Source: Gammaproteobacteria bacterium
GTDB taxonomy: Bacteria > Pseudomonadota > Gammaproteobacteria > Eutrophobiales > Eutrophobiaceae
DNA length: 64,000 bases
Assembly: GCA_965221695.1 (NCBI GenBank)
Contig: OZ244905.1
Location: 288,001-352,000, forward strand
Reading direction: 5' to 3'
Below, piece by piece: positions 1 through 64,000 of the stretch. The first letter of the stretch is position 1. Each line of letters starts with the position of its first letter. A program made the position numbers and the translations under genes. The notes beneath the pieces are model-generated. The model was not told the DNA's origin, searched no databases, and saw only the letters and a program-made list of their open reading frames with translations.

Positions 1-28
1 AAAAATCGACTTTGATTACGTCGAGTAA
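1..28 (+). CDS. rnr: 3' end of probable ribonuclease R (partial)
   Basis: Reads KIDFDYVE-stop, resembling the end of the RNase R S1 domain; TAATG overlap with rlmB; rnr-rlmB synteny is conserved. Confidence 0.6.
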
Positions 29-780
29 TGCCAGCAAAAAAAATCGAGCTTATTTGTGGTTATCACGCAGTCAGGCATGTTCTGGATCGGCGTCCCCAGG
101 ATGTGCTGGAGGTGTTCATATCAAGCGGCAAGCAGCGCTCGGCAAAACTGGACGAACTGTTAAGTGGGTGTGAACGCAATACCATCTCGGTGCAGCGCGT
201 TTCATATTCCAAGCTCGACAGGATGCTGGACACGACCCACCACCAGGGCATTGCGGCACGATGCCGGCAACCTGACACGGCACAGCGTCTGAGTATCGAT
301 GACCTGTGCGCAACCGCACCGGAACCTGGCGCAATGATACTGGCGCTGGACCGGGTGATGGATCCGCATAACCTCGGCGCGTGCATCAGGACGGCAGAGG
401 CAGCCGGTGTGAATACCGTGCTGTTGCCAAAGTCCCATAGCGCGCCGCTGAGCAGCGTTGTAAGTAAAGTGGCCAGCGGCGCGCTGGAAAACGTAACAGT
501 CATCAAGGTCACCAACCTTGCGCGCGCGCTCAGGCAACTGCGCAGTGCCGGTTACCATATTATCGGCGCCTGCGACACCGCCGGCAAAACAATTTACCAG
601 GTCGGTATCCGGTTCCCCGCAGTCCTGGTGATGGGTTCGGAAGAGACGGGCCTGCGGCGCAACACCCGGGAACATTGCGATGAGTTGGTCAGAATTCCGA
701 TGCGCGGTTTGGTGGAAAGCCTGAACCTGTCGGTCGCCGCGGGCGTGTGCCTGTATGAATTCAGGCGGCAGGGCAGTTGA
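28..780 (+). CDS. rlmB: 23S rRNA Gm2251 2'-O-methyltransferase
   Basis: SpoU/TrmH motifs HQG, LDRVMDPHNLGACIRTA, MGSEETGL and VESLNLSVA. Confidence 0.95.
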   Translation: MPAKKIELICGYHAVRHVLDRRPQDVLEVFISSGKQRSAKLDELLSGCERNTISVQRVSYSKLDRMLDTTHHQGIAARCRQPDTAQRLSIDDLCATAPEPGAMILALDRVMDPHNLGACIRTAEAAGVNTVLLPKSHSAPLSSVVSKVASGALENVTVIKVTNLARALRQLRSAGYHIIGACDTAGKTIYQVGIRFPAVLVMGSEETGLRRNTREHCDELVRIPMRGLVESLNLSVAAGVCLYEFRRQGS

Positions 781-859
781 GATAAGCGATTTCATTTGCT
801 GAAACCTCTTCGTTGTGAGATTATTTTCAGACGCATTGAACAACCAAGGGAGAAGAATC

Positions 860-1096
860 ATGAGTGAACCCGAATGCCCGCAAAAGAGTCCTTACGCAGT
901 TGAACTGGAGGCCGGGGTTTATTTCTGGTGCAAATGCGGCCACTCTGCCAATCAGCCGTTCTGTGATGGATCGCATGCCGGCTCCGACTTCACGCCGGTG
1001 CGGTTTGAAGTCGACGACACAAAAACGCTTTGGCTCTGCGGTTGCAAACGCAGCGGCAACTCCCATCTTTGTGACGGCACACATAACTCACTCTGA
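860..1096 (+). CDS. Small protein with two CDGSH 2Fe-2S domains (MiNT-like)
   Basis: WCKCGHSANQPFCDGSH and LCGCKRSGNSHLCDGTH; ATG at 860 after GGGAGA. Confidence 0.9.
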   Translation: MSEPECPQKSPYAVELEAGVYFWCKCGHSANQPFCDGSHAGSDFTPVRFEVDDTKTLWLCGCKRSGNSHLCDGTHNSL

Positions 1097-1118
1097 GCCT
1101 GAGCGGATGTCCCCCCTT

Positions 1119-1282
1119 GTAGCGCGGGCGTCTCAGCCCCTGAGATCGCAGGTATACCACCCCCTGGGAGCGCGGGTGTCTCGCCCCCGGGAGCGCGGGT
1201 GTCTCGCCCCCGGGAGCGTGGGTGTCTCGCCCCCGGGAGCGTGGGCGTCTCGCCTGCAGGCAGGCGGAACGCCTGTGTTCCC
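1119..1282. repeat. REP-like array: four tandem 23-bp units plus one inverted partner
   Basis: GGGAGCGYGGGYGTCTCGCCYSC units at 1166, 1189, 1212 and 1235; inverted degenerate copy ending at 1282; degenerate GTAG-initiated unit at about 1119; lies between convergent genes. Confidence 0.8.
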
Positions 1283-1304
1283 AACCCGGCATTGGTTGCT
1301 TTAG

Positions 1305-2519
1305 TCAAGCACTTGCTGTAGTGGCGCGTTGTGCGCCAAAAGGCAGTTTTTGTATGCCTCGGTTGGTGTTGGAACAGAGTATGCGCCAGGCAGTAATCAA
1401 CAGGTCAGGACCGAACAATCGCTCCCGGCTCCAGCCGTCTTCAGCGGAATAGAATTCATCCATGGCCTCGCGGGCGAATATATCCTCGTTGTTGAATTTT
1501 TCCGGGACCAGATCGCGCCACAGGTAGTTCATTTCGTCAAAAAACCTCTTTTTCTCCTGTTCGTTCTTGACTTTTGACCCCCAGCCGATCAAGTACCTGT
1601 GGGTTCGTTCCGTGACTGGCACGTACCATTCGAAATGAACTATATGGGGCGCAGGGAAGGGGTCGACGCGCAAAACGCCCGGCATCCAAATTCCCACTTC
1701 AGGGATCATATCCTGCATCACCCCCGGCTCGTCGGGCAGGTATCGGGCTGAGATGGTTTTCCCAGCAGCGACTTCCACCTCCCACAGTGGCGTGCCTGCG
1801 CCCCGAATCAACCTTACACCGCAAGGCCCGTCGTGTTCCCGGTTGCCATTGATCACTTCCATGCCCCGGTCCTCGCCCAGGCCGGTATCACCCAGCACTG
1901 TCGGCACCTTGAAGCCGCGCACCAGCGGAGAATTCCGGTGCATATAGGCATGGGCCGGGTCAAACCCGTTTTCTGCGCCAAGGCGCCAGTTACAGTTCAC
2001 TTCCTTGGCCCAGCCCTGCGGGAACATCAACAGGTCTTCATCCAGGAACCCAGGGGGGACATCGGTTTCAAATTCTGTCGGTTCACCGTCGCCGATAAAT
2101 ACAAATACCAGCCCCTGGGTTTCCTTAATCGGATAGGTCTTGATCCTGTGTCTGCCGATAAGAGCGCTGTGTGGATCCGTGATGATATTGATGAGTTCTC
2201 CGGATCTCAGGTCGTAGGTGAAACCGTGATACCAACAGGTGATCGTCTCGCGCGTGTAGCATTCCGGTTTTTTAGACAGGGGCACACCCTTGTGAATACA
2301 TTGATCGTGTATCGCATAGACCTGCCCATTCAACCGGCGGAAAAGAATCCTTTCTCCCAATATGATCTCGCATCGGAAATGCGCTATGGGTTCGCCGTTG
2401 CCGGCGCTGGCATCCGCTTCCAAGAGTTCATGACTGAAGAATGCGGGATACCAATGGTTGCGAAAACCCAGATTGGCATCGAGATAGCCCTGCCAGGGCG
2501 ATGGCGCGTTCTCAGGCAT
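1305..2519 (-). CDS. Rieske oxygenase of the 2-oxoquinoline 8-monooxygenase (OxoO)/carbazole dioxygenase (CarAa) type
   Basis: LGFRNHWYP, Rieske CIHKG...CWYHG, NWRLGAENGFDPAH, FEWYVP and NRGIQ; start placed at MPENAP, 5 bp past the upstream gene stop. Confidence 0.88.
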   Translation of the reverse strand: MPENAPSPWQGYLDANLGFRNHWYPAFFSHELLEADASAGNGEPIAHFRCEIILGERILFRRLNGQVYAIHDQCIHKGVPLSKKPECYTRETITCWYHGFTYDLRSGELINIITDPHSALIGRHRIKTYPIKETQGLVFVFIGDGEPTEFETDVPPGFLDEDLLMFPQGWAKEVNCNWRLGAENGFDPAHAYMHRNSPLVRGFKVPTVLGDTGLGEDRGMEVINGNREHDGPCGVRLIRGAGTPLWEVEVAAGKTISARYLPDEPGVMQDMIPEVGIWMPGVLRVDPFPAPHIVHFEWYVPVTERTHRYLIGWGSKVKNEQEKKRFFDEMNYLWRDLVPEKFNNEDIFAREAMDEFYSAEDGWSRERLFGPDLLITAWRILCSNTNRGIQKLPFGAQRATTASA

Positions 2520-2524
2520 CCGGC

Positions 2525-3241
2525 TCAGGCAAGCGCCAGCAGTTCCAGCGCAAATTGGGCCGTGGCGGATGCCATGGGCACATGATCCGTGGCAAAGCTG
2601 ACAACTTTGCCGCACGGCAGCGCCGCCTGCATCTGGCGCTGGCATTCGATGGGTATGGCTTTGTCCTGCAGTGTCTCGAAATAGACCCGGGGTATCCGGC
2701 CGTAATTTTTCTCGCTCAGACGCAACGGCGTGGCCAGGGGCTTGCGCGCCATGGGACGTTGCAGTCTAGCGGCTTTGTCCACGGCCGCTTGCGGCGAGGT
2801 GTTGTAAATGAGGCTCGCCAAATGCTCTTTTCTGAAACTGACCGCGCCGTCCTGGCTGACATCGCAATGGCTGATAACTGGTGACGGGATCGGTTGGTTG
2901 TCCCAGAAGCTCTTCGGCGAACTACCGTCCGGCAGCAGAAATGCCGCGACATAAACCAGCGTTTTGATACGTTCAGGCTGGTGTTCAGCCGCCTGAGAGA
3001 TGGTTATACCTCCGAGACTGTGACCCACCAGAACCACGGGTTCCGCTTGCCGCTCCAGGATCTCGATGACCCGTCCGCAATAGCTGTCCAGGGTAATCTC
3101 GGATAGAGGAGTTTGATCCTTACCTTGGCTGGGCAGATCAGGCGCAATGACCTCATGCCCGGCCTGCTTAACAGGTTCACGCACCGAGTCCCAACTCCAA
3201 CTGCCGGAAAATGCGCCGTGTATCAATACAAATGCGGTCAC
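2525..3241 (-). CDS. Alpha/beta hydrolase, SABP2/methylesterase-like
   Basis: FVLIHGAF, GHSLGG nucleophile elbow, QDKAIP Asp and TDHVPM His. Confidence 0.88.
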   Translation of the reverse strand: MTAFVLIHGAFSGSWSWDSVREPVKQAGHEVIAPDLPSQGKDQTPLSEITLDSYCGRVIEILERQAEPVVLVGHSLGGITISQAAEHQPERIKTLVYVAAFLLPDGSSPKSFWDNQPIPSPVISHCDVSQDGAVSFRKEHLASLIYNTSPQAAVDKAARLQRPMARKPLATPLRLSEKNYGRIPRVYFETLQDKAIPIECQRQMQAALPCGKVVSFATDHVPMASATAQFALELLALA

Positions 3242-3267
3242 TTAATCTCTCCTGACTGACGTATTAT

Positions 3268-3304
3268 TTAATGAACCTCTGAGACTTAATCAGAGGTTTC
3301 TTAA
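3268..3304. repeat. Solo terminal hairpin of the window's MITE family
   Basis: GAACCTCTGAGACTTAATCAGAGGTTTC matches the right end of the copies at 20634 and 48347. Confidence 0.75.
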
Positions 3305-3569
3305 TTATAAAATATGTTTCCTGATTTTATCGATATCCTGAACAATTATTTGTCACTTTTGTCCATGCGCCATTGTTGCGCCTGTAATTGCAAGCATGTG
3401 CGTAGCCGGCCAAGCAACCGCCGCTTGTTTTGCCGTATTGTTTTGTTCGCACAATACAAACACCGCCTCAGTTGCTGCTTTGACCTGAAATCGTGCGTCC
3501 GTAACAGGTGAGATTACAAGGCTGTGTTCCTGCTGTTGCAGGGAAGGGACGGGAGAATGCCCTGGACCG

Positions 3570-4259
3570 TCAACGTCGCAAAAATGCGATCCAACGGTAG
3601 AAATTCAGCAGACTGGAAAGAGAGGCAGCAACATAGGTGAGCGCAGCGGCGCTGAGGATCCGGCGCGCAACAGGCTCTGCGCTACGCGGCAGATAATTAC
3701 CCTCAATCAAGAGCGGCAAGGCGCGGTTAAAACTGGCGTCCAACTCCACCGGCAATGTCACCAGGTGAAAAATAACCGGCAGCATGAGTATCAGGATGCC
3801 GGAAGCGAGCATCAGGATGCCGACCAACGGTGATTTTATCAGTATCGTTACGAACGGAAAGCTGACCAGCACGATCGATGCTATTTTCTCGGTATACGCG
3901 ATATACTTGGCCAATTTCCAACGTAGGTAAAGAGGTTTAAAACCAAACTTATGCTGCAAAGCATGGCCGACTTCATGCGCGGCAATGACCACCGAAGTCA
4001 GGGATTTGCGCTCAAAGACACCGGGAGACAGGCGCACGGCTCTGGTTTCCGGGTCGTAGTGGTCGCCGCCGTTTTCCAACGCTTCAACCTTACACTCGGC
4101 CAGTTTCAGGTGAGTGATTAAATGGCGAGCCAGTTCTCCACCGGTTCCGGGCAATTCATCTATTACCTTGTCGTAACGTTTGAAAACATATTTTGTCCAC
4201 AAGTTGGGACCCAGGATCAGCGCCAGTAGTAGAATAAAGCCTATGATACCGAGCAACAT
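3570..4259 (-). CDS. Membrane zinc metallopeptidase (YugP/Zn_peptidase_2)
   Basis: DHYDP, AAHEVGHALQH, TLPVELDAS and AAALTYVA motifs. Confidence 0.9.
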   Translation of the reverse strand: MLLGIIGFILLLALILGPNLWTKYVFKRYDKVIDELPGTGGELARHLITHLKLAECKVEALENGGDHYDPETRAVRLSPGVFERKSLTSVVIAAHEVGHALQHKFGFKPLYLRWKLAKYIAYTEKIASIVLVSFPFVTILIKSPLVGILMLASGILILMLPVIFHLVTLPVELDASFNRALPLLIEGNYLPRSAEPVARRILSAAALTYVAASLSSLLNFYRWIAFLRR

Positions 4260-4281
4260 GACAAGGTCCTCTGATTTTACA

Positions 4282-5376
4282 ATGACTCCGGCGCAATATT
4301 ATCAGTCCGATATTGACAAGGGCAGGATCATATCTGATCCGGATCAGGCCGTTGTCATCAGTCGCGCGCAGTCATTATACGACGATCTGACGGGAGCTGG
4401 CGTGAATAGTCGCGTCAAACGTTTTTTCAGGCGGTTATCATCAGCCCGGCAAGACCAGGTCAAGGGTTTGTATCTCTGGGGCAGAGTCGGCAGCGGCAAA
4501 ACCTATATAGTGGATATGCTATACGATTGCCTGCCTTTTGATCACAAGTTGCGCGTGCATTTTCACCGCTATATGCAATGGGTGCACGCACAATTGAAAC
4601 AGCTCAATGATGTGAAAGAACCGTTGAGACGGGTTGCAGACAAGTTAGCCCGCGATACCCGCGTAATCTGTTTCGATGAGTTCCACGTTTCCGATATCAC
4701 TGATGCGATGCTGTTGAGCGGACTGTTGCGCGAATTGTTCCGGCACGGAGTCACCTTAATCGCCACCTCCAACGAACATCCGGATAAGTTGTATTGGGGT
4801 GGCCTACAACGCGAGCGTTTTTTGCCGGCAATTGAACTGATTAAACAGCACACCCATGTTGTCAGTCTTGATACCGGTGTCGATTATCGCTTGCGTTACC
4901 TGGACCAGGCCCGGACTTACCACTATCCACTGAATACTGATAGCAGTCAACGATTGAAAGAGAGTTTTACTAAAATTGCGTCGAAAGATGCCGTAGAGAA
5001 TATTTCCATTGAAATCGAAGGCCGAACGTTCACAGTAAAACGACTCGCTTCCGGTGTGGCCTGGTTTGATTTCATCGAACTGTGCGACGGCCCAAGAGGT
5101 GTTGCCGATTACATCGAGATTGCCCGACAGTTTCAAACGGTGTTTGTAGAAGGCATTATCCAAATGAACGATGCGGAGAATGACCTGGCAAGACGTTTTA
5201 TCAACATGGTGGATGAATTTTATGATCGTAATGTCAAACTGATTATTACCGCGCAAGCCAGCGCGCAGGAACTATATGTTGGTAAACGCCTGCGGCAAGA
5301 GTACGCGCGCACAGCAAGCAGGCTCATCGAAATGCAATCCCATGAGTATCTTGGCCGCCCACATTTGTCTGATTGA
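4282..5376 (+). CDS. zapE: AFG1/ZapE family ATPase
   Basis: GLYLWGRVGSGKT Walker A, HFHRYM, CFDEFHV, GLQRERF and RTASRLIEMQS. Confidence 0.92.
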   Translation: MTPAQYYQSDIDKGRIISDPDQAVVISRAQSLYDDLTGAGVNSRVKRFFRRLSSARQDQVKGLYLWGRVGSGKTYIVDMLYDCLPFDHKLRVHFHRYMQWVHAQLKQLNDVKEPLRRVADKLARDTRVICFDEFHVSDITDAMLLSGLLRELFRHGVTLIATSNEHPDKLYWGGLQRERFLPAIELIKQHTHVVSLDTGVDYRLRYLDQARTYHYPLNTDSSQRLKESFTKIASKDAVENISIEIEGRTFTVKRLASGVAWFDFIELCDGPRGVADYIEIARQFQTVFVEGIIQMNDAENDLARRFINMVDEFYDRNVKLIITAQASAQELYVGKRLRQEYARTASRLIEMQSHEYLGRPHLSD

Positions 5377-5497
5377 TGAGATGGAGCAGGGCTATCACGT
5401 CACCGCCGCGATGTGTGTTATTATTCAACCATCCGGAAAAAACAATAATAAGACAAGCTCGGCTTAATTCGGGCTTGCCAGGCTAGAGGAGGCGTTA

Positions 5498-7549
5498 TTG
5501 GTGTCCTATACAACCGAAAACATTCGAAATATTGCTATTACCGGCCATAGTGGATCAGGCAAAACAACATTAGTGGAAGCCTTGCTGCTGGGCGCCGGCG
5601 CGATCAACCAGAAAGGTTCGGTAGAGCGAGGCACTACAGTTTGCGATTTTGATGCCCAGGAGAAGACACATCAGCATTCATTGGACAGCGCTATAGCCAG
5701 CCTGGATTACCAGGGCAGTCACATCAATCTCATTGATACACCTGGATATCCTGACTTTATGGGACGCGCATTATCAGCCTTGGCCGCCGTGGAGACCTGC
5801 GCGGTGGTTGTAAATGCCCAGTCCGGCGTTGAGATGGTAACTCGCAAAATGATGGAACAAGCCGGAGAAAGAGGACTGGATCGCCTGTTTATTGTGAATA
5901 AGATCGATGCCGATGACATAGACCTCGAGTCTCTCTTGCAACAACTCAGAGACACCTACGGCAGCGAATGCCTGCCTTTGAATCTGCCGGCAGCGGGAGG
6001 ATCCGAAGTAGTAGATTGTTTTTTTCAGTCCGAAGGTAAGGAAACCGACTTTATGTCCGTTGCGGAGGCGCATACTAATATCGTTGACCAGGTGGTCGAA
6101 CTCGATGAGGAACTGATGGAGAAGTACCTGGAACAAGAGGAGGATATCGACCCGGAACAGCTTCATGAGCCTTTTGAACAGGCTCTTCGCGAAGGGCATT
6201 TCATTCCGGTATGCTTTGTTTCTGCGGAAACCGGCGCAGGTGTACAGCAATTGCTGGATATTTTTGCCCGATTGATGCCGAATCCTGCCGAAGGTAATCC
6301 GCCTCCCATATTCCGGAACCAGGGTGACGCAGCGGAACAGGTCGACATCAGTCCGGACCCTGACGCGTCTGTGATTGCTCACGTATTTAAAGTCAATATC
6401 GATCCGTTCGTCGGCAAGCTCGGTGTGTTCAGGATCCATCGTGGCACAGTGACTAAGGAGAGTCAGTTGTTTATCGGGGACAGCCGTAAACCGTTCAAAG
6501 TAGGACACTTGTTGAAACTGCAGGGCAAGGATCATACCGAAATCGAACAGGGCGTGCCCGGAGACATCTGCGGTGTGGCAAAAATTGACGAGCTTCGTTT
6601 TGACTCGCTGTTACACGATTCTCATGATGATGATCAGGTCTACCTGCAATCCGTGGATAAGCCTGCGCCCATGTATGGTTTGGCTATCCAGGCAAAGAGC
6701 AGGGGAGATGAACAGAAAATATCAGACGCGTTGCACAAGCTACTGCTTGAAGATCAGAGTTTCCTGGTGGAGCACAATGCGACGACCAATGAAACAGTCA
6801 TACGCGGAATGGGTGAGTTTCATTTGCGTATCATGCTGGAAAAACTGAAAGATCGGCATAATGTGGAAGTCACGACTAGAACGCCGAAAATCGCTTATAA
6901 GGAAACCATCACTGCCAATGCCGAAGGTCATCATCGGCATAAGAAGCAGACCGGCGGCGCCGGACAATTCGGCGAAGTCTTCCTGAGAGTTGAACCCTTA
7001 GCAAGAGGAGGGGGCTTTGAGTTTGTCGATGCCGTGGTCGGCGGAGTCATCCCCAAACCCCTGGTCCCTGCCGTTGAGAAAGGAATCAGACAGGCCCTGG
7101 ACAGTGGCGCCCTGTCTGGCAATCCCATACAGGATATCAGGGTGACGGTGTATGACGGGAAACACCACTCGGTTGATTCCAAGGAAGTGGCGTTCATCGC
7201 CGCCGGTAAGAAAGCGTTCCTGGACGCGTTTCATAAAGCCAGGCCAGTTGTCTTAGAGCCGATTGTGGATATCAATGTGACTGCTCCCAGCGACGCCATG
7301 GGCGATATCAACGCTGATATATCCGGCAAACGAGGACGCATCAGCAACACGCTGGCAATGACAGGTGGGATATCGACCATTACCGCCAGCGTGCCATTGA
7401 GCGAATTAGATAATTACCACTCACAACTGAAATCCATGACCGGAGGAACAGGTTCTTTTTCTCTCAGCTTCAGCCATTATGATCCGGCGCCGGCCAAAAC
7501 ACAGAAAGAACTTATTGCCGCTTACAAACCAAAGGAAGAAGACGAATAG
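5498..7549 (+). CDS. Elongation factor G paralog (EF-G II type)
   Basis: GHSGSGKTT, DTPGYPDF, NKID, HKKQTGGAGQFG and HSVDS; lacks the canonical RGITI; GTG at 5501 may be the true start. Confidence 0.92.
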   Translation: MVSYTTENIRNIAITGHSGSGKTTLVEALLLGAGAINQKGSVERGTTVCDFDAQEKTHQHSLDSAIASLDYQGSHINLIDTPGYPDFMGRALSALAAVETCAVVVNAQSGVEMVTRKMMEQAGERGLDRLFIVNKIDADDIDLESLLQQLRDTYGSECLPLNLPAAGGSEVVDCFFQSEGKETDFMSVAEAHTNIVDQVVELDEELMEKYLEQEEDIDPEQLHEPFEQALREGHFIPVCFVSAETGAGVQQLLDIFARLMPNPAEGNPPPIFRNQGDAAEQVDISPDPDASVIAHVFKVNIDPFVGKLGVFRIHRGTVTKESQLFIGDSRKPFKVGHLLKLQGKDHTEIEQGVPGDICGVAKIDELRFDSLLHDSHDDDQVYLQSVDKPAPMYGLAIQAKSRGDEQKISDALHKLLLEDQSFLVEHNATTNETVIRGMGEFHLRIMLEKLKDRHNVEVTTRTPKIAYKETITANAEGHHRHKKQTGGAGQFGEVFLRVEPLARGGGFEFVDAVVGGVIPKPLVPAVEKGIRQALDSGALSGNPIQDIRVTVYDGKHHSVDSKEVAFIAAGKKAFLDAFHKARPVVLEPIVDINVTAPSDAMGDINADISGKRGRISNTLAMTGGISTITASVPLSELDNYHSQLKSMTGGTGSFSLSFSHYDPAPAKTQKELIAAYKPKEEDE

Positions 7550-7870
7550 AGCTGTAACTTCAACAAGACGCAACGGAAGTTGCGCGCCTGCCTGTGCGTA
7601 AATCCTCATGATCATAGCTCTGTACGCCCCGACAGCTTGTAACTTTTGACACAGACCGGAATTTCCACCATACCACTCCCGCCCTCGCTCAATGCCATAC
7701 GGGGGCAGGTAGGTCAGCTAATAAAATTTACACAGCAAACCAGTGATGGAAACAAACGGTTATTTATATCTTTTTATCATATAGATAGTAAAATTAAGCT
7801 CTTTTCTTCATAAAACTTACCTGTTATCGTTGGCGCCCCTGTCGAAATTTATGGGCCATTTATCGCTGTT

Positions 7871-9565
7871 ATGTACCAATATGACGAATACGATCAGCAG
7901 ATTGTCAATGAGCGAGTAGAGCAGTTTCGCGACCAGACGCAACGTTATCTGGCCGGAGAACTGAGTGAAGATGAATATCGTCCGTTGCGACTGATGAATG
8001 GCTTGTACATACAGAGGCATGCGCCGATGCTGCGCGTGTCCATCCCTTACGGCCTGTTGTCCTCGGCCCAGTTGCGTATGCTGGCCTACATTGCTGAGAA
8101 GTACGATAGGGGCTATGGTCACTTCAGCACCCGGCAGAATATACAGTTCAACTGGCCCAGACTTGAAACCGTGCCCGATATTCTGACGCACCTTGCCAGT
8201 GTGCAAATGCACGCAATCCAAACCAGCGGCAACTGCATACGCAACATCACCTCTGACCACTTTGCAGGGATTGCCGAGGATGAGTTGGAAGACCCTCGCC
8301 CTTATTGCGAAATCATTCGCCAATGGTCCACCTTCCATCCTGAATTTTCGTTTCTTCCGCGTAAGTTCAAGATTGCCGTATCAGGGGCCGAGAGTGATCG
8401 AGCGGCCGTTCAAATCCATGATATCGGCATCTATCTGGTCAGGAATGAAGCGGGTGAAACAGGCTACAAAATACTTGTAGGCGGCGGCCTGGGACGCACC
8501 CCATACCTGGGTGTCTGTATTCGGGATTATCTGGAAAAGCGTCATCTGTTGTCTTACCTGGAAGCCATTCTGCGCGTTTACAACCAATTAGGCCGGCGCG
8601 ACAACATTCATAAAGCCAGGCTCAAGATACTGGTGAATGCGGTTGGAGCGGAACAATTTACCGATATGGTTGAAACCGAATGGCGCGCAATCAAGGACTC
8701 GGCGCTGTTGCTGGACCAGGCTGAGATAGACCGGGTCAAGGGTTTTTTCGCCGAGCCGAAGTTTGATAGCGCCGCAGCCGATGATGCGACGTTCGCAAAA
8801 CGTCTGGTGTTGCAAAAAGATTTCAATCTGTGGACGCAGCGCAATGTCAAGGCCCATAAAGCGCCCGGTTACCGAGCTGTTTACCTCTCTCTCAAATATC
8901 CGGGCGTTGCACCTGGCGATGCCAGTAGCGCGCAGATGAATCATATTGCGGATCTGGCTGATAACTACAGCTATTCGGAAATACGCGTGACCCATGACCA
9001 AAACCTGATCCTGCCCCATGTCAGACAAGGAGACCTCTATCCACTCTGGATTGCTCTGAAAAAGCAGCGTCTGGCCACACCCAACATTGGTTTGCTGACG
9101 GATATGATCTGTTGCCCGGGGCTGGATTTCTGCAACCTGGCAAATGCCGGCTCCATAGATGTCGCCGAACAAATCAATGACCGGTTTGCTGAATTGGACT
9201 ATCTACATGATATCGGTGATTTCCAGATTAAGATGTCGGGCTGTATGAATGCCTGCGGCCATCATCATGTAGGACATATCGGTATATTGGGCGTTGACAA
9301 AAAAGGCAAAGAATTCTATCAGCTAACGCTGGGCGGATCCGCAGGAATCAATGCGCGGCTTGGGGACCGTCTTGGCCCTGCCGTCGCCAAAGAAGATGTG
9401 GCAGAGACCATAGACAGGATATTACGCGTGTATCTTGAGCTGCGTGAAGGAGAAGAGCAGTTCCTCGAAACCTACCTGCGCGTAGGAACAGACCCGTTCA
9501 AGGACAGAGTCTACGCGACTGAAAGTGAGCCTGTAGAGGAGTTCAAGGCCGTTGCGGGTTATTAA
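7871..9565 (+). CDS. cysI: Sulfite/nitrite reductase hemoprotein (Pseudomonas CysI type)
   Basis: STRQNIQFNW, TSGNCIRN, LPRKFKIA and siroheme/4Fe-4S ligands CPGLDFC...SGCMNAC; followed by DUF934. Confidence 0.88.
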   Translation: MYQYDEYDQQIVNERVEQFRDQTQRYLAGELSEDEYRPLRLMNGLYIQRHAPMLRVSIPYGLLSSAQLRMLAYIAEKYDRGYGHFSTRQNIQFNWPRLETVPDILTHLASVQMHAIQTSGNCIRNITSDHFAGIAEDELEDPRPYCEIIRQWSTFHPEFSFLPRKFKIAVSGAESDRAAVQIHDIGIYLVRNEAGETGYKILVGGGLGRTPYLGVCIRDYLEKRHLLSYLEAILRVYNQLGRRDNIHKARLKILVNAVGAEQFTDMVETEWRAIKDSALLLDQAEIDRVKGFFAEPKFDSAAADDATFAKRLVLQKDFNLWTQRNVKAHKAPGYRAVYLSLKYPGVAPGDASSAQMNHIADLADNYSYSEIRVTHDQNLILPHVRQGDLYPLWIALKKQRLATPNIGLLTDMICCPGLDFCNLANAGSIDVAEQINDRFAELDYLHDIGDFQIKMSGCMNACGHHHVGHIGILGVDKKGKEFYQLTLGGSAGINARLGDRLGPAVAKEDVAETIDRILRVYLELREGEEQFLETYLRVGTDPFKDRVYATESEPVEEFKAVAGY

Positions 9566-10046
9566 GGACGGCCGAGTAGTCGAGGACAACTGGGAAAGAA
9601 TTTCCCTGTCTGACCCAGAGCAAGCATTGCCAGCAGGCGATGTCATCGTGCCTTTAGACTATTGGCTCAAAAACAGGGAACTGCTGACCCGGCGTCGCGG
9701 CAGGATTGCCGTTTGCCTGAACGGGGATGACAATCTTGCTGATATTTCCGATTCACTGGAGCAGTTTGAGCTTATTGCCCTGGAGTTTCCCAAGTTTACT
9801 GACGGGCGGAGTTATTCCCATGCCCGGTTGTTGCGAGATCGATTCAACTATCGCGGCGAACTGCGCGCGTTGGGGGATACGCTTCGGGATCAGTTATTCT
9901 TTATGCAACGTTGTGGAATCGATTCCTACCAGATTCGTGAAGACAAGGACGCGCAAGACGCGCTAAAAGGATTATCCGGCTTCAGTGTGAAATATCAAAC
10001 AGGCGCAGATGGCGAACCGCCCATTTACAAGCTCAGGCAGAAATGA
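9552..10046 (+). CDS. DUF934 family protein (sulfite reduction associated)
   Basis: FPKFTDGRSYSHARLLR and GELRALGD..RDQLFFMQRCG; overlaps cysI. Confidence 0.9.
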   Translation: MRVIKDGRVVEDNWERISLSDPEQALPAGDVIVPLDYWLKNRELLTRRRGRIAVCLNGDDNLADISDSLEQFELIALEFPKFTDGRSYSHARLLRDRFNYRGELRALGDTLRDQLFFMQRCGIDSYQIREDKDAQDALKGLSGFSVKYQTGADGEPPIYKLRQK

Positions 10047-10080
10047 AATATGAGTTTAGCGCAAATTTGCTTCTCCGGAT

Positions 10081-10231
10081 CATTCTGGCTTGTGCAGAGT
10101 TTCCTATGATACAGGGATGTATCGTCAAAATCGGCGATAGTAAGCCATTGATTATGAGAAGAAAACAAAAATCGAAATTTTATTTTTCGTACTCTGACAA
10201 GTCTTGGATGGACTTGTTCAGAGTTTCTTAA
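10081..10231 (-). mobile_element. MITE-like element, copy A (degenerate at one end)
   Basis: Reverse complement reads AAGAAACTCTGAACAAGTCCATCC...GATACATCCCTGTATC..GGAAACTCTG and is collinear with the copies at 20634 and 48347. Confidence 0.8.
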
Positions 10232-10233
10232 AT

Positions 10234-10575
10234 TTAATCCTTGAGTGAACTCAGCCCTGTCTCCAGATTATCGTGAATTGTGAACAGGCTCACCAGTCCG
10301 CTTATTTCAAATATCTTCATGATGTTTTCATTTAGGGAACACACTGAAAATGCTCCGGAATTCTTGGCAAAGCTCTTTGTGGCAAAAATCAGCACCCGCA
10401 AACCTGCGCTTGAGATGTAATTCACATCAGCAAAATTAATGATCATCTTATCGCAACCGTTTTTTATTTCCTCTGCGACCTTGTCATGCACCTGTCCTGA
10501 ATTGGTTGCGTCAACCCGCCCCTTAAGATTAAGAATAACAATACCGTCCTGATTTGCTGTTTCAATTGCGTTCAT
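10234..10575 (-). CDS. STAS-domain anti-anti-sigma factor (RsbV-like)
   Basis: GRVDA, VNYISSAGLRVL phospho-Ser motif and IFEISG. Confidence 0.92.
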   Translation of the reverse strand: MNAIETANQDGIVILNLKGRVDATNSGQVHDKVAEEIKNGCDKMIINFADVNYISSAGLRVLIFATKSFAKNSGAFSVCSLNENIMKIFEISGLVSLFTIHDNLETGLSSLKD

Positions 10576-10687
10576 AATTGTTCTCGTTCACTAATTGGAT
10601 TAACGATCTGGATACCGATAGCATATTATAGACTTTTGAATTAAACTGTCCAAATATTTTACAATCAATAAAACTCAGAGTAAGTCT

Positions 10688-11158
10688 ATGCAGCGGAAAC
10701 AACAAAAAACTACCTGGGTATTGGAAGATCTAGCCGGATTGACGGATTTTTCTGATCAGTTCAGAGCGTACTGTGTGCAACAGGACCTGGATGAGGGTAA
10801 AATATTCGAACTTGAACTGTCCCTGGAAGAGTTGATTGTCAACTCATTTAACCACGGCTACAAGGATCATGAACAAGGGACTGTCACCATAGAGGCCGAA
10901 GACAACAGCACGGAAGTCAGGATAAGTTTGCAAGACAATGCGCCACCTTTTGACTTATTCAGGGATGCGCCGCCCCCGCGACTGGGTGGAAAAACCCCGG
11001 AGCCTGAACCTGAGCCCAGCTCGAAAACGACCAAAGAGCTGGAACAGGAGAAAGAGGGTGGTCTCGGTATCCACTTGGTTAAAAGCCTTAATGACAAAGT
11101 CGAATACTATGGTTCCAAGGATGGAAACATCGTTGTCATTATTAAATCCAAATCCTGA
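10688..11158 (+). CDS. Anti-sigma factor Ser/Thr kinase (RsbW-like HATPase)
   Basis: EELIVNSFNHGY, DNAPPFD and GGLGIHLV. Confidence 0.9.
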   Translation: MQRKQQKTTWVLEDLAGLTDFSDQFRAYCVQQDLDEGKIFELELSLEELIVNSFNHGYKDHEQGTVTIEAEDNSTEVRISLQDNAPPFDLFRDAPPPRLGGKTPEPEPEPSSKTTKELEQEKEGGLGIHLVKSLNDKVEYYGSKDGNIVVIIKSKS

Positions 11159-11206
11159 CCAAGCAAAATCCTGACTGACAAAACCTGAATTGGGTTGACC
11201 CGGAGA

Positions 11207-14014
11207 TCAGTCCCGGGGTCCTGTGTATTGAAAGGACAGGATGGTGATATCATCGAATTGATCGGCGCGCCCGATAAACCTGAGCACGCTTCTGAAAACT
11301 GAGCTTGTCATATCCTTGGCGTTGTTAAACTCATTTTTTTTCAGCAACTCCTCCAACCGGGCATCGTCATAGAATTCATCTCTTATGTTCTGCGCCTCGG
11401 TGACGCCATCGGTATATAACAGCGCGATATCGCCCGCTTCCATATCAATGGATTGTTGCCTGAACTCAATGCCCTCGAATGTGCCTACCAATGGCCCCTG
11501 GACTTGTTCGAGACATATCAACTCTCCGTTGTTTTTCTTGATATACGGCAGGTTGTGCCCCGCGTTGGTTATCAGCAGCTTGCCGGTATTCAAGTCCATA
11601 ACGCCGATTATCAATGTGACAAACATGTTGCTGTCATTATTTAAGGACAGTTCATTGTTGACCCGGGTGATGATATCTTTTGTCTGCTTGGTTTGATCCA
11701 GCACTTTGTTGAGTAGGGCCTTGGTCACCGACATGAACAGAGATGCGGGTATGCCTTTGCCGGATACATCGCCCACACAGAAGTAGACCTTATTATCCTG
11801 CATAAGAGAAAAATCGTAAAAATCTCCCGAAACGCTTTGCGCTGGTTTCAGAAAAGCCTCCAGGGTGAACCCCTCGCCTTGGATCGGGTCCGGCAACATG
11901 TCCATCTGCACCTTCTGTCCGATCCTGAGATCCTGGGCCAGCTTGTCATTATGTGACTTGATTGTCTTGAAAGCGCCTTTCAGTTGCTCGCTGGCGCGGG
12001 TAACTTTATTCCGGCTCCAGATGAATATCAGGGTCAGCGTCAGGATCAAAACGGCGGTTAAACCGCTACCTGCCAGGGTTTGCCGGGTAAAGGCCTTGAA
12101 TGTCGCTAAAGCCTCTTCACTGTTAAACTCGTTGATAATGCCAAATCCGTAAACGTTGTTCCATCTCCAGTAGCCGACTACTTTTTGTCCCAGGTAATTG
12201 TCATACTCATCCAGTTCGCCGCCGCTGCCGCCGGCTATCACGCGCTGAACGGAAAGGGGCAGGTCCGCAGGTTTTGCAGCTTTTCCTCGCGCGCCGGCAG
12301 CCATCCCAATCACGGATTGTGTGTCCGCTTCCAACCAACCTTGATCCAGCATTTGTTCTTTCCAGCGGGGTTCGCTGATAAAACGTCCCGCCGCATCAAC
12401 CAGATAAATCTCGCCATAATTACCTGAATAGCCTCGTCTGAGGATTTTTGCCAGCGCTCGCTGTGGAGAGACCATGAAGAAAACCGCTCCCTTGTTTTCA
12501 TCCATCAAGGCCCCGAAAACAATATTTTGCGTGAGCAAATCATCAGTAGCTTCCCGGTTTGGGAATGCGATCATCATATTATGTTTCAGGAGATGTTCTC
12601 TGGCTTCCTCAGGCAGCGTAAAATAATTGCCGATGCGTTCTGCCCGGCTGCTGGATAGAACAATGCCGGTGTTATCGACGATCAGGTAGTCTTCGACGAT
12701 TTCAGGGTTGAGCATCGCGAAACTCTCGGGGAATTGCTGCAAACTCTGCGTTATCGCAATCTCATCTGCCTGTTCGACATTCGGACGAGCCAGGCCCGCC
12801 GCTTGCCGCTCCGGCGACTGAAGCGGGAATTCCTGCAATGCTTGCAAGGAAGCCAGAGACAGTTGCCGGCTGGCTGCTTGCGCAAATTTGACCGTATCCT
12901 GGCTGGTTTCATGCATCCAGTCCAACGTCGCGTTCTGGGTGGCATCCAGGGTAAATTTCAACTCGTCCCTGACCTTGGCGTAAGACTGAATCCTGTTTTC
13001 ACTCAGGAACCACCAGGAAAGCCCTAGAATCATGAAGGTGACCACCACCGCGGCAACAATGAGCGGCCAGCCCTGCCAGAAGTTCCTGAGAAAGAATTGC
13101 AGGGACGTAGCGTCGGCGGTTGTGTTTTCTTTTTCCTCTTCGGGGGCAGTTTTACTGGTTAACCGCCTTACCAGCGCCTCGCGCGCGGACGCTTTTTCTT
13201 CGGAAACGGGAGAAGTGTAACCACTGGCGGCCAGACGTTTAGCCAATCGGGATTTGCCGCTCTGGGCGTCTCTCTTTTTTATGGTAGCAGCGCCCAGTAT
13301 CAGTGAAAGCAGAGCAAGACCAGCGGCCAGGGCCAGAGTAATCATCAACACCACATTCAGACGCCATTGCTTGTCACGGTATCCGGCAATTTCTCCTGAA
13401 GTTCTGTAGTCCAGAGTTTCAAAAAACCTGTCCAGCGGTTTCATGATTTTTTCTTTGGCCAGGTGGTATTGCTCGCCATGGAGCAAGTTACGCGCCAGGC
13501 CCTGGTTGGGAACGCCTTTGGTTTGGTTATCAAAAAGACCCACCATGGCGTTCATGGCTCGGTTCTCGAGGTTCACGAGCTCGTTGGACTCGTCTTCCGT
13601 TTCCCGTAACAGCGCAAATTCTGTTTCCGTGAATTCGGCCTCTTTCATCAACTCCTTCAATGGTTTGGGAAAGGTGTCCGGGCGCGGTGGAATGCCTGTG
13701 GCAGAGATAAAATCCCAGTAGATATTATGATAATCTACCGGACGCGGGGCATCTCCGCTTCGTATTGCCAATATCTTGTCGAAATACTCCTTGAACTTTG
13801 GATTGCCAGTGACGGTATATGTCCTGGCCATACGGGTGAGATCATCAGAGCTTTGTCGCAGCTCATCAGCCAGCAGATACGATTGGTACCGTCGGTCCGC
13901 CGCAGCATCGATTTTTGCCTGATTTTCGATCACCTCCAGGTAGAGGAGCAGCGAAATCAGCATCAGCGTCATAATTGACGCGAAAATCATGAGTGTGTGT
14001 TTTTGTATATCCAT
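11207..14014 (-). CDS. Membrane sensor PP2C/SpoIIE phosphatase (RsbU-like)
   Basis: VSGDFYD, GDVSGKG, NAGHN, LYTDGVTEA and DDIT; four hydrophobic segments flank two extracytoplasmic regions. Confidence 0.9.
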   Translation of the reverse strand: MDIQKHTLMIFASIMTLMLISLLLYLEVIENQAKIDAAADRRYQSYLLADELRQSSDDLTRMARTYTVTGNPKFKEYFDKILAIRSGDAPRPVDYHNIYWDFISATGIPPRPDTFPKPLKELMKEAEFTETEFALLRETEDESNELVNLENRAMNAMVGLFDNQTKGVPNQGLARNLLHGEQYHLAKEKIMKPLDRFFETLDYRTSGEIAGYRDKQWRLNVVLMITLALAAGLALLSLILGAATIKKRDAQSGKSRLAKRLAASGYTSPVSEEKASAREALVRRLTSKTAPEEEKENTTADATSLQFFLRNFWQGWPLIVAAVVVTFMILGLSWWFLSENRIQSYAKVRDELKFTLDATQNATLDWMHETSQDTVKFAQAASRQLSLASLQALQEFPLQSPERQAAGLARPNVEQADEIAITQSLQQFPESFAMLNPEIVEDYLIVDNTGIVLSSSRAERIGNYFTLPEEAREHLLKHNMMIAFPNREATDDLLTQNIVFGALMDENKGAVFFMVSPQRALAKILRRGYSGNYGEIYLVDAAGRFISEPRWKEQMLDQGWLEADTQSVIGMAAGARGKAAKPADLPLSVQRVIAGGSGGELDEYDNYLGQKVVGYWRWNNVYGFGIINEFNSEEALATFKAFTRQTLAGSGLTAVLILTLTLIFIWSRNKVTRASEQLKGAFKTIKSHNDKLAQDLRIGQKVQMDMLPDPIQGEGFTLEAFLKPAQSVSGDFYDFSLMQDNKVYFCVGDVSGKGIPASLFMSVTKALLNKVLDQTKQTKDIITRVNNELSLNNDSNMFVTLIIGVMDLNTGKLLITNAGHNLPYIKKNNGELICLEQVQGPLVGTFEGIEFRQQSIDMEAGDIALLYTDGVTEAQNIRDEFYDDARLEELLKKNEFNNAKDMTSSVFRSVLRFIGRADQFDDITILSFQYTGPRD

Positions 14015-14058
14015 GGTGTTTGAAAATTATCGAACACCAGTTATCATCACCTGCGTGT

Positions 14059-14087
14059 CCGCGCCCCGCTCGCGTCGCGGGGCGCGG
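14059..14087. other. GC-rich 11-bp stem-loop downstream of ssb
   Basis: Perfect inverted repeat CCGCGCCCCGC-N7-GCGGGGCGCGG; no U-tract. Confidence 0.5.
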
Positions 14088-14114
14088 CTTAAGGCCAACA
14101 CTCGGCGCGACAGT

Positions 14115-14591
14115 TCAAAACGGTATATCGTCGTCAACAAATTCCCCCTCATTGCCGGCAGGCTTTGTGTTTTGTCCCGACTGAGGCGCAGGGGCTTCAG
14201 GGGCTTGTTGGCGCTCCCGTCTTGGGGGACCGGAGAAGTCCTCACCTGCGCTGCTTTTGCTGTCCAGCATTTGCATTTCATTGGCCACAATTTCAGTCGT
14301 ATAGCGTTCATTTCCATCCCGGTCCTGCCACTTGCGCGTTTGTAAGCGTCCTTCGACGAAGACTTTTGAACCTTTGCGTAGATATTCTGAGACAATTTCC
14401 GCCAAACGACCGAAAAATACAATCCGATGCCACTCGGTTCGTTCCTGCAGATCTCCCGATTCCTTATCTCGCCACGAATCAGTTGTCGCCAGGCTGACAT
14501 TTGCGATAGGCGAACCACCGGCAGTGTATCTTACATCCGGATCGTTTCCAAGATTTCCAATGAGAATGACTTTATTTATTCCTCTGGCCAT
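14115..14591 (-). CDS. ssb: Single-stranded DNA-binding protein
   Basis: [20 protein letters not shown] and C-terminal DDDIPF; divergent from uvrA. Confidence 0.98.
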
Positions 14592-14771
14592 GCTTCCACT
14601 CCTTTCTGATTAAGATTAAACAAAGGAACCTTCGATTACTTCAAAGGCCCCATAAAATACAACCATGATCGGGCTGTTTTTTTCGCCTGGTGTAAATCCG
14701 GCTTGGACTCACGCCAAGCATCCCTTATATTAGCAGGTTAATTTTATTCCGGCCAAACATATGTAGCCATC

Positions 14772-17651
14772 ATGGATACCATACGGATCAGGGGCGCCAG
14801 AACGCATAACCTGAAGAATATCAACCTGGATTTTCCCAGGAATCGGATGATCGTTATCACGGGATTGTCCGGCTCGGGGAAGTCCTCCCTCGCGTTCGAC
14901 ACCATCTATGCAGACGGGCAGCGGCGCTATGTGGAATCGCTTTCCGCTTATGCCAGGCAGTTTTTGTCAATGATGGAAAAACCCGATGTCGATCATATTG
15001 AAGGGCTCTCTCCGGCCATCAGCATAGAACAGAAGTCGACCTCACATAATCCGCGCTCTACAGTAGGCACTATTACAGAGATCTACGATTATCTGAGACT
15101 GTTATTCGCCCGAGTAGGCGAGCCCCGCTGTCCGGAACACCATACCCCTCTGGCCGCGCAGACTATCAGTCAGATGGTGGATCTGATACTGGAACAACCT
15201 GAAGGAAGCAGGTTGATGCTGCTTGCTCCCGTCATCCAGGGAAGAAAAGGCGAACATGTTCAGGTAGTGGAACGAATCAGGGCTGAGGGTTTCGTGCGCG
15301 CGCGCATCGATGGAAAAGTGCATGAGTTGGATAACGCGCCAGCCTTGGAGCAGCGCAGAAAACACACCGTTGAGGCGATAGTCGACCGCTTCCGGGTGCG
15401 GCCGGATATTGGTCTGCGTTTGGCCGAATCCCTTGAGACAGCGGTACGGTTATCCGACGGCCTGGCAATTGTCGCCTCTATCGACGATGCCGACGCCGCT
15501 GATATCGTATTTTCAACCCGGTTTGCCTGTTCGGAATGTGGTTACAGCCTGGGTGAGTTGGAGCCCCGATTATTCTCTTTCAATAATCCGGTCGGCGCCT
15601 GTTCTCGCTGTGACGGTCTGGGGTTGATTCAGTTTTTCGATGCCGACAAGATAATTCAGGATCGCGCGTTAAGCCTGCAGGACGGCGCCATACGCGGCTG
15701 GGACCGGCGCAACGCCTATTACTTCCAGCTAATCAAATCCTTGGCAAAACACTATGGCTTTGCCATTGATACGCCGTATTTCCAACTGGACGAGGAGATC
15801 CGGAACGTGATCCTGCACGGCAGCGGAGATGAAAAGATTAACTTTGATTATCTGCATAGCAAGCGCGGTATCGTCCGACGCGCCCATACTTTCGAAGGCA
15901 TTATTCCGAACATGCAGCGACGCTACCGGGAAACCGAATCCATGATGATTCGGGAAGACCTGAATAAATACCAGAGTAATCAGCCCTGTCCGGCCTGTTC
16001 GGGGCAGCGTCTCAACCAGGCAGCAAGGCACGTATTCGTGGACAATGCCAACTTGCCGGCAATAACTTCCAAGACTGTGATGCAGGCTCGGGACTTCATT
16101 CAAAGCCTGGTCATACCGGGACAGCGCGGGGAGATCGCAAAGCGCATATTGAAGGAAGTTGATGACAGGTTGCGCTTTCTTGTCAATGTGGGACTGGATT
16201 ATCTGACCCTGGACCGGAGCGCGGAAACACTGTCCGGCGGTGAGGCACAACGCATTCGATTGGCCAGCCAGATCGGCGCCGGCCTGGTCGGCGTCATGTA
16301 TGTTCTGGATGAGCCTTCCATAGGTCTGCACCAACGTGACAACAAGCGCTTGCTGAATACATTGCGACAATTGCGCGATCTGGGTAATACGGTGATCGTT
16401 GTGGAGCACGATGAGGAAGCCATCCAAACTGCCGATCATGTCATTGATATGGGACCGGGGGCCGGGGTCCATGGTGGCGAGGTGGTGGCGCAGGGGAGCC
16501 CTGATGATGTCTCCCGTTGCCGTGATTCGCTTACCGGCGCTTACCTTTCGGGAAGAAAACGCATTGACATGCCGTTACGCCGGGTGAAACCTGATGCGGA
16601 ACGAATGGTGGTCTTATCCGGCGCCACAGGCAATAACCTGAAATCGGTGCGGTTGGAATTGCCGTTAGGTCTGATGACCTGTGTAACCGGCGTTTCCGGC
16701 TCGGGTAAGTCGACCTTGATCAATGACACCTTGTACCGGGTTGTTGCGCTCGAAATGAATTACGGCAACTCCAAACCAGCCCCTTTCCAGACTATCTCTG
16801 GTCTTGAATATATCGACAAGGTGGTGGATATCAATCAAAGCCCCATAGGCCGTACCCCGCGCTCAAACCCGGCTACTTATACCGGTTTGTTTACGCCTGT
16901 CAGAGAGCTGTTTGCCGCCACCCAGGAGGCCCGTTCCAGGGGTTACAAACCCGGGCGTTTCAGTTTTAATGTGAAAGGAGGGCGATGTGAAGCCTGCCAG
17001 GGAGATGGGCTCATAAAGGTGGAAATGCATTTTTTGCCGGACATGTACGTGATGTGTGATGTCTGCAAAGGCAAACGCTATAACAGAGAAACTCTGCAAG
17101 TCCGTTATAAGGGTAAAAACATCCACGATGTTCTGGAAATGACGGTGGAAGACGCCAATGAGTTCTTCTCACCGACGCCATTCATTGCACGCAAACTGCA
17201 AACTCTGGTAGATGTGGGGTTATCCTATATCCGTCTGGGCCAAAACGCCACCACGCTGTCCGGTGGCGAAGCGCAGCGGGTGAAACTGTCCAAAGAATTG
17301 TCCAAACGGGATACAGGCAAAACCTTGTACATACTGGATGAGCCGACTACCGGCCTGCATTTCCATGATGTCAACCAGTTGCTCGGTGTGTTGCGCCGGT
17401 TACGCGATCACGGCAATACCGTGGTTGTCATCGAACATAATCTGGATGTCATCAAGACCGCGGATTGGATCATCGACCTGGGACCGGAAGGCGGTGACGG
17501 TGGTGGAGAGATTATTGCCGCAGGCGCGCCGGAAGATATCGCAAAACTACCTCATTCCCATACCGGACGGTATCTGGCGTCGGTGATAGATAAACACGGC
17601 CCGGTCGAACCGGAAACCTCATCCCGACAATCGGAGTTATTGTCGGCATGA
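14772..17651 (+). CDS. uvrA: Excinuclease ABC subunit A
   Basis: Two ABC ATPase modules ([26 protein letters not shown] twice) and zinc fingers. Confidence 0.98.
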
Positions 17652-18583
17652 CTGCGCTGGTATGCGGCTCATTCGCCTATGACCGGATCATGGTATATCC
17701 GGGACGCTTCAAGGAAGACATACTCCCAGATAAGATACATATTCTCAATGTCTGTTTTGTTGTGCCGGATATACAGCACGAATTTGGCGGCTCCGGCGGA
17801 AATATCGTCTATAACATGAATCTGCTGAACCTGGATTGTCTGCCTATGGGCACGGTAGGGATTGACTTTGGCGAATACGAAAAATGGTTGGCGAGATACG
17901 GAGTCGACCAACAGCACTTGCGGGTCATAGACGACACTTACACCGCGCAATGTTTCATCACCACAGATCTGGAAAACAACCAGATAACAACATTCCAGCT
18001 TGGCGCGATGGCTTATTCCCACGAAAACAAGGTATCCATGGCGGAGGGCGTCAGCATCGGCATCGTGGCGCCGGACGGAAAAGCCGGAATGTTGCAACAC
18101 GCAAGTCAGTTTGCCGAGGCGGGGATCCCGTTTATCTTTGACCCTGGCCAGAATGTCACTGTGCTAACCGCCGACGAATTGTTAGTCAGTTTCAGGCATG
18201 CGACCTGGCTGATCTTTAATGATTATGAATGGCAATTGGTGGAAGACAAGACCGGATTGACCAGCGCCACCGTTCTGAACCTGGTCGACACCTTGATTGT
18301 TACCCGCGGCGCCTCAGGCTCGACAATTTATACCCGCTCAGGGCAAGTTGAGATCCCCTCCGCACAGGCGGAACGGCTAGCCGACCCGACCGGTTGCGGA
18401 GACGCCTACCGGGCGGGACTGCTGTACGGCCTTATGCATGATATGGACTGGGAGACGACCGGAAGGATTGCCTCGCTCATGGGCAAGATTAAAATCGAAA
18501 CGCAAGGAACTCAGAATCATGAATTTACCTGGCAGGAGTTTCTCGAGTTATTCGAGCGCCACTTTGGATATTCCCTGAAATAA
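17648..18583 (+). CDS. PfkB family nucleoside/adenosine kinase
   Basis: GSFAYD, FDPGQ and [12 protein letters not shown]; ATGA overlap with uvrA. Confidence 0.88.
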
Positions 18584-18708
18584 AGGGTCGCTCATTGAGC
18601 GACTCAGTATTCGACTGATCTCCTGCTGTTGCTGGAGTGGCGCCTGAGACCTGTGCCAACAGTTACATACATGTGCAACGCCCTGATCATGAGAGATTAG
18701 AAATGCCC

Positions 18709-18737
18709 TTGTATCTTCGGGAACTTTACCCTATACT
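18709..18737 (+). promoter_or_regulatory. Sigma70 promoter of the rpsF operon
   Basis: TTGTAT-17 bp-TATACT. Confidence 0.65.
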
Positions 18738-18784
18738 GCGCGCTGCTGACTGAGGGGCCTCTAACTTTATCGGAAGTTCCTTCT

Positions 18785-18833
18785 ATCCTTGCCTCACTGC
18801 TGGTCGGGAGGCTGAATCCACGAGGATATTACA
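18785..18833 (+). promoter_or_regulatory. S6:S18 ribosomal protein leader (autoregulatory RNA)
   Basis: ATCCTTGCCTC...GGGAGGCTGAATCC..GAGGA directly before rpsF, matching the recalled proteobacterial rpsF leader layout. Confidence 0.7.
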
Positions 18834-19349
18834 ATGAGACACTATGAAATTGTGTTTCTGGTCCACCCGGATCAGAGCGAGCAGGTTCCTGCGATGATCG
18901 AGCGTTACCGCGCTATGATCGAATCGAACCAGGGGACCATTCACCGGCTGGAGGATTGGGGGCGGCGCCTGCTGGCCTATCCGATCAACAAGGTCCATAA
19001 GGCGCATTACGTTCTGATGAACATTGAGTGCGATCAGGCCACCTTGGACCAGATCAACAACGCCTTCAGGTTCAATGACGCGGTTATTCGTGATCTCATT
19101 TTTCGCAGGGATGCTGCTATCACGACGCCGTCTCCGCTTGCCAAAAGCAAGGAACAGGAAAAAGAACAGACCGACGGCGCTTCGAATGACGCTATCGATG
19201 AGGAGACGGGCGGCAATCTTCCCGCAGTTGAAGATGCCGGCAACAACGATAGCAAAACTGAAACATTACCTCCCTCCCCAGAGCGGCAGGAACCGGATCA
19301 GCAGGAGCCTGGAACGGATAGCGAACAGACCAATCCAGAAACCACTTAA
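18834..19349 (+). CDS. rpsF: 30S ribosomal protein S6 with long acidic tail
   Basis: [18 protein letters not shown]...[14 protein letters not shown]...FRFNDAVIR. Confidence 0.97.
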
Positions 19350-19369
19350 CCGAAAGATACAGGTGAGAC

Positions 19370-19594
19370 ATGGCAAGATATTTCAGAAGAAAACGCTTTT
19401 GCAAGTTTTCTGCGGAAGGTGTTGATGAGATTGATTATAAGGATATCAATACGTTGAAAGCATATATTACGGAAACAGGTAAAATTGTGCCCAGCAGGAT
19501 ATCCGGCGTCAAGGCGAAATACCAAAGACAGTTGGCAGCCGCAATCAAACGCGCGCGCTACCTGTCGCTGCTGCCTTACAGCGACGCTCATTAA
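19370..19594 (+). CDS. rpsR: 30S ribosomal protein S18
   Basis: [13 protein letters not shown] and [13 protein letters not shown]. Confidence 0.98.
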
Positions 19595-19696
19595 ACCTTA
19601 ATTGCTCACACCGATGCGCTTGTGACCACCGGATTAGTGTTTGCTGTTAATGCAATGTTCAGGATAAAGCCGGCGTTTCTGGCGTAGGGGAGCGAG

Positions 19697-20605
19697 ATGA
19701 AGACGTTAGGCAACTACTTGCTGAGGACTCGCGTTCATTCGGCGCTGACCATCAGCGTATTGACCCTGCTCTCGATATTCATTTCACCTTTTTCCTATTT
19801 CATCAGCGGCGCGCCGATGGGCCTTGTTGCTTTGCGCAAAGGACCGGTTATCGCTCTCCAGGTTGCCGTCGGCAGCTCGCTGTTGATAGCGCTGCCAGCC
19901 CTGGCTTTCAACCTGCAGCTTGGAATGCCCATAGCATTCCTGCTAAGCGTTTGGCTCCCGGTCATATTGTGCGCGGGAGTATTACGAAGCACACAATCGC
20001 AAGGGCTGATGGTCATGTGCGCGATTACACTCGGCATAGTATTTCTGGCTCTGATTTACTTCATGATGGAAGATATACAAACATGGTGGCAGGAATGGTT
20101 TGAGTTATGGAAGGAATACGCGATCTCAGCAACGGCCGGGCAACGACTTGAACAAGCACACGAGTTTATCCGCAATATGCTATCGGCAATTTTAGCATCG
20201 GGTTTCGTTATCAGCCTGATACTGACCATGTTGCTGGCGCGCTGGTGGCAGTCTGCGCTCTTTAATCCGGGCGGTTTCAGAAAAGAATTTTATGCTATGC
20301 GGCTGCCGCGCGTTATGCTCTTTCCGACGCTGGCGGGATTGCTGCTATTGCTGGTTGCAGCCGACTTCGCATCCATTGCAATCCGGGACTACGTAATCCT
20401 GATGTTGATCCAGTACCTGTTTCAGGGATTATCGGTCATACATGGTTTTCTGTTTGTGAATGCGCGCTCCAAGGCCTGGTTGATTGCAATCTACTGCCTG
20501 TTTTTTATATTGCCGCACTATACCCTGTTATTCGTGAGCTGTGTCGGCATTGTGAATGCATTTCAGGGCGGAAAACCGATTCAAATCAGCGATAAGAGCG
20601 CATGA
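19697..20605 (+). CDS. DUF2232/YybS-like membrane protein
   Basis: Multi-TM protein with LARWWQSALFNPGGF, in its typical position between rpsR and rplI. Confidence 0.85.
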   Translation: MKTLGNYLLRTRVHSALTISVLTLLSIFISPFSYFISGAPMGLVALRKGPVIALQVAVGSSLLIALPALAFNLQLGMPIAFLLSVWLPVILCAGVLRSTQSQGLMVMCAITLGIVFLALIYFMMEDIQTWWQEWFELWKEYAISATAGQRLEQAHEFIRNMLSAILASGFVISLILTMLLARWWQSALFNPGGFRKEFYAMRLPRVMLFPTLAGLLLLLVAADFASIAIRDYVILMLIQYLFQGLSVIHGFLFVNARSKAWLIAIYCLFFILPHYTLLFVSCVGIVNAFQGGKPIQISDKSA

Positions 20606-20633
20606 TTATGCTATGCTTGGGAAATCGTATACC

Positions 20634-20791
20634 TAAAGAAGCTCTGAACAAGTCCATCCTGGACTTGTCAGAGCACGCAAAACAAAAAATCGATTTTTGT
20701 TTTGCTATCAAATTCAATGACTTATCGTCATCGAATTTGGCGATACATCCCTGTATCGCAGGAACCTCTGACTTAATCAGAGTTTTCCTAA
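20634..20791 (+). mobile_element. MITE-like element, copy B (152 bp plus TAA flanks)
   Basis: Ends AGAAGCTCTGAACAAGTC and GACTTAATCAGAGTTTTCC; (C)TAA on both sides; five internal hairpins. Confidence 0.85.
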
Positions 20792-20821
20792 GCAGGGTTC
20801 CTTTAAGTCAGGAGTGAAATA

Positions 20822-21286
20822 ATGCAGGTGATATTACTGGAAAAAATCGGCAGGCTGGGCGAGTTGGGACAACAGGTCAACGTTAAACCCGGTTATGGCA
20901 GGAATTATCTTATCCCGAAAGGTAAAGCGGCGCCGGCTACCCCGGAAAACATAGAGAAATTCGAGGCGCGGCGCGCTGAACTGGAGAAGGCGATGGCCGA
21001 TGACTTTGCCAGGGCGCAACAGCGGGCGGAAAAACTCAACGAACTGGAAGTTGTCTTGAACCGGCAAGTTGTCTCTGATGACAGGTTGTACGGTTCCGTG
21101 GGTGTGAACGAGATTACTACAGCAGTTGCCGAAGCGGGCCATGACATTTCAAAACACGAAGTCAAGTTGCCCGATGGGCCATTCAAGTCGGTGGGCGAAT
21201 ATGAAGTTGAACTGCATCTGCACGCGGATGTAAACGCCCGAATTAAACTGATCGTGGCCGCTGAGCAGGAAACCGAAAAGGGCTGA
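20822..21286 (+). CDS. rplI: 50S ribosomal protein L9
   Basis: MQVILLEK, VKPGYGRNYLIP and LYGSV. Confidence 0.98.
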   Translation: MQVILLEKIGRLGELGQQVNVKPGYGRNYLIPKGKAAPATPENIEKFEARRAELEKAMADDFARAQQRAEKLNELEVVLNRQVVSDDRLYGSVGVNEITTAVAEAGHDISKHEVKLPDGPFKSVGEYEVELHLHADVNARIKLIVAAEQETEKG

Positions 21287-21305
21287 GCGCGGCTGGCAGC
21301 CCGAT

Positions 21306-22700
21306 ATGGCCGAACCCGCTTATACCTCGCCCGACCCCGAAACCAGGGGGCTGAAAGTCCCTCCACACTCCATTGAGGCCGAGCAGTCAGTGCTTGGCGG
21401 AATGTTTCTGGACAAAGATGCTCTCATTAAGGTGGTGGAGCGTGTGCAGCCGGATGACTTTTATCGCCGGGACCACAGGATAATCTACAATGCCATCAAT
21501 GCGCTGGATGACGAGGGGAGGCCCATTGATCTGGTAACGGTTGGCGAGTGGCTGGAAGCCCATAGACAGTTGGATGATGCCGGCGGTTTGTCTTACCTGA
21601 CAGAGTTGGCGGAGAACACGCCCAGCGCAAGCAATGTCAGCGTCTATGCGGATATTGTGCGCAAACGCTCAATCCTTAGACAACTGATCAGCGCGACCAC
21701 ACAAATCAATGAAACCGTCTTCAACCCGATGGGTCGCAGCAGCGAGCAGGTGCTTGATTTTGCTGAACAGGCGATTTTTGCAATAGCTGAGCAGGAAACC
21801 AGGGGAAAACGAGCTTACTACACCGTCAAAGACCTGCTGAGAGGGGCCTTGGAACGGGTAGAAGAGCTCTATGAGAAGAAAACGGCTATTACTGGTATCG
21901 CCACCGGTTTTAGTGATTTTGATGAGCGCACCGCCGGTTTGCAGAAATCCGACCTGATCATCATCGCCGGTAGACCTTCCATGGGCAAAACGGCGTTTGC
22001 CATCAACATAGCCGAGCATGTGGTTATCAAGGAAGAGTTGTGCGCGGTAGTCTTCAGTATGGAGATGCCAGGTGAACAACTGGCCATGCGTATGATGTCA
22101 TCTCTGGGGCGGGTAGACCAGCAACGGGTTCGCACCGGAAAACTACAAGATGATGATTGGCCGCGCCTGACTTCGGCGGTCTCTATGTTAAAGGAGAAAA
22201 AACTGTTTATCGATGATACGCCAGCGTTGACGCCAGCGGAGTTGCGGTCAAGATGCCGGCGCATAGCCAAGGAGCACGGCCTGGACCTGATCATCATTGA
22301 TTATCTGCAATTGATGCAGATTCCAGGTACCTCAGAGAATCGCGCCACGGAAATTTCCGAGATCTCGCGCTCCTTGAAAGCAATGGCCAAGGAATTGCAG
22401 GTGCCTGTTGTCGCCTTGTCTCAGCTCAACCGAAGTCTTGAACAACGCCCAAATAAGCGGCCGGTCATGTCCGACTTGCGCGAATCGGGCGCTATCGAAC
22501 AGGACGCCGATGTCTTGGTATTTATTTACCGTGATGAATTCTACGATGAGGACAGCCCTGACAAAGGTATAGCGGAAATCATTATCGGCAAACAACGTAA
22601 TGGTCCCACCGGCACGGTAAAAATGACTTTTCTGGGGCAGTACACCCGGTTTGAAGACTATACAGACGAACCTTCATATCTGCCGCACGGAGATGAATGA
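21306..22700 (+). CDS. dnaB: Replicative DNA helicase
   Basis: PPHSIEAEQSVLG, GRPSMGKT, IDYLQL and SDLRESGAIEQDAD; no intein. Confidence 0.98.
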   Translation: MAEPAYTSPDPETRGLKVPPHSIEAEQSVLGGMFLDKDALIKVVERVQPDDFYRRDHRIIYNAINALDDEGRPIDLVTVGEWLEAHRQLDDAGGLSYLTELAENTPSASNVSVYADIVRKRSILRQLISATTQINETVFNPMGRSSEQVLDFAEQAIFAIAEQETRGKRAYYTVKDLLRGALERVEELYEKKTAITGIATGFSDFDERTAGLQKSDLIIIAGRPSMGKTAFAINIAEHVVIKEELCAVVFSMEMPGEQLAMRMMSSLGRVDQQRVRTGKLQDDDWPRLTSAVSMLKEKKLFIDDTPALTPAELRSRCRRIAKEHGLDLIIIDYLQLMQIPGTSENRATEISEISRSLKAMAKELQVPVVALSQLNRSLEQRPNKRPVMSDLRESGAIEQDADVLVFIYRDEFYDEDSPDKGIAEIIIGKQRNGPTGTVKMTFLGQYTRFEDYTDEPSYLPHGDE

Positions 22701-24090
22701 GCCGGCCCGCAAGGTAAAGACCCGATACCAATGCAGCGATTGTGGCGCAGTCACGCCCAAGTGGACCGGACAATGCGCGGATTGCAATGCTTGGAATACC
22801 TTAACGGAGTTGGCACAGCAACAGACAACCCCTCTCGCTGAACGGTTTCAGCCCTATGGCGCCGGTCAGTCCGTAATCCGCAAACTGGACGAGGTAGATC
22901 AGAACGAACTGCCACGCATGTCAACCGGGTCCGCTGAACTCAATCGCGCTCTGGGCGGCGGTCTGGTCAGCGGTTCTGTGATCCTGCTGGGCGGCGACCC
23001 GGGCATTGGCAAATCCACGCTGCTGTTGCAGGTTCTGTTATCACTATCAGACCGGGAGCGGATAACAGCTTTGTATGTCAGCGGGGAAGAATCCATCGAA
23101 CAACTCAGCCTGCGATCCGCCCGGTTAGGTTTGCCTAGCGCCGAACTACTTGTGCTGGCTGAAAACCGCCTGGAACATATCTTTAGCGCCGCGCGCCAAC
23201 ATCGGCCTCGGGCGCTCGTGATCGATTCCATTCAGACCGTATTTTCCGATGCTTTGCAGTCTGCGCCCGGTTCTGTGGCACAGGTGCGTGAGTGTGCGGC
23301 AAGACTGACGAGCTTTGCAAAACAGGCTAACACTGCAGTTTTCCTGGTCGGACATGTCACCAAAGAGGGCGCTCTGGCAGGTCCCCGGGTACTGGAACAT
23401 ATGGTTGATACGGTGTTGTATTTCGAAGGCGACAGCAATAGCCGTTATCGTATGATTCGTTCCGTAAAGAATCGTTATGGCGCAGTCAATGAACTAGGCG
23501 TATTTGCCATGACTGATAAAGGCCTGCGCGAGGTCAGCAACCCTTCGGCCATTTTTCTGGCTGCCCATGGCGAACCGGCGCCGGGAACATCTGTTCTGGT
23601 GACCCGGGAGGGTAGTCGCCCGCTTCTGGTTGAAGTCCAGGCGCTGGTTGACCAGAGCCACAGCAGCCAACCGCGCCGGGTAACTGTGGGCCTGGATCAA
23701 AACCGGTTATCTATGCTGCTCGCGGTGCTGCACAGACATGCGGGCGTTGGCGCTTGGGACCAGGATGTGTTCATCAATGTGGTCGGCGGCATCAAGCTCA
23801 CGGAGACTGCGGCAGACCTGGCTATCCTTGTAGCCATCATGTCGAGCTTGCGCGATCGTTCCCTGCCTGAAGATCTGGTTGTGTTTGGCGAAGTTGGCCT
23901 GACCGGCGAAATAAGACCTGTCCAACAAGGACAGGAACGTCTTAAAGAAGCGCAAAAACATGGCTTTAACAAGGCTATCATTCCCGCTGACAACAACCCT
24001 AAAACGAAATTGAAGCAGGTTAAGATATTTCCGGTCAGAAAGTTGAGCCAAGTCATTGACGCATTGCAGGAAATTGAACAAAAAATATGA
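22693..24090 (+). CDS. radA: DNA repair protein RadA/Sms
   Basis: C4 zinc finger, GDPGIGKST and KNRYG; start set at the ATG overlapping the dnaB end. Confidence 0.97.
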   Translation: MNEPARKVKTRYQCSDCGAVTPKWTGQCADCNAWNTLTELAQQQTTPLAERFQPYGAGQSVIRKLDEVDQNELPRMSTGSAELNRALGGGLVSGSVILLGGDPGIGKSTLLLQVLLSLSDRERITALYVSGEESIEQLSLRSARLGLPSAELLVLAENRLEHIFSAARQHRPRALVIDSIQTVFSDALQSAPGSVAQVRECAARLTSFAKQANTAVFLVGHVTKEGALAGPRVLEHMVDTVLYFEGDSNSRYRMIRSVKNRYGAVNELGVFAMTDKGLREVSNPSAIFLAAHGEPAPGTSVLVTREGSRPLLVEVQALVDQSHSSQPRRVTVGLDQNRLSMLLAVLHRHAGVGAWDQDVFINVVGGIKLTETAADLAILVAIMSSLRDRSLPEDLVVFGEVGLTGEIRPVQQGQERLKEAQKHGFNKAIIPADNNPKTKLKQVKIFPVRKLSQVIDALQEIEQKI

Positions 24091-24106
24091 AAGAGTACTA
24101 GATTTC

Positions 24107-25387
24107 TCAATAGAGAGGTTTCTTATTTTTTTCAGATTCCAGGCGTCGACGAAGCCCGGATGTCAGCTCTTGGGCCATGCCGATTTCCTGCTCCGACAAC
24201 TCCTGCAGCAGTGTCTCGCGCCGATGCATATCCATTTGGTTGCCGTCATTCATCAACAGGTTGTACCAGGCCAGGGCTAATGGCTTGTTAGCGCTGACAT
24301 CATCCAGGCCGTTGAGATAGATTAGAGCCAGGCTACGCTGGGCCAGGGCATAGCCTTGTTCAGCGGATTTCTCATACCATTCAATTGCTTGGGTCGGGTT
24401 TTTTTCTGTTCCGTCTCCATTGGCATAGGCGGCGCCCAGCCGATACTGGGCAGGGGCATAGCCTTCCTGCGCCGATCGGGTGAAATGCTCGAAGGCTTTT
24501 GCATAATCCTGCTCAAGTGTGTTACCCAGGGCATAGGCCATGCCCAGTTCATAATTGGATACAGCGCCGGAGTTTGCCAGTGGAGCAGGGCGCTGCGTAT
24601 CGGTTTGTGCTGCAGGCGCCAGATTCTCAGTATCCGATTTTGTCAATCCTGTTGCCATGCCGGAAGATTGTTCCTGTTCCTTATCCTTGCCGAACAAACG
24701 GCCCAAAAAACCTTTTTTTTCGGTTTTAGTCGGAGTTGATACCTGGGGAGTTGACACTTGGGTTTGTGGCTGTGCCGGACTTGTGGCCAAGGGCTTGGGT
24801 TTTTCGTCCCGGCTGAACAAACGCTTGATGAAACCCGGCTGTGTCGCCTCGGCATCGGAAGGCCGCTTGTTAACCTTGAGCGGAGGCAAGGATGCAGCTT
24901 CAATCTCTAGTTCTTCCCTGGTCTTTGCCGAACTGATACGTCGCAGACTGGCGAGGTTTCTGGCTGCATCCTTATGACCTTGCCGGGCAGCTTTTTCATG
25001 CCAGTGGATAGCCTCGGTATCGCTTTGCGGCGTTCCTTCACCCATCATGTACATATTGCCGAGGCGATACTGCGCATCGGCATAACCTTGTTCCGCAGCG
25101 CTGGCATACCAGCGTGATGCGCGCGCGACATCCGTTTCCACGCCAGCGCCGCGGTGATATAACACCCCGATCTCAAACTGGGCCAGGGCATTGCCCTCTT
25201 CGGCTAGAGCATAAAACAGTTCATAGGCAACATCGTACTCCTGGTTTTGTAATGCCTGGTAAGCGGCATCCAGGGTTTCTGAACTGGCGTTGGCGACTTG
25301 GTTTTCATCGCTTTCTGCATCAGCAGCATTACTCTCCGCAGCGACCAGGGCAATGATTAAAACGGCGGGAAGGAAAAATCGAATCAC
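24107..25387 (-). CDS. Secreted Sel1-like repeat protein
   Basis: Signal peptide; two blocks of SLR repeats (AQFEIG.LY..G.G, AQYRLG..Y..G.G) separated by a low-complexity linker. Confidence 0.88.
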   Translation of the reverse strand: MIRFFLPAVLIIALVAAESNAADAESDENQVANASSETLDAAYQALQNQEYDVAYELFYALAEEGNALAQFEIGVLYHRGAGVETDVARASRWYASAAEQGYADAQYRLGNMYMMGEGTPQSDTEAIHWHEKAARQGHKDAARNLASLRRISSAKTREELEIEAASLPPLKVNKRPSDAEATQPGFIKRLFSRDEKPKPLATSPAQPQTQVSTPQVSTPTKTEKKGFLGRLFGKDKEQEQSSGMATGLTKSDTENLAPAAQTDTQRPAPLANSGAVSNYELGMAYALGNTLEQDYAKAFEHFTRSAQEGYAPAQYRLGAAYANGDGTEKNPTQAIEWYEKSAEQGYALAQRSLALIYLNGLDDVSANKPLALAWYNLLMNDGNQMDMHRRETLLQELSEQEIGMAQELTSGLRRRLESEKNKKPLY

Positions 25388-25560
25388 GGTTCACATACGA
25401 AAGCTATGTTAAGATAACATCTTATTGTACTTTAAAACCCGGTCGCTGAGAATACTCAAAATGTTCTGATAAGTCCATTGCGGGCTTTACAGAACAGCGC
25501 CCTCTTACAGCGCATAAACTCCCGGCTCAGACATAACCGGTTTTGTGGCATACTGCACCG

Positions 25561-26961
25561 ATGAAGGCGAAAACACTGTATGACAAGTTGTGGGATGAAC
25601 ATGTAGTCATGGACTATGGCAATGACGCCTGTCTGCTTTACATAGATCGCCAGCTTGTGCATGAAGTTACATCGCCCCAGGCATTTGAAGGGCTGAAACT
25701 GGCCGGACGCAAGCCCTGGCGCCGCGCAGCCAGTCTTGCCGTGCCCGATCACAACGTGCCCACGCGCGACAGGGCTTCCATCGCTGATCCTGTGTCAAAG
25801 AAACAATTGGATGCTCTGGACAGAAACGTCAGGGAATGGCGCATTCCCTATTTTGAACTGTCTGATGAACGTCAGGGCATTGTGCATGTTATAGGTCCGG
25901 AACAGGGTCTGTGCCTGCCCGGAATGACGATCGTGTGTGGCGATTCCCATACCACCACAAATGGCGCGCTGGCCGCTCTCGCCATGGGCATAGGCACTTC
26001 TGAAGTCGAGCATGTGCTGGCGACTCAGACCCTACCCGCAAAAAAATCCAGGAACATGCGAATCGATGTGACAAACAGATTGCGATCGGGCCTCACGGCT
26101 AAAGACCTGGCGCTGCATATCATCGGCAGGATTGGGACAGCCGGTGGAGTCGGATTTGTCATCGAATTTACCGGCGCTGGCGTTGCCGCGTTGTCCATGG
26201 AGGGGCGCATGACTTTGTGCAATATGGCCATTGAAGCCGGCGCCCGCACCGGCATGGTTGCGGTGGATGACAAGACCGTTGACTACATCAGGGGACGTCC
26301 ATTTGCGCCCACCGGAGTTATCTGGAACCAGGCCGAGACATACTGGAGAAGCTTGCGCAGCGATCCGGATGCCGAGTTTGATCAGGTTGTCGAGATCGAT
26401 GCCGGCCAGACGCCGCCCTGTGTTACCTGGGGCACTTCCCCGGAAATGGTGGCATCCGTGCGCGATAATGTGCCTGACCCTGCCGAAGAACCGGATCCGG
26501 TAAAGCGGGAGGGCATGGCGAACGCGCTATCCTATATGGGGCTGACGCCGGGCACACCTATCAGTTCCATAAGACCGGATAAAATTTTTATCGGTTCTTG
26601 CACCAATTCTCGGATTGAGGACTTGCGTGATGCCGCTCGGGTGATTGCCGGTAAAAAAATTGCAGAGAACATCAAGTTGGCCCTGGTTGTGCCGGGATCG
26701 GGACTCGTCAAACGTCAGGCGGAAGCGGAAGGATTGGATCGGGTATTCACCGACGCCGGTTTTGAGTGGCGAGAACCTGGTTGCTCCATGTGTCTGGGCA
26801 TGAATGAAGACAGATTGAATCCAGGCGAACGTTGCGCTTCCACTTCAAACCGTAATTTTGAGGGGCGCCAGGGCGCCGGTAGCCGCACCCATCTGGTCAG
26901 TCCGGCCATGGCCGCGGCTGCGGGCATTGTCGGCCATTTTGTCGACCTGAACGATTTGTGA
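25561..26961 (+). CDS. leuC: 3-isopropylmalate dehydratase large subunit
   Basis: [34 protein letters not shown] and [12 protein letters not shown]. Confidence 0.97.
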
Positions 26962-26987
26962 CAGACCCGTCTGAGGATGCGATAGAG

Positions 26988-27653
26988 ATGCAGGCATTCA
27001 CCGCAATTGACGGACTGGTTGCGCCGTTAGACAGATCCAACGTGGATACAGACGCCATCATTCCCAAGCAGTTCCTGAAATCCATCCGCCGTAGCGGTTT
27101 CGGCCCGAACCTGTTTGATGCCTGGCGCTACCTTGATGTGGGGGAGCCGGAACAGGATTGCAGCCATCGTCCTTTAAGAGATGACTTCGTGTTGAATAAA
27201 TCCCGTTATCAGGGCGCTCAAATTCTGCTGGCGCGGGAAAATTTTGGCTGCGGCTCATCCCGTGAACATGCCGTCTGGGCCTTGTATGAATACGGTTTCC
27301 GTTGTGTGATTGCGCCGAGTTTCGGCGACATATTTTTCAACAATGCCGGCAAGAATGGTTTATTGAATATTATTCTTCCTGTGCAACAGGTTGATGAGCT
27401 GTTTAAGGAAGTTGAAGCAAACGAGGGATATCGTCTGAAAATAGCGTTGCGCCCACAGACGATTACCACTCCGTCCGGCAGTGAGTTGAGTTTCGAGATT
27501 GAGACTGCGCTCAAGGAAAGACTGCTGCAGGGCCTGGATGATATTGGCATTACCCTCGAACACAGCGATTTGATCCAGGCATATGAACAACGCAAAGCAG
27601 TGGAAAGGCCCTGGCTTTTTCCGGACCTATCGAACGAATACCAAGGAGATTGA
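26988..27653 (+). CDS. leuD: 3-isopropylmalate dehydratase small subunit
   Basis: [24 protein letters not shown] and GLDDIG. Confidence 0.97.
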
Positions 27654-28840
27654 TCGTGAAAGAAGCAGTGATCGTCGCCGCCGCGCGCACGCCTATAGGC
27701 AAGGCCTGGCGCGGGGCATTCAATAATACCAAGGCGCCGACCCTGGGTGGTCATGTGATTGCCGAAGCGGTGCGTCGGGCAGGATTGGAACCAGAAGAAA
27801 TCGATGATGTCATCGTCGGATGCGCTATGCAAATGGGGACAACCGGTTGGAATGTCGGCAGAACCAGCGCCCTGGCAGCAGGTCTTCCCGCCACCACCGG
27901 CGCCATGTGCCTTGATCGGCAATGCTCATCCGGCATGATCGCCATCGCCAATGCGGCAAAACAGGTGATCATGGATCACGCTCCCGCAGTGGTTGCCGCG
28001 GGTCTTGAGACCATCAGCCTGGTGCAGAACGATGCGTTTACTATGGTCAGCAAGAGCCTGGATGATGCTGTGACCCGTTACAGCGCCCATGCCTATATGC
28101 CCATGTTGCAGACTGCGGAAATCGTCGCTCGGCGTTACCGCGTCAGTCGGGATGCTCAGGATGAGTTCGCGCTGCAGAGCCAACAACGCACTGCGGCTGC
28201 CCAGCAGTCCGGGAAGTTTGACCAGGAACTGGCGCCCCTGAAAACCACCAAGGCAATCTTTAATAAGGAAAGCGGAGAGACGAGCTACCAGGAAGTTGTC
28301 CTGGATCGGGATGAAGGCAATCGTCCGGACACAACCCTGGAAGGTTTGCAAGGTTTGCCCTCAGTCATTGAAGGCGGTTGTATCAGCGCCGGGAATGCCA
28401 GCCAACTGTCGGATGGCGCCTCAGCCTGTGTGCTCATGGACAGTCGCCTGGCCGAGCAAAAAAACCTGAAACCACTGGGCATTTATCGCGGCATTGCCGT
28501 TGCCGGTTTGGAGCCTGATGAAATGGGTATCGGTCCTGTTTATGCCGTGCCAAAGTTACTTAAGCAGAACGGTTTGGCCATGGATGATATCGACTTGTGG
28601 GAATTGAACGAGGCATTTGCGGTGCAAGTGGTGTATTGTCGGGACAAACTAGGCATCCCCAATGAAACGCTGAACGTCAACGGCGGCGCCATTTCCATCG
28701 GACACCCCTACGGCATGTCAGGCAACCGCATGGTGGCCCATGCCCTGATTGAAGGCAAGCGACGCGGGAGTCGCTACGTAGTATGCACAATGTGCGTCGG
28801 CGGCGGCATGGGCGCCGCCGGCCTGTTCGAGGTCGCTTGA
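27650..28840 (+). CDS. Acetyl-CoA C-acyltransferase (thiolase)
   Basis: RQCSSG catalytic Cys, NEAF, GHPYG and CVGGGMG. Confidence 0.93.
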
Positions 28841-28957
28841 AGGCGGTCTTATGTCAGTGGCGCGGGGTCGGTGCGTGTGAGTTCAGCGACCAGCAATGTC
28901 AGCGCGGTCAATGTCTGCGGATTGAGAGGATGTTCAGAAGGGCAGAGAAAATTAACG

Positions 28958-28988
28958 ACCCCCTGACTTAATCTCAGAGGTTCCTTAG
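28958..28988. repeat. Degenerate solo terminal hairpin of the MITE family
   Basis: CTGACTTAATCTCAGAGGTTCCTTAG matches the MITE right end. Confidence 0.7.
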
Positions 28989-29019
28989 CTCAACACATAA
29001 GGCAAACATCATCTCATCT

Positions 29020-29059
29020 TTGACAAATCAACTTGTTGTCATTATGATGCATTGCACAA
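29020..29059 (+). promoter_or_regulatory. Sigma70 promoter of phaC with putative PhaR operator
   Basis: TTGACA-17 bp-TATGAT, overlapped by TGCATTGCACAA (29048-29059), which fits the recalled PhaR motif TGCRNYGCASMA. Confidence 0.7.
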
Positions 29060-29090
29060 TCCATTTATCACATCGCGGATCATAACTAAT

Positions 29091-30878
29091 ATGAGCAAAA
29101 CGGAACAAGGCAGTCAGGCTTCATTTAATATGGAGCAACTGACTGGGATCATGTCGGATATCGCCGGACAATATCATACTTTGACACAGGACTTCCTGGC
29201 GCGCCAGGGGCAGTTTGCGAACGACAACATGGATGTGATGGGAATAGGACAGGCCATGCTGGAGCTCAGCGCCTCCATGATGAAACATCCGGAAAAACTG
29301 TTCGAGGCGCAAACGCGCGCCTGGCACACATATTCCGATATCTGGTTGAATACTACCCGCGCTATGTTGGGCGAAGAAAGCGCTCAAGTCAGACAAGCTG
29401 ATAGCGGAGACCGACGCTTCAAACACACCGCGTGGGATGAGAATCCGTTCTACAGTTTCATCAAGCAGTCGTATCTGGCAACTGCTGACGCCGTTCAATC
29501 CGTTCTCGCCAATACTGAAGGAATGGATGAAAACACTGCCAGGAAGGCGCGTTTTTACACCAGGCAGTTTGTGGACGCCATGTCTCCGACAAATTTCTTC
29601 CTCACCAATCCTGAGATAGTGGAAGCTACGCTGGAATCAAAAGGAGAAAACCTGCTCAAGGGGATGCAAAATTTTATCGATGACATTGACTCTGAAACCG
29701 GACAACTGCGTATAACCATGACAGACAAGGACGCGTTTCAGGTGGGCCGGAATATTGCCACGACGCCAGGTAAGGTGGTTTTTCAGAATGATCTGTTTCA
29801 GTTGCTGCAGTTCGAACCATCTACCGTTCAGACCTGTAAGACTCCAATGCTGATAATTCCGCCCTGGATTAACAAATATTACGTGCTGGACCTGCAACCG
29901 GGGAATTCCTTGATCAAGTGGTTGGTGGACCAGGGGCATACGGTATTCGTCATCTCCTGGGTTAACCCTGATGAAAAACTGGCGGACAAGGATTTTGCCG
30001 ATTATGTCACGGAAGGAGCGCTGACAGCTATTGATGCGGTGGAAAAAGTCACGGGAGAACATGGCGTCAACTTGGTCGGTTACTGTATCGGAGGAACCCT
30101 GCTGGCTGCAACGCTGGCCTATATGCAGGACAAAGGGGACAAGCGCGCCTTGTCAGCGACTTTTTTTGTCGCGCTGATTGATTTCTCCATCCCAGGGGAC
30201 CTGGGTGTGTTTATCGATGAGCAGCAACTTGAGAACCTGGAAAAGACCATGAACGAAAGAGGCTACCACGATGGCAAGGAGATGGCCGCCACATTCAACA
30301 TGTTGCGCGCCAATGATCTTATTTGGTCTTTCTATGTGCGCAATTATCTGCTTGGGAAAGATCCGTTTCCGTTTGATCTGCTTTACTGGAATGCCGACTC
30401 CACTCGCCTCCCTGCCAAGATGCACAGCTCATACCTGCGCACGATGTACCTCAATAACGAATTCAAGAAGCCTGGAGGCATGTATGTAGCCGGCGTACCT
30501 ATTGATGTCAGCGCCATTCAGACTCCGGCATACTTCATTTCCACAGAAGAAGATCATATCGCGCCCTGGGAAGGAACTTACCTGGGCGCGCAATTGCTAT
30601 CCGGGCCGATCCGGTTCGTCCTGGGCAAGTCCGGACATATTGCCGGCATCATCAACCCGCCCGCCGCAAACAAGTATGGTTATTATACCGGCCCCGAGGT
30701 TGATGTTCCTTCCGACGAGTGGCGCGCGCAGGCTGAACTGCATTCCGGTTCCTGGTGGACGGACTGGCTGGCATGGCTGGAACAGTATGCCGGCGCTGAA
30801 ATTCCCGCACGCCGGCCCGGTGACAATGACCAACTCATTCTCGAAGACGCGCCGGGAAGCTACGTCAAGGTTTTGTGA
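29091..30878 (+). CDS. phaC: Class I poly(3-hydroxyalkanoate) synthase
   Basis: DRRF, PPWINKYYVLDL, lipase box GYCIGG, DHIAPW, SGHIAG and GSWW. Confidence 0.95.
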   Translation: MSKTEQGSQASFNMEQLTGIMSDIAGQYHTLTQDFLARQGQFANDNMDVMGIGQAMLELSASMMKHPEKLFEAQTRAWHTYSDIWLNTTRAMLGEESAQVRQADSGDRRFKHTAWDENPFYSFIKQSYLATADAVQSVLANTEGMDENTARKARFYTRQFVDAMSPTNFFLTNPEIVEATLESKGENLLKGMQNFIDDIDSETGQLRITMTDKDAFQVGRNIATTPGKVVFQNDLFQLLQFEPSTVQTCKTPMLIIPPWINKYYVLDLQPGNSLIKWLVDQGHTVFVISWVNPDEKLADKDFADYVTEGALTAIDAVEKVTGEHGVNLVGYCIGGTLLAATLAYMQDKGDKRALSATFFVALIDFSIPGDLGVFIDEQQLENLEKTMNERGYHDGKEMAATFNMLRANDLIWSFYVRNYLLGKDPFPFDLLYWNADSTRLPAKMHSSYLRTMYLNNEFKKPGGMYVAGVPIDVSAIQTPAYFISTEEDHIAPWEGTYLGAQLLSGPIRFVLGKSGHIAGIINPPAANKYGYYTGPEVDVPSDEWRAQAELHSGSWWTDWLAWLEQYAGAEIPARRPGDNDQLILEDAPGSYVKVL

Positions 30879-30919
30879 GTTTGTGCTGTCTAAGCAGCGT
30901 CCTGAGCATGAGTTAGCCT

Positions 30920-31561
30920 ATGAAAGTAACGATCGTGCCTGTCACGCCTTTTCAGCAGAATTCTACTATCCTGCAATGCGAAAGGACTAATCGCGCCGCT
31001 ATCGTTGACCCTGGCGGGGATCTGGACAAGATCATGGCAAAGGTTGAAGACCTTGGCGTCGAACTGGAGAAGATCCTGGTCACCCACGCCCATATCGACC
31101 ATGCCGGAGGGGTGGCGGAGCTGTCCGAGGCCACAGGACTACCCATAGAGGGGCCACAGCAAGGAGATAAATTCTGGATTGACTTGCTGGAAGAGCAGGG
31201 AGCCATGTTCGGTTTTCCCGGAGCATCGCCGTTTACGCCGGATCGCTGGCTTAAAGATGGGGATGAGATCAAACTGGGAGACCTCCGCATAGAGACCCGG
31301 CATTGTCCCGGGCATACTCCCGGACACATTATCTTCTATCACGATGCAACTAAAATCGCGATCGTTGGCGATGTGCTATTTAAAGGTTCCATAGGTCGCA
31401 CGGACTTTCCCCGCGGCGATTATGCAACCCTGATTCATTCCATAAAGAATCGTCTCTGGCCGCTTGGAGACGATGTGCAATTTGTACCCGGTCACGGACC
31501 CGTTTCAACATTCGGACAGGAACGTCTGACAAATCCGTTTGTGGGTGATAATGTCGGATAG
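30920..31561 (+). CDS. MBL-fold hydrolase (YcbL/GloC-like)
   Basis: THAHIDHAGG, PGHTPGH, GDVLFKGSIGRTDFP and PGHG. Confidence 0.92.
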   Translation: MKVTIVPVTPFQQNSTILQCERTNRAAIVDPGGDLDKIMAKVEDLGVELEKILVTHAHIDHAGGVAELSEATGLPIEGPQQGDKFWIDLLEEQGAMFGFPGASPFTPDRWLKDGDEIKLGDLRIETRHCPGHTPGHIIFYHDATKIAIVGDVLFKGSIGRTDFPRGDYATLIHSIKNRLWPLGDDVQFVPGHGPVSTFGQERLTNPFVGDNVG

Positions 31562-31630
31562 CAGGATAGGGTAATATGAGGTAATCTGATTATTCGGATA
31601 TACTATTTTCGACCTTCAAGAGGAATAAAA

Positions 31631-32260
31631 ATGAAACTATATATCTTTCCCCCTTCGCCCAATTCATTGCGCTGCCAGGCCGTAGCCAATCAGATAGGCG
31701 TTGACCTGGAACTGGTTACCGTAGACCTGCATACCGGCGCGCAAATGCATGCCGAGTTTGCCGCGTTGAACCCGAATAACAAGATTCCTACATTGGTGGA
31801 CGGCGATTATGTCTTGTGGGAGTCCAGCGCCATTATGTTATATCTTGCTAAAACCGGCCCGGAGAACGACTTGATTCCTGAAAATGCTCAGGATAGGGCG
31901 CGCACGATGCAATGGTTGTTCTGGAATGAGTCTCATTGGGGGCCGACCTGTGGCATCTTCACTTTTGAGAATCTGGTCAAAAAGATCATGAATATCGGAG
32001 ATCCGGATCCGGCGCAACTGGAGAGAGGCAAGAGTGAACTCGAACGCTTCGGAACGGTGTTAAACGATCATTTGAAAGATCGGGAAACATTGATAGGCGA
32101 CACCGTAACTGTTGCCGATCATGCCATCGTGTCGTGGCTGGTGCATGCGGAACATGCAAGCATCCCGGTTGCTGACTACGCGGAAATTACGCGCTGGTCA
32201 GGAAACATCCTGGGTTCATCAGCCTGGCAGCAAGCGCTTGCGACAATACCCAGCGGCTGA
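31631..32260 (+). CDS. Glutathione S-transferase
   Basis: SPN, LNPNNKIPTL, LWESSAIM and TVAD. Confidence 0.92.
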   Translation: MKLYIFPPSPNSLRCQAVANQIGVDLELVTVDLHTGAQMHAEFAALNPNNKIPTLVDGDYVLWESSAIMLYLAKTGPENDLIPENAQDRARTMQWLFWNESHWGPTCGIFTFENLVKKIMNIGDPDPAQLERGKSELERFGTVLNDHLKDRETLIGDTVTVADHAIVSWLVHAEHASIPVADYAEITRWSGNILGSSAWQQALATIPSG

Positions 32261-32281
32261 GTAACCACCTGCGCCCGGCGC

Positions 32282-33649
32282 TTAGCTTGCCAGGCGCTGC
32301 CCGGTCATATGCAGGTATTCTTCCTCGAAGAAGAACTGCTCCGCGCCGAACGCCGGTTTCAGATCATCCAGCCAGGTTGCGCGCGCGTCGAATTCAGCAA
32401 AGAATGGTTGCTGTGTCCAGGTTTCATTGCGGCCTTGCAGAAAACGCAGTAGAAATACCTTTTGGTTGTTGATTTCTGTCACACCTTGCACCTGTACCTT
32501 GCCTGGCGAGGCGCTCATGGAAGGGCCGCGCACAGTACGGGCAAGCCCGGACACGGACTGGTATGCTTTTTGGTAAACTTCGAGCGCCCGAGCTAAAGGC
32601 GCTTCAAAGTAACGCCTGGCGCCGGTATCCCGTTCGACAAACATGTAATAAGGTATCATCCCAAGTCGCACCTGCTCCTGCCACATCCTCGCCCAGACTG
32701 CCGGGTCATTATTGATTTTGTCCAGCAACGGTCCCTGACAGCGGATTTCTGCCCCGGTGTTGCGAATTCTCTGGATGGCGCGTCGGGTCATATTGGATTC
32801 CAGCTCCCGCCAATGATTGAAATGAGCCATGAAGGCCACATGTTTGCCTGACCGCACTACTTTTTCCAGCAGGCGCAACAGATCATCGGCATCTTCATCG
32901 GTGACAAAACGATGCGGCCAATAGGTCAGGGCTTTGCTGCCTATTCGCAAAGTTTGAACATGCTGAAGTGAGTGATCAAACAGCGGTTCGATATAAAACT
33001 TCAGGTGATGGGTTTTCATCACCATCGGATCGCCTCCGGTAAGCAACAGGTCGGAGACTTCCCTATGCCGTTTCAGATACGCGTACAGTCCATCCGCTTC
33101 GCTGGCTGAGAAGCGGATTGATTTGTCTCCGACAAATTGCGCCCAGCGAAAACAGAAAGTGCAATAAGAATGGCAAACCTGGCCCTGTGATGGAAAAAAC
33201 AGGACGGTTTCGTGGTATTTGTGCTGCATGCCACCTAAAGTCTCACCATTAAGTATTGGCACGTTCAACTCCATTTGACCGGCAGGATGGGGATTGAGAT
33301 CCATGCGAATCTGAGTCGCCAAGGCATGGACTTTCTTGGGGTCGGCGTCGGAACTTAACAGTTTTGCCATTTGCTCAAAAGCTTCCGGTTCCAGCATATC
33401 TCTTTGGGGAAAAGTGAGCAGGAACATGGGATCAGTCTCGGCGCGATCCCAATCGATAAGCGTGTCAAGAACATAGCGATTGACCCGAAAGGGCAATACC
33501 TTTGCTACTACCTGGATATCATGGTGTAACTGTTCTGGAAGTTGGTAGAGTTGGCTTATCTGGTGAAGGTTTTTCTCTGTGTAGACTTTGAACTTTGTGC
33601 TCGGAACAAGTTCAGGTTTTCTGGCAAATGCAGCATAATTCAATGACAC
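32282..33649 (-). CDS. KamA-family radical SAM aminomutase (lysine 2,3-aminomutase-like)
   Basis: GMQHKY, CHSYCTFCFR, LLTGGDPM, HFNH, PYYMF and SASPGK. Confidence 0.85.
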   Translation of the reverse strand: MSLNYAAFARKPELVPSTKFKVYTEKNLHQISQLYQLPEQLHHDIQVVAKVLPFRVNRYVLDTLIDWDRAETDPMFLLTFPQRDMLEPEAFEQMAKLLSSDADPKKVHALATQIRMDLNPHPAGQMELNVPILNGETLGGMQHKYHETVLFFPSQGQVCHSYCTFCFRWAQFVGDKSIRFSASEADGLYAYLKRHREVSDLLLTGGDPMVMKTHHLKFYIEPLFDHSLQHVQTLRIGSKALTYWPHRFVTDEDADDLLRLLEKVVRSGKHVAFMAHFNHWRELESNMTRRAIQRIRNTGAEIRCQGPLLDKINNDPAVWARMWQEQVRLGMIPYYMFVERDTGARRYFEAPLARALEVYQKAYQSVSGLARTVRGPSMSASPGKVQVQGVTEINNQKVFLLRFLQGRNETWTQQPFFAEFDARATWLDDLKPAFGAEQFFFEEEYLHMTGQRLAS

Positions 33650-33855
33650 TCTCCCTATATTTTTTGGGCCCTTTGCTTTTAGTATCTGCCCAGCGAGTTA
33701 TTCAGTTTTATTTGTGAGTTGAAAAAGTATAACAGGGTTTCAGGGCCATAGCAATATCGATGTCGGGCGCAGTTAATGTTATCTACCGTTTGCCATTGAT
33801 GGTTTACGCCGCGATAATGATCCTGTTTTTATTGCGATCGCTGGCGTTGAGAGCC

Positions 33856-34497
33856 ATGCTGCTTAACACAAACAAAACGAAAATGCCCGATATGAATAGC
33901 GCCTTACCAGGGCGCGTCACAGTTCTGCCCACTGCAGAGAGCCATTATGTCCATGGCCGACCCCTGAAACCGCCATTCCCGGAAAAGACGTTGCCGGCTT
34001 TGTTTGGTCTGGGTTGTTTTTGGGGAGCGGAGAGAAAATTCTGGCTGCTTGACGGTGTTTACACTACCGCGGTCGGCTATGCCGGAGGCTATACGCCTAA
34101 CCCCACTTATCGCGAAGTATGCAGTGGAATGACAGGCCATAATGAAGTGGTTTTGGCTGCTTATGATCCTGAGACGATCTCCTACCAGGAATTGCTGCGT
34201 GTATTTTGGGAATCCCATGACCCGACCCAAGGCATGCGCCAGGGCAACGATCTGGGAACGCAGTATCGCTCCGGCATTTATACGTTCAACGATGAGCAAA
34301 TGAAGGATGCCCGGGAATCAAGAGAGAGTTACCAACTGGCTCTGGCAGGTAACGGTTACGGCAGTATCACCACCGAGATAAAAGATGCGCCGACATTTTA
34401 TTATGCGGAAGATTACCACCAGCAATACCTGGCAAAGAACCCCGGTGGTTATTGTGGATTGGGTGGAACTGGTGTCTGCTTTGCGAGTCCAGGGTGA
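33856..34497 (+). CDS. msrA: Peptide methionine sulfoxide reductase A
   Basis: [17 protein letters not shown] and [10 protein letters not shown]; exact start uncertain. Confidence 0.95.
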
Positions 34498-34511
34498 ATA
34501 TCGCTTTCGGG

Positions 34512-35024
34512 TCAGTTGCCGGGCACGCCAGCGGCATATTTGCTGATCCATTCTTCCGCCGCGTCTTCCCGGTTGATAATGAACGGACCCTCGCGAAATT
34601 TCTTTTCCTTGATATATTCCTCAATATAGCAGGTCTGTTCCACTATACGCGCGCGGCTGGCCTCCGCCTGATGCCCAAGCCATAGGCCAATCTCGTAATA
34701 ATCGCCCCGGTCGCGCACCATCACGACTTTGCCGCGGATTTTCTCCGTCCCGCCTTTCAAGGTGATTGTCGCTTCAATAGCCGTTCCGGGTTCCAGATAT
34801 TTGTCAGACTCGAACAACAGTCCGGCGTTACCCCGGTTATCTTGTGACTGCTCTTCTTCATTAGCTGGTGAAAGTCGTTTGCATTCCAGGGGAAAACCGC
34901 GCCGATGTTGTATAAACCCGGTTTTGATGTCGGTAATAGGGACATCGCTGATATCCTTCAGGCAAGTCCTGCGCTTGTCGCGGGAACGTCTATTTATGAT
35001 TCTGCTTACTTTTTCAAATAACAT
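34512..35024 (-). CDS. PilZ-like domain protein
   Basis: GLLFESD..LEPG, GKVV and YEIG plus the RIVEQ.CYIE.Y...EDAAEEWISKYA tail typical of a proteobacterial PilZ subfamily. Confidence 0.7.
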   Translation of the reverse strand: MLFEKVSRIINRRSRDKRRTCLKDISDVPITDIKTGFIQHRRGFPLECKRLSPANEEEQSQDNRGNAGLLFESDKYLEPGTAIEATITLKGGTEKIRGKVVMVRDRGDYYEIGLWLGHQAEASRARIVEQTCYIEEYIKEKKFREGPFIINREDAAEEWISKYAAGVPGN

Positions 35025-35149
35025 CGACTCTTACCTGGTTGCAATTGCCGACTGTAGTTTATATTCTATGCATATTTTAAGTCAAGTATTTTTTGTAAAT
35101 CATAAAGTTAAACGATTTATATCAGATCACACATTAGAAACTGTCGATT

Positions 35150-35632
35150 GTGGATAGAAATATCGTTTTTTGCGCTGTAATACTGATCGCAGTCGCAACG
35201 GCCTACTCGTTTCTGGGCATCGACCGCATGGCAACAATGGATGAAGTTGTGTCTGACGATCTTGGAGCCAGCCAGATGAGGCCGCTTGCGCAAGCGGAAA
35301 TGGTTTCTGCGCAAACTGCAGAACAACAACGCAAGGCAACATTGCGCGCTGAGTATGAGAAACTGGAACAGGCCCGGGAAGGGGTCAGGAAACAGCTTGG
35401 ATTGCTCAAGTTCCGGTTATGGAAATTGCGCGTGTCGCCTGAACAGTCCAGAGCAATACAGGAACAGATGCAGCAAGGTTATACTGCGCTGAAAAATCCT
35501 CCGTTGCTAGGCGCATTCTCAAGTGTGGATGAAATTGCCCGCGAAATAGAAAAGATGAGCGGGATCAGCGTCAACCTGAAAACTCTGGAGATGAAAGTGG
35601 AGAACCAGCTCGCTGGCCAGAATCCCCGCTAA
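35150..35632 (+). CDS. Hypothetical membrane-anchored coiled-coil protein
   Basis: N-terminal hydrophobic helix followed by heptad-rich Glu/Gln/Lys sequence; fills the gap between divergent and convergent neighbours. Confidence 0.6.
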   Translation: MDRNIVFCAVILIAVATAYSFLGIDRMATMDEVVSDDLGASQMRPLAQAEMVSAQTAEQQRKATLRAEYEKLEQAREGVRKQLGLLKFRLWKLRVSPEQSRAIQEQMQQGYTALKNPPLLGAFSSVDEIAREIEKMSGISVNLKTLEMKVENQLAGQNPR

Positions 35633-36920
35633 GCTCCGCGTCAGCCACCAGCGCCCCGGCGCTTTCGTTATACTGCTTGACCAGCACAGTCATTATGCTG
35701 TTGGGACGGTGAGATTCGCCCGAAACCGCGATGGCTGTGCGCAAGTAATTTGGGGAGTAGCCGAAACGGACCTTTTTTCCGTTAATTTCTCCTGTATTGC
35801 TTTCAACCAGGATCTCGAAGCGCCGGCCCACATAGCCGCGCATATAGTCATGTTTCATCTGCGCAGCCAACTGCAGCAATTGCGCGCAACGTTGTTTCCT
35901 TAGCTGGCGCGGCAGTTGTCCCGGCAACAGGGCTGCCCGTGCGCCGGCGCGGGCTGAGTATGGAAAAACATGGATATGTGGAAACCCGATTTCCCGACAA
36001 AAATCCATGGTTTGCCGCCATTCTTGTTCGGTTTCGCCAGGAAACCCGGCGATAATGTCCGTGCTGATGTTCAAGTCAGGAACCCGTTGTCTGAGCCGCT
36101 CAACCAGCTTGATAAACTGCTTAGGTTTGCAACGCCGGCCCATGCGCCGCAATACGCTGTCACAACCGCTTTGCATGGGCAGATGCAAGTGAGGCATAAA
36201 TCCAGGTTCATTGAACAGTTCAAAAAAGTCTTCACCGATATCCCAAGGCTCCAGCGAACCTAGTCGTAATCTGGGAATCTTGGTTTCAGCGAGGACCGTT
36301 TTGATCAATGCCGGCAGGTTGGTTCCCAAGTCATGTCCATAACCGCCGATATGCACGCCGGTCAGAACTGCTTCCTGGATCTGATATGAGTGTAATGCAT
36401 TGATCTCCTCAACTATCTGCCTGATTGTCCGGCTGCGCTCCGCGCCCCGGGCCAGCGTGACAACGCAGAATGCGCATCGATGCCGGCAGCCGTCCTGTAT
36501 CTTGATGAATGCCCGGTTGCGCCCCCGGCTGAACAGGGCAGTTGTTCCCGGTTCTGTGGTTGCATTCGGCATGGTCTTCAAGTCCAGCCGTTGTGTTACG
36601 ATATCCGTCAGGCGATCCTTGTCCTGGTTGTCCACGACCAGGTCTATGCCCGGCAATTGTTTGACTGCGTCCGGATGCAGGCTCGAATAACAACCGCTGA
36701 CCACCAGCTTGGATTGTTTGTTGCTTCGCCGGATGCGCCGAATCAACTGCCTGGATTTTTTCGCCGCCTCACAAGTTACCGCGCAGGTATTGACGACTAT
36801 CAGGTCGGCATCTTCCGTGCCTGTGGTCAACTGGTTTCCCTGCGCCTGGAAAGCCGATGCCCAGCGTTCCAGTTCGGCCTCGTTCAGGCGGCACCCCAGC
36901 GCTTTAAGCGCAACTTTCAT
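35571..36920 (-). CDS. mtaB: tRNA t6A37 methylthiotransferase
   Basis: [38 protein letters not shown] and a G..PNY tail typical of MtaB. Confidence 0.85.
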
Positions 36921-38070
36921 AGTTCTCGATGGTCGCGCGCGCGATGATCAGCTTCTGTATCTCGGAGGCGCCTTCATAGATGCGTAGCGCGCGTATTTCA
37001 CGATACAGTTCTTCCACTTTTTCGCCTCGCGTTACGCCACGCCCGCCGAATAATTGGACCGCCTGATCTATGACCTGCTGCGCGGCTTCGGTTGCATGCA
37101 ATTTTGCTATGGCGGCTTCCCGCGTGATACGTTCCACCACGCAGTCCCGGGTCCAGGCGGCACGGTACACCAGCAGCGCGCTGGCATCGATAGCCACAGC
37201 CATGTCGGCAAGCTTGCCCCGGGTCATCTGCATATCTGCAAGAGTTTTGCCAAAGAGCTGCCGTGTGTTGGTGTGTCTGAGCGTTTCTTCCAGCGCACGC
37301 CGGGCGAAACCCAGCGCCGCAGCGCCAACGGTTGAGCGAAACATGTCTAAAGTGTCCATGGCTACTTTGAAACCCTCTCCGGGGCTGCCCAGCAGGTTTG
37401 TACTGGGAACCCTGCAATCCTTGAATTCAAGCCGGGCCAGGGGGTGGGGCGCAATCACTTCGATGCGCTCAGCGATTTCCAGGCCCTGTGTGCCGGCATC
37501 GACAATGAAGGCGCTGAGGCCCGCTGCGCCGCTTTCCTCACCGGTTCGGACAAACAGGGTATAAAAATCGGCGATACCGCCATTGGACACCCATGTCTTC
37601 TCGCCATTGATGATGTAGTCGTCGCCATCCGGCGTGGCTGTGGCGCTCAGCGCCGCGACATCGGAACCGGCCGCGGGTTCGGACAAGGCAAATGCAGAAA
37701 TCTTCTCGCCTTTGCGGACCGCAGGAAGGCGAGCGTTTTTTTGTTCCTGGTTCCCAAACAGCGCGATAGCGCCGCTGCCCAGTCCTTGCATTGCAAAAAC
37801 AAAATCAGCAAGACCGGAATGGCGCGCCAGGATCTCACGGATAAGACATAATGATCTGACATCCGGAGAGTTGTCGGAGTCGGGCGCCGGCGCGGCATGA
37901 TTGAGCCAGCCGCCGTCAGCCAGGAGTTTTACCAGTCTCTTGCAGGTCTGATCGACATTATCCGGATGCCGGCCGTTCAGTGCGCGCCTGGCCCACTCAT
38001 CCAGTTCAGTCGCCAGCAGTCTATGCTGATCCGTAAAAAAAGGCCAATCAAGAAAACTGTGGTCAATCAC
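36904..38070 (-). CDS. Acyl-CoA dehydrogenase of anthraniloyl-CoA (abm) clusters
   Basis: [26 protein letters not shown] and [10 protein letters not shown]; same partners as the Azoarcus abm cluster. Confidence 0.85.
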
Positions 38071-38872
38071 CTTTGAATTCCGCTTGGCTCTTATTCATAA
38101 AAGCCATGTAGGCGCGCCGGAAATCCTCCGTCTGCATGCAGATTGCCTGGGCCTGGGCCTCAGCTTCAAGAGCTTGATCCGGCGCCATATTCCATTCCTG
38201 ACGCAACATGGTTTTGGTGACGCCATGGGCAAATGTCGGTCCGTTTGAAAGCCGTTCGGCCAGTTTGCGCGCCTCAAGCGCCAACTCGTCTGTCGTTGCC
38301 AGAAAGTTATAAAATCCCCAACGATGGCCTTCTTCCGCGCTCATGCTGCGACCGCTGTAGAGCAGTTCCGAAGCGCGTCCGTGGCCGATAATCCTGGGCA
38401 GAATGGCGCAGGCTCCCATATCGCATCCGGCTAGTCCGACGCGGGTGAAAAGAAACGCGGTTTTTGCTTCCGGCGTGGCGATGCGCATATCGCTGGCCAT
38501 CGCGATACAGGCGCCGGCGCCCACGCAAACGCCGTCCACTGCAGCAATGAGCGGTTGCGGGCAGTAGAGCATGGCCTTGATGAGGTCGCCGGTCATTCGG
38601 GTAAACGCCAGCAGGTCTTTCATATTCATTTTCGTCAATGGCCCAATGATGTCGCGCACATCGCCACCGGAACAAAAATTCCCCTGCGCGCCGGCAATGA
38701 TCACAACTTTAACGTCATTGGCATCGGACAGGAGACGGAATGTATCACGCAATTCCGCGTAGGAGTCAAATGTCAGAGGATTCTTTTTCTCAGGACGGTT
38801 AAGGGTCAGTGTGGCTATGCCGTCGGAACAGGACCAGGAAAAATGTTGTGGGCGATGATCTTGCATATTCAT
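38063..38872 (-). CDS. Enoyl-CoA hydratase/isomerase of abm clusters
   Basis: [33 protein letters not shown] and [10 protein letters not shown]; start set at MNMQ. Confidence 0.88.
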
Positions 38873-38898
38873 TTGGTTTACCAGGCTCGTTATCGGGC

Positions 38899-39663
38899 TT
38901 ACATGACCTCGCCGCCGGCTATCGGAATGGACTGGCCGGTAATCGATTCGCTGCCAGGCAGGCATAACCACGCGACTGCCGTAGCCACTTCCTGCGGTTC
39001 AATAAACCGATGTTGCGGATTCATTGATTTCAGGCGTGTCTCTGCGTCCTCTCGTGTCATACCGGTCTTGTCCATAATCCTGGATATCGCTTCCGTGATC
39101 AGGTCCGTATTGGTATAGCCGGGACAGATCGCGTTGACAGTCACGCCGGTATTGGCCAGTTCCAGCGCCAGGGACCGGGTCAGGCCGATCATACCGTGCT
39201 TGGCCGCGCAATAGGCGGATACGTAAGCATATCCAGTCAGTCCGGCTGTGCTTGCAATATTGACGATACGACCCCAATCGGCCTCCAGCATTCCATCAAG
39301 CGCTTGCTTGCTGCAATAAAACGCGCCGTTCAAGTTCACAGCCAGAGTCTGTTCCCAGTTCTTGCCGTCAATACGCGCAAATGGATTACTGTAAACTGCG
39401 CCGGCATTGTTCACCAGGATGTCGACCGGACCAAAAATGGTTATCGCCCGGTCAAACCCGGTTCGCACGGCGCTTTCGTCGGTCACGTCAACCTGTATTG
39501 AGTTAGCCCGTTTCAGTTTTTTCTCATGGGCATGCAAAACGCTTTGTGTCCGACCCATGAGGGTAATCCTGGCGCCCAAACGGTCCAGTTCGGCAGCGAT
39601 GGCGGCTCCTATGCCTTTGCCTCCACCTGTAACCACTACATGTTTATCGCTGAGCGCGGTCAT
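38899..39663 (-). CDS. Short-chain dehydrogenase (3-hydroxyacyl-CoA dehydrogenase-like, abm type)
   Basis: [17 protein letters not shown] and CPGY. Confidence 0.88.
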
Positions 39664-39709
39664 TTATATCTGTTCCCGGCGTGGACCAGAATACGACAAC
39701 CCGGGTCAA

Positions 39710-40867
39710 TCAACGATTAACCGTGTGGCCGCAGGCCATGCCGGCAATGATCATCTTCTGTATGTTGGATGTCCCTTCCACTACTTGCAGAGATTTGGCG
39801 TCGCGGTAAAACCGTTCCGCAGGATATTCAGTGGAATAGCCATAGGAACCGAAGATCTTCATGCACTCGTTCGCGCTGTGCACGGCCGCCTCGGATGCCG
39901 CCAGTTTAGCCATGGAGGTCTCATACTGATTGGGCTTGCCTTGGTCTTTCAGCCAGGCAGCCTTGTACACCAGCAAACGCGCGGCCTCGTGTTCTACTGT
40001 CATTTCAGCGATCTGGGACTGGATCATCTGATGCCGAGAAATGGGCTGGCCGAATTGTGTGCGTTCATTGGCATAGTCTATCGCAAGTTGCAGCGCGCCA
40101 CCGGCCACGCCCAAGGCGCCGGCCGCGCAACCGAGACGGGTATTATTCAACTGCCACATGCACATCCTGAAACCATTATTCAGCTCTCCGAGCAGGGCGC
40201 TACGGGGGATGCGCGCGCCCTCAAACACGAATTCGCCTGTTGGAGAACAGTGCAGGCCCAGTTTGGTCTCTATCGGCCGCGCCACGCAACCCTCCAGTTC
40301 CTTAGGTTCTATGATAAAGCAACTGATGCCCTTGTTGCCTTTTTCCCTGTCCGTGTAGGCATAGAGCAGCCCGGCATCGCCGATGTGAGCGTTGGAAATC
40401 CAGATCTTGCTGCCGTGTAATTCAAAATAATCGCCCTTGTCAATAGCATAGGTCTTCATGCTGGCAACATCGGAACCCGTATCCGGCTCAGTCATGGCGA
40501 AGAAGCCGATTTTTGTGCCGCTGATCCAGCCCGGGATATATTTCTCCTGTTGCTCCCTGGAGCCGAACTTTGCTATGGAAAGCGGTGGGCCGAGGTTTTG
40601 CATATTGAACGGCAAGCGCCAGGAAGCCGACACCCGGGCAATCTGTTCCGCCATCAGCGCTGATTCCAAAAAGCCCATCCCGTTTCCGCCAAGTTGTTCC
40701 GGCAGGGCGCAGGAAAAAAAACCAAGATCACCCATTTGCGCCACGCGTTCCTGTTTAAATTCCCGATTTTTTTCCTCTTCCTCCAGGGTAGGGGCTATCT
40801 CTTCCAAGGCGAAGCGTCTGGCGGTGTCCTGCACCAGTTGCTGTTCTTCAGTTAACTCAAAAAACAT
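39710..40867 (-). CDS. Glutaryl-CoA dehydrogenase, non-decarboxylating type
   Basis: ACAD motifs; YAYTD, SPTGE, YGYSTEYP.. and V-E-G (not the Y-E-G of decarboxylating GCDH), resembling the Desulfococcus enzyme; adjacent to gcd genes. Confidence 0.8.
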   Translation of the reverse strand: MFFELTEEQQLVQDTARRFALEEIAPTLEEEEKNREFKQERVAQMGDLGFFSCALPEQLGGNGMGFLESALMAEQIARVSASWRLPFNMQNLGPPLSIAKFGSREQQEKYIPGWISGTKIGFFAMTEPDTGSDVASMKTYAIDKGDYFELHGSKIWISNAHIGDAGLLYAYTDREKGNKGISCFIIEPKELEGCVARPIETKLGLHCSPTGEFVFEGARIPRSALLGELNNGFRMCMWQLNNTRLGCAAGALGVAGGALQLAIDYANERTQFGQPISRHQMIQSQIAEMTVEHEAARLLVYKAAWLKDQGKPNQYETSMAKLAASEAAVHSANECMKIFGSYGYSTEYPAERFYRDAKSLQVVEGTSNIQKMIIAGMACGHTVNR

Positions 40868-40880
40868 CGTAGTCTCTCAC

Positions 40881-41102
40881 TTATTCGGTCTTGATAGACA
40901 TCAAGGGTTGATCTTCCTCTACCGCATCCCCTTCCTTGACGTATATTTCTTTGACTGTACCGTCACAGGGCGCATATACTGGCGTTTCCATCTTTAATGC
41001 CTCAATAATAAGTATCTCGTCATCTTCTTCGACTTTTTCATCCACAGTCACCGAGATTTTCCAGATAGCGCCGGAGAGAGGCGCCAACACTTCTTCCGTC
41101 AT
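40881..41102 (-). CDS. gcdC: Biotin carboxyl carrier subunit of Na+-transporting decarboxylase
   Basis: 73-aa biotinyl domain with EALKME. Confidence 0.85.
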   Translation of the reverse strand: MTEEVLAPLSGAIWKISVTVDEKVEEDDEILIIEALKMETPVYAPCDGTVKEIYVKEGDAVEEDQPLMSIKTE

Positions 41103-41119
41103 TATTATCCTCCAAGCAG

Positions 41120-42223
41120 TTATTTCAATATAGTCAGAAATATGCCGGCCGCAATCACGGTTCCGATCACACCGGCAATATTGGGTCCCATCGCAAACAT
41201 AAGCAAATAATTCTTTCTATCCGCTTCTGAACCGACTTTCTGTGCGACACGGGCCGCCATCGGCACCGCCGATACGCCCGCGGCGCCTATCAGCGGATTG
41301 ATTTTATGCGCCGTGAAGACATTGATCAGTTTAGCCAGTAATACACCACTTGCCGTGCTGATCATGAATGCGAACAGGCCGAGCAGGAAAACCAGGATAA
41401 CATCGGCATGTAAAAAGCGGTCTGCGCTCATGGTGGCGCCGATACTGACGCCCAGGAAAATGGTCGCGATATTCATCAGGGAATTGCGCGCGGCATCCGT
41501 CAGACGCTCGACCACCTTTGATTCCCGGAACAGGTTGCCCAGCATAAACATAGAGATCAACGGAGCCGACGCGGGCACTATCAGGATAATCACCAGCGTG
41601 GCAACGATGGGAAACAGCAGTTTTTCTTTTGCCCCGACCTTGCGCCCTTTGCGCATGCGAATCTTCCGTTCATCTTCCGTGGTCAACAGGCGCATTATCG
41701 GCGGCTGGATGATGGGCACCATGGCCATGTAGGAATAGGCGGCGACGGCGCAGGCTCCCAGCAGGTGCGGCGCCAGTTCAGCCGCCAGAAAGATGGTTGT
41801 GGGTCCGTCTGCGCCGCCGATAATACTGATAGTAGCCGCGTCCTGCAGATCGAAACCCATCCACCAGGCAAGAAAAAACGTCAGGTATACCCCGACCTGC
41901 GCGCCGGCGCCAAGAAAGATAAGGCGGGGTTGCGCAAGCAGCGGGCCAAAATCTGTGAGCGCGCCCAGTCCGAGGAAGATCAGGGGAGGTATGATGCGCC
42001 ACTCGATTCCGTGGTGATAGAAGCGCCACAGCAGCCCGTCTCCAGGGTCCATTAACCCGGTCAGGGGCAGATTGGCTAGCAGAATGCCAAATCCTATCGG
42101 CAACAACAGTAGTGGTTCATATTGTTTGGCTATGGCCAGGTAGATTAATGCCAGTCCTATCAGCCACATTGCCAGCAATTCGCCGGTGACCGCGAAAATG
42201 CCCATGTTTTCTATAAATGCCAT
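41120..42223 (-). CDS. gcdB: Na+-translocating decarboxylase beta subunit
   Basis: YEPLLLLPIGFG, IIGGADGPT, AAYSYMA, GVSAVPMAAR and AMGPN (OadB/GcdB family). Confidence 0.95.
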   Translation of the reverse strand: MAFIENMGIFAVTGELLAMWLIGLALIYLAIAKQYEPLLLLPIGFGILLANLPLTGLMDPGDGLLWRFYHHGIEWRIIPPLIFLGLGALTDFGPLLAQPRLIFLGAGAQVGVYLTFFLAWWMGFDLQDAATISIIGGADGPTTIFLAAELAPHLLGACAVAAYSYMAMVPIIQPPIMRLLTTEDERKIRMRKGRKVGAKEKLLFPIVATLVIILIVPASAPLISMFMLGNLFRESKVVERLTDAARNSLMNIATIFLGVSIGATMSADRFLHADVILVFLLGLFAFMISTASGVLLAKLINVFTAHKINPLIGAAGVSAVPMAARVAQKVGSEADRKNYLLMFAMGPNIAGVIGTVIAAGIFLTILK

Positions 42224-42231
42224 GAATCGAG

Positions 42232-42360
42232 CTACTCGTCCTGTTCAGTATCCTTGCTGTCCGGCGTCAGCGCCAGCAGTTTAATGATCACATACAACAT
42301 CCCCATACCGGCTGCCACGCCGCCGATACCGTTAAAGAAAACTTCCAATACTTGTTCCAT
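42232..42360 (-). CDS. Small membrane subunit of the decarboxylase (OadG/GcdD-like), 42 aa, absent from the ORF track
   Basis: Translated by hand: MEQVLEVFFNGIGGVAAGMGMLYVIIKLLALTPDSKDTEQDE; single TM helix; 15-bp and 8-bp gaps to its neighbours. Confidence 0.8.
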   Translation of the reverse strand: MEQVLEVFFNGIGGVAAGMGMLYVIIKLLALTPDSKDTEQDE

Positions 42361-42375
42361 AAGTCGAATTCTATA

Positions 42376-44109
42376 CTATCTTCTGATGATCCTGGGCAGC
42401 ATCATCTGGTGTCTTGGACAGATTGAGCGAGGATTCTGGTGCGCGGCGCCGGCAAACGCCGTGAGATAATTTCTGAGTTCAACCAGGTCCACGATTTCGT
42501 CGACGAGGCCGTAACGCGCGCAATATTCAGGGTTGGAATGTTGCCGATATTGCTCGGCCAGGGCGTTCATCTTGTCAGCCACCTCATCCAACGGTTTACC
42601 CGCGTCTTTTTGTTTGACTGCGCGTCTTGAGTACATGGCAACCGCCGCGGTTTCTCCATGCATGACCGCAATCTCGGTAGCCGGGGTGCCTAGCGTGAAC
42701 GCATTGTGGCGATTCGCGGTCGGTCCACCCATCAGGTAATGGGCCGCGGCCGTGCCTTTGCGCAGAACGACAAGCATCATGGGAATGTCGGTTTGCTGTA
42801 TAGAATAAATCAGGGACTGGCCCAGACCCAGCAACTCGGCTTTCTCTGCCAGCTCGCCAACGTCTATGCCTGAAGTATCCTGGAACCAGACAATCGGAAC
42901 CCGGTCTCGACCGCAGTGAGTGACAAACTCGTTCATCTTGATCAGCCCCTGGCGATACAGTTTCCCTCCCATACCCGGATAGTCTGCATACTCCGGATAG
43001 CCTTTGCCGAGGTAACCGGAACGATTTCCGATACATCCAACCACGAAACCGTCCAGTCTGCACAACCCCGTATAAACCTCCGGGCCATAGTCGGGACGGA
43101 ATTCCATATGTTCACTGGCATCTACTAACCGGGCCAGAATTTCGTCGAATGAATACACTTCTTTCTGGTTGGAGGGCAGCAGGCAATACAAATCTTCAGT
43201 CGCGTAGGCTGGCTCAGCAGGCTCTGCTACCCGAAAAAAACGGGGTTTATAAGCGGGTATGGCCTCCATGTAGTCTCTGATGCCATCCAGCACCTCGGTC
43301 TCTTCCTCGAAGACCTCGGTAAAGAAGCCCGTCTCATGGTAATGAGTCTCGACCCGTCCAGGTGGTTTGGCGCTGAATGAACGGGTCATTTCAACCAGTT
43401 CTTCCAGGGCCTCAGCGCTGAATCCACCTTTCGGGGACATACCCGAGACGATGCCAACGCCACCAACAGCTATGTTCGCGTTCTTGTGAGCCAGGAGAAT
43501 AGTGGGACTGATGCCATGGTAGCCGCCGCCGGCAGGATTTGTGCCGTAGATGCCGGCAAGCACGGGGATACCAAGCTGGTTCAATTCCGCATGGCGAAAG
43601 AATGTGGCGCCCGATCCGCGCCGGTTGGCATAGAACTTTTCCTGCTCATCCAGTTTCACACCACTGCAGTTAACCAGCCAGATCAAGGGCACATTAAGTC
43701 GCTTGGCCAAGTCGGTAACACGTAAGATGTTCTCCGATTGGCCCGGCAACCAGGCGCCGGCCAGCACCTTGTTGTCAAAACCGATCACCACTGCCCAACG
43801 TCCCGCCACCCTGGCAAGCCCGTCTACCACATTGGTTGAACCGTTGGCATTGTCTGAAGGATTGTACAAACTGTGCAAAGGCCGCCAGGAACCCGGATCG
43901 ATGAGATGTTCCAGGCGTTGCCAGACAGTCATTGTGCCGCGCTGGTTGATCTGTTCGGTGGAGAAACCCGCCTGCTCGATATCTTTTCTGCATTGCGCAA
44001 TGTCCGCTTCCACCTGTTTAAGCTGTTCGATGCTTGCGGCAGCGCGCTTGATCCGGCCGGACTTCAACTGTTTGCCAAATCGTTGCATGTTCTCGAAATA
44101 AGATTTCAT
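42376..44109 (-). CDS. gcdA: Glutaconyl-CoA decarboxylase alpha (carboxyltransferase) subunit
   Basis: DNKVLAGAW.PGQ, NCSGVK.DEQEK, GTNPAGGGYH.ISP, GKLYRQGLIKMNEF and HQMMLPRII, all as recalled for Acidaminococcus GcdA. Confidence 0.92.
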   Translation of the reverse strand: MKSYFENMQRFGKQLKSGRIKRAAASIEQLKQVEADIAQCRKDIEQAGFSTEQINQRGTMTVWQRLEHLIDPGSWRPLHSLYNPSDNANGSTNVVDGLARVAGRWAVVIGFDNKVLAGAWLPGQSENILRVTDLAKRLNVPLIWLVNCSGVKLDEQEKFYANRRGSGATFFRHAELNQLGIPVLAGIYGTNPAGGGYHGISPTILLAHKNANIAVGGVGIVSGMSPKGGFSAEALEELVEMTRSFSAKPPGRVETHYHETGFFTEVFEEETEVLDGIRDYMEAIPAYKPRFFRVAEPAEPAYATEDLYCLLPSNQKEVYSFDEILARLVDASEHMEFRPDYGPEVYTGLCRLDGFVVGCIGNRSGYLGKGYPEYADYPGMGGKLYRQGLIKMNEFVTHCGRDRVPIVWFQDTSGIDVGELAEKAELLGLGQSLIYSIQQTDIPMMLVVLRKGTAAAHYLMGGPTANRHNAFTLGTPATEIAVMHGETAAVAMYSRRAVKQKDAGKPLDEVADKMNALAEQYRQHSNPEYCARYGLVDEIVDLVELRNYLTAFAGAAHQNPRSICPRHQMMLPRIIRR

Positions 44110-44234
44110 TATGACTTTTTCCTCAACCAGGAACGAGTAATGTTAGCAGGTCTTAATAATGCGGGTAGCAGGCATTATAAATCAGGAACAAGAAACTGGA
44201 TACCCGCTGTTGGGAGAATGGTATAGTAGTTTCC

Positions 44235-44633
44235 ATGTCTATGCGGATATTACAACCACCCGGCTGGCCATATCCCCGAGGTTACTCCAATGGCATCATG
44301 GCGCGTGGCAGGATGATCTTCATCGCCGGACAAATCGGTTGGGATGAAACAAATATCATACAAAGCGACCGCCTCGCTGACCAAGTTCGCCAGGCCCTGA
44401 AAAATACCCTTGCAGTGCTGAGCGAAGCGAATGCCGGACCTGAACATGTCGCCAGGATGACCTGGTATGTCGTTGATAAACAGGAATATTTGTCGTCCCT
44501 GAAAGAAATCGGAAAAGCGTACCGGGATGTTATGGGCAACAACTACCCGGCAATGGCATTGTTAGAGGTGTCCGGATTACTTGAGGACAGGGCAAAAGTG
44601 GAAATCGAAACCACAGCCGTCCTACCAGATTGA
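44235..44633 (+). CDS. RidA/YjgF family protein (abm-cluster type)
   Basis: LQPPGW..PRGYSNG, AGQIGW and AKVEIETTAV. Confidence 0.9.
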   Translation: MSMRILQPPGWPYPRGYSNGIMARGRMIFIAGQIGWDETNIIQSDRLADQVRQALKNTLAVLSEANAGPEHVARMTWYVVDKQEYLSSLKEIGKAYRDVMGNNYPAMALLEVSGLLEDRAKVEIETTAVLPD

Positions 44634-44800
44634 GCCCGCTGAAAGTCAATGGGACCTAAAGTCAGCTAAAGGCCGCTTAACTGTTTTGACGCATTGCTCC
44701 TGACCAGCCAAACACGACGGCGCGGACGAGATCATATCTTAGTACAGTATCAGGGCAGGGACGCTGGCCGTCGTCAGACTGGGTATAGCAGACATGGATA

Positions 44801-44829
44801 TTGACACTAAAATAATTTGCGCTTAAAAT
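44801..44829 (+). promoter_or_regulatory. Sigma70 promoter of rplM-rpsI
   Basis: TTGACA-17 bp-TAAAAT. Confidence 0.8.
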
Positions 44830-44861
44830 TCATCTTTTTAACGCGCATTTACTGAATCTTC

Positions 44862-45290
44862 ATGAAAACCTACACCGCCACGCCGGCAGACATCAAACCT
44901 GAGTGGCATCTTGTTGATGCCAAGGGAAAAGTCCTTGGCAGGCTTGCTACAGAAATTGCCAGGCGCTTGCGTGGAAAACACAAGCCGGAATATACCCCGC
45001 ACATGGATACCGGCGATTATGTGATCGTCATCAACGCAAAAGATGTCCAGGTAACGGGAAACAAGGCAAGCAGCAAAACTTATTATCGCCACACCGGCTA
45101 CCCAGGCGGCATCAGGTCTATCACTTTCGATAAGTTGATCCGCTCAAAGCCGGAACGGGTCATTGAAAAAGCAGTCAAAGGCATGTTGCCCAAAGGCCCC
45201 CTGGGCCGGGATATGTTTCGCAAGCTGCGGGTTTATCCCGACAGCAATCATCGCCATGACGCGCAACAACCTAAACCGCTGGAATTATAA
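44862..45290 (+). CDS. rplM: 50S ribosomal protein L13
   Basis: [25 protein letters not shown] and [10 protein letters not shown]. Confidence 0.98.
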
Positions 45291-45318
45291 CGGCGCACAC
45301 TACTACTCGGACACAGAT

Positions 45319-45711
45319 ATGGCAGACGGGATTTATTACAGCACCGGGCGCAGAAAAAGCGCCAGCGCGCGCGTATTTCTGAAGAAAGGCGAGGGGAATA
45401 TCGTCATCAATAATCGCACTATGGAACAATATTTCGGCAGGGAAACCGGTAGGATGATCGTACGGCAGCCATTGGAAAAGCTCGATATGCTGGAAAACTT
45501 CGATATCAATGTCACTGTCAGTGGTGGCGGGATTTCCGGCCAGGCCGGCGCAATCAGGCATGGGATCACTCGGGCGTTGATCAGATATGATGAAGGTCTA
45601 CGCAAAACACTGCGCCAGGCAGGGTTCGTGACTCGTGACGCACGCGCAGTCGAACGCAAGAAGGTCGGCCTGCACAAAGCCAGGAAACGTCCGCAATACA
45701 GTAAACGCTAG
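45319..45711 (+). CDS. rpsI: 30S ribosomal protein S9
   Basis: [25 protein letters not shown] and PQYSKR; start ATG at 45319. Confidence 0.98.
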
Positions 45712-45900
45712 CCCGGATAACCGCTCTTGCTCTGCGCCAACCGGCGCCGAACGGCAAGCGCATGAATGGTAATCCCGGAACACGCTGTGATGTCCGGGGT
45801 CTCATTTTTATGGGAGCTGAGAGTCAATTTGCGGGGGCAAGACGCACGCAAACCCGTGAAGCGCATACGCTGATTTGCTCGGCGAAACGCGCGCGATCCG

Positions 45901-48294
45901 ATGAGTAACGGTCTTAAAATAATCTGTCTTGGCGGGGGGCCGGCATCGCTTTATTTCTCCCTGCTGATGAAAAAAGCAAATCCCGCTCATAATATTCAAG
46001 TCATTGAACGGGGTCCCTCCGATGCTACCTGGGGTTTCGGCGTGGTGTTTTCCGATGACACCTTACGTGGGTTTATGGAAGCCGACCCGCCTAGTTACAA
46101 ACGCATCGTGGAACAATTCGCCTACTGGGACCGGATAGAGACCCGCATACACGGCGCAAGCGTGGTGAGTGGCGGGCACGGATTCTGCGGATTGTCGCGG
46201 CTTAAGCTGTTGAATGCGTTGCATGATCGTTGTGAGGAACTGGGTGTAGCCCTGAAATTCAACACCGATATTACCGACCTGGCGCAGCTTGAGATCGATA
46301 AACACGATCTGGTCATAGCCGGAGACGGCATCACTTCTATGCTCCGCAGCGCCTATGCGGAGGCATTCGGCGTCAGCATGGACTGGCGGTCCAATCGTTT
46401 CTGCTGGCTGGCGACTACCTTGCCGTTGGATAATTTTACTTTTACTTTTCGGAAAAACGAACATGGCTGGTGGTGGACACACGGCTATCGCTACGAACAA
46501 GGCATGTCTACCTGGATCGTGGAATGCAACCGGCAGACCTGGTTGAACGCAGGAATGGATGCGTTCTCGGAACAAGACACCCGCGCTTATATCGAGGAGG
46601 TGTTCAGGGAAGACCTGCGCGGCCATCCTGTCATCACCAACCGCTCGGTCTGGCGCGAATTCCCTGTTGTGCGCAATGCCAGGCTCTACCACAGGAACAT
46701 CGTGTTGTTGGGTGATGCCGGGCGATCGGCCCATTTTTCTGTCGGTTCCGGCACCAAGCTTGCCATGGAGGACGCGATTACACTGGCCGGCATATTCCGG
46801 GATCAGGGCGATTGCGTCCCGTCCGCGCTAAAGGCATACCAGCAAATCCGTAAACCAGAGGCGGATCGTCTGCAACGCGCTGCGGTGACCAGTTTGCGCT
46901 GGTTTGAGAATGTGGAGCGCTATGCCGGCCAGGATCCATTGCAGTTCACATTCAACATGCTTGCCCGCTCCAAGCGGGTCACCTATGACAACCTGAGACT
47001 GCGTGATCCCTCATTTATTCGCGCCACAGACCAGTGGTTTGCAACCAATACTCAGGCGTTGACCGGTTTCGACGACATCGATACGGAAAACCCTGTTGCG
47101 CCGATGTTTCAACCGTTCAGAATAGGGCGGATGCGAGTGGAAAACCGCGTTCAGCTCTCCGCTATGTGCCAGTATTGCGCGTCAGACGGGGTGCCTGGTG
47201 AATGGCATTTTGTGCATTACGGCTCACGGGGAGTGGGCGGAGTCGGCCTGGTGAATACGGAAATGTTGTGCGTGTCGGCAGACGCTCGAATCACCCATGG
47301 CTGCGCCGGATTATGGAATGCGGAGCAAACAGAGCAATGGCGGCGTATCTGCGTGTTTATCCATCAGCACAGTAGGGCAAAAGTCTGCGCGCAAATCGGT
47401 CATGCCGGCCGCAAAGGCGCGACCTGCATCCCTTGGCAAGGCGGGATCGATCAACCACTGCCGTCTGAGGACTGGGAGATCATGGCGCCGTCGCCGTTGC
47501 CGTACCTGGAGCATAGCCGGGTCCCGCGGGAGATGACCGGCGCGGATATGGAGCGAGTGGAACAAGATTTCGTGAACGCAACGAAAAACGCGATTGCCGC
47601 CGGTTTTGATATGCTGGAGTTGCATATGGCGCACGGTTACCTGCTGTCGTCCTTCATTAGCCCTTGCGCCAACCTGCGCCGGGACGAACATGGCGGGGAC
47701 ATCAATGGCCGGGCTCGTTTCCCGTTGCGAATCTTGCGCGCCGTGCGCCGGATCTGGCCCGTAGAGCGTCCTTTGTCGGCGCGCATCTCAGCTACTGACT
47801 GGACTGGCGACGGGCTCTCCGAACAGGATCTGCTGACTTTCGTCCGATTGTTAAAAGACAACGGCGTCGACCTCATCAATGTCTCCACCGGACAGGTGGT
47901 CAGCTACGAAGAACCTGTCTATGGGCGAATGTACCAGGCTCCGTTTTCTGACCTGATCCGCAACGAGGTAGGGATTGCGACCGTGGTAGCCGGCAATATT
48001 ACCAATGCCGATCAAGTCAATACGCTGATCGCCGCAGGCAGAACCGACCTGGTGGCGCTGGCGCGCCCGCTTATGAACGAACCCCAGTTCGTGCTGAATG
48101 CTGCGGCCCGTTACGGATATCGCGCGCAGCGCTGGCCGGAACAGTACGCCGCGGGCAAATTCGCGGCCGAGTTGATTGCTGAGCGGGAGCGTAGCGAAGA
48201 GATCGAGCTGAAAATCAGCGCAAAACCCCCGAACCCACAGGAAATACTGGCCGTCGCGATCGCCAGGGGTGAAGTGTTTCTGGAGAAACCCTGA
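45901..48294 (+). CDS. Bifunctional 2-aminobenzoyl-CoA monooxygenase/reductase (AbmA) / salicylyl-CoA 5-hydroxylase family
   Basis: N-terminal FAD monooxygenase (GGGPA, WGFGVVFSD, GDA..AHFSVGSGTKLAMED) fused to an OYE barrel (QIGHAGRK, HMAHGYLL). Confidence 0.92.
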   Translation: MSNGLKIICLGGGPASLYFSLLMKKANPAHNIQVIERGPSDATWGFGVVFSDDTLRGFMEADPPSYKRIVEQFAYWDRIETRIHGASVVSGGHGFCGLSRLKLLNALHDRCEELGVALKFNTDITDLAQLEIDKHDLVIAGDGITSMLRSAYAEAFGVSMDWRSNRFCWLATTLPLDNFTFTFRKNEHGWWWTHGYRYEQGMSTWIVECNRQTWLNAGMDAFSEQDTRAYIEEVFREDLRGHPVITNRSVWREFPVVRNARLYHRNIVLLGDAGRSAHFSVGSGTKLAMEDAITLAGIFRDQGDCVPSALKAYQQIRKPEADRLQRAAVTSLRWFENVERYAGQDPLQFTFNMLARSKRVTYDNLRLRDPSFIRATDQWFATNTQALTGFDDIDTENPVAPMFQPFRIGRMRVENRVQLSAMCQYCASDGVPGEWHFVHYGSRGVGGVGLVNTEMLCVSADARITHGCAGLWNAEQTEQWRRICVFIHQHSRAKVCAQIGHAGRKGATCIPWQGGIDQPLPSEDWEIMAPSPLPYLEHSRVPREMTGADMERVEQDFVNATKNAIAAGFDMLELHMAHGYLLSSFISPCANLRRDEHGGDINGRARFPLRILRAVRRIWPVERPLSARISATDWTGDGLSEQDLLTFVRLLKDNGVDLINVSTGQVVSYEEPVYGRMYQAPFSDLIRNEVGIATVVAGNITNADQVNTLIAAGRTDLVALARPLMNEPQFVLNAAARYGYRAQRWPEQYAAGKFAAELIAERERSEEIELKISAKPPNPQEILAVAIARGEVFLEKP

Positions 48295-48346
48295 TTCAAC
48301 CGCTTCCCGACCCGCTGCTCAGGTCAAAATTAACTTGAAAGAGTAC

Positions 48347-48504
48347 TAAGGGAAACTCTGAACAAGTCCATCCTGGACTTATCAGAGCACGAAAAACAAA
48401 AATGCGATTTTTGTTTTCCTCACAATATCAATGCTTTACAGTCATTGATATTGACGATACATCCTTGTATCGTAGGAACCTCTGACTTAATCAGAGGTTC
48501 CTAA
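48347..48504 (+). mobile_element. MITE-like element, copy C (152 bp plus TAA flanks)
   Basis: GGGAAACTCTGAACAAGTC...GACTTAATCAGAGGTTCC; CTAAG reads at both junctions; collinear with copy B. Confidence 0.88.
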
Positions 48505-48570
48505 GGTTAATCATGGGTTATACTGTTCCGAAAATCTGATGCTGAAGGCGGTCATAGCAGGAGAGAGAAC

Positions 48571-49884
48571 ATGAAACAATACTCAAATGACGAGTTGTCG
48601 GGCCTGGTAAAAGAAGATTCGGTTCATAAAAAAGTCTATACGGACCCTGAAATCTTTGACCTGGAAATGGAGCGCATCTGGAACAAGTCCTGGATATATG
48701 TGGGACATGACAGCCAGGTCAAACAGCCGGGCGATTATTTTGCCACAAGCATCGGCAAGCAACCGGTTGTCATGACCCGACACCGGGATGGCAAGGTGCA
48801 TGTGCTGTTCAACCGTTGCAGTCACAAAGGCGCTCAAGTTGTGGGAGACACTTGCGGAAACCTGCCGCAACTGCGTTGCAGTTACCATGGTTACGTGTTC
48901 GATACCGATGGGACATTGCTCCACATCCCCAGGGAAGAAGGCTATAGCGGGGTTGGATTTGGCAAAGGCAGCGCCGAATCCAACATGCAACAAGCGCCGC
49001 GTGTCGACAGTTATCACGGACTGGTGTTCGCCAGTCTGACAAGCAACGGGCCGGATTTACAAACATGGTTAAGCGGCGCCGCGGCATCCATCGATAACTT
49101 GGTGGAACGCTCTCCTGAAGGGCGCATTGAAATTGCCGGCGGTTGTTTCCGCTACCTGCATGATTCCAACTGGAAGATGTTTGTGGAAAACCTGAACGAC
49201 GCCATGCACCCCATGGTTGTGCACCAGTCTTCCAGCGGCACCGCAAAGCGAGTATTTGATGAACGCTTGAAAGAAGGCGATCCGGTCCCGTTTGAACTGG
49301 AGATGCTGGCGCCGTTTACTAACAACTACGAGTTCTTTGAAAAAATGGGACTCACGGCCTGGGATTACGGGCATAGCGTCACCGGTGGAAAATTCAGCAT
49401 TCACTCAGCCTATTCGCCCATACCCGGTTACATGGACGCTTTGATCGATAAATACGGCGAACAGAAGGCCAAGGAAATCCTCGCGGTAAACCGCCACAAT
49501 ACCGTTGTCTACCCCAGTTTTACCTTGAAAGGCGCCATCACTTCGATCCGTGTCGTCAAGCCGGTGGCGGTAGATAAGACGGTTATCGAGTCATGGGTGT
49601 TCAAGCAGGTGGGCGCTCCTGAGGAACTGTTCCGGCGATCCATCACCTATTGCAACCTGATCAATTCCCATGCCAATCTGGTTGGCCCGGATGACTATGA
49701 AGCCTATCACCGCTTGCAGCATGGCTTGCAGACAGAAGACGGCAATGAATGGGTGAGTCAGCATCGTTATCTAGGCAAGGACGAAGTGGATGAGGATGGC
49801 GCCCGGCACGCGGCGGGCACCTCCGATATGGTCTTTCGCCACCAGTTCCAGACCTGGAAGAACTACATGGTTGGCCTTCAATGA
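48571..49884 (+). CDS. Rieske ring-hydroxylating oxygenase alpha subunit, IadD (indole-3-acetate oxygenase)-like
   Basis: CSHKG...CSYHG; NWKMFVENLNDAMHPMVVH; RSPEG.IEIAGGC, FSIHS.Y and RHNTV segments resemble my recollection of Variovorax IadD (not aligned). Confidence 0.88.
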   Translation: MKQYSNDELSGLVKEDSVHKKVYTDPEIFDLEMERIWNKSWIYVGHDSQVKQPGDYFATSIGKQPVVMTRHRDGKVHVLFNRCSHKGAQVVGDTCGNLPQLRCSYHGYVFDTDGTLLHIPREEGYSGVGFGKGSAESNMQQAPRVDSYHGLVFASLTSNGPDLQTWLSGAAASIDNLVERSPEGRIEIAGGCFRYLHDSNWKMFVENLNDAMHPMVVHQSSSGTAKRVFDERLKEGDPVPFELEMLAPFTNNYEFFEKMGLTAWDYGHSVTGGKFSIHSAYSPIPGYMDALIDKYGEQKAKEILAVNRHNTVVYPSFTLKGAITSIRVVKPVAVDKTVIESWVFKQVGAPEELFRRSITYCNLINSHANLVGPDDYEAYHRLQHGLQTEDGNEWVSQHRYLGKDEVDEDGARHAAGTSDMVFRHQFQTWKNYMVGLQ

Positions 49885-49965
49885 CGCCATTGTCAATGCT
49901 TCGGACAATCAACATAGCCAGAGCTTTTCTGCGCTCTTCTTTTTTTAGAACAGGACTGAATTCTC

Positions 49966-50466
49966 ATGCAGACCCCGCAGCAAACCAACCCGCCTGATCT
50001 CCGATCATTGGAACAATTTCTGTATCACGAAGCGCGCCTGCTGGATGAACAACGCTGGGAGGAATGGAATGCCCTATACCTTGAAGACGCTGAATACTGG
50101 GCGCCGGCGGCGCCGGACCAGGAGGATCCGCACAACCATGTCTCGCTTATCTATGAAACGGGGCTGCTCAGGGCCGTGCGCATCAAACGTTACAGGCACC
50201 CCAATGCTTTTTCCCTGCAACCTCAACCCCGTAGCGCGCACCTGGTAAGCAATGTCATGCTGGACAGCTTTGATGAGAATACCCTGGAGTGCCAGGTCAA
50301 TTCCCGTTTCATCATGTTGCAGTATCGGCGCGAGAAACAGGATGTGTTTGCCGGGACCTACCAGCACAAACTGCGCATTGAGGGGAATGAATTCAGGATC
50401 GCCGCCAAGCGTATCGACTTGCTCAACTGCGACGCGCCGCTGGAAAATATACTCATATATTTCTAA
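49966..50466 (+). CDS. Ring-hydroxylating oxygenase beta subunit (IadE-like)
   Basis: FLYHEARLLD, YWAP and KRIDLLNCDA. Confidence 0.9.
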   Translation: MQTPQQTNPPDLRSLEQFLYHEARLLDEQRWEEWNALYLEDAEYWAPAAPDQEDPHNHVSLIYETGLLRAVRIKRYRHPNAFSLQPQPRSAHLVSNVMLDSFDENTLECQVNSRFIMLQYRREKQDVFAGTYQHKLRIEGNEFRIAAKRIDLLNCDAPLENILIYF

Positions 50467-50766
50467 ATGCCCTCCGCACAAGGGAAATCCACTGATTCCG
50501 CCGCGTACCGGAAATTCAGGCGCATTCACAACAGATTGTCCTGGATACTGATCACCGCGCTGGTCGGCCTGGCGCTGGCATTTGATCTGTTCAACGTCTA
50601 CGCAAAAAAGCTCATGGGCGCTCCGCTGGTAGAACACAGCGTGATTTCCATCGGCATGTTCATTGCGCTGTTGATCATCCTGATTATTCTTGCCGCCGCA
50701 GTGTATTACACACTCAGGATCAATGCCGCTTACCTGGAGCTGCGCGAGTCCCAGGACGATGACTGA
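50467..50766 (+). CDS. DUF485/YjcH-like membrane protein
   Basis: Two TM helices; overlaps the actP-like gene, the canonical pairing. Confidence 0.8.
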   Translation: MPSAQGKSTDSAAYRKFRRIHNRLSWILITALVGLALAFDLFNVYAKKLMGAPLVEHSVISIGMFIALLIILIILAAAVYYTLRINAAYLELRESQDDD

Positions 50767-52318
50767 CCTGAATTATCCTGCGATTGCGTCGTTTGTACTG
50801 TTTATTATCGCCACATTGTTTATCACCGTGTATGCCGCGCGCCGCACACGTTCCAGAAAAGACTTCTACGTGGCAGGCAACGCCATCGGGGGCATACAGA
50901 ACGGCATCGCCATTTCCGGGGATTATATGTCCGCCGCTTCTTTCCTGGGCCTGGTGGGGCTTTTTTTTCTTGGCGGCTATGACACCATCTATTTTATCGT
51001 AAACCTGATTCTGAGTTGGGCGGTGGTGCTGTTTCTAATCGCCGAAAAGCTGCGCAACCTGGGCTCCTATACCTTTGCGGACGCGGTGTCGGTCAGGCTG
51101 GCGACACGACCGATACGGATACTCGCAGCTACCGTCACCCTGGCTGTAGCCATCCCGTACATGCTGGCGCAGATGGTCGCCGCCGGCGCTTTGTTCGAAT
51201 CTCTGTTCGGCCTCAGTTTCAGCCAAGGTGTGCTGGCAGTTGGCGTTCTGATGACTATTTATATCACTTTCGGCGGTATGATCGCGACCACCTGGGTGCA
51301 GATCATCAAGGCCGCGCTGCTGGTTGGCGGCGGCACCGTTCTTACAGTGGGGGTGCTTGCCAGTTTCAACTTTGACGTCAACAGATTGGCCGAACTGGCC
51401 GTGGCGGCGCACCCGCAAGGCATAGCCATCATGCAGCCGGGACTACTCTACCCGGACCTTATTTCCGTAGTTTCCCTGAGCCTCGCGTTTATCGGCGGCA
51501 CTGCGGGATTGCCCCATGTCCTGATGCGTTTTTTTACCGTGCCGGACGGTGTACAAGCCCGGCGTTCGGCTGCCTGGGCCATGGGAATCATCAGCTATTT
51601 CCAATTGCTGGTACTGTTCATCGGCCTTGGAGCGATAGTATTGTTGACGAACAATCCTGAATTCAGCGCCGGCGGTCTGCAGTTGCGTGGCGGCAGCAAT
51701 ATGGCGGCGATACACCTTTCGCAAATCATTGGCGGCAATATCTTCATGGGGTTTATCTGCGCGGTCGCATTTGCCACCATTCTCGCAGTAGTGTCAGGTC
51801 TGATGCTGTCCGCCGCCGCCACTATTTCCCACGACCTTTATGCCGGCGTTATCCGCAAAGGAGAATGCGACGAAGCTGAAGAGTTACGCGTGTCTCGATT
51901 GACAGTAGTCGTGTTGAGCGTTATCGGTATCTTGCTTGCCCTGATGTTCGAGGGCCAGAATGTGGCCGTGCTGGCCACCTTGCCTCTGGTAATCGCGGCC
52001 AGCGCCAACTTTCCCATTCTGTTCCTGTTCATGTACTGGAAAGGTTTCACCACCCGTGGCGCGCTGTTCGGCGGTTACACCGGATTGGCTCTGGCTGTCA
52101 GTCTGATCATTCTTGGCCCGACCGTCTGGGTTAACGTACTGGGTTACGAACAAGCGTTGTTTCCCTACACTTATCCGACCTTATTTTCCATGGGCGCTTG
52201 TTTCCTGTTTGCCTGGTTTTTCTCGATCACAGACAACAGCCCGCGCGCCGCCGCGGAAGCCGCCGCGTTTGCCGAACAGCAGCGCCGCTCACATTTGGGC
52301 GAACTGTCGTGCGGCTGA
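50759..52318 (+). CDS. Sodium:solute symporter, ActP-like
   Basis: NGIAISGDYMSAASFLG, GGMIATTWVQIIK, GTAGLPHVLMRFFTVP and AVAFATILAVVSG. Confidence 0.92.
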   Translation: MTDLNYPAIASFVLFIIATLFITVYAARRTRSRKDFYVAGNAIGGIQNGIAISGDYMSAASFLGLVGLFFLGGYDTIYFIVNLILSWAVVLFLIAEKLRNLGSYTFADAVSVRLATRPIRILAATVTLAVAIPYMLAQMVAAGALFESLFGLSFSQGVLAVGVLMTIYITFGGMIATTWVQIIKAALLVGGGTVLTVGVLASFNFDVNRLAELAVAAHPQGIAIMQPGLLYPDLISVVSLSLAFIGGTAGLPHVLMRFFTVPDGVQARRSAAWAMGIISYFQLLVLFIGLGAIVLLTNNPEFSAGGLQLRGGSNMAAIHLSQIIGGNIFMGFICAVAFATILAVVSGLMLSAAATISHDLYAGVIRKGECDEAEELRVSRLTVVVLSVIGILLALMFEGQNVAVLATLPLVIAASANFPILFLFMYWKGFTTRGALFGGYTGLALAVSLIILGPTVWVNVLGYEQALFPYTYPTLFSMGACFLFAWFFSITDNSPRAAAEAAAFAEQQRRSHLGELSCG

Positions 52319-52330
52319 GTGAAGAATACT

Positions 52331-53968
52331 ATGAGCACGGTATATAAAGAGTTTCTGAAGACAGAGACCAGGGTTTCCGCCCAGGCTTTTCTGCACATCC
52401 CGCGTCAGGCTACCAGGGAATATCACGATCGGTCTGTTGATTATACCTATGCAGAGGCGCTGCAGGCAGTCAATGCCTTAAGCGAGCAATACGCCGAAGC
52501 CGGCTACGGCCACGGCATGCGTGTGGCGCTCATGCTGGACAACCGGGCAGAGTTTTTTCTGCATTTTCTTGCTCTGAACAAACTCGGTATCAGTATTGTG
52601 CCGGTGAATTCCAGTTTTCTGCCTCGGGAAATCGCTTATGTCATCACTCATAGCGACGCCTGCCTGGTTTTGTGTCTGCCCTGTTATCGGGACAAGACGC
52701 GGGCGGCCCTTGCCGCTGAACACACGACCATTCCAATTGCCGATACCGATTCATTGTCCCGGTTGCCTGTCTGCAGCGAGACAAAGAGGTCAGGCGCACC
52801 GCGCAAGAACACGGAGGTGGCAGTGCTGTACACCTCCGGAACCACCGGCACGCCCAAAGGTTGCATGTTGAACAACGAATACTTCACCTGTATGGGAGAA
52901 TGGTATGCCAATATCGATGGTTACTGCCGGCTGGCATACGCAGAGGAGAGGATGCTGACACCGCTGCCACTGGTACACATGAATGCGCTGTGTTCCATGA
53001 TGGCGATGATTATGAGCGGTGGCTGCATAATTCAATTGGATCGTTTTCATGCGTCAAGCTGGTGGGAAACAGTGCGTGAATCCAGGGCGACTTGCCTGCA
53101 TTATCTCGGTGTCATACCGGCAATTCTGTTGAACCAGCCTGAAACAGCGCATGACAACATGGGGCGGCAGATCAAGTTCGGGTTCGGCGCCGGTGTCGAC
53201 CCGAAACATCTGCAACGTTTCGAACAACGCTTCGGTTTTCCCCTGGTGGAAGGTTGGGCCATGACCGAAACCGGCACGTATGTCTGTATCACGGCCAACA
53301 AGGAGCCCCGCCATATCGGTACCCGCTGCATCGGCAAGGCGCCCGATGTGATTGAATATCGCCTGGTGGATGAAGAGGGCAACAATGTGGCCGAAGGCGA
53401 ACCGGGAGAATTATTGATCCGCGCCAGTGGAGACAACCCGCGCAAAGGCTTCTTCTCCGGTTATTACAAGAACCCGGAAGAAACAGCCAAGGTCTGGGAG
53501 GGGGGCTATTTTCATACCGGCGACGTGGTGCGAATCAGCGCGGATGGCTCCTTTCATTTCGTGGATCGGCGCAAGAATATCATCCGGCGCAGCGGTGAAA
53601 ACATCGCCGCAGTGGAAGTTGAGAACGTGCTGTTCCAACACCCTTTGGTCGCCAACTGCGCGGTAGCGCCTGTTTACGATGAGACCCGCGGCGAAGAAGT
53701 AGGCGTCTGCGTCATCCTCGACACATCCTCAGAGGAATATACCGGTTCCGAAACTGAACTGGCCGAAACCTTGTTTGCATTTTGCGCAGAGCGTTTAATC
53801 TACTACAAAGTCCCGGCCTGGTACCTGTTTGTCGCTGAACTGCCTATGACCGCGTCACAGAAACTTCAGCGCGGCGAAATCAAGGCGCTTGTCAACAAAC
53901 TGGTGGAAGAGGGCCGTTGTATCGACTTGAGAGAGCGTAAACGCAGGAAAAAAAATGTTGCCGTATGA
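52331..53968 (+). CDS. Acyl-CoA ligase (CaiC-like AMP-binding enzyme)
   Basis: YTSGTTGTPKG, WAMTE, FHTGD and RRSGENI. Confidence 0.92.
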   Translation: MSTVYKEFLKTETRVSAQAFLHIPRQATREYHDRSVDYTYAEALQAVNALSEQYAEAGYGHGMRVALMLDNRAEFFLHFLALNKLGISIVPVNSSFLPREIAYVITHSDACLVLCLPCYRDKTRAALAAEHTTIPIADTDSLSRLPVCSETKRSGAPRKNTEVAVLYTSGTTGTPKGCMLNNEYFTCMGEWYANIDGYCRLAYAEERMLTPLPLVHMNALCSMMAMIMSGGCIIQLDRFHASSWWETVRESRATCLHYLGVIPAILLNQPETAHDNMGRQIKFGFGAGVDPKHLQRFEQRFGFPLVEGWAMTETGTYVCITANKEPRHIGTRCIGKAPDVIEYRLVDEEGNNVAEGEPGELLIRASGDNPRKGFFSGYYKNPEETAKVWEGGYFHTGDVVRISADGSFHFVDRRKNIIRRSGENIAAVEVENVLFQHPLVANCAVAPVYDETRGEEVGVCVILDTSSEEYTGSETELAETLFAFCAERLIYYKVPAWYLFVAELPMTASQKLQRGEIKALVNKLVEEGRCIDLRERKRRKKNVAV

Positions 53969-55121
53969 AGATATTGCTCTGGTCGCCGCAACCAGTCTGC
54001 GTTATGTGAAACGTAGCGAACGCAGCGCGGCCTGGTTTATCGGCATGACGTTTGCTCGTATGCTGGAACGCGCCGGATTGCGAAAACACGATGTGGACGG
54101 CCTGGCGATTGCCAGTTTTACCCTGGCGCCAGACAGTGTGGCGAGCATGACTGAATACCTGGATATATCACCGCGTTGGCTGGAACAGATCCCGATGGGC
54201 GGCGCCAGCGGACCAGTCGCCACCAAGCGCGCGGCGCGGGCGGTACAGTCCGGCGATGCCGAGGTCGTGGCGTGCATCGGAGGCGATACCGCATCGGCGG
54301 ACACATTCGTCAATCTGGTGGAGCGCTTCAGCCGGTTTTCGACAGACGCGGTATATCCCTATGGCGCCGGCGGGCCAAATACGGTGTTTGCCATGATTAC
54401 CCGCCATTACATGGAACAGTATGGCGCGCAGCGCGAAGACTTTGGTCGTATCTGTATCGCCCAACGAGAAAATGCCCTGGCTGCGGGTCGCGCAATGTTC
54501 AATACACCGTTATCCATGAAGGATTATTTGGGCGCGCGCCCCATCTGCGATCCCTTGCGTTTGTATGATTGCGTGATGCCCGTTGCCGGCGCTGACGGTT
54601 TTCTGGTAATGCCGGTTGCCCGGGCGGAGGCCCTGGACCTGCCCTATGCCAGGCTGCTGGCCGCGGGAGAGCGGCACAACGCCTGGTCTGACGACGATGT
54701 GCATTTTCGCGCCGGTTGGCGACTCTACCGGGATGAATTGTACGATCAGGCGGGGGTCGATCCAGACAACATTGACTTTTTGCAGACCTACGATGATTAC
54801 CCCGTAATAGCCATGATTCAGATGGAGGACCTCGGATTTTGCGACAAAGGCGGGGCGCCGGATTTTGTGCGCACGCGCGCGCTGACCTGGAACGGTGGAG
54901 GGCTACCGCATAATACCTGCGGCGGGCAATTATCCGCGGGACAGGCCGGCGCTGCCGGCGGTTTTCTTGGCACGGTCGAGGCCATCCGACAACTGACCAC
55001 AACCGGTTTGCCTAACCAGATTCCCGGCGCAAAAACCGGCATGGTAAGTGGCTATGGCATGGTCAACTATGATCGCTGTCTGTGCACCAGCGCCGCGCTT
55101 CTGGGCCGGGGACGGCAATGA
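53955..55121 (+). CDS. Thiolase-fold protein (SCP2/Ltp2-like) lacking the N-terminal catalytic Cys
   Basis: MGGASG in place of CxSG; DPLRLYDC, QTYDDY, NTCGGQLS and EAIRQL. Confidence 0.85.
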   Translation: MLPYEDIALVAATSLRYVKRSERSAAWFIGMTFARMLERAGLRKHDVDGLAIASFTLAPDSVASMTEYLDISPRWLEQIPMGGASGPVATKRAARAVQSGDAEVVACIGGDTASADTFVNLVERFSRFSTDAVYPYGAGGPNTVFAMITRHYMEQYGAQREDFGRICIAQRENALAAGRAMFNTPLSMKDYLGARPICDPLRLYDCVMPVAGADGFLVMPVARAEALDLPYARLLAAGERHNAWSDDDVHFRAGWRLYRDELYDQAGVDPDNIDFLQTYDDYPVIAMIQMEDLGFCDKGGAPDFVRTRALTWNGGGLPHNTCGGQLSAGQAGAAGGFLGTVEAIRQLTTTGLPNQIPGAKTGMVSGYGMVNYDRCLCTSAALLGRGRQ

Positions 55122-55558
55122 AAGACCAATCAGGCCCTCCTGCCGCGCGCTCCCATCTTTGGCAGCGCGTCAACCAGACTGCCGCTGAGGGAACGCTCAG
55201 ACTGCAGGTCTGCAAACACTGCGGCAAGACGCAGTATCCGCCGCAGGAATTCTGCAGTGTTTGTCTGAGCGATGACTTATCGTGGGAACAGGTCAACCCT
55301 TTAGGCAAAACGCTTTCATGGACTACAAGCCATGCCAGCAACAACCGGTTTTTCAAGGATCGATTGCCTCTTCACATTGGAATGATTAAACTGGATTGCG
55401 GTCCTGTTATGATTGCTTATCTGGCAGCGTCCTGTTTACGCGCCGGCAGCAGGACACAAATCTCGGTTTATCCTGATAAATCCGGCCAGGCCGTCTTCCT
55501 TGCCGCGCCGCCGGGCTCAGATCCTGCGCCTGAATTCAGCAACATACTGATTGAATAA
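55118..55558 (+). CDS. DUF35 zinc-ribbon/OB-fold protein
   Basis: CKHCG..QYPP..FCSVC zinc ribbon plus OB fold; ATGA overlap with the thiolase gene. Confidence 0.88.
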   Translation: MKDQSGPPAARSHLWQRVNQTAAEGTLRLQVCKHCGKTQYPPQEFCSVCLSDDLSWEQVNPLGKTLSWTTSHASNNRFFKDRLPLHIGMIKLDCGPVMIAYLAASCLRAGSRTQISVYPDKSGQAVFLAAPPGSDPAPEFSNILIE

Positions 55559-55632
55559 TCGCTAACCTGCAAACACTGGCCGTTTCGGATACCCGTTTGC
55601 TCAGGAGCCGACGCTGCCACAGGAGATGAAAT

Positions 55633-56364
55633 ATGATAAAAAAAAATCAAGTAGTGGTCGTTACCGGCGGCAACCGGGGTATCGGCGCGGATATTACCCG
55701 GCGCTTTCTCAACAGCGGCTACCTCGTCGTCAATATATCCAGGCAGCCCCCTGAGTTTGCGCATGAACGCCTGATCAATTATACCGCTGACCTGGCGAAT
55801 CAACAGGCAACACGGGAAGTCGGCATGGAGATAGCGAAACAGCATGAGGTTACGAACTTCATTCACAATGCCGGCGTCATCCGTCCCGATTTGCTTGAAA
55901 ATGTCAGTCTTGAAGACCTGGATTACTTAACCCAACTGCACTTGGGCAGCGCGATCACTTTGGCGCAACAGTTTGTGCCGGCAATGCGCGCGGCGCAGTT
56001 CGGCAGGATCATCCTCATCTCATCCCGCGGCGTGCTGGGCTTGGTGACTCGTACCAATTATGCGGCTACCAAGGCCGGACAGATTGGCATCACGCGCACC
56101 TGGGCATTGGAATTGGCAAAAGACGGGATTACGGTGAATTGTGTGGCGCCCGGGCCGATTGTGACGGATATGTTCCATGAGCTGGTTCCGGACGACAGCG
56201 AACAAAAGACACAGATCGCGGAGAGCGTTCCGGTCAAACGCTTGGGTACTCCTCAAGACATCGGGCGCGTGGTTGAATTTTTGTGCGCGCCAGACAGCGG
56301 CTTCATTACCGGACAGACCTGGTATATCTGTGGCGGCGCCAGCCTGGGCTCGCTGGCTTTGTGA
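55633..56364 (+). CDS. Short-chain dehydrogenase/reductase
   Basis: TGGNRGIG, NAG, YAATK and TRTWALELA. Confidence 0.9.
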   Translation: MIKKNQVVVVTGGNRGIGADITRRFLNSGYLVVNISRQPPEFAHERLINYTADLANQQATREVGMEIAKQHEVTNFIHNAGVIRPDLLENVSLEDLDYLTQLHLGSAITLAQQFVPAMRAAQFGRIILISSRGVLGLVTRTNYAATKAGQIGITRTWALELAKDGITVNCVAPGPIVTDMFHELVPDDSEQKTQIAESVPVKRLGTPQDIGRVVEFLCAPDSGFITGQTWYICGGASLGSLAL

Positions 56365-56445
56365 TATTGGATAATTCTTATGCTCGCATATCCCTTGTTG
56401 GGCGCGCGGGCGTTAGCCAGCCATACGATTCCAGAGAAACTCAAG

Positions 56446-57690
56446 TCAAATTATGACCAATATCAGATAAAACGCCGCGAATAATGTCAGCGCCCAGACG
56501 CAGACCACACTGTAGCGAGTCAGTCCTGGCGCTGGCTGCATCTTTGCCGGCACATCTTCGGAATGCATGGCGCGGTGAATTAGCCAGGCCAGCGCTGGCG
56601 CAGTCAGAAACGCCAGGGTAGTGGCGATATCGATCAGGGTTTTGAATGATTGAAGGAAAAACATGATGATGGACAGGGAAATCAGGATCATTCCCAGGAT
56701 AGTAGCCAGATAAATCCTGAAGCGCAGCTTCTCCGGCAATGCTTCGTTCCTGAAACAATTAACCAGAGCGCATACAGTGCGTGGGTAGCCATCGTGTATG
56801 ACCAGTACGGTGGATAGCATGACTGCGAATGCGGCAATGGCAATAATTGGCCTGGTCCATTGTCCCAAGAGCGAAGAATAAATGTTGACGAGTTGCGCTG
56901 AAAACTCGGCCGGAGAAGATGAAAACTGCAGGTCGGAACCATGCATCACCGCAGCCCCCAGCATCAGAAAGCAGAGCGCGGTCACGATAGTCGAGCAATA
57001 CCCGACGTGATAATCCAGTTTTACCTCTGCGGCGGACAGCTTGTTCTGTTTGTTCTTTTCCAGGACCCACAACGATTGCCAGATGCAGGTTTCGAATGGC
57101 GCCGGCATAAAGCCGATCAATGCCGCCAGAAACAAAATCGATGACCTGTTGAATACGTCAGGTGTGAGAATATCGGCCTGCCCCCAGTCGATCAAGGGCA
57201 TGGAGAGTGACGTTGCCGCCAGGGTAGAGACAAACAGGATCAGGAGCAGGATTTTTGTAATACTGTCCAACCAGTGGTACTGGCCGGCTATCAGGCAGAT
57301 GCCGGAAAAAGCACAGATACAAGCAGCCACCACGGCGATAGGCAGGTTCAGGTTAAAACTGATCACTGCCAGACCGCTCGTCACCAACACCACTGCTGCA
57401 AACCCGGTAAACATCACACAAAATATCACCAGCGCGCACAGCCATACGGCCCAGCTTCCCTGACGGCGAAAACCGGTCAGCAAGTGTTGCCCGGTGGCGT
57501 AAGCGTATTCATGTCCGAAACGGAAGATCGGGTATTTCATAGCAAAAGCCAGCAGGATGAACAACAACAAGTCCATCCCGTAAAGGGCGCCGGCGCGGGT
57601 TGCCTGCACCAGGTGGGATACCCCGATAGCCGCGGCAGCCATCAACAGTCCGGGACCAAGAACTGTGAACAGCCTGTATTTCCATTTCAT
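56446..57690 (-). CDS. NRAMP-like/APC-fold membrane transporter
   Basis: LGPGLLMAAAAIGVSHLVQATRAGA.YG; about 11 TM helices; start set at MKWK because the upstream in-frame extension runs through a MITE remnant. Confidence 0.8.
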   Translation of the reverse strand: MKWKYRLFTVLGPGLLMAAAAIGVSHLVQATRAGALYGMDLLLFILLAFAMKYPIFRFGHEYAYATGQHLLTGFRRQGSWAVWLCALVIFCVMFTGFAAVVLVTSGLAVISFNLNLPIAVVAACICAFSGICLIAGQYHWLDSITKILLLILFVSTLAATSLSMPLIDWGQADILTPDVFNRSSILFLAALIGFMPAPFETCIWQSLWVLEKNKQNKLSAAEVKLDYHVGYCSTIVTALCFLMLGAAVMHGSDLQFSSSPAEFSAQLVNIYSSLLGQWTRPIIAIAAFAVMLSTVLVIHDGYPRTVCALVNCFRNEALPEKLRFRIYLATILGMILISLSIIMFFLQSFKTLIDIATTLAFLTAPALAWLIHRAMHSEDVPAKMQPAPGLTRYSVVCVWALTLFAAFYLILVII

Positions 57691-57755
57691 CAGAGCATGA
57701 TAACCACGGTTTGCGCATTTGACCACCATAACAACGCCTCCCCGCCTGGATACGC

Positions 57756-57793
57756 GCTCTGACAAGTCCAGAATGGATTTATCAGATCTTTCC
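57756..57793 (-). repeat. Left-end fragment of the MITE family
   Basis: Reverse complement GGAAAGATCTGATAAATCCATTCTGGACTTGTCAGAGC matches the first hairpin of copies B and C. Confidence 0.75.
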
Positions 57794-57920
57794 AAAATTT
57801 ACACGGCAAAAAACGTATGCCTCTATCTTGACCTGCTTCTCAAGGTTTGGGATAAAGCTCTTGAAACAAAACCGGATTTGATGGATGATGGCAAGATGGT
57901 AAAAAACACTTAGGTTTCCC

Positions 57921-59165
57921 ATGGATGCTATTCCGATTCCCTGGAGTAAGATACGTATTTATTTTTTGCTTCTCCTCTTTCTGACAGGTTGTGACGCGCA
58001 ACAACCGGCGGATGAATCTGCGCCGGTTGCTATCTCATCCGGCGAGAAGGATACGTATGTGGACACCAGCAAGGGACCTCTGTCCAAGGACATTTTTGGT
58101 AAGGTTGCCAGTTTGCCGGAAACGCCGCATCCCCACTGGGTCTGGATTTATGATATCGCCGCCAGTTCAATGCCGGACGGGCGCGCCTATCTGTATGATG
58201 GAAACAGCGCACGGTTGCTGGGCATGCTCAATACCGGATATTCCTTCAATGCGTTGAATATTCCCAGCCATTACCGGGAAGTCTATTCGGCTGAAACATA
58301 TTATGCCAGAACAACCCGCGGGGCACGCGCCGATGTGGTCAGTATTTACGACCCGTTCACGCTATTACCGGTAACTGAAATAGCGATCCCTGCAAAACGC
58401 GTGTCCACCCTGCCCAGGCTGGCAGATTCTGCATTGACCGACGATGATCGTTTTATGGCTGTTTTCAACCTGACGCCGGCGGCGTCATTGAGCATTGTGG
58501 ATCTGACGCAGCGCCGATTTGCCGGAGAAGTTATGATCCCCGGCTGCGCAATGGCTTATGGCGCCGGCGACAGACGTTTCTTCGCACTGTGCAGCGACGG
58601 GACGCTGCTGCTGATCGACCTGACAGAAGAGGGCGGGCAGGCCACATCGCAAAGAAGCGAGCCTTTTTTCAACGCGCTTGAGGATCCGATCCTGGAGACC
58701 GGCGCCCGTCAAGGCAACGTTTGGTATTTCATGTCGGTTCTGGGAAAAGTCCATCCGGTGGAAATCGCTGCCGGCGGACCGGATTTTCCCGATACCTGGT
58801 GGTACCTGGATGAGCAGGATCGAGACAACAACTGGCGCATAGGAGGAATACAGGCCGTCGCCCTGCATAAGGCGACTGAACAGCTCTACCTGTTGATGCA
58901 TCAGGGTGATTTCTATTCCTACGAAGCGCCCGGACCGGAAATCTGGGTTTATGATCTGGCCACCCGCGCGCGCCTGAAAAAAATCAGGACCAGACATCCC
59001 AGCATATCGATCGCAGTGAGTCAGGATGACAGTCCGCTGCTATACACGATAACCGAAGATTTGAAGAGATTGGAAATCTATGACGCAATTAACGGTGAAT
59101 ACCTGCGCTCAGCCGGAGAACTGGGTATCACGCCGTTTTTAATTGAGCCGTTGCCGTTGCTATAG
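57921..59165 (+). CDS. TTQ amine dehydrogenase large (beta-propeller) subunit, MauB/AauB-like, with lipobox
   Basis: YSAETYYAR.TRG.R.DVV, FNLTPA.S, PGC, CSDG, WRIGG.Q, LLMH, EIWVYD and VSQD..PLLY; N-terminal LTGC lipobox. Confidence 0.88.
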   Translation: MDAIPIPWSKIRIYFLLLLFLTGCDAQQPADESAPVAISSGEKDTYVDTSKGPLSKDIFGKVASLPETPHPHWVWIYDIAASSMPDGRAYLYDGNSARLLGMLNTGYSFNALNIPSHYREVYSAETYYARTTRGARADVVSIYDPFTLLPVTEIAIPAKRVSTLPRLADSALTDDDRFMAVFNLTPAASLSIVDLTQRRFAGEVMIPGCAMAYGAGDRRFFALCSDGTLLLIDLTEEGGQATSQRSEPFFNALEDPILETGARQGNVWYFMSVLGKVHPVEIAAGGPDFPDTWWYLDEQDRDNNWRIGGIQAVALHKATEQLYLLMHQGDFYSYEAPGPEIWVYDLATRARLKKIRTRHPSISIAVSQDDSPLLYTITEDLKRLEIYDAINGEYLRSAGELGITPFLIEPLPLL

Positions 59166-59221
59166 AGCAAGATTCAAACATTCATATCAATTTATTCCGC
59201 CGATGATTGTGAGGGTAAAAC

Positions 59222-59740
59222 ATGAGGTTTTTTGATCGCTGGTTCCAAGATAGGAGCCGCTCCCTGGCGCTCCGCACATCGCGCCGGAGCTTTTTGCAGA
59301 AAGCCGGTATCCTGTTGGTTGGCGCCGGCGCTGTGCCGTTGCTGCCCGTCGCCAGGGCGAATACGGCGCCGGAGGACAGCTCGATTGCCGGACCTGAAGG
59401 CGATCCGGAAAAATGCGAGTACTGGCGCAACTGCGGTATGGATGGTTTTCTTTGCTCTTGTTGCGGCGGCAGCCACATCAGTTGCCCGCCTGGCACAGAG
59501 ATGGCGCCCATGACCTGGGTAGGCACCTGTAAAAACCCTGCGGACGGGCGCGACTATATTATTGCCTACAATGACTGCTGCGGCAAAAGCACCTGCAATC
59601 GCTGCATGTGCAATCGCAACGAGGGCGACCTGCCTAATTATTTCCCATCCAAGAGCAATGATATCAACTGGTGTATGGGCTCCAGTAACAATGTCTATCA
59701 CTGTACGACCACTATATTGCTGGGATTGGCGGTGAGCTGA
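59222..59740 (+). CDS. TTQ amine dehydrogenase small subunit, AauA/MauA-like
   Basis: Tat motif SRRSFL; C.YWR.C..DGFLCSCCGG, W in TWVGTC, Y.DCCG and W in DINWC (both TTQ tryptophans present). Confidence 0.93.
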   Translation: MRFFDRWFQDRSRSLALRTSRRSFLQKAGILLVGAGAVPLLPVARANTAPEDSSIAGPEGDPEKCEYWRNCGMDGFLCSCCGGSHISCPPGTEMAPMTWVGTCKNPADGRDYIIAYNDCCGKSTCNRCMCNRNEGDLPNYFPSKSNDINWCMGSSNNVYHCTTTILLGLAVS

Positions 59741-59755
59741 CCTTAGGTTGGTCCG

Positions 59756-61075
59756 ATGGGCATATCTATCTGCAATGATGAGATAGCTTCACTGGTTCAG
59801 CCGGACCGGGTGCATAAACGGGTTTACACGGACCCGGCCATATTCGACCTGGAGATGGAACGCATATGGGGCAATGCCTGGATCTATATCGGCCACGAGA
59901 GCCAGGTGAAACGCCCTGGAGACTTCTTTACCACTACGCTGGGCAAACAATCGGTTATCGTCACCCGGCATAGCGATAACCGGATCTATGTGCTGTATAA
60001 CCGCTGCGCTCATAAGGGCGCTCAGTTGATCGCGCAACCCTGCGGTCACGCGCGGCAACTACGTTGCGCGTATCATGGCTATGTATTCGATACGGCCGGC
60101 GTCCTCACGCATATCCCCCGGGAGGAAGGATACAAAGATACGGACTTCGCGCGTGCTACGACTCTGACCGGCATCCGCCAAGTAGCCAGGGTCGAGACGT
60201 ATCGCGGCTTTATTTTTGCCAACCAGGCGCCGCATGGAGCCGATTTGGCAAGCTGGTTGGGACTGGCCACCACTTCCCTTGATAATGCCGTCGACAGGTC
60301 GCCTACTGGCGAGATCGAGATGACCGGCGGTGTATTGCGTTATCTGCATGACGCCAACTGGAAGATCCTGTTGGAAAACGTATCTGACAATATGCATCCT
60401 GCGGTCACTCACCAGTCTGCGTGGCAACCGGCAAAACGTCTCGCCAGTGAATATCCGGAAGATCAGAAGCCTTTGCCGCTTGCCATGCTGGAACCTTTCG
60501 GTTCAAGTTACGAGTTTTTCGACAAGATAGCAATGACCACTTGCGGCAACGGCCACACCTGGTCCGGCGGCAATGCAACAATCCATATCGGTTATCCGCG
60601 TGAATCGAAATACGTGCGCGACCTGGTGGCAGTCCACGGAGAGGAGCAGACCAAGCGCATACTTTCCATGCAACGGCAGAATACCATCATCTATCCCAGT
60701 ATCGCGTTCAAGAGCGCATTACAGACGATCCGGGTTTATCGCCCCATAGCTGTCGACAAGACAATACAGGAGACCTGGACGTACAAGCTGGGCGGGGTAT
60801 CAGACGATGTGTTGCATACTTCGACGCTTTACAACCAGTTGATCTTCTCGCCGTTTTCCATAGCCGGCCATGATGATTATGAAGCTTACCACCGCATCCA
60901 GCACGGACTGCAGGCAGACGCTTCCGAGTGGGTGAGTCAGCACCGCCATTATGGCCGCGACCAGCGCAATGATGACGGGACCGTACAGGCACGCGGCACC
61001 AGCGATATCGTATTCCGACACGAGTTTGAAGCCTGGAAGAACTACATGACATTATCGCATGTGGAAGCCTCCTGA
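59756..61075 (+). CDS. Second IadD-like Rieske oxygenase alpha subunit
   Basis: CAHKG...CAYHG; ENVSDNMHPAVTH; clear paralog of 48571-49884. Confidence 0.9.
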   Translation: MGISICNDEIASLVQPDRVHKRVYTDPAIFDLEMERIWGNAWIYIGHESQVKRPGDFFTTTLGKQSVIVTRHSDNRIYVLYNRCAHKGAQLIAQPCGHARQLRCAYHGYVFDTAGVLTHIPREEGYKDTDFARATTLTGIRQVARVETYRGFIFANQAPHGADLASWLGLATTSLDNAVDRSPTGEIEMTGGVLRYLHDANWKILLENVSDNMHPAVTHQSAWQPAKRLASEYPEDQKPLPLAMLEPFGSSYEFFDKIAMTTCGNGHTWSGGNATIHIGYPRESKYVRDLVAVHGEEQTKRILSMQRQNTIIYPSIAFKSALQTIRVYRPIAVDKTIQETWTYKLGGVSDDVLHTSTLYNQLIFSPFSIAGHDDYEAYHRIQHGLQADASEWVSQHRHYGRDQRNDDGTVQARGTSDIVFRHEFEAWKNYMTLSHVEAS

Positions 61076-62579
61076 AAGAATAAAGCACAAACCGCATCCT
61101 GGACAAAGCCCGACAGCAGAGGAAGCCGGTCGAGCTTTGATGTTCAAGCCAATCAAACTCGGGGCTCTCACCCTGGAGCAGCGCACCTGGGTGCCGGCGA
61201 TGGTGCCATGGCGCTCCAACGAGGACGGTTTCGTCACCGATGACGTGCTGGACTGGTATCAGCGTTTCGCTCAAGGACAACCAGGGGCCATCGTCATCGA
61301 GGCAACTGGCATTCGGGATATTCCCAGCGGGCCGTTGTTGCGTATCGGCGATGATCGATTTATACCGGGATTGAGGGAGCTGGTGGATGTAGTGAAATCA
61401 GCAAGCAACGGAAAAACCCGCCTGTTGATACAAGTGATCGACTTTCTGACTATACGCCGACGGCCGGATCCGGCTAAATATTTCTCCCGTTTTCTGGTTA
61501 TTACAGACCGTCACAGGGCAATACTGAACGCCCATGATTGGCCGGAAGAACGCGTTAGGACACACTTGGCCGAGTTGCAGGATGAGGAGCTTGACGGGAT
61601 TTTAACTGAAAGGGAACTGGAGACGCTGCGTATGGGATATCGGGAGCGGGTCACTGACCTGCATCTGCCTCATATCAGAAACCTACCCCAGACAATGCCT
61701 GAGCTGTTTGCCCAGGCCGCGCGGCGCGCGATGGAAGCAGGAATCGATGGCGTAGAACTCCATTACGCCCACGCCTACACAATGGCGTCATTTCTGTCCG
61801 CAACCAATTCCCGTAATGACGGTTACGGCGGCAACCGGGAACAACGCGCGCGCCTGCCCCTGAAAACCTTCCGACATGTGCGCAATATGGTTGGCTCCGA
61901 TTATTGTGTGGGCTGTCGCTTTCTTTCCGATGAATGCATCGAAGGAGGCAGTGACGTCGACGATGCCGTGTATTACGCGGTGGAATTTGCGCGGGCAGGC
62001 ATGGATTTTATTTCTCTCTCCCGGGGCGGCAAATTCGACGATGCCAAACAACCGCAAATTGGTTGGGCTGCCTATCCTTATACGGGGCGCAGCGGCTATG
62101 AATGCATGCCTGGCTACATCTCCGATAAAAAAGGTCCTTTTGGCAGAAACATTGAGCCGGTTGCCCGCATCAAACTAGCCATCAATAACGCGGGATATGC
62201 CACTCCCGTAGTCGTCATCGGCGGTTTGCACGGATTTCAACAGGCTGAGACGCTACTGCGCGAGGGAAAGGCGGATATTATCGGCGCCGCCCGTCAGAGC
62301 CTTGCCGACCCTGACTGGTATCTCAAGCTCAAGTTAGGCAAGGGCGACCAGATAAGAGTGTGCGAATATACCAATTACTGCGAAGGGCTGGATACAAAAC
62401 ACAAGCAGGTCACCTGCCAGTTATGGGACCGGTTGTATTTTAATGAGCCAGGGGTTAAATTATCGATTGACGGGCGCCGCCGGCTGCTCGCTCCTGAATG
62501 GGCAGACCTGCCTGATGCGCTTCCGAGCGCCCGGCAAGCGTCCGCAAAAGACGCGCCGGCAAAGACATTCGGCAAATAG
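61059..62579 (+). CDS. NADH:flavin oxidoreductase (Old Yellow Enzyme family)
   Basis: GVELHYAHAY, DGYGG..E.R.R, ARQSLADPDW and a C-terminal Cys cluster CEYTNYC...C. Confidence 0.88.
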   Translation: MWKPPERIKHKPHPGQSPTAEEAGRALMFKPIKLGALTLEQRTWVPAMVPWRSNEDGFVTDDVLDWYQRFAQGQPGAIVIEATGIRDIPSGPLLRIGDDRFIPGLRELVDVVKSASNGKTRLLIQVIDFLTIRRRPDPAKYFSRFLVITDRHRAILNAHDWPEERVRTHLAELQDEELDGILTERELETLRMGYRERVTDLHLPHIRNLPQTMPELFAQAARRAMEAGIDGVELHYAHAYTMASFLSATNSRNDGYGGNREQRARLPLKTFRHVRNMVGSDYCVGCRFLSDECIEGGSDVDDAVYYAVEFARAGMDFISLSRGGKFDDAKQPQIGWAAYPYTGRSGYECMPGYISDKKGPFGRNIEPVARIKLAINNAGYATPVVVIGGLHGFQQAETLLREGKADIIGAARQSLADPDWYLKLKLGKGDQIRVCEYTNYCEGLDTKHKQVTCQLWDRLYFNEPGVKLSIDGRRRLLAPEWADLPDALPSARQASAKDAPAKTFGK

Positions 62580-62589
62580 ATACCTGTGG

Positions 62590-63024
62590 TTAGCCCATCT
62601 GGCGTTCCTTTATTTCGTCCAGGGTTTTACAATCAATACACAGGGTTGCCGTCGGTCTTGCTTCAAGGCGTTGAATGCCGATCTCCCCACCGCAAACTTC
62701 GCAATAGCCGTAATCGCCTGCATCCAACATCATCAGCGATTCATTGATTTTTTTGATAAGTTTTCGCTCGCGATCACGCGTCCTTAGTTCGAGCGCAAAC
62801 TCCTCTTCCTGGGTGGCCCGATCGTTGGGATCGGGAAAGTTTGAGGCTTCGTCCTGCATATGATGCACGGTTCGCTCCACTTCCTCCATCAGAGCCTGCT
62901 TCCAATCAGTCAACATTTTGCGAAAGCGTTCAACCTGGGCTGGATTCATGTACTCTTCCGCCACAGTCTTGCCGCTCGTCTGTTTTGTCTTGGAGGATTT
63001 TTTCCCCGTTGCGACTTTTTTCAT
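62590..63024 (-). CDS. dksA: RNA polymerase-binding transcription factor DksA
   Basis: DPNDRA, LELRTRDRERKL and C4 zinc finger CEVC...CIDC. Confidence 0.97.
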   Translation of the reverse strand: MKKVATGKKSSKTKQTSGKTVAEEYMNPAQVERFRKMLTDWKQALMEEVERTVHHMQDEASNFPDPNDRATQEEEFALELRTRDRERKLIKKINESLMMLDAGDYGYCEVCGGEIGIQRLEARPTATLCIDCKTLDEIKERQMG

Positions 63025-63398
63025 CTTAGATTTACACCGAAATGCATTTCAACACATGCCCTTGGACGATACCACAAAGGTTCTGGGAAACTCTGAATCA
63101 AGCTATTTCCGCATTTGGCGCGGTACAGACTGCAGGCATATCAGAGCTTCTTCGTCATGTTCATTTGATATCATTCTGTATTTGATGTCAATGGAAATGC
63201 AAGCGCGTTCCGGCGACAGGCATTTTCCAATGTCAATGTTAGAGCCATGATTTGCATCTTGCCAGGGTGTCTGCGCGCAATGCGTATCCTATTCAAGGCA
63301 GCGTGGCCATTTCAGGGTAGCTGCCCTGTAATGTGGTTATGCGCTCTCCTCTGTATGCCACTTGTTTCCTGGCGCGTGAAAAGGTATGGTGATAACTC

Positions 63399-64000
63399 AT
63401 GCGGCTTCGCAAAATCAAACTCGCCGGCTTCAAGTCCTTTGTTGATCCTGTCACGCTGCAGGTATCCGATAATCTGGTCGGCATAGTCGGGCCGAACGGT
63501 TGTGGCAAGTCCAATATTATCGACGCAGTCATCTGGGTGATGGGTGAGAGTTCCGCCAAGCATCTGCGCGGTAATTCGTTGACGGACGTAATATTTAACG
63601 GATCCGGCGCCAGACACCCGGTCGGCCAGGCTTCGGTGGAGCTTGTGTTTGATAATTCTGACGGCAAACTGGGCGGTCCCTATGCCGGATATTCTGAGGT
63701 TTCCATCAAGCGGCAGTTGAGCAGGGATGCGATATCCACATATTTTCTCAATGGCACACGTTGCCGGCGCAAGGATATTCAGAGCATCTTCCTCGGAACC
63801 GGGATCGGGCCGCGCAGCTATTCGATCATTGAGCAGGGTGTGATATCCAGGTTGATCGAAGCCCGGCCTGAGGATTTGCGTGTATTTCTAGAAGAGGCGG
63901 CAGGCATATCAAAATTCAGAGAACGCCGTCGTGAAACAGAAAACCGGATCAAGCACACGCGCGAGAATATCAGCAGACTGACGGATATTCTGGAAGAACT
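63399..64000 (+). CDS. smc: Chromosome segregation protein SMC (5' part; runs off the window)
   Basis: Translated by hand: [17 protein letters not shown]...[28 protein letters not shown]...YSIIEQG. Confidence 0.96.

Follow-up and report, generated by a model that had tools for sequence, protein, structure and literature searches.

To our knowledge, all characterised TTQ dehydrogenases are soluble, periplasmic enzymes assisted by dedicated maturation genes and by a copper-protein partner. A gene pair found in a 64,000-nucleotide stretch of gammaproteobacterial DNA (the window) raises the question of which enzyme is made, and how it is completed, where just the two structural genes are kept together and the large subunit carries a lipoprotein signal. 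The locus is one of many from an uncultured clade (at least 44 clusters at 90% identity), which offers a natural setting for asking which maturation factors are truly required for TTQ; a membrane tether would also alter the wiring of the enzyme to the respiratory chain. The pair is read here, with reasonable confidence, as encoding a membrane-tethered, AADH-like primary-amine dehydrogenase, whose maturation and re-oxidation would depend on factors encoded elsewhere.

The gene pair and its relation to known enzymes

The large-subunit ORF (P0001, 57921..59165, 414 aa; PF06433) and the small-subunit ORF (P0002, 59222..59740, 172 aa; PF02975), which carries the TTQ precursor tryptophans, are both on the forward strand. 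On the same strand follow the genes for the alpha subunit of a Rieske non-haem-iron oxygenase (P0003, 59756..61075; PF00355 and PF00848) and for an FMN oxidoreductase of the Old-yellow-enzyme (OYE) family (P0004, 61059..62579; PF00724 at 3.6e-38, in two stretches). The coordinates agree with the spacing given in an earlier note on this DNA, as the subunit genes are 56 bp apart and the Rieske gene starts 15 bp past the small-subunit gene. A GAGGG ribosome-binding site is located 7–11 nt 5' of the small-subunit start. Scanning the interval 56300–63400 yielded 8 promoter-like and 9 terminator-like sites, vs 6.9±2.6 and 6.7±2.7 in shuffles; since these counts are no better than those of shuffles, the probable operon structure is read from spacing.

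The small subunit matches PF02975 (Me-amine-dh_L) at E 1.7e-49, over profile positions 2–112 of 113. Its catalytic core (59441..59671, forward strand) features D74, W99, D118 and the N149-W150 pair (59666–59671), with 14 Cys in the core. W99 (59516–59518) and W150 (59669–59671) occupy the positions of the quinone-bearing and the cross-linked Trp, respectively, and align with the TTQ Trp pair of the solved AADH and MADH light chains. D74, D118 (59573–59575) and T162 fall in the same alignment at the positions of the active-site Asp, the catalytic Asp and the Thr; T162 and Y159 lie just 3' of the core. The MADH beta sites used for comparison, which we take to be Asp32, Trp57, Asp76, Ile107, Trp108, Tyr119 and Thr122, fit the alignment to 2bbk_L with an offset of 6. 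D74, W99, D118, W150 and Y159 are invariant in 44/44 aligned small subunits. The signal peptide (59222..59359, forward strand) is of the Tat type: S-R-R-S-F-L is found at residues 20–25, in the stretch T-S-R-R-S-F-L-Q-K (T-S-R-R-S-F-L being residues 19–25), and is followed by AGILLVGAGAVPLLPVARA, which conforms to the pattern S/T-R-R-x-F-L-K plus hydrophobic stretch of Tat substrates. R21 and R22 are invariant in the same 44 sequences, and A-R-A at residues 44–46 is the likely cleavage site of the predicted signal.

The large subunit matches PF06433 (Me-amine-dh_H) at E 3.6e-50, over profile positions 18–339 of 343. The Pfam scores of the two subunits and of the Rieske protein lie well outside what chance would give. 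Solved heavy chains were hit at E 4e-46 (MADH) and about 2e-45 (AADH), and are to be viewed as equally distant (about 1e-46 each); the alignment to the MADH heavy chain spans residues 68–408. The AF2 model is an all-beta propeller (mean pLDDT 85.4, pTM 0.81), made nearly entirely of beta strands at residues 73–410, with pLDDT means of 72–98 in 10-residue blocks from residue 71 onwards. Model and alignment to solved heavy chains place the propeller body at 58122..59165 (forward strand). The large-subunit fold, the Trp pair and the active-site Asp and Thr of the small subunit are thus all those of the TTQ family.

Missing accessory genes and the lack of a redox partner in cis might suggest a decaying relic, making neither TTQ nor an active enzyme. 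Both ORFs are full length relative to the profiles, however, and the catalytic and TTQ residues are intact, as are all 14 Cys. The comparison with four species-level orthologues (L001–L004; dS 0.77–1.3, thus near 1) gave dN/dS values of 0.036–0.057 for the small and 0.12–0.16 for the large subunit, and the pair keeps its chromosomal position in five genomes. Selection on it is strongly purifying, and it is not a relic; decay is a barely credible explanation. Family scores, catalytic residues and selection together identify a real, intact TTQ-type amine dehydrogenase, and the twin-arginine signal, the two TTQ tryptophans and the DGFLCSCCGG motif listed in the earlier note are all present.

Which amine is oxidised is less clear-cut. 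An ordinary methylamine dehydrogenase, serving methylotrophy or the use of methylamine nitrogen and assisted by mauFEDCJGLMN genes at another locus, would fit some of the data. Among NCBIfam models, the MADH equivalogs for the large and the small subunit fit best, homologues are automatically named methylamine dehydrogenase light or heavy chain, and Y159 matches Tyr119 of MADH, while AADH has Phe at this position. Neither subunit reaches the equivalog cutoff, however: the large subunit scores 183.1 bits with TIGR02658 (cutoff 454.45), the small subunit 164.8 bits with TIGR02659 (cutoff 196.85). Against solved chains, the small subunit is nearer to AADH beta of Alcaligenes faecalis (2agl, 2i0r; E 2.5e-45, 156 bits, about 54% identity over the 110 residues of the core) than to the light chains of MADH from Paracoccus denitrificans, P. 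versutus and Methylobacterium (2bbk, 3l4m, 3c75; about 1e-37, 129 bits, about 49% identity). Both enzymes belong to the same two-subunit TTQ family and share the fold. MADH has in common with the small subunit described here the TTQ Trp pair, the equivalents of Asp32, Asp76, Thr122 and Tyr119 and a Tat-type signal, but it has 12 Cys, DGNICDCSGG, Ile107 and a 2-residue insertion. The window protein has, as AADH, all 14 Cys, Asn149 ahead of the cross-linked Trp, no 2-residue insertion, and at residues 74–83 (59441–59470) a DGFLCSCCGG motif identical to that in solved AADH beta. The AADH-like signature (C81 and C125 invariant) was found in 44/44 environmental small subunits, and is not specific to AADH orthologues. 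The window encodes no C1-assimilation genes, and its 75 ORFs include no amicyanin, azurin or other cupredoxin; the neighbours of the pair are genes of aromatic and acyl-CoA catabolism. A plain methylamine dehydrogenase is therefore considered unlikely, and methylamine is probably not the substrate, as judged from these sequence features.

The AADH-like small subunit and the neighbours involved in aromatic-acid and acyl-CoA catabolism give a weak hint of a larger primary amine as substrate, for instance an aryl-alkyl one. In the window, as in L002, the large-subunit gene lies behind an operon-like run encoding RHO alpha and beta subunits, acyl-CoA ligase, thiolase-like, DUF35 and SDR proteins. 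The genes located 5' of the large-subunit gene encode a luciferase-like monooxygenase and a hydrolase in L001 and L003, a FAD-binding-domain protein (PF01565) and a GDSL lipase in L004. As upstream genes differ among orthologues, the inference of the substrate from context is weak. The proposal of an AADH-like enzyme dedicated to an aryl-alkylamine stands to the extent that the small subunit leans somewhat towards AADH; "dedicated" overstates a weak likeness set among variable neighbours.

Surveys of metagenome-assembled genomes (MAGs) read automatically named methylamine dehydrogenase genes as evidence of methylotrophy, as in PMC8262859. Because the MADH scores of both window subunits are below cutoff, and AADH-like cysteines are found in 44/44 sequences, to deduce methylotrophy from genes of this type may be unsafe.

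A lipoprotein signal on the large subunit

The distinctive feature of this enzyme, as predicted from sequence, is the type II signal peptide of the large subunit (57921..57992, forward strand). K10 and R12 in the n-region are followed by the hydrophobic stretch IYFLLLLF and by the lipobox L21-T22-G23-C24 (57981–57992), so that all elements of a lipoprotein signal are in place. Lipoboxes follow the pattern [LVI][ASTVI][GAS]C. Cys24 would be the lipidated first residue of the mature protein, with Asp25 at +2. An erroneous start codon had been viewed as a possible source of the motif, but 57921 is the first start codon past the upstream in-frame stop, and the sole other in-frame start ahead of the lipobox, a TTG at codon 16, leaves LTGC in the protein.

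The window and L001–L004 share L[AT]GC with Asp as the next residue, and a lipobox was found in 44/44 clade representatives whose sequence includes the N-terminus (41 scored by rule, 3 by eye), which confirms the LTGC box as genuine and conserved. In contrast, a lipobox is present in only 4/70 more distant homologues outside the clade of the window. The box could still be a look-alike, cleaved by signal peptidase I to release a soluble large subunit as in MADH and AADH, and a few atypical clade boxes (LWGC, LEGC, PAGC) may be seen in this light. Yet Cys is retained in all of the 44 sequences, and relatives from beyond the clade carry classical A-x-A sites and lack the Cys. The approximately 40 residues following the Cys are variable and predicted to be disordered. 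In the AF2 model a helix is formed at residues 8–19, pLDDT is <50 at residues 21–49, 52–54 and 59–61, and strands begin at residue 73; matches to solved heavy chains begin only at residues 68–72. The first 70 codons exhibit dN/dS values of 0.22–0.48, which indicates that the N-terminal region is translated and constrained. A tether some 43 residues long, in which Pro, Ala, Ser and acidic residues abound, is thus modelled between the putatively lipidated Cys and the propeller (57993..58121, forward strand). Lipoprotein tethers are usually built in this way, with a conserved Cys followed by a variable, predicted-disordered stretch, and the look-alike explanation appears quite improbable.

An acidic residue at +2 signals retention in the inner membrane, a rule established for enterobacteria only. 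By analogy with E. coli, Asp25 suggests inner-membrane retention of the large subunit. In the clade, the residue at +2 of the 41 rule-scored lipoboxes is Asp in 18, Glu in 18 and other in 5; that Glu is as frequent as Asp counts against the inner-membrane assignment.

Literature searches retrieved nothing relevant, by title or abstract, linking tryptophylquinone with lipoproteins, nothing on methylamine dehydrogenase heavy chains and lipoproteins, and nothing in which lipobox and mauB occur together.

Accessory genes and gene order in relatives

MADH is soluble, has amicyanin as partner, and its cluster includes genes for mauE/mauD and MauG. AADH is also soluble, uses azurin as acceptor, and its genes are ordered aauB-E-D-A; we know of no mauG in the aau cluster. 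Compared with AADH, the locus analysed here features the lipobox and tether; mauE/mauD-like genes are missing from between the two subunit genes, and a redox partner from the neighbourhood. The order large-mauE-mauD-small is excluded by the 56-bp gap and by the HMM search of the window. For MADH, the requirement for mauE/mauD and MauG is described in bioRxiv 10.64898/2026.03.05.709764 and PMC11951088.

In Pfam scans of the 75 window ORFs, no member of the MauE, CCP_MauG, cupredoxin or cytochrome c families was detected. HMMs built from proteins of the relatives found no match to MauE, MauD, the 165-aa cytochrome c or the di-haem cytochrome c among window ORFs of at least 50 aa. In the same set the CxxCH motif occurs in one ORF only, a 446-aa Rieske-type hydroxylase (1305–2645). 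Neither mauE, mauD, mauG nor a redox partner was identified within ±10 kb of the four orthologous loci. That these genes and an electron acceptor are missing, as the earlier note had it, holds for the 64-kb window and for ±10 kb of L001–L004.

The lack of any maturation gene or electron acceptor from these 64 kb, and from ±10 kb of four orthologues, also counts against the reading favoured here, in which maturation in trans is an assumption.

The two-gene layout had been regarded as exceptional, which it is not. The gene-order sample included the window and the 79 closest species-level loci, for a total of 81 large/small gene pairs. The two genes are adjacent, with no mauE/mauD, in 23 of the 81 pairs. 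On the large-subunit tree the adjacent state needs 8 changes, at least 6 of which are forced by well-supported branches, and which are read as at least six losses of mauE/mauD from this position. Similarly, a MauG-family gene is missing within ±10 kb in all 79 related loci, so that in this environmental family mauG is as a rule not encoded in cis. Across the related loci, only three ORFs of at least 220 aa have two or more CxxCH motifs, and none is MauG-like: the candidate in L013 is a di-haem cytochrome c, that in L022 a cytochrome c fusion (Pfam Cytochrome_CBB3), that in L016 a 1261-aa ORF with only a weak lactonase match.

Adjacent pairs are found in several uncultured relatives (L062, L006, L013, L019, L021, L025, L039, L044, L053, L057–L059, L072, L076, L077), in which mauE/mauD are likewise missing from between the subunit genes and mauG from the flanking ±10 kb, but the signal peptides are ordinary and have no lipobox. 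As helper genes are often missing beside such pairs in uncultured relatives, the one unusual trait is the membrane anchor. On the large-subunit tree, the clade of the window has L062 and L006 as its nearest branches (support 96 and 88, respectively). Outside this clade, 13/17 adjacent pairs are accompanied by a small c-type cytochrome gene within 3 kb on the 3' side. Genes for mauE/mauD reside elsewhere in the same locus in 5/21 sources of adjacent pairs (L013, L053, L058, L076, L077), and the MAG of L062, which is the nearest of the adjacent-pair relatives beyond the clade, contains in addition a contig (L014) in which mauE, mauD, a small-subunit gene and a cytochrome c gene follow one another.

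Maturation, electron transfer and the genes downstream

In the proposed scheme, the large subunit would be exported by the Sec pathway, receive its lipid at Cys24, be processed by signal peptidase II, and hang from the membrane, on the periplasmic side, by its disordered tether of ~43 residues. The small subunit would be exported via Tat, and its disulfides and TTQ (W99, W150) would be made in the periplasm by factors encoded elsewhere. Candidate factors are the general Dsb system, or mauE/mauD located elsewhere in the genome, and a haem protein of the MauG/bCCP family also encoded elsewhere. Once assembled, the enzyme would convert R-CH2-NH2 into aldehyde and ammonium, D118 acting as the catalytic base, and a redox protein of the periplasm or the membrane, again encoded elsewhere, would take up the electrons. 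MauE substitutes for DsbB in E. coli, and the role of DsbA is assigned to MauD by the authors, as argued in bioRxiv 10.64898/2026.03.05.709764. This finding, the mauE/mauD genes present in the loci of 5/21 adjacent-pair sources and the L062/L014 MAG make maturation in trans plausible.

Alternatively, TTQ might be formed with no MauG, the co-transcribed Rieske and OYE proteins modifying the small-subunit Trp in the cytoplasm before Tat export. The order large-small-Rieske-OYE, with very short gaps, is found in the window and in L001, L003 and L004, and in part in L005, in which the Rieske gene also lies behind the small-subunit gene; no MauG-family gene is present in the window or in the 79 related loci. 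The small subunit uses Tat, and Tat can carry pre-folded cargo. A precedent is QhpG, a cytoplasmic flavoprotein that dihydroxylates Trp of the CTQ precursor in the cytoplasm, as described in PMC7876137. As reported in the same paper, QHNDH resembles TTQ enzymes as a periplasmic quinoprotein that oxidises primary amines by a protein-derived tryptophylquinone, but it has unrelated subunits, CTQ in place of TTQ and thioether rather than disulfide cross-links, and is matured in the cytoplasm by QhpD, QhpG and QhpE. No maturation genes of the QhpD, QhpG or QhpE type were found among window ORFs.

Several data argue against this route. L002 has an intact pair and neither the Rieske nor the OYE gene; there, dksA follows the small-subunit gene at a distance of 42 bp. 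With 52% identity, the Rieske protein is a paralogue of a catabolic RHO alpha subunit encoded 10 kb upstream (48571–49884), which has a beta subunit of its own. The association with Rieske and OYE genes is confined to this clade, whereas MauG-less loci are general, and TTQ formation in MADH occurs after export according to PMC7876137. Trp modification by the two downstream proteins is hence highly improbable. Also very improbable is the wider proposal that combines MauG-free TTQ formation via Rieske/OYE with an inner-membrane enzyme feeding a membrane-bound respiratory component directly, with no dedicated soluble carrier. Maturation and re-oxidation of the tethered enzyme by factors encoded elsewhere thus remains the preferred reading.

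The Rieske protein finds HcaE and BenA as best NCBIfam models at 184 bits, far under their cutoffs. It is probably co-transcribed with the pair and, as predicted from its N-terminus, which has no signal peptide, cytoplasmic; its gene is best viewed as an associated gene rather than as part of the enzyme. The Rieske and OYE proteins were also considered as electron acceptors and discarded, as the OYE N-terminus too has no signal peptide, and the Rieske protein is a paralogue of a classical RHO alpha subunit. The OYE gene follows the Rieske gene in L001, L003 and L004 as in the window; its real start is probably M28, at 61140.

The gene pair and its predicted lipid anchor

By sequence, two neighbouring genes of the window make up a real TTQ amine dehydrogenase that looks functional and belongs to an uncultured clade of Gammaproteobacteria. 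The large-subunit ORF (57921–59165, +; 414 aa) matches nearly the full PF06433 profile, methylamine dehydrogenase heavy chain (E 3.6e-50). The small-subunit ORF (59222–59740, +; 172 aa), 56 bp downstream, belongs to the light-chain family PF02975 (E 1.7e-49). Against the NCBI equivalog models of methylamine dehydrogenase (MADH), the large subunit scores 183 (cutoff 454) and the small subunit 165 (cutoff 197). According to Pfam, a third ORF, on the + strand and starting 15 bp past the small-subunit gene, encodes a Rieske ring-hydroxylating oxygenase alpha subunit, and a fourth (61059–62579, +) an old-yellow-enzyme (OYE) type flavoprotein. The large subunit begins with MDAIPIPWSKIRIYFLLLLFLTGC, followed by DAQQ; a charged n-region and then a hydrophobic core precede the lipobox LTGC (57981–57992). 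The small subunit carries a twin-arginine signal (TSRRSFLQK, a hydrophobic stretch, ARA). All that the earlier note describes as seen is confirmed: the spacing, the lipobox, the Tat signal, both TTQ Trp, the DGFLCSCCGG motif and the Rieske gene 15 bp away.

The pair is not a relic, because dN/dS is low against four species-level orthologous loci, L001–L004 (dS 0.77–1.3). Values of 0.036–0.057 for the small and 0.12–0.16 for the large subunit rule that reading out. The Rieske gene measures 0.07–0.09, and the first 70 codons of the large subunit, at 0.22–0.48, are still constrained.

Large subunits of the four orthologous loci have L-A-G-C, then Asp, in the same place as the window lipobox. Large-subunit relatives, 120 among the matches listed from a collection of 5.8 billion proteins, were sorted into a close set of 50 representatives at least 51% identical, window protein counted, and a distant set made by the other 70 listed. 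A lipobox was found by explicit rule in 41 of the 50 close representatives and by eye in 3 more (P0150, P0155, P0160); the remaining 6 begin within the mature protein, leaving no N-terminus to judge. Only 4 of the 70 distant relatives listed have one, the others featuring ordinary A-x-A signal peptides. Among the 41 scored by rule, the +2 residue is Asp (18), Glu (18), Gly (3), Asn (1) or Ser (1). In the AlphaFold model (44 sequences; mean pLDDT 85.4, pTM 0.81), a helix spans residues 8–19, confidence is below 50 for residues 21–61, and a confident beta-propeller starts at residue 73. The predicted build is the usual one of lipoproteins: a signal to be cleaved off, then the Cys that would carry the lipid, then ~43 residues of flexible tether before the folded domain. 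Asp at +2 is an inner-membrane retention signal in E. coli, and by analogy suggests putative retention of the large subunit at the inner membrane. The predicted membrane anchor is the real peculiarity of the window dehydrogenase; as far as searches reach, the literature holds no description of such an anchor.

Resemblance of the small subunit to AADH and MADH

No gap is needed to align the small subunit with the solved beta chain of aromatic amine dehydrogenase (AADH; E 2.5e-45), and a single gap of 2 residues with solved MADH light chains (E about 1e-37); identities, counted on the printed alignments, are ~54% and ~49%, respectively. Like AADH, it has the DGFLCSCCGG motif, all 14 cysteines (12 in MADH light chains) and an Asn preceding the second Trp, and it lacks the 2-residue insertion. 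Tyr159 is shared with MADH. The MADH numbering fits the 2bbk_L alignment with an offset of 6, counted by hand; accordingly numbered, D74 corresponds to Asp32, W99 to Trp57, D118 to Asp76, N149 to Ile107, W150 to Trp108, Y159 to Tyr119, and T162 to Thr122. R21, R22, D74, W99, D118, W150, Y159 and 11 cysteines are invariant in 44 aligned small subunits. The protein is AADH-like, yet an orthologue of neither enzyme; the large subunit is equally distant from MADH and AADH alpha chains. One small-subunit sub-clade (P0013, P0016, P0018, P0022) lacks the Cys pair equivalent to C80/C128, carrying His, Glu or Tyr plus Tyr, Lys, Ala or Arg, and has Ile before the second TTQ Trp, like MADH.

Subunit gene layout, maturation and redox partner

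With each species represented by one genome, a scan yielded 604 small-subunit relatives, and the best 79 loci were kept. Loci were annotated by ORF calls, phmmer was used for the two subunits, and neighbours were clustered, clusters being named by Pfam. HMMs were made from the clusters of MauE, MauD, a 165-aa c-type cytochrome, di-haem cytochrome c, TonB-dependent receptor, TetR and aldehyde dehydrogenase. Window and loci contain 87 small-subunit genes, 6 of them without a large-subunit gene on the sequence examined. Subunit genes are adjacent, with neither mauE nor mauD between them, in 23 of 81 pairs (window and partial locus L005 included). The other 58 pairs have an insert, so that the ends of the large- and small-subunit genes lie 1,101–1,898 bp apart; the MauE and/or MauD HMMs match in 55 of the 58. 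A maximum likelihood tree (LG+G4, quick search) built from 77 full-length large subunits requires 8 changes of the adjacent state, at least 6 of them forced by starred branches; shuffled labels average 19.3. On this tree the window groups with L001–L004 in a clade of adjacent pairs only (support 100, starred), joined next by L062 (96, starred), then by L006 (88). Given these repeated changes and the share of adjacent pairs, the loss of mauE/mauD from their place between the two subunit genes is recurrent and common. The two-gene layout flagged in the earlier note is true of the window, but in the wider family a lack of accessory genes is typical, not exceptional.

No mauE or mauD lies within ±10 kb in the window clade. 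Elsewhere in the same locus they occur in 5 of 21 sources with an adjacent pair, mostly in a second, complete cluster; in L013, L058 and L077 the adjacent pair lies beside a complete cluster whose subunit genes are separated by mauE and mauD. In the MAG with L062, another contig (L014) encodes MauE, MauD, a small subunit and a cytochrome c. Gene order is large subunit, small subunit, mauE, mauD, cytochrome c in L053:8742–12123, and two tandem adjacent pairs precede one cytochrome c in L039:2649–6709 and L044:2765–6735.

In relatives, the gene after the small-subunit gene is commonly one for a small c-type cytochrome (57 cluster members, 47 loci). The window, in keeping with the earlier note, encodes no redox partner or MauG: Pfam scans of 75 ORFs, the relatives' HMMs and a CxxCH count revealed no c-type cytochrome and no cupredoxin, and no MauG-like ORF was found there or in any of the 79 loci (40 of at least 20 kb, 64 of at least 10 kb). 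Only three ORFs of at least 220 aa contain more than one CxxCH, and these are cytochromes c or an unrelated long ORF. The enzyme must thus rely on maturation factors and a redox partner encoded outside the window, or do without them. For MADH, two papers state that MauG completes TTQ after export, the first hydroxylation being apparently autocatalytic (PMC7876137; PMC11951088). General Dsb proteins could plausibly stand in for MauE and MauD, since a 2026 preprint reports that, in E. coli, MauE can take the place of DsbB, and argues for a DsbA-like role of MauD (bioRxiv 10.64898/2026.03.05.709764).

Neighbouring genes and substrate

Downstream, the window, L001, L003 and L004 all keep one gene order, small subunit, Rieske, OYE, dksA (−), smc, and L005 keeps it in part. 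In L002, the genes for Rieske and OYE are missing, and dksA lies 42 bp past the small-subunit gene. Upstream, window and L002 share RHO alpha/beta, an acyl-CoA ligase, a thiolase-like protein with a DUF35 partner, and an SDR. Compared to L002, the window additionally has an ActP-type symporter, a salicylyl-CoA 5-hydroxylase-like protein and a divergent Nramp-like transporter gene (56446–57795, −) between the SDR and large-subunit genes. Different genes precede the large-subunit gene in L001, L003 and L004. Given the Nramp-like gene, the 108 bp separating SDR and large-subunit genes in L002 (8601–8710) and a DDE transposase a few kb upstream in L001, the region upstream of the dehydrogenase is variable, the dksA–smc side fixed.

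With 52% identity to the upstream RHO alpha, the Rieske protein is most simply read as a catabolic paralogue. Because the upstream genes are of aromatic/CoA type and the Rieske protein is a likely catabolic paralogue, there is a weak hint that the substrate is an aromatic or otherwise larger amine, the aldehyde/acid product entering CoA-dependent catabolism. By HMM, 26 of 80 sources (L001:4204–6486, −; L004:3718–6150, +; 24 other loci) have a member of one TonB-dependent outer-membrane receptor family next to their TTQ dehydrogenase genes; the family is absent from the window, and may denote a scarce or bulky amine substrate.

The OYE protein matches PF00724 in two stretches, around an unmatched insertion at about residues 130–210, and probably starts at M28 (61140), not at the overlapping ATG. 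A 797-aa FAD monooxygenase/OYE fusion (45901–48294, +) scores 1031.7 bits, just below the cutoff (1078) of the 'bifunctional salicylyl-CoA 5-hydroxylase/oxidoreductase' model. In the Pfam scan, a 455-aa ORF (32282–33649, −) has no family match other than a weak sub-threshold radical-SAM one (E 8e-4, 20 bits, cutoff 29.5). A partner-switching module (10234–14014) includes a STAS protein (10234–10575, −), a HATPase_c_2 kinase-like protein (10688–11158, +) and a 935-aa protein with a SpoIIE/PP2C phosphatase domain (11207–14014, −).
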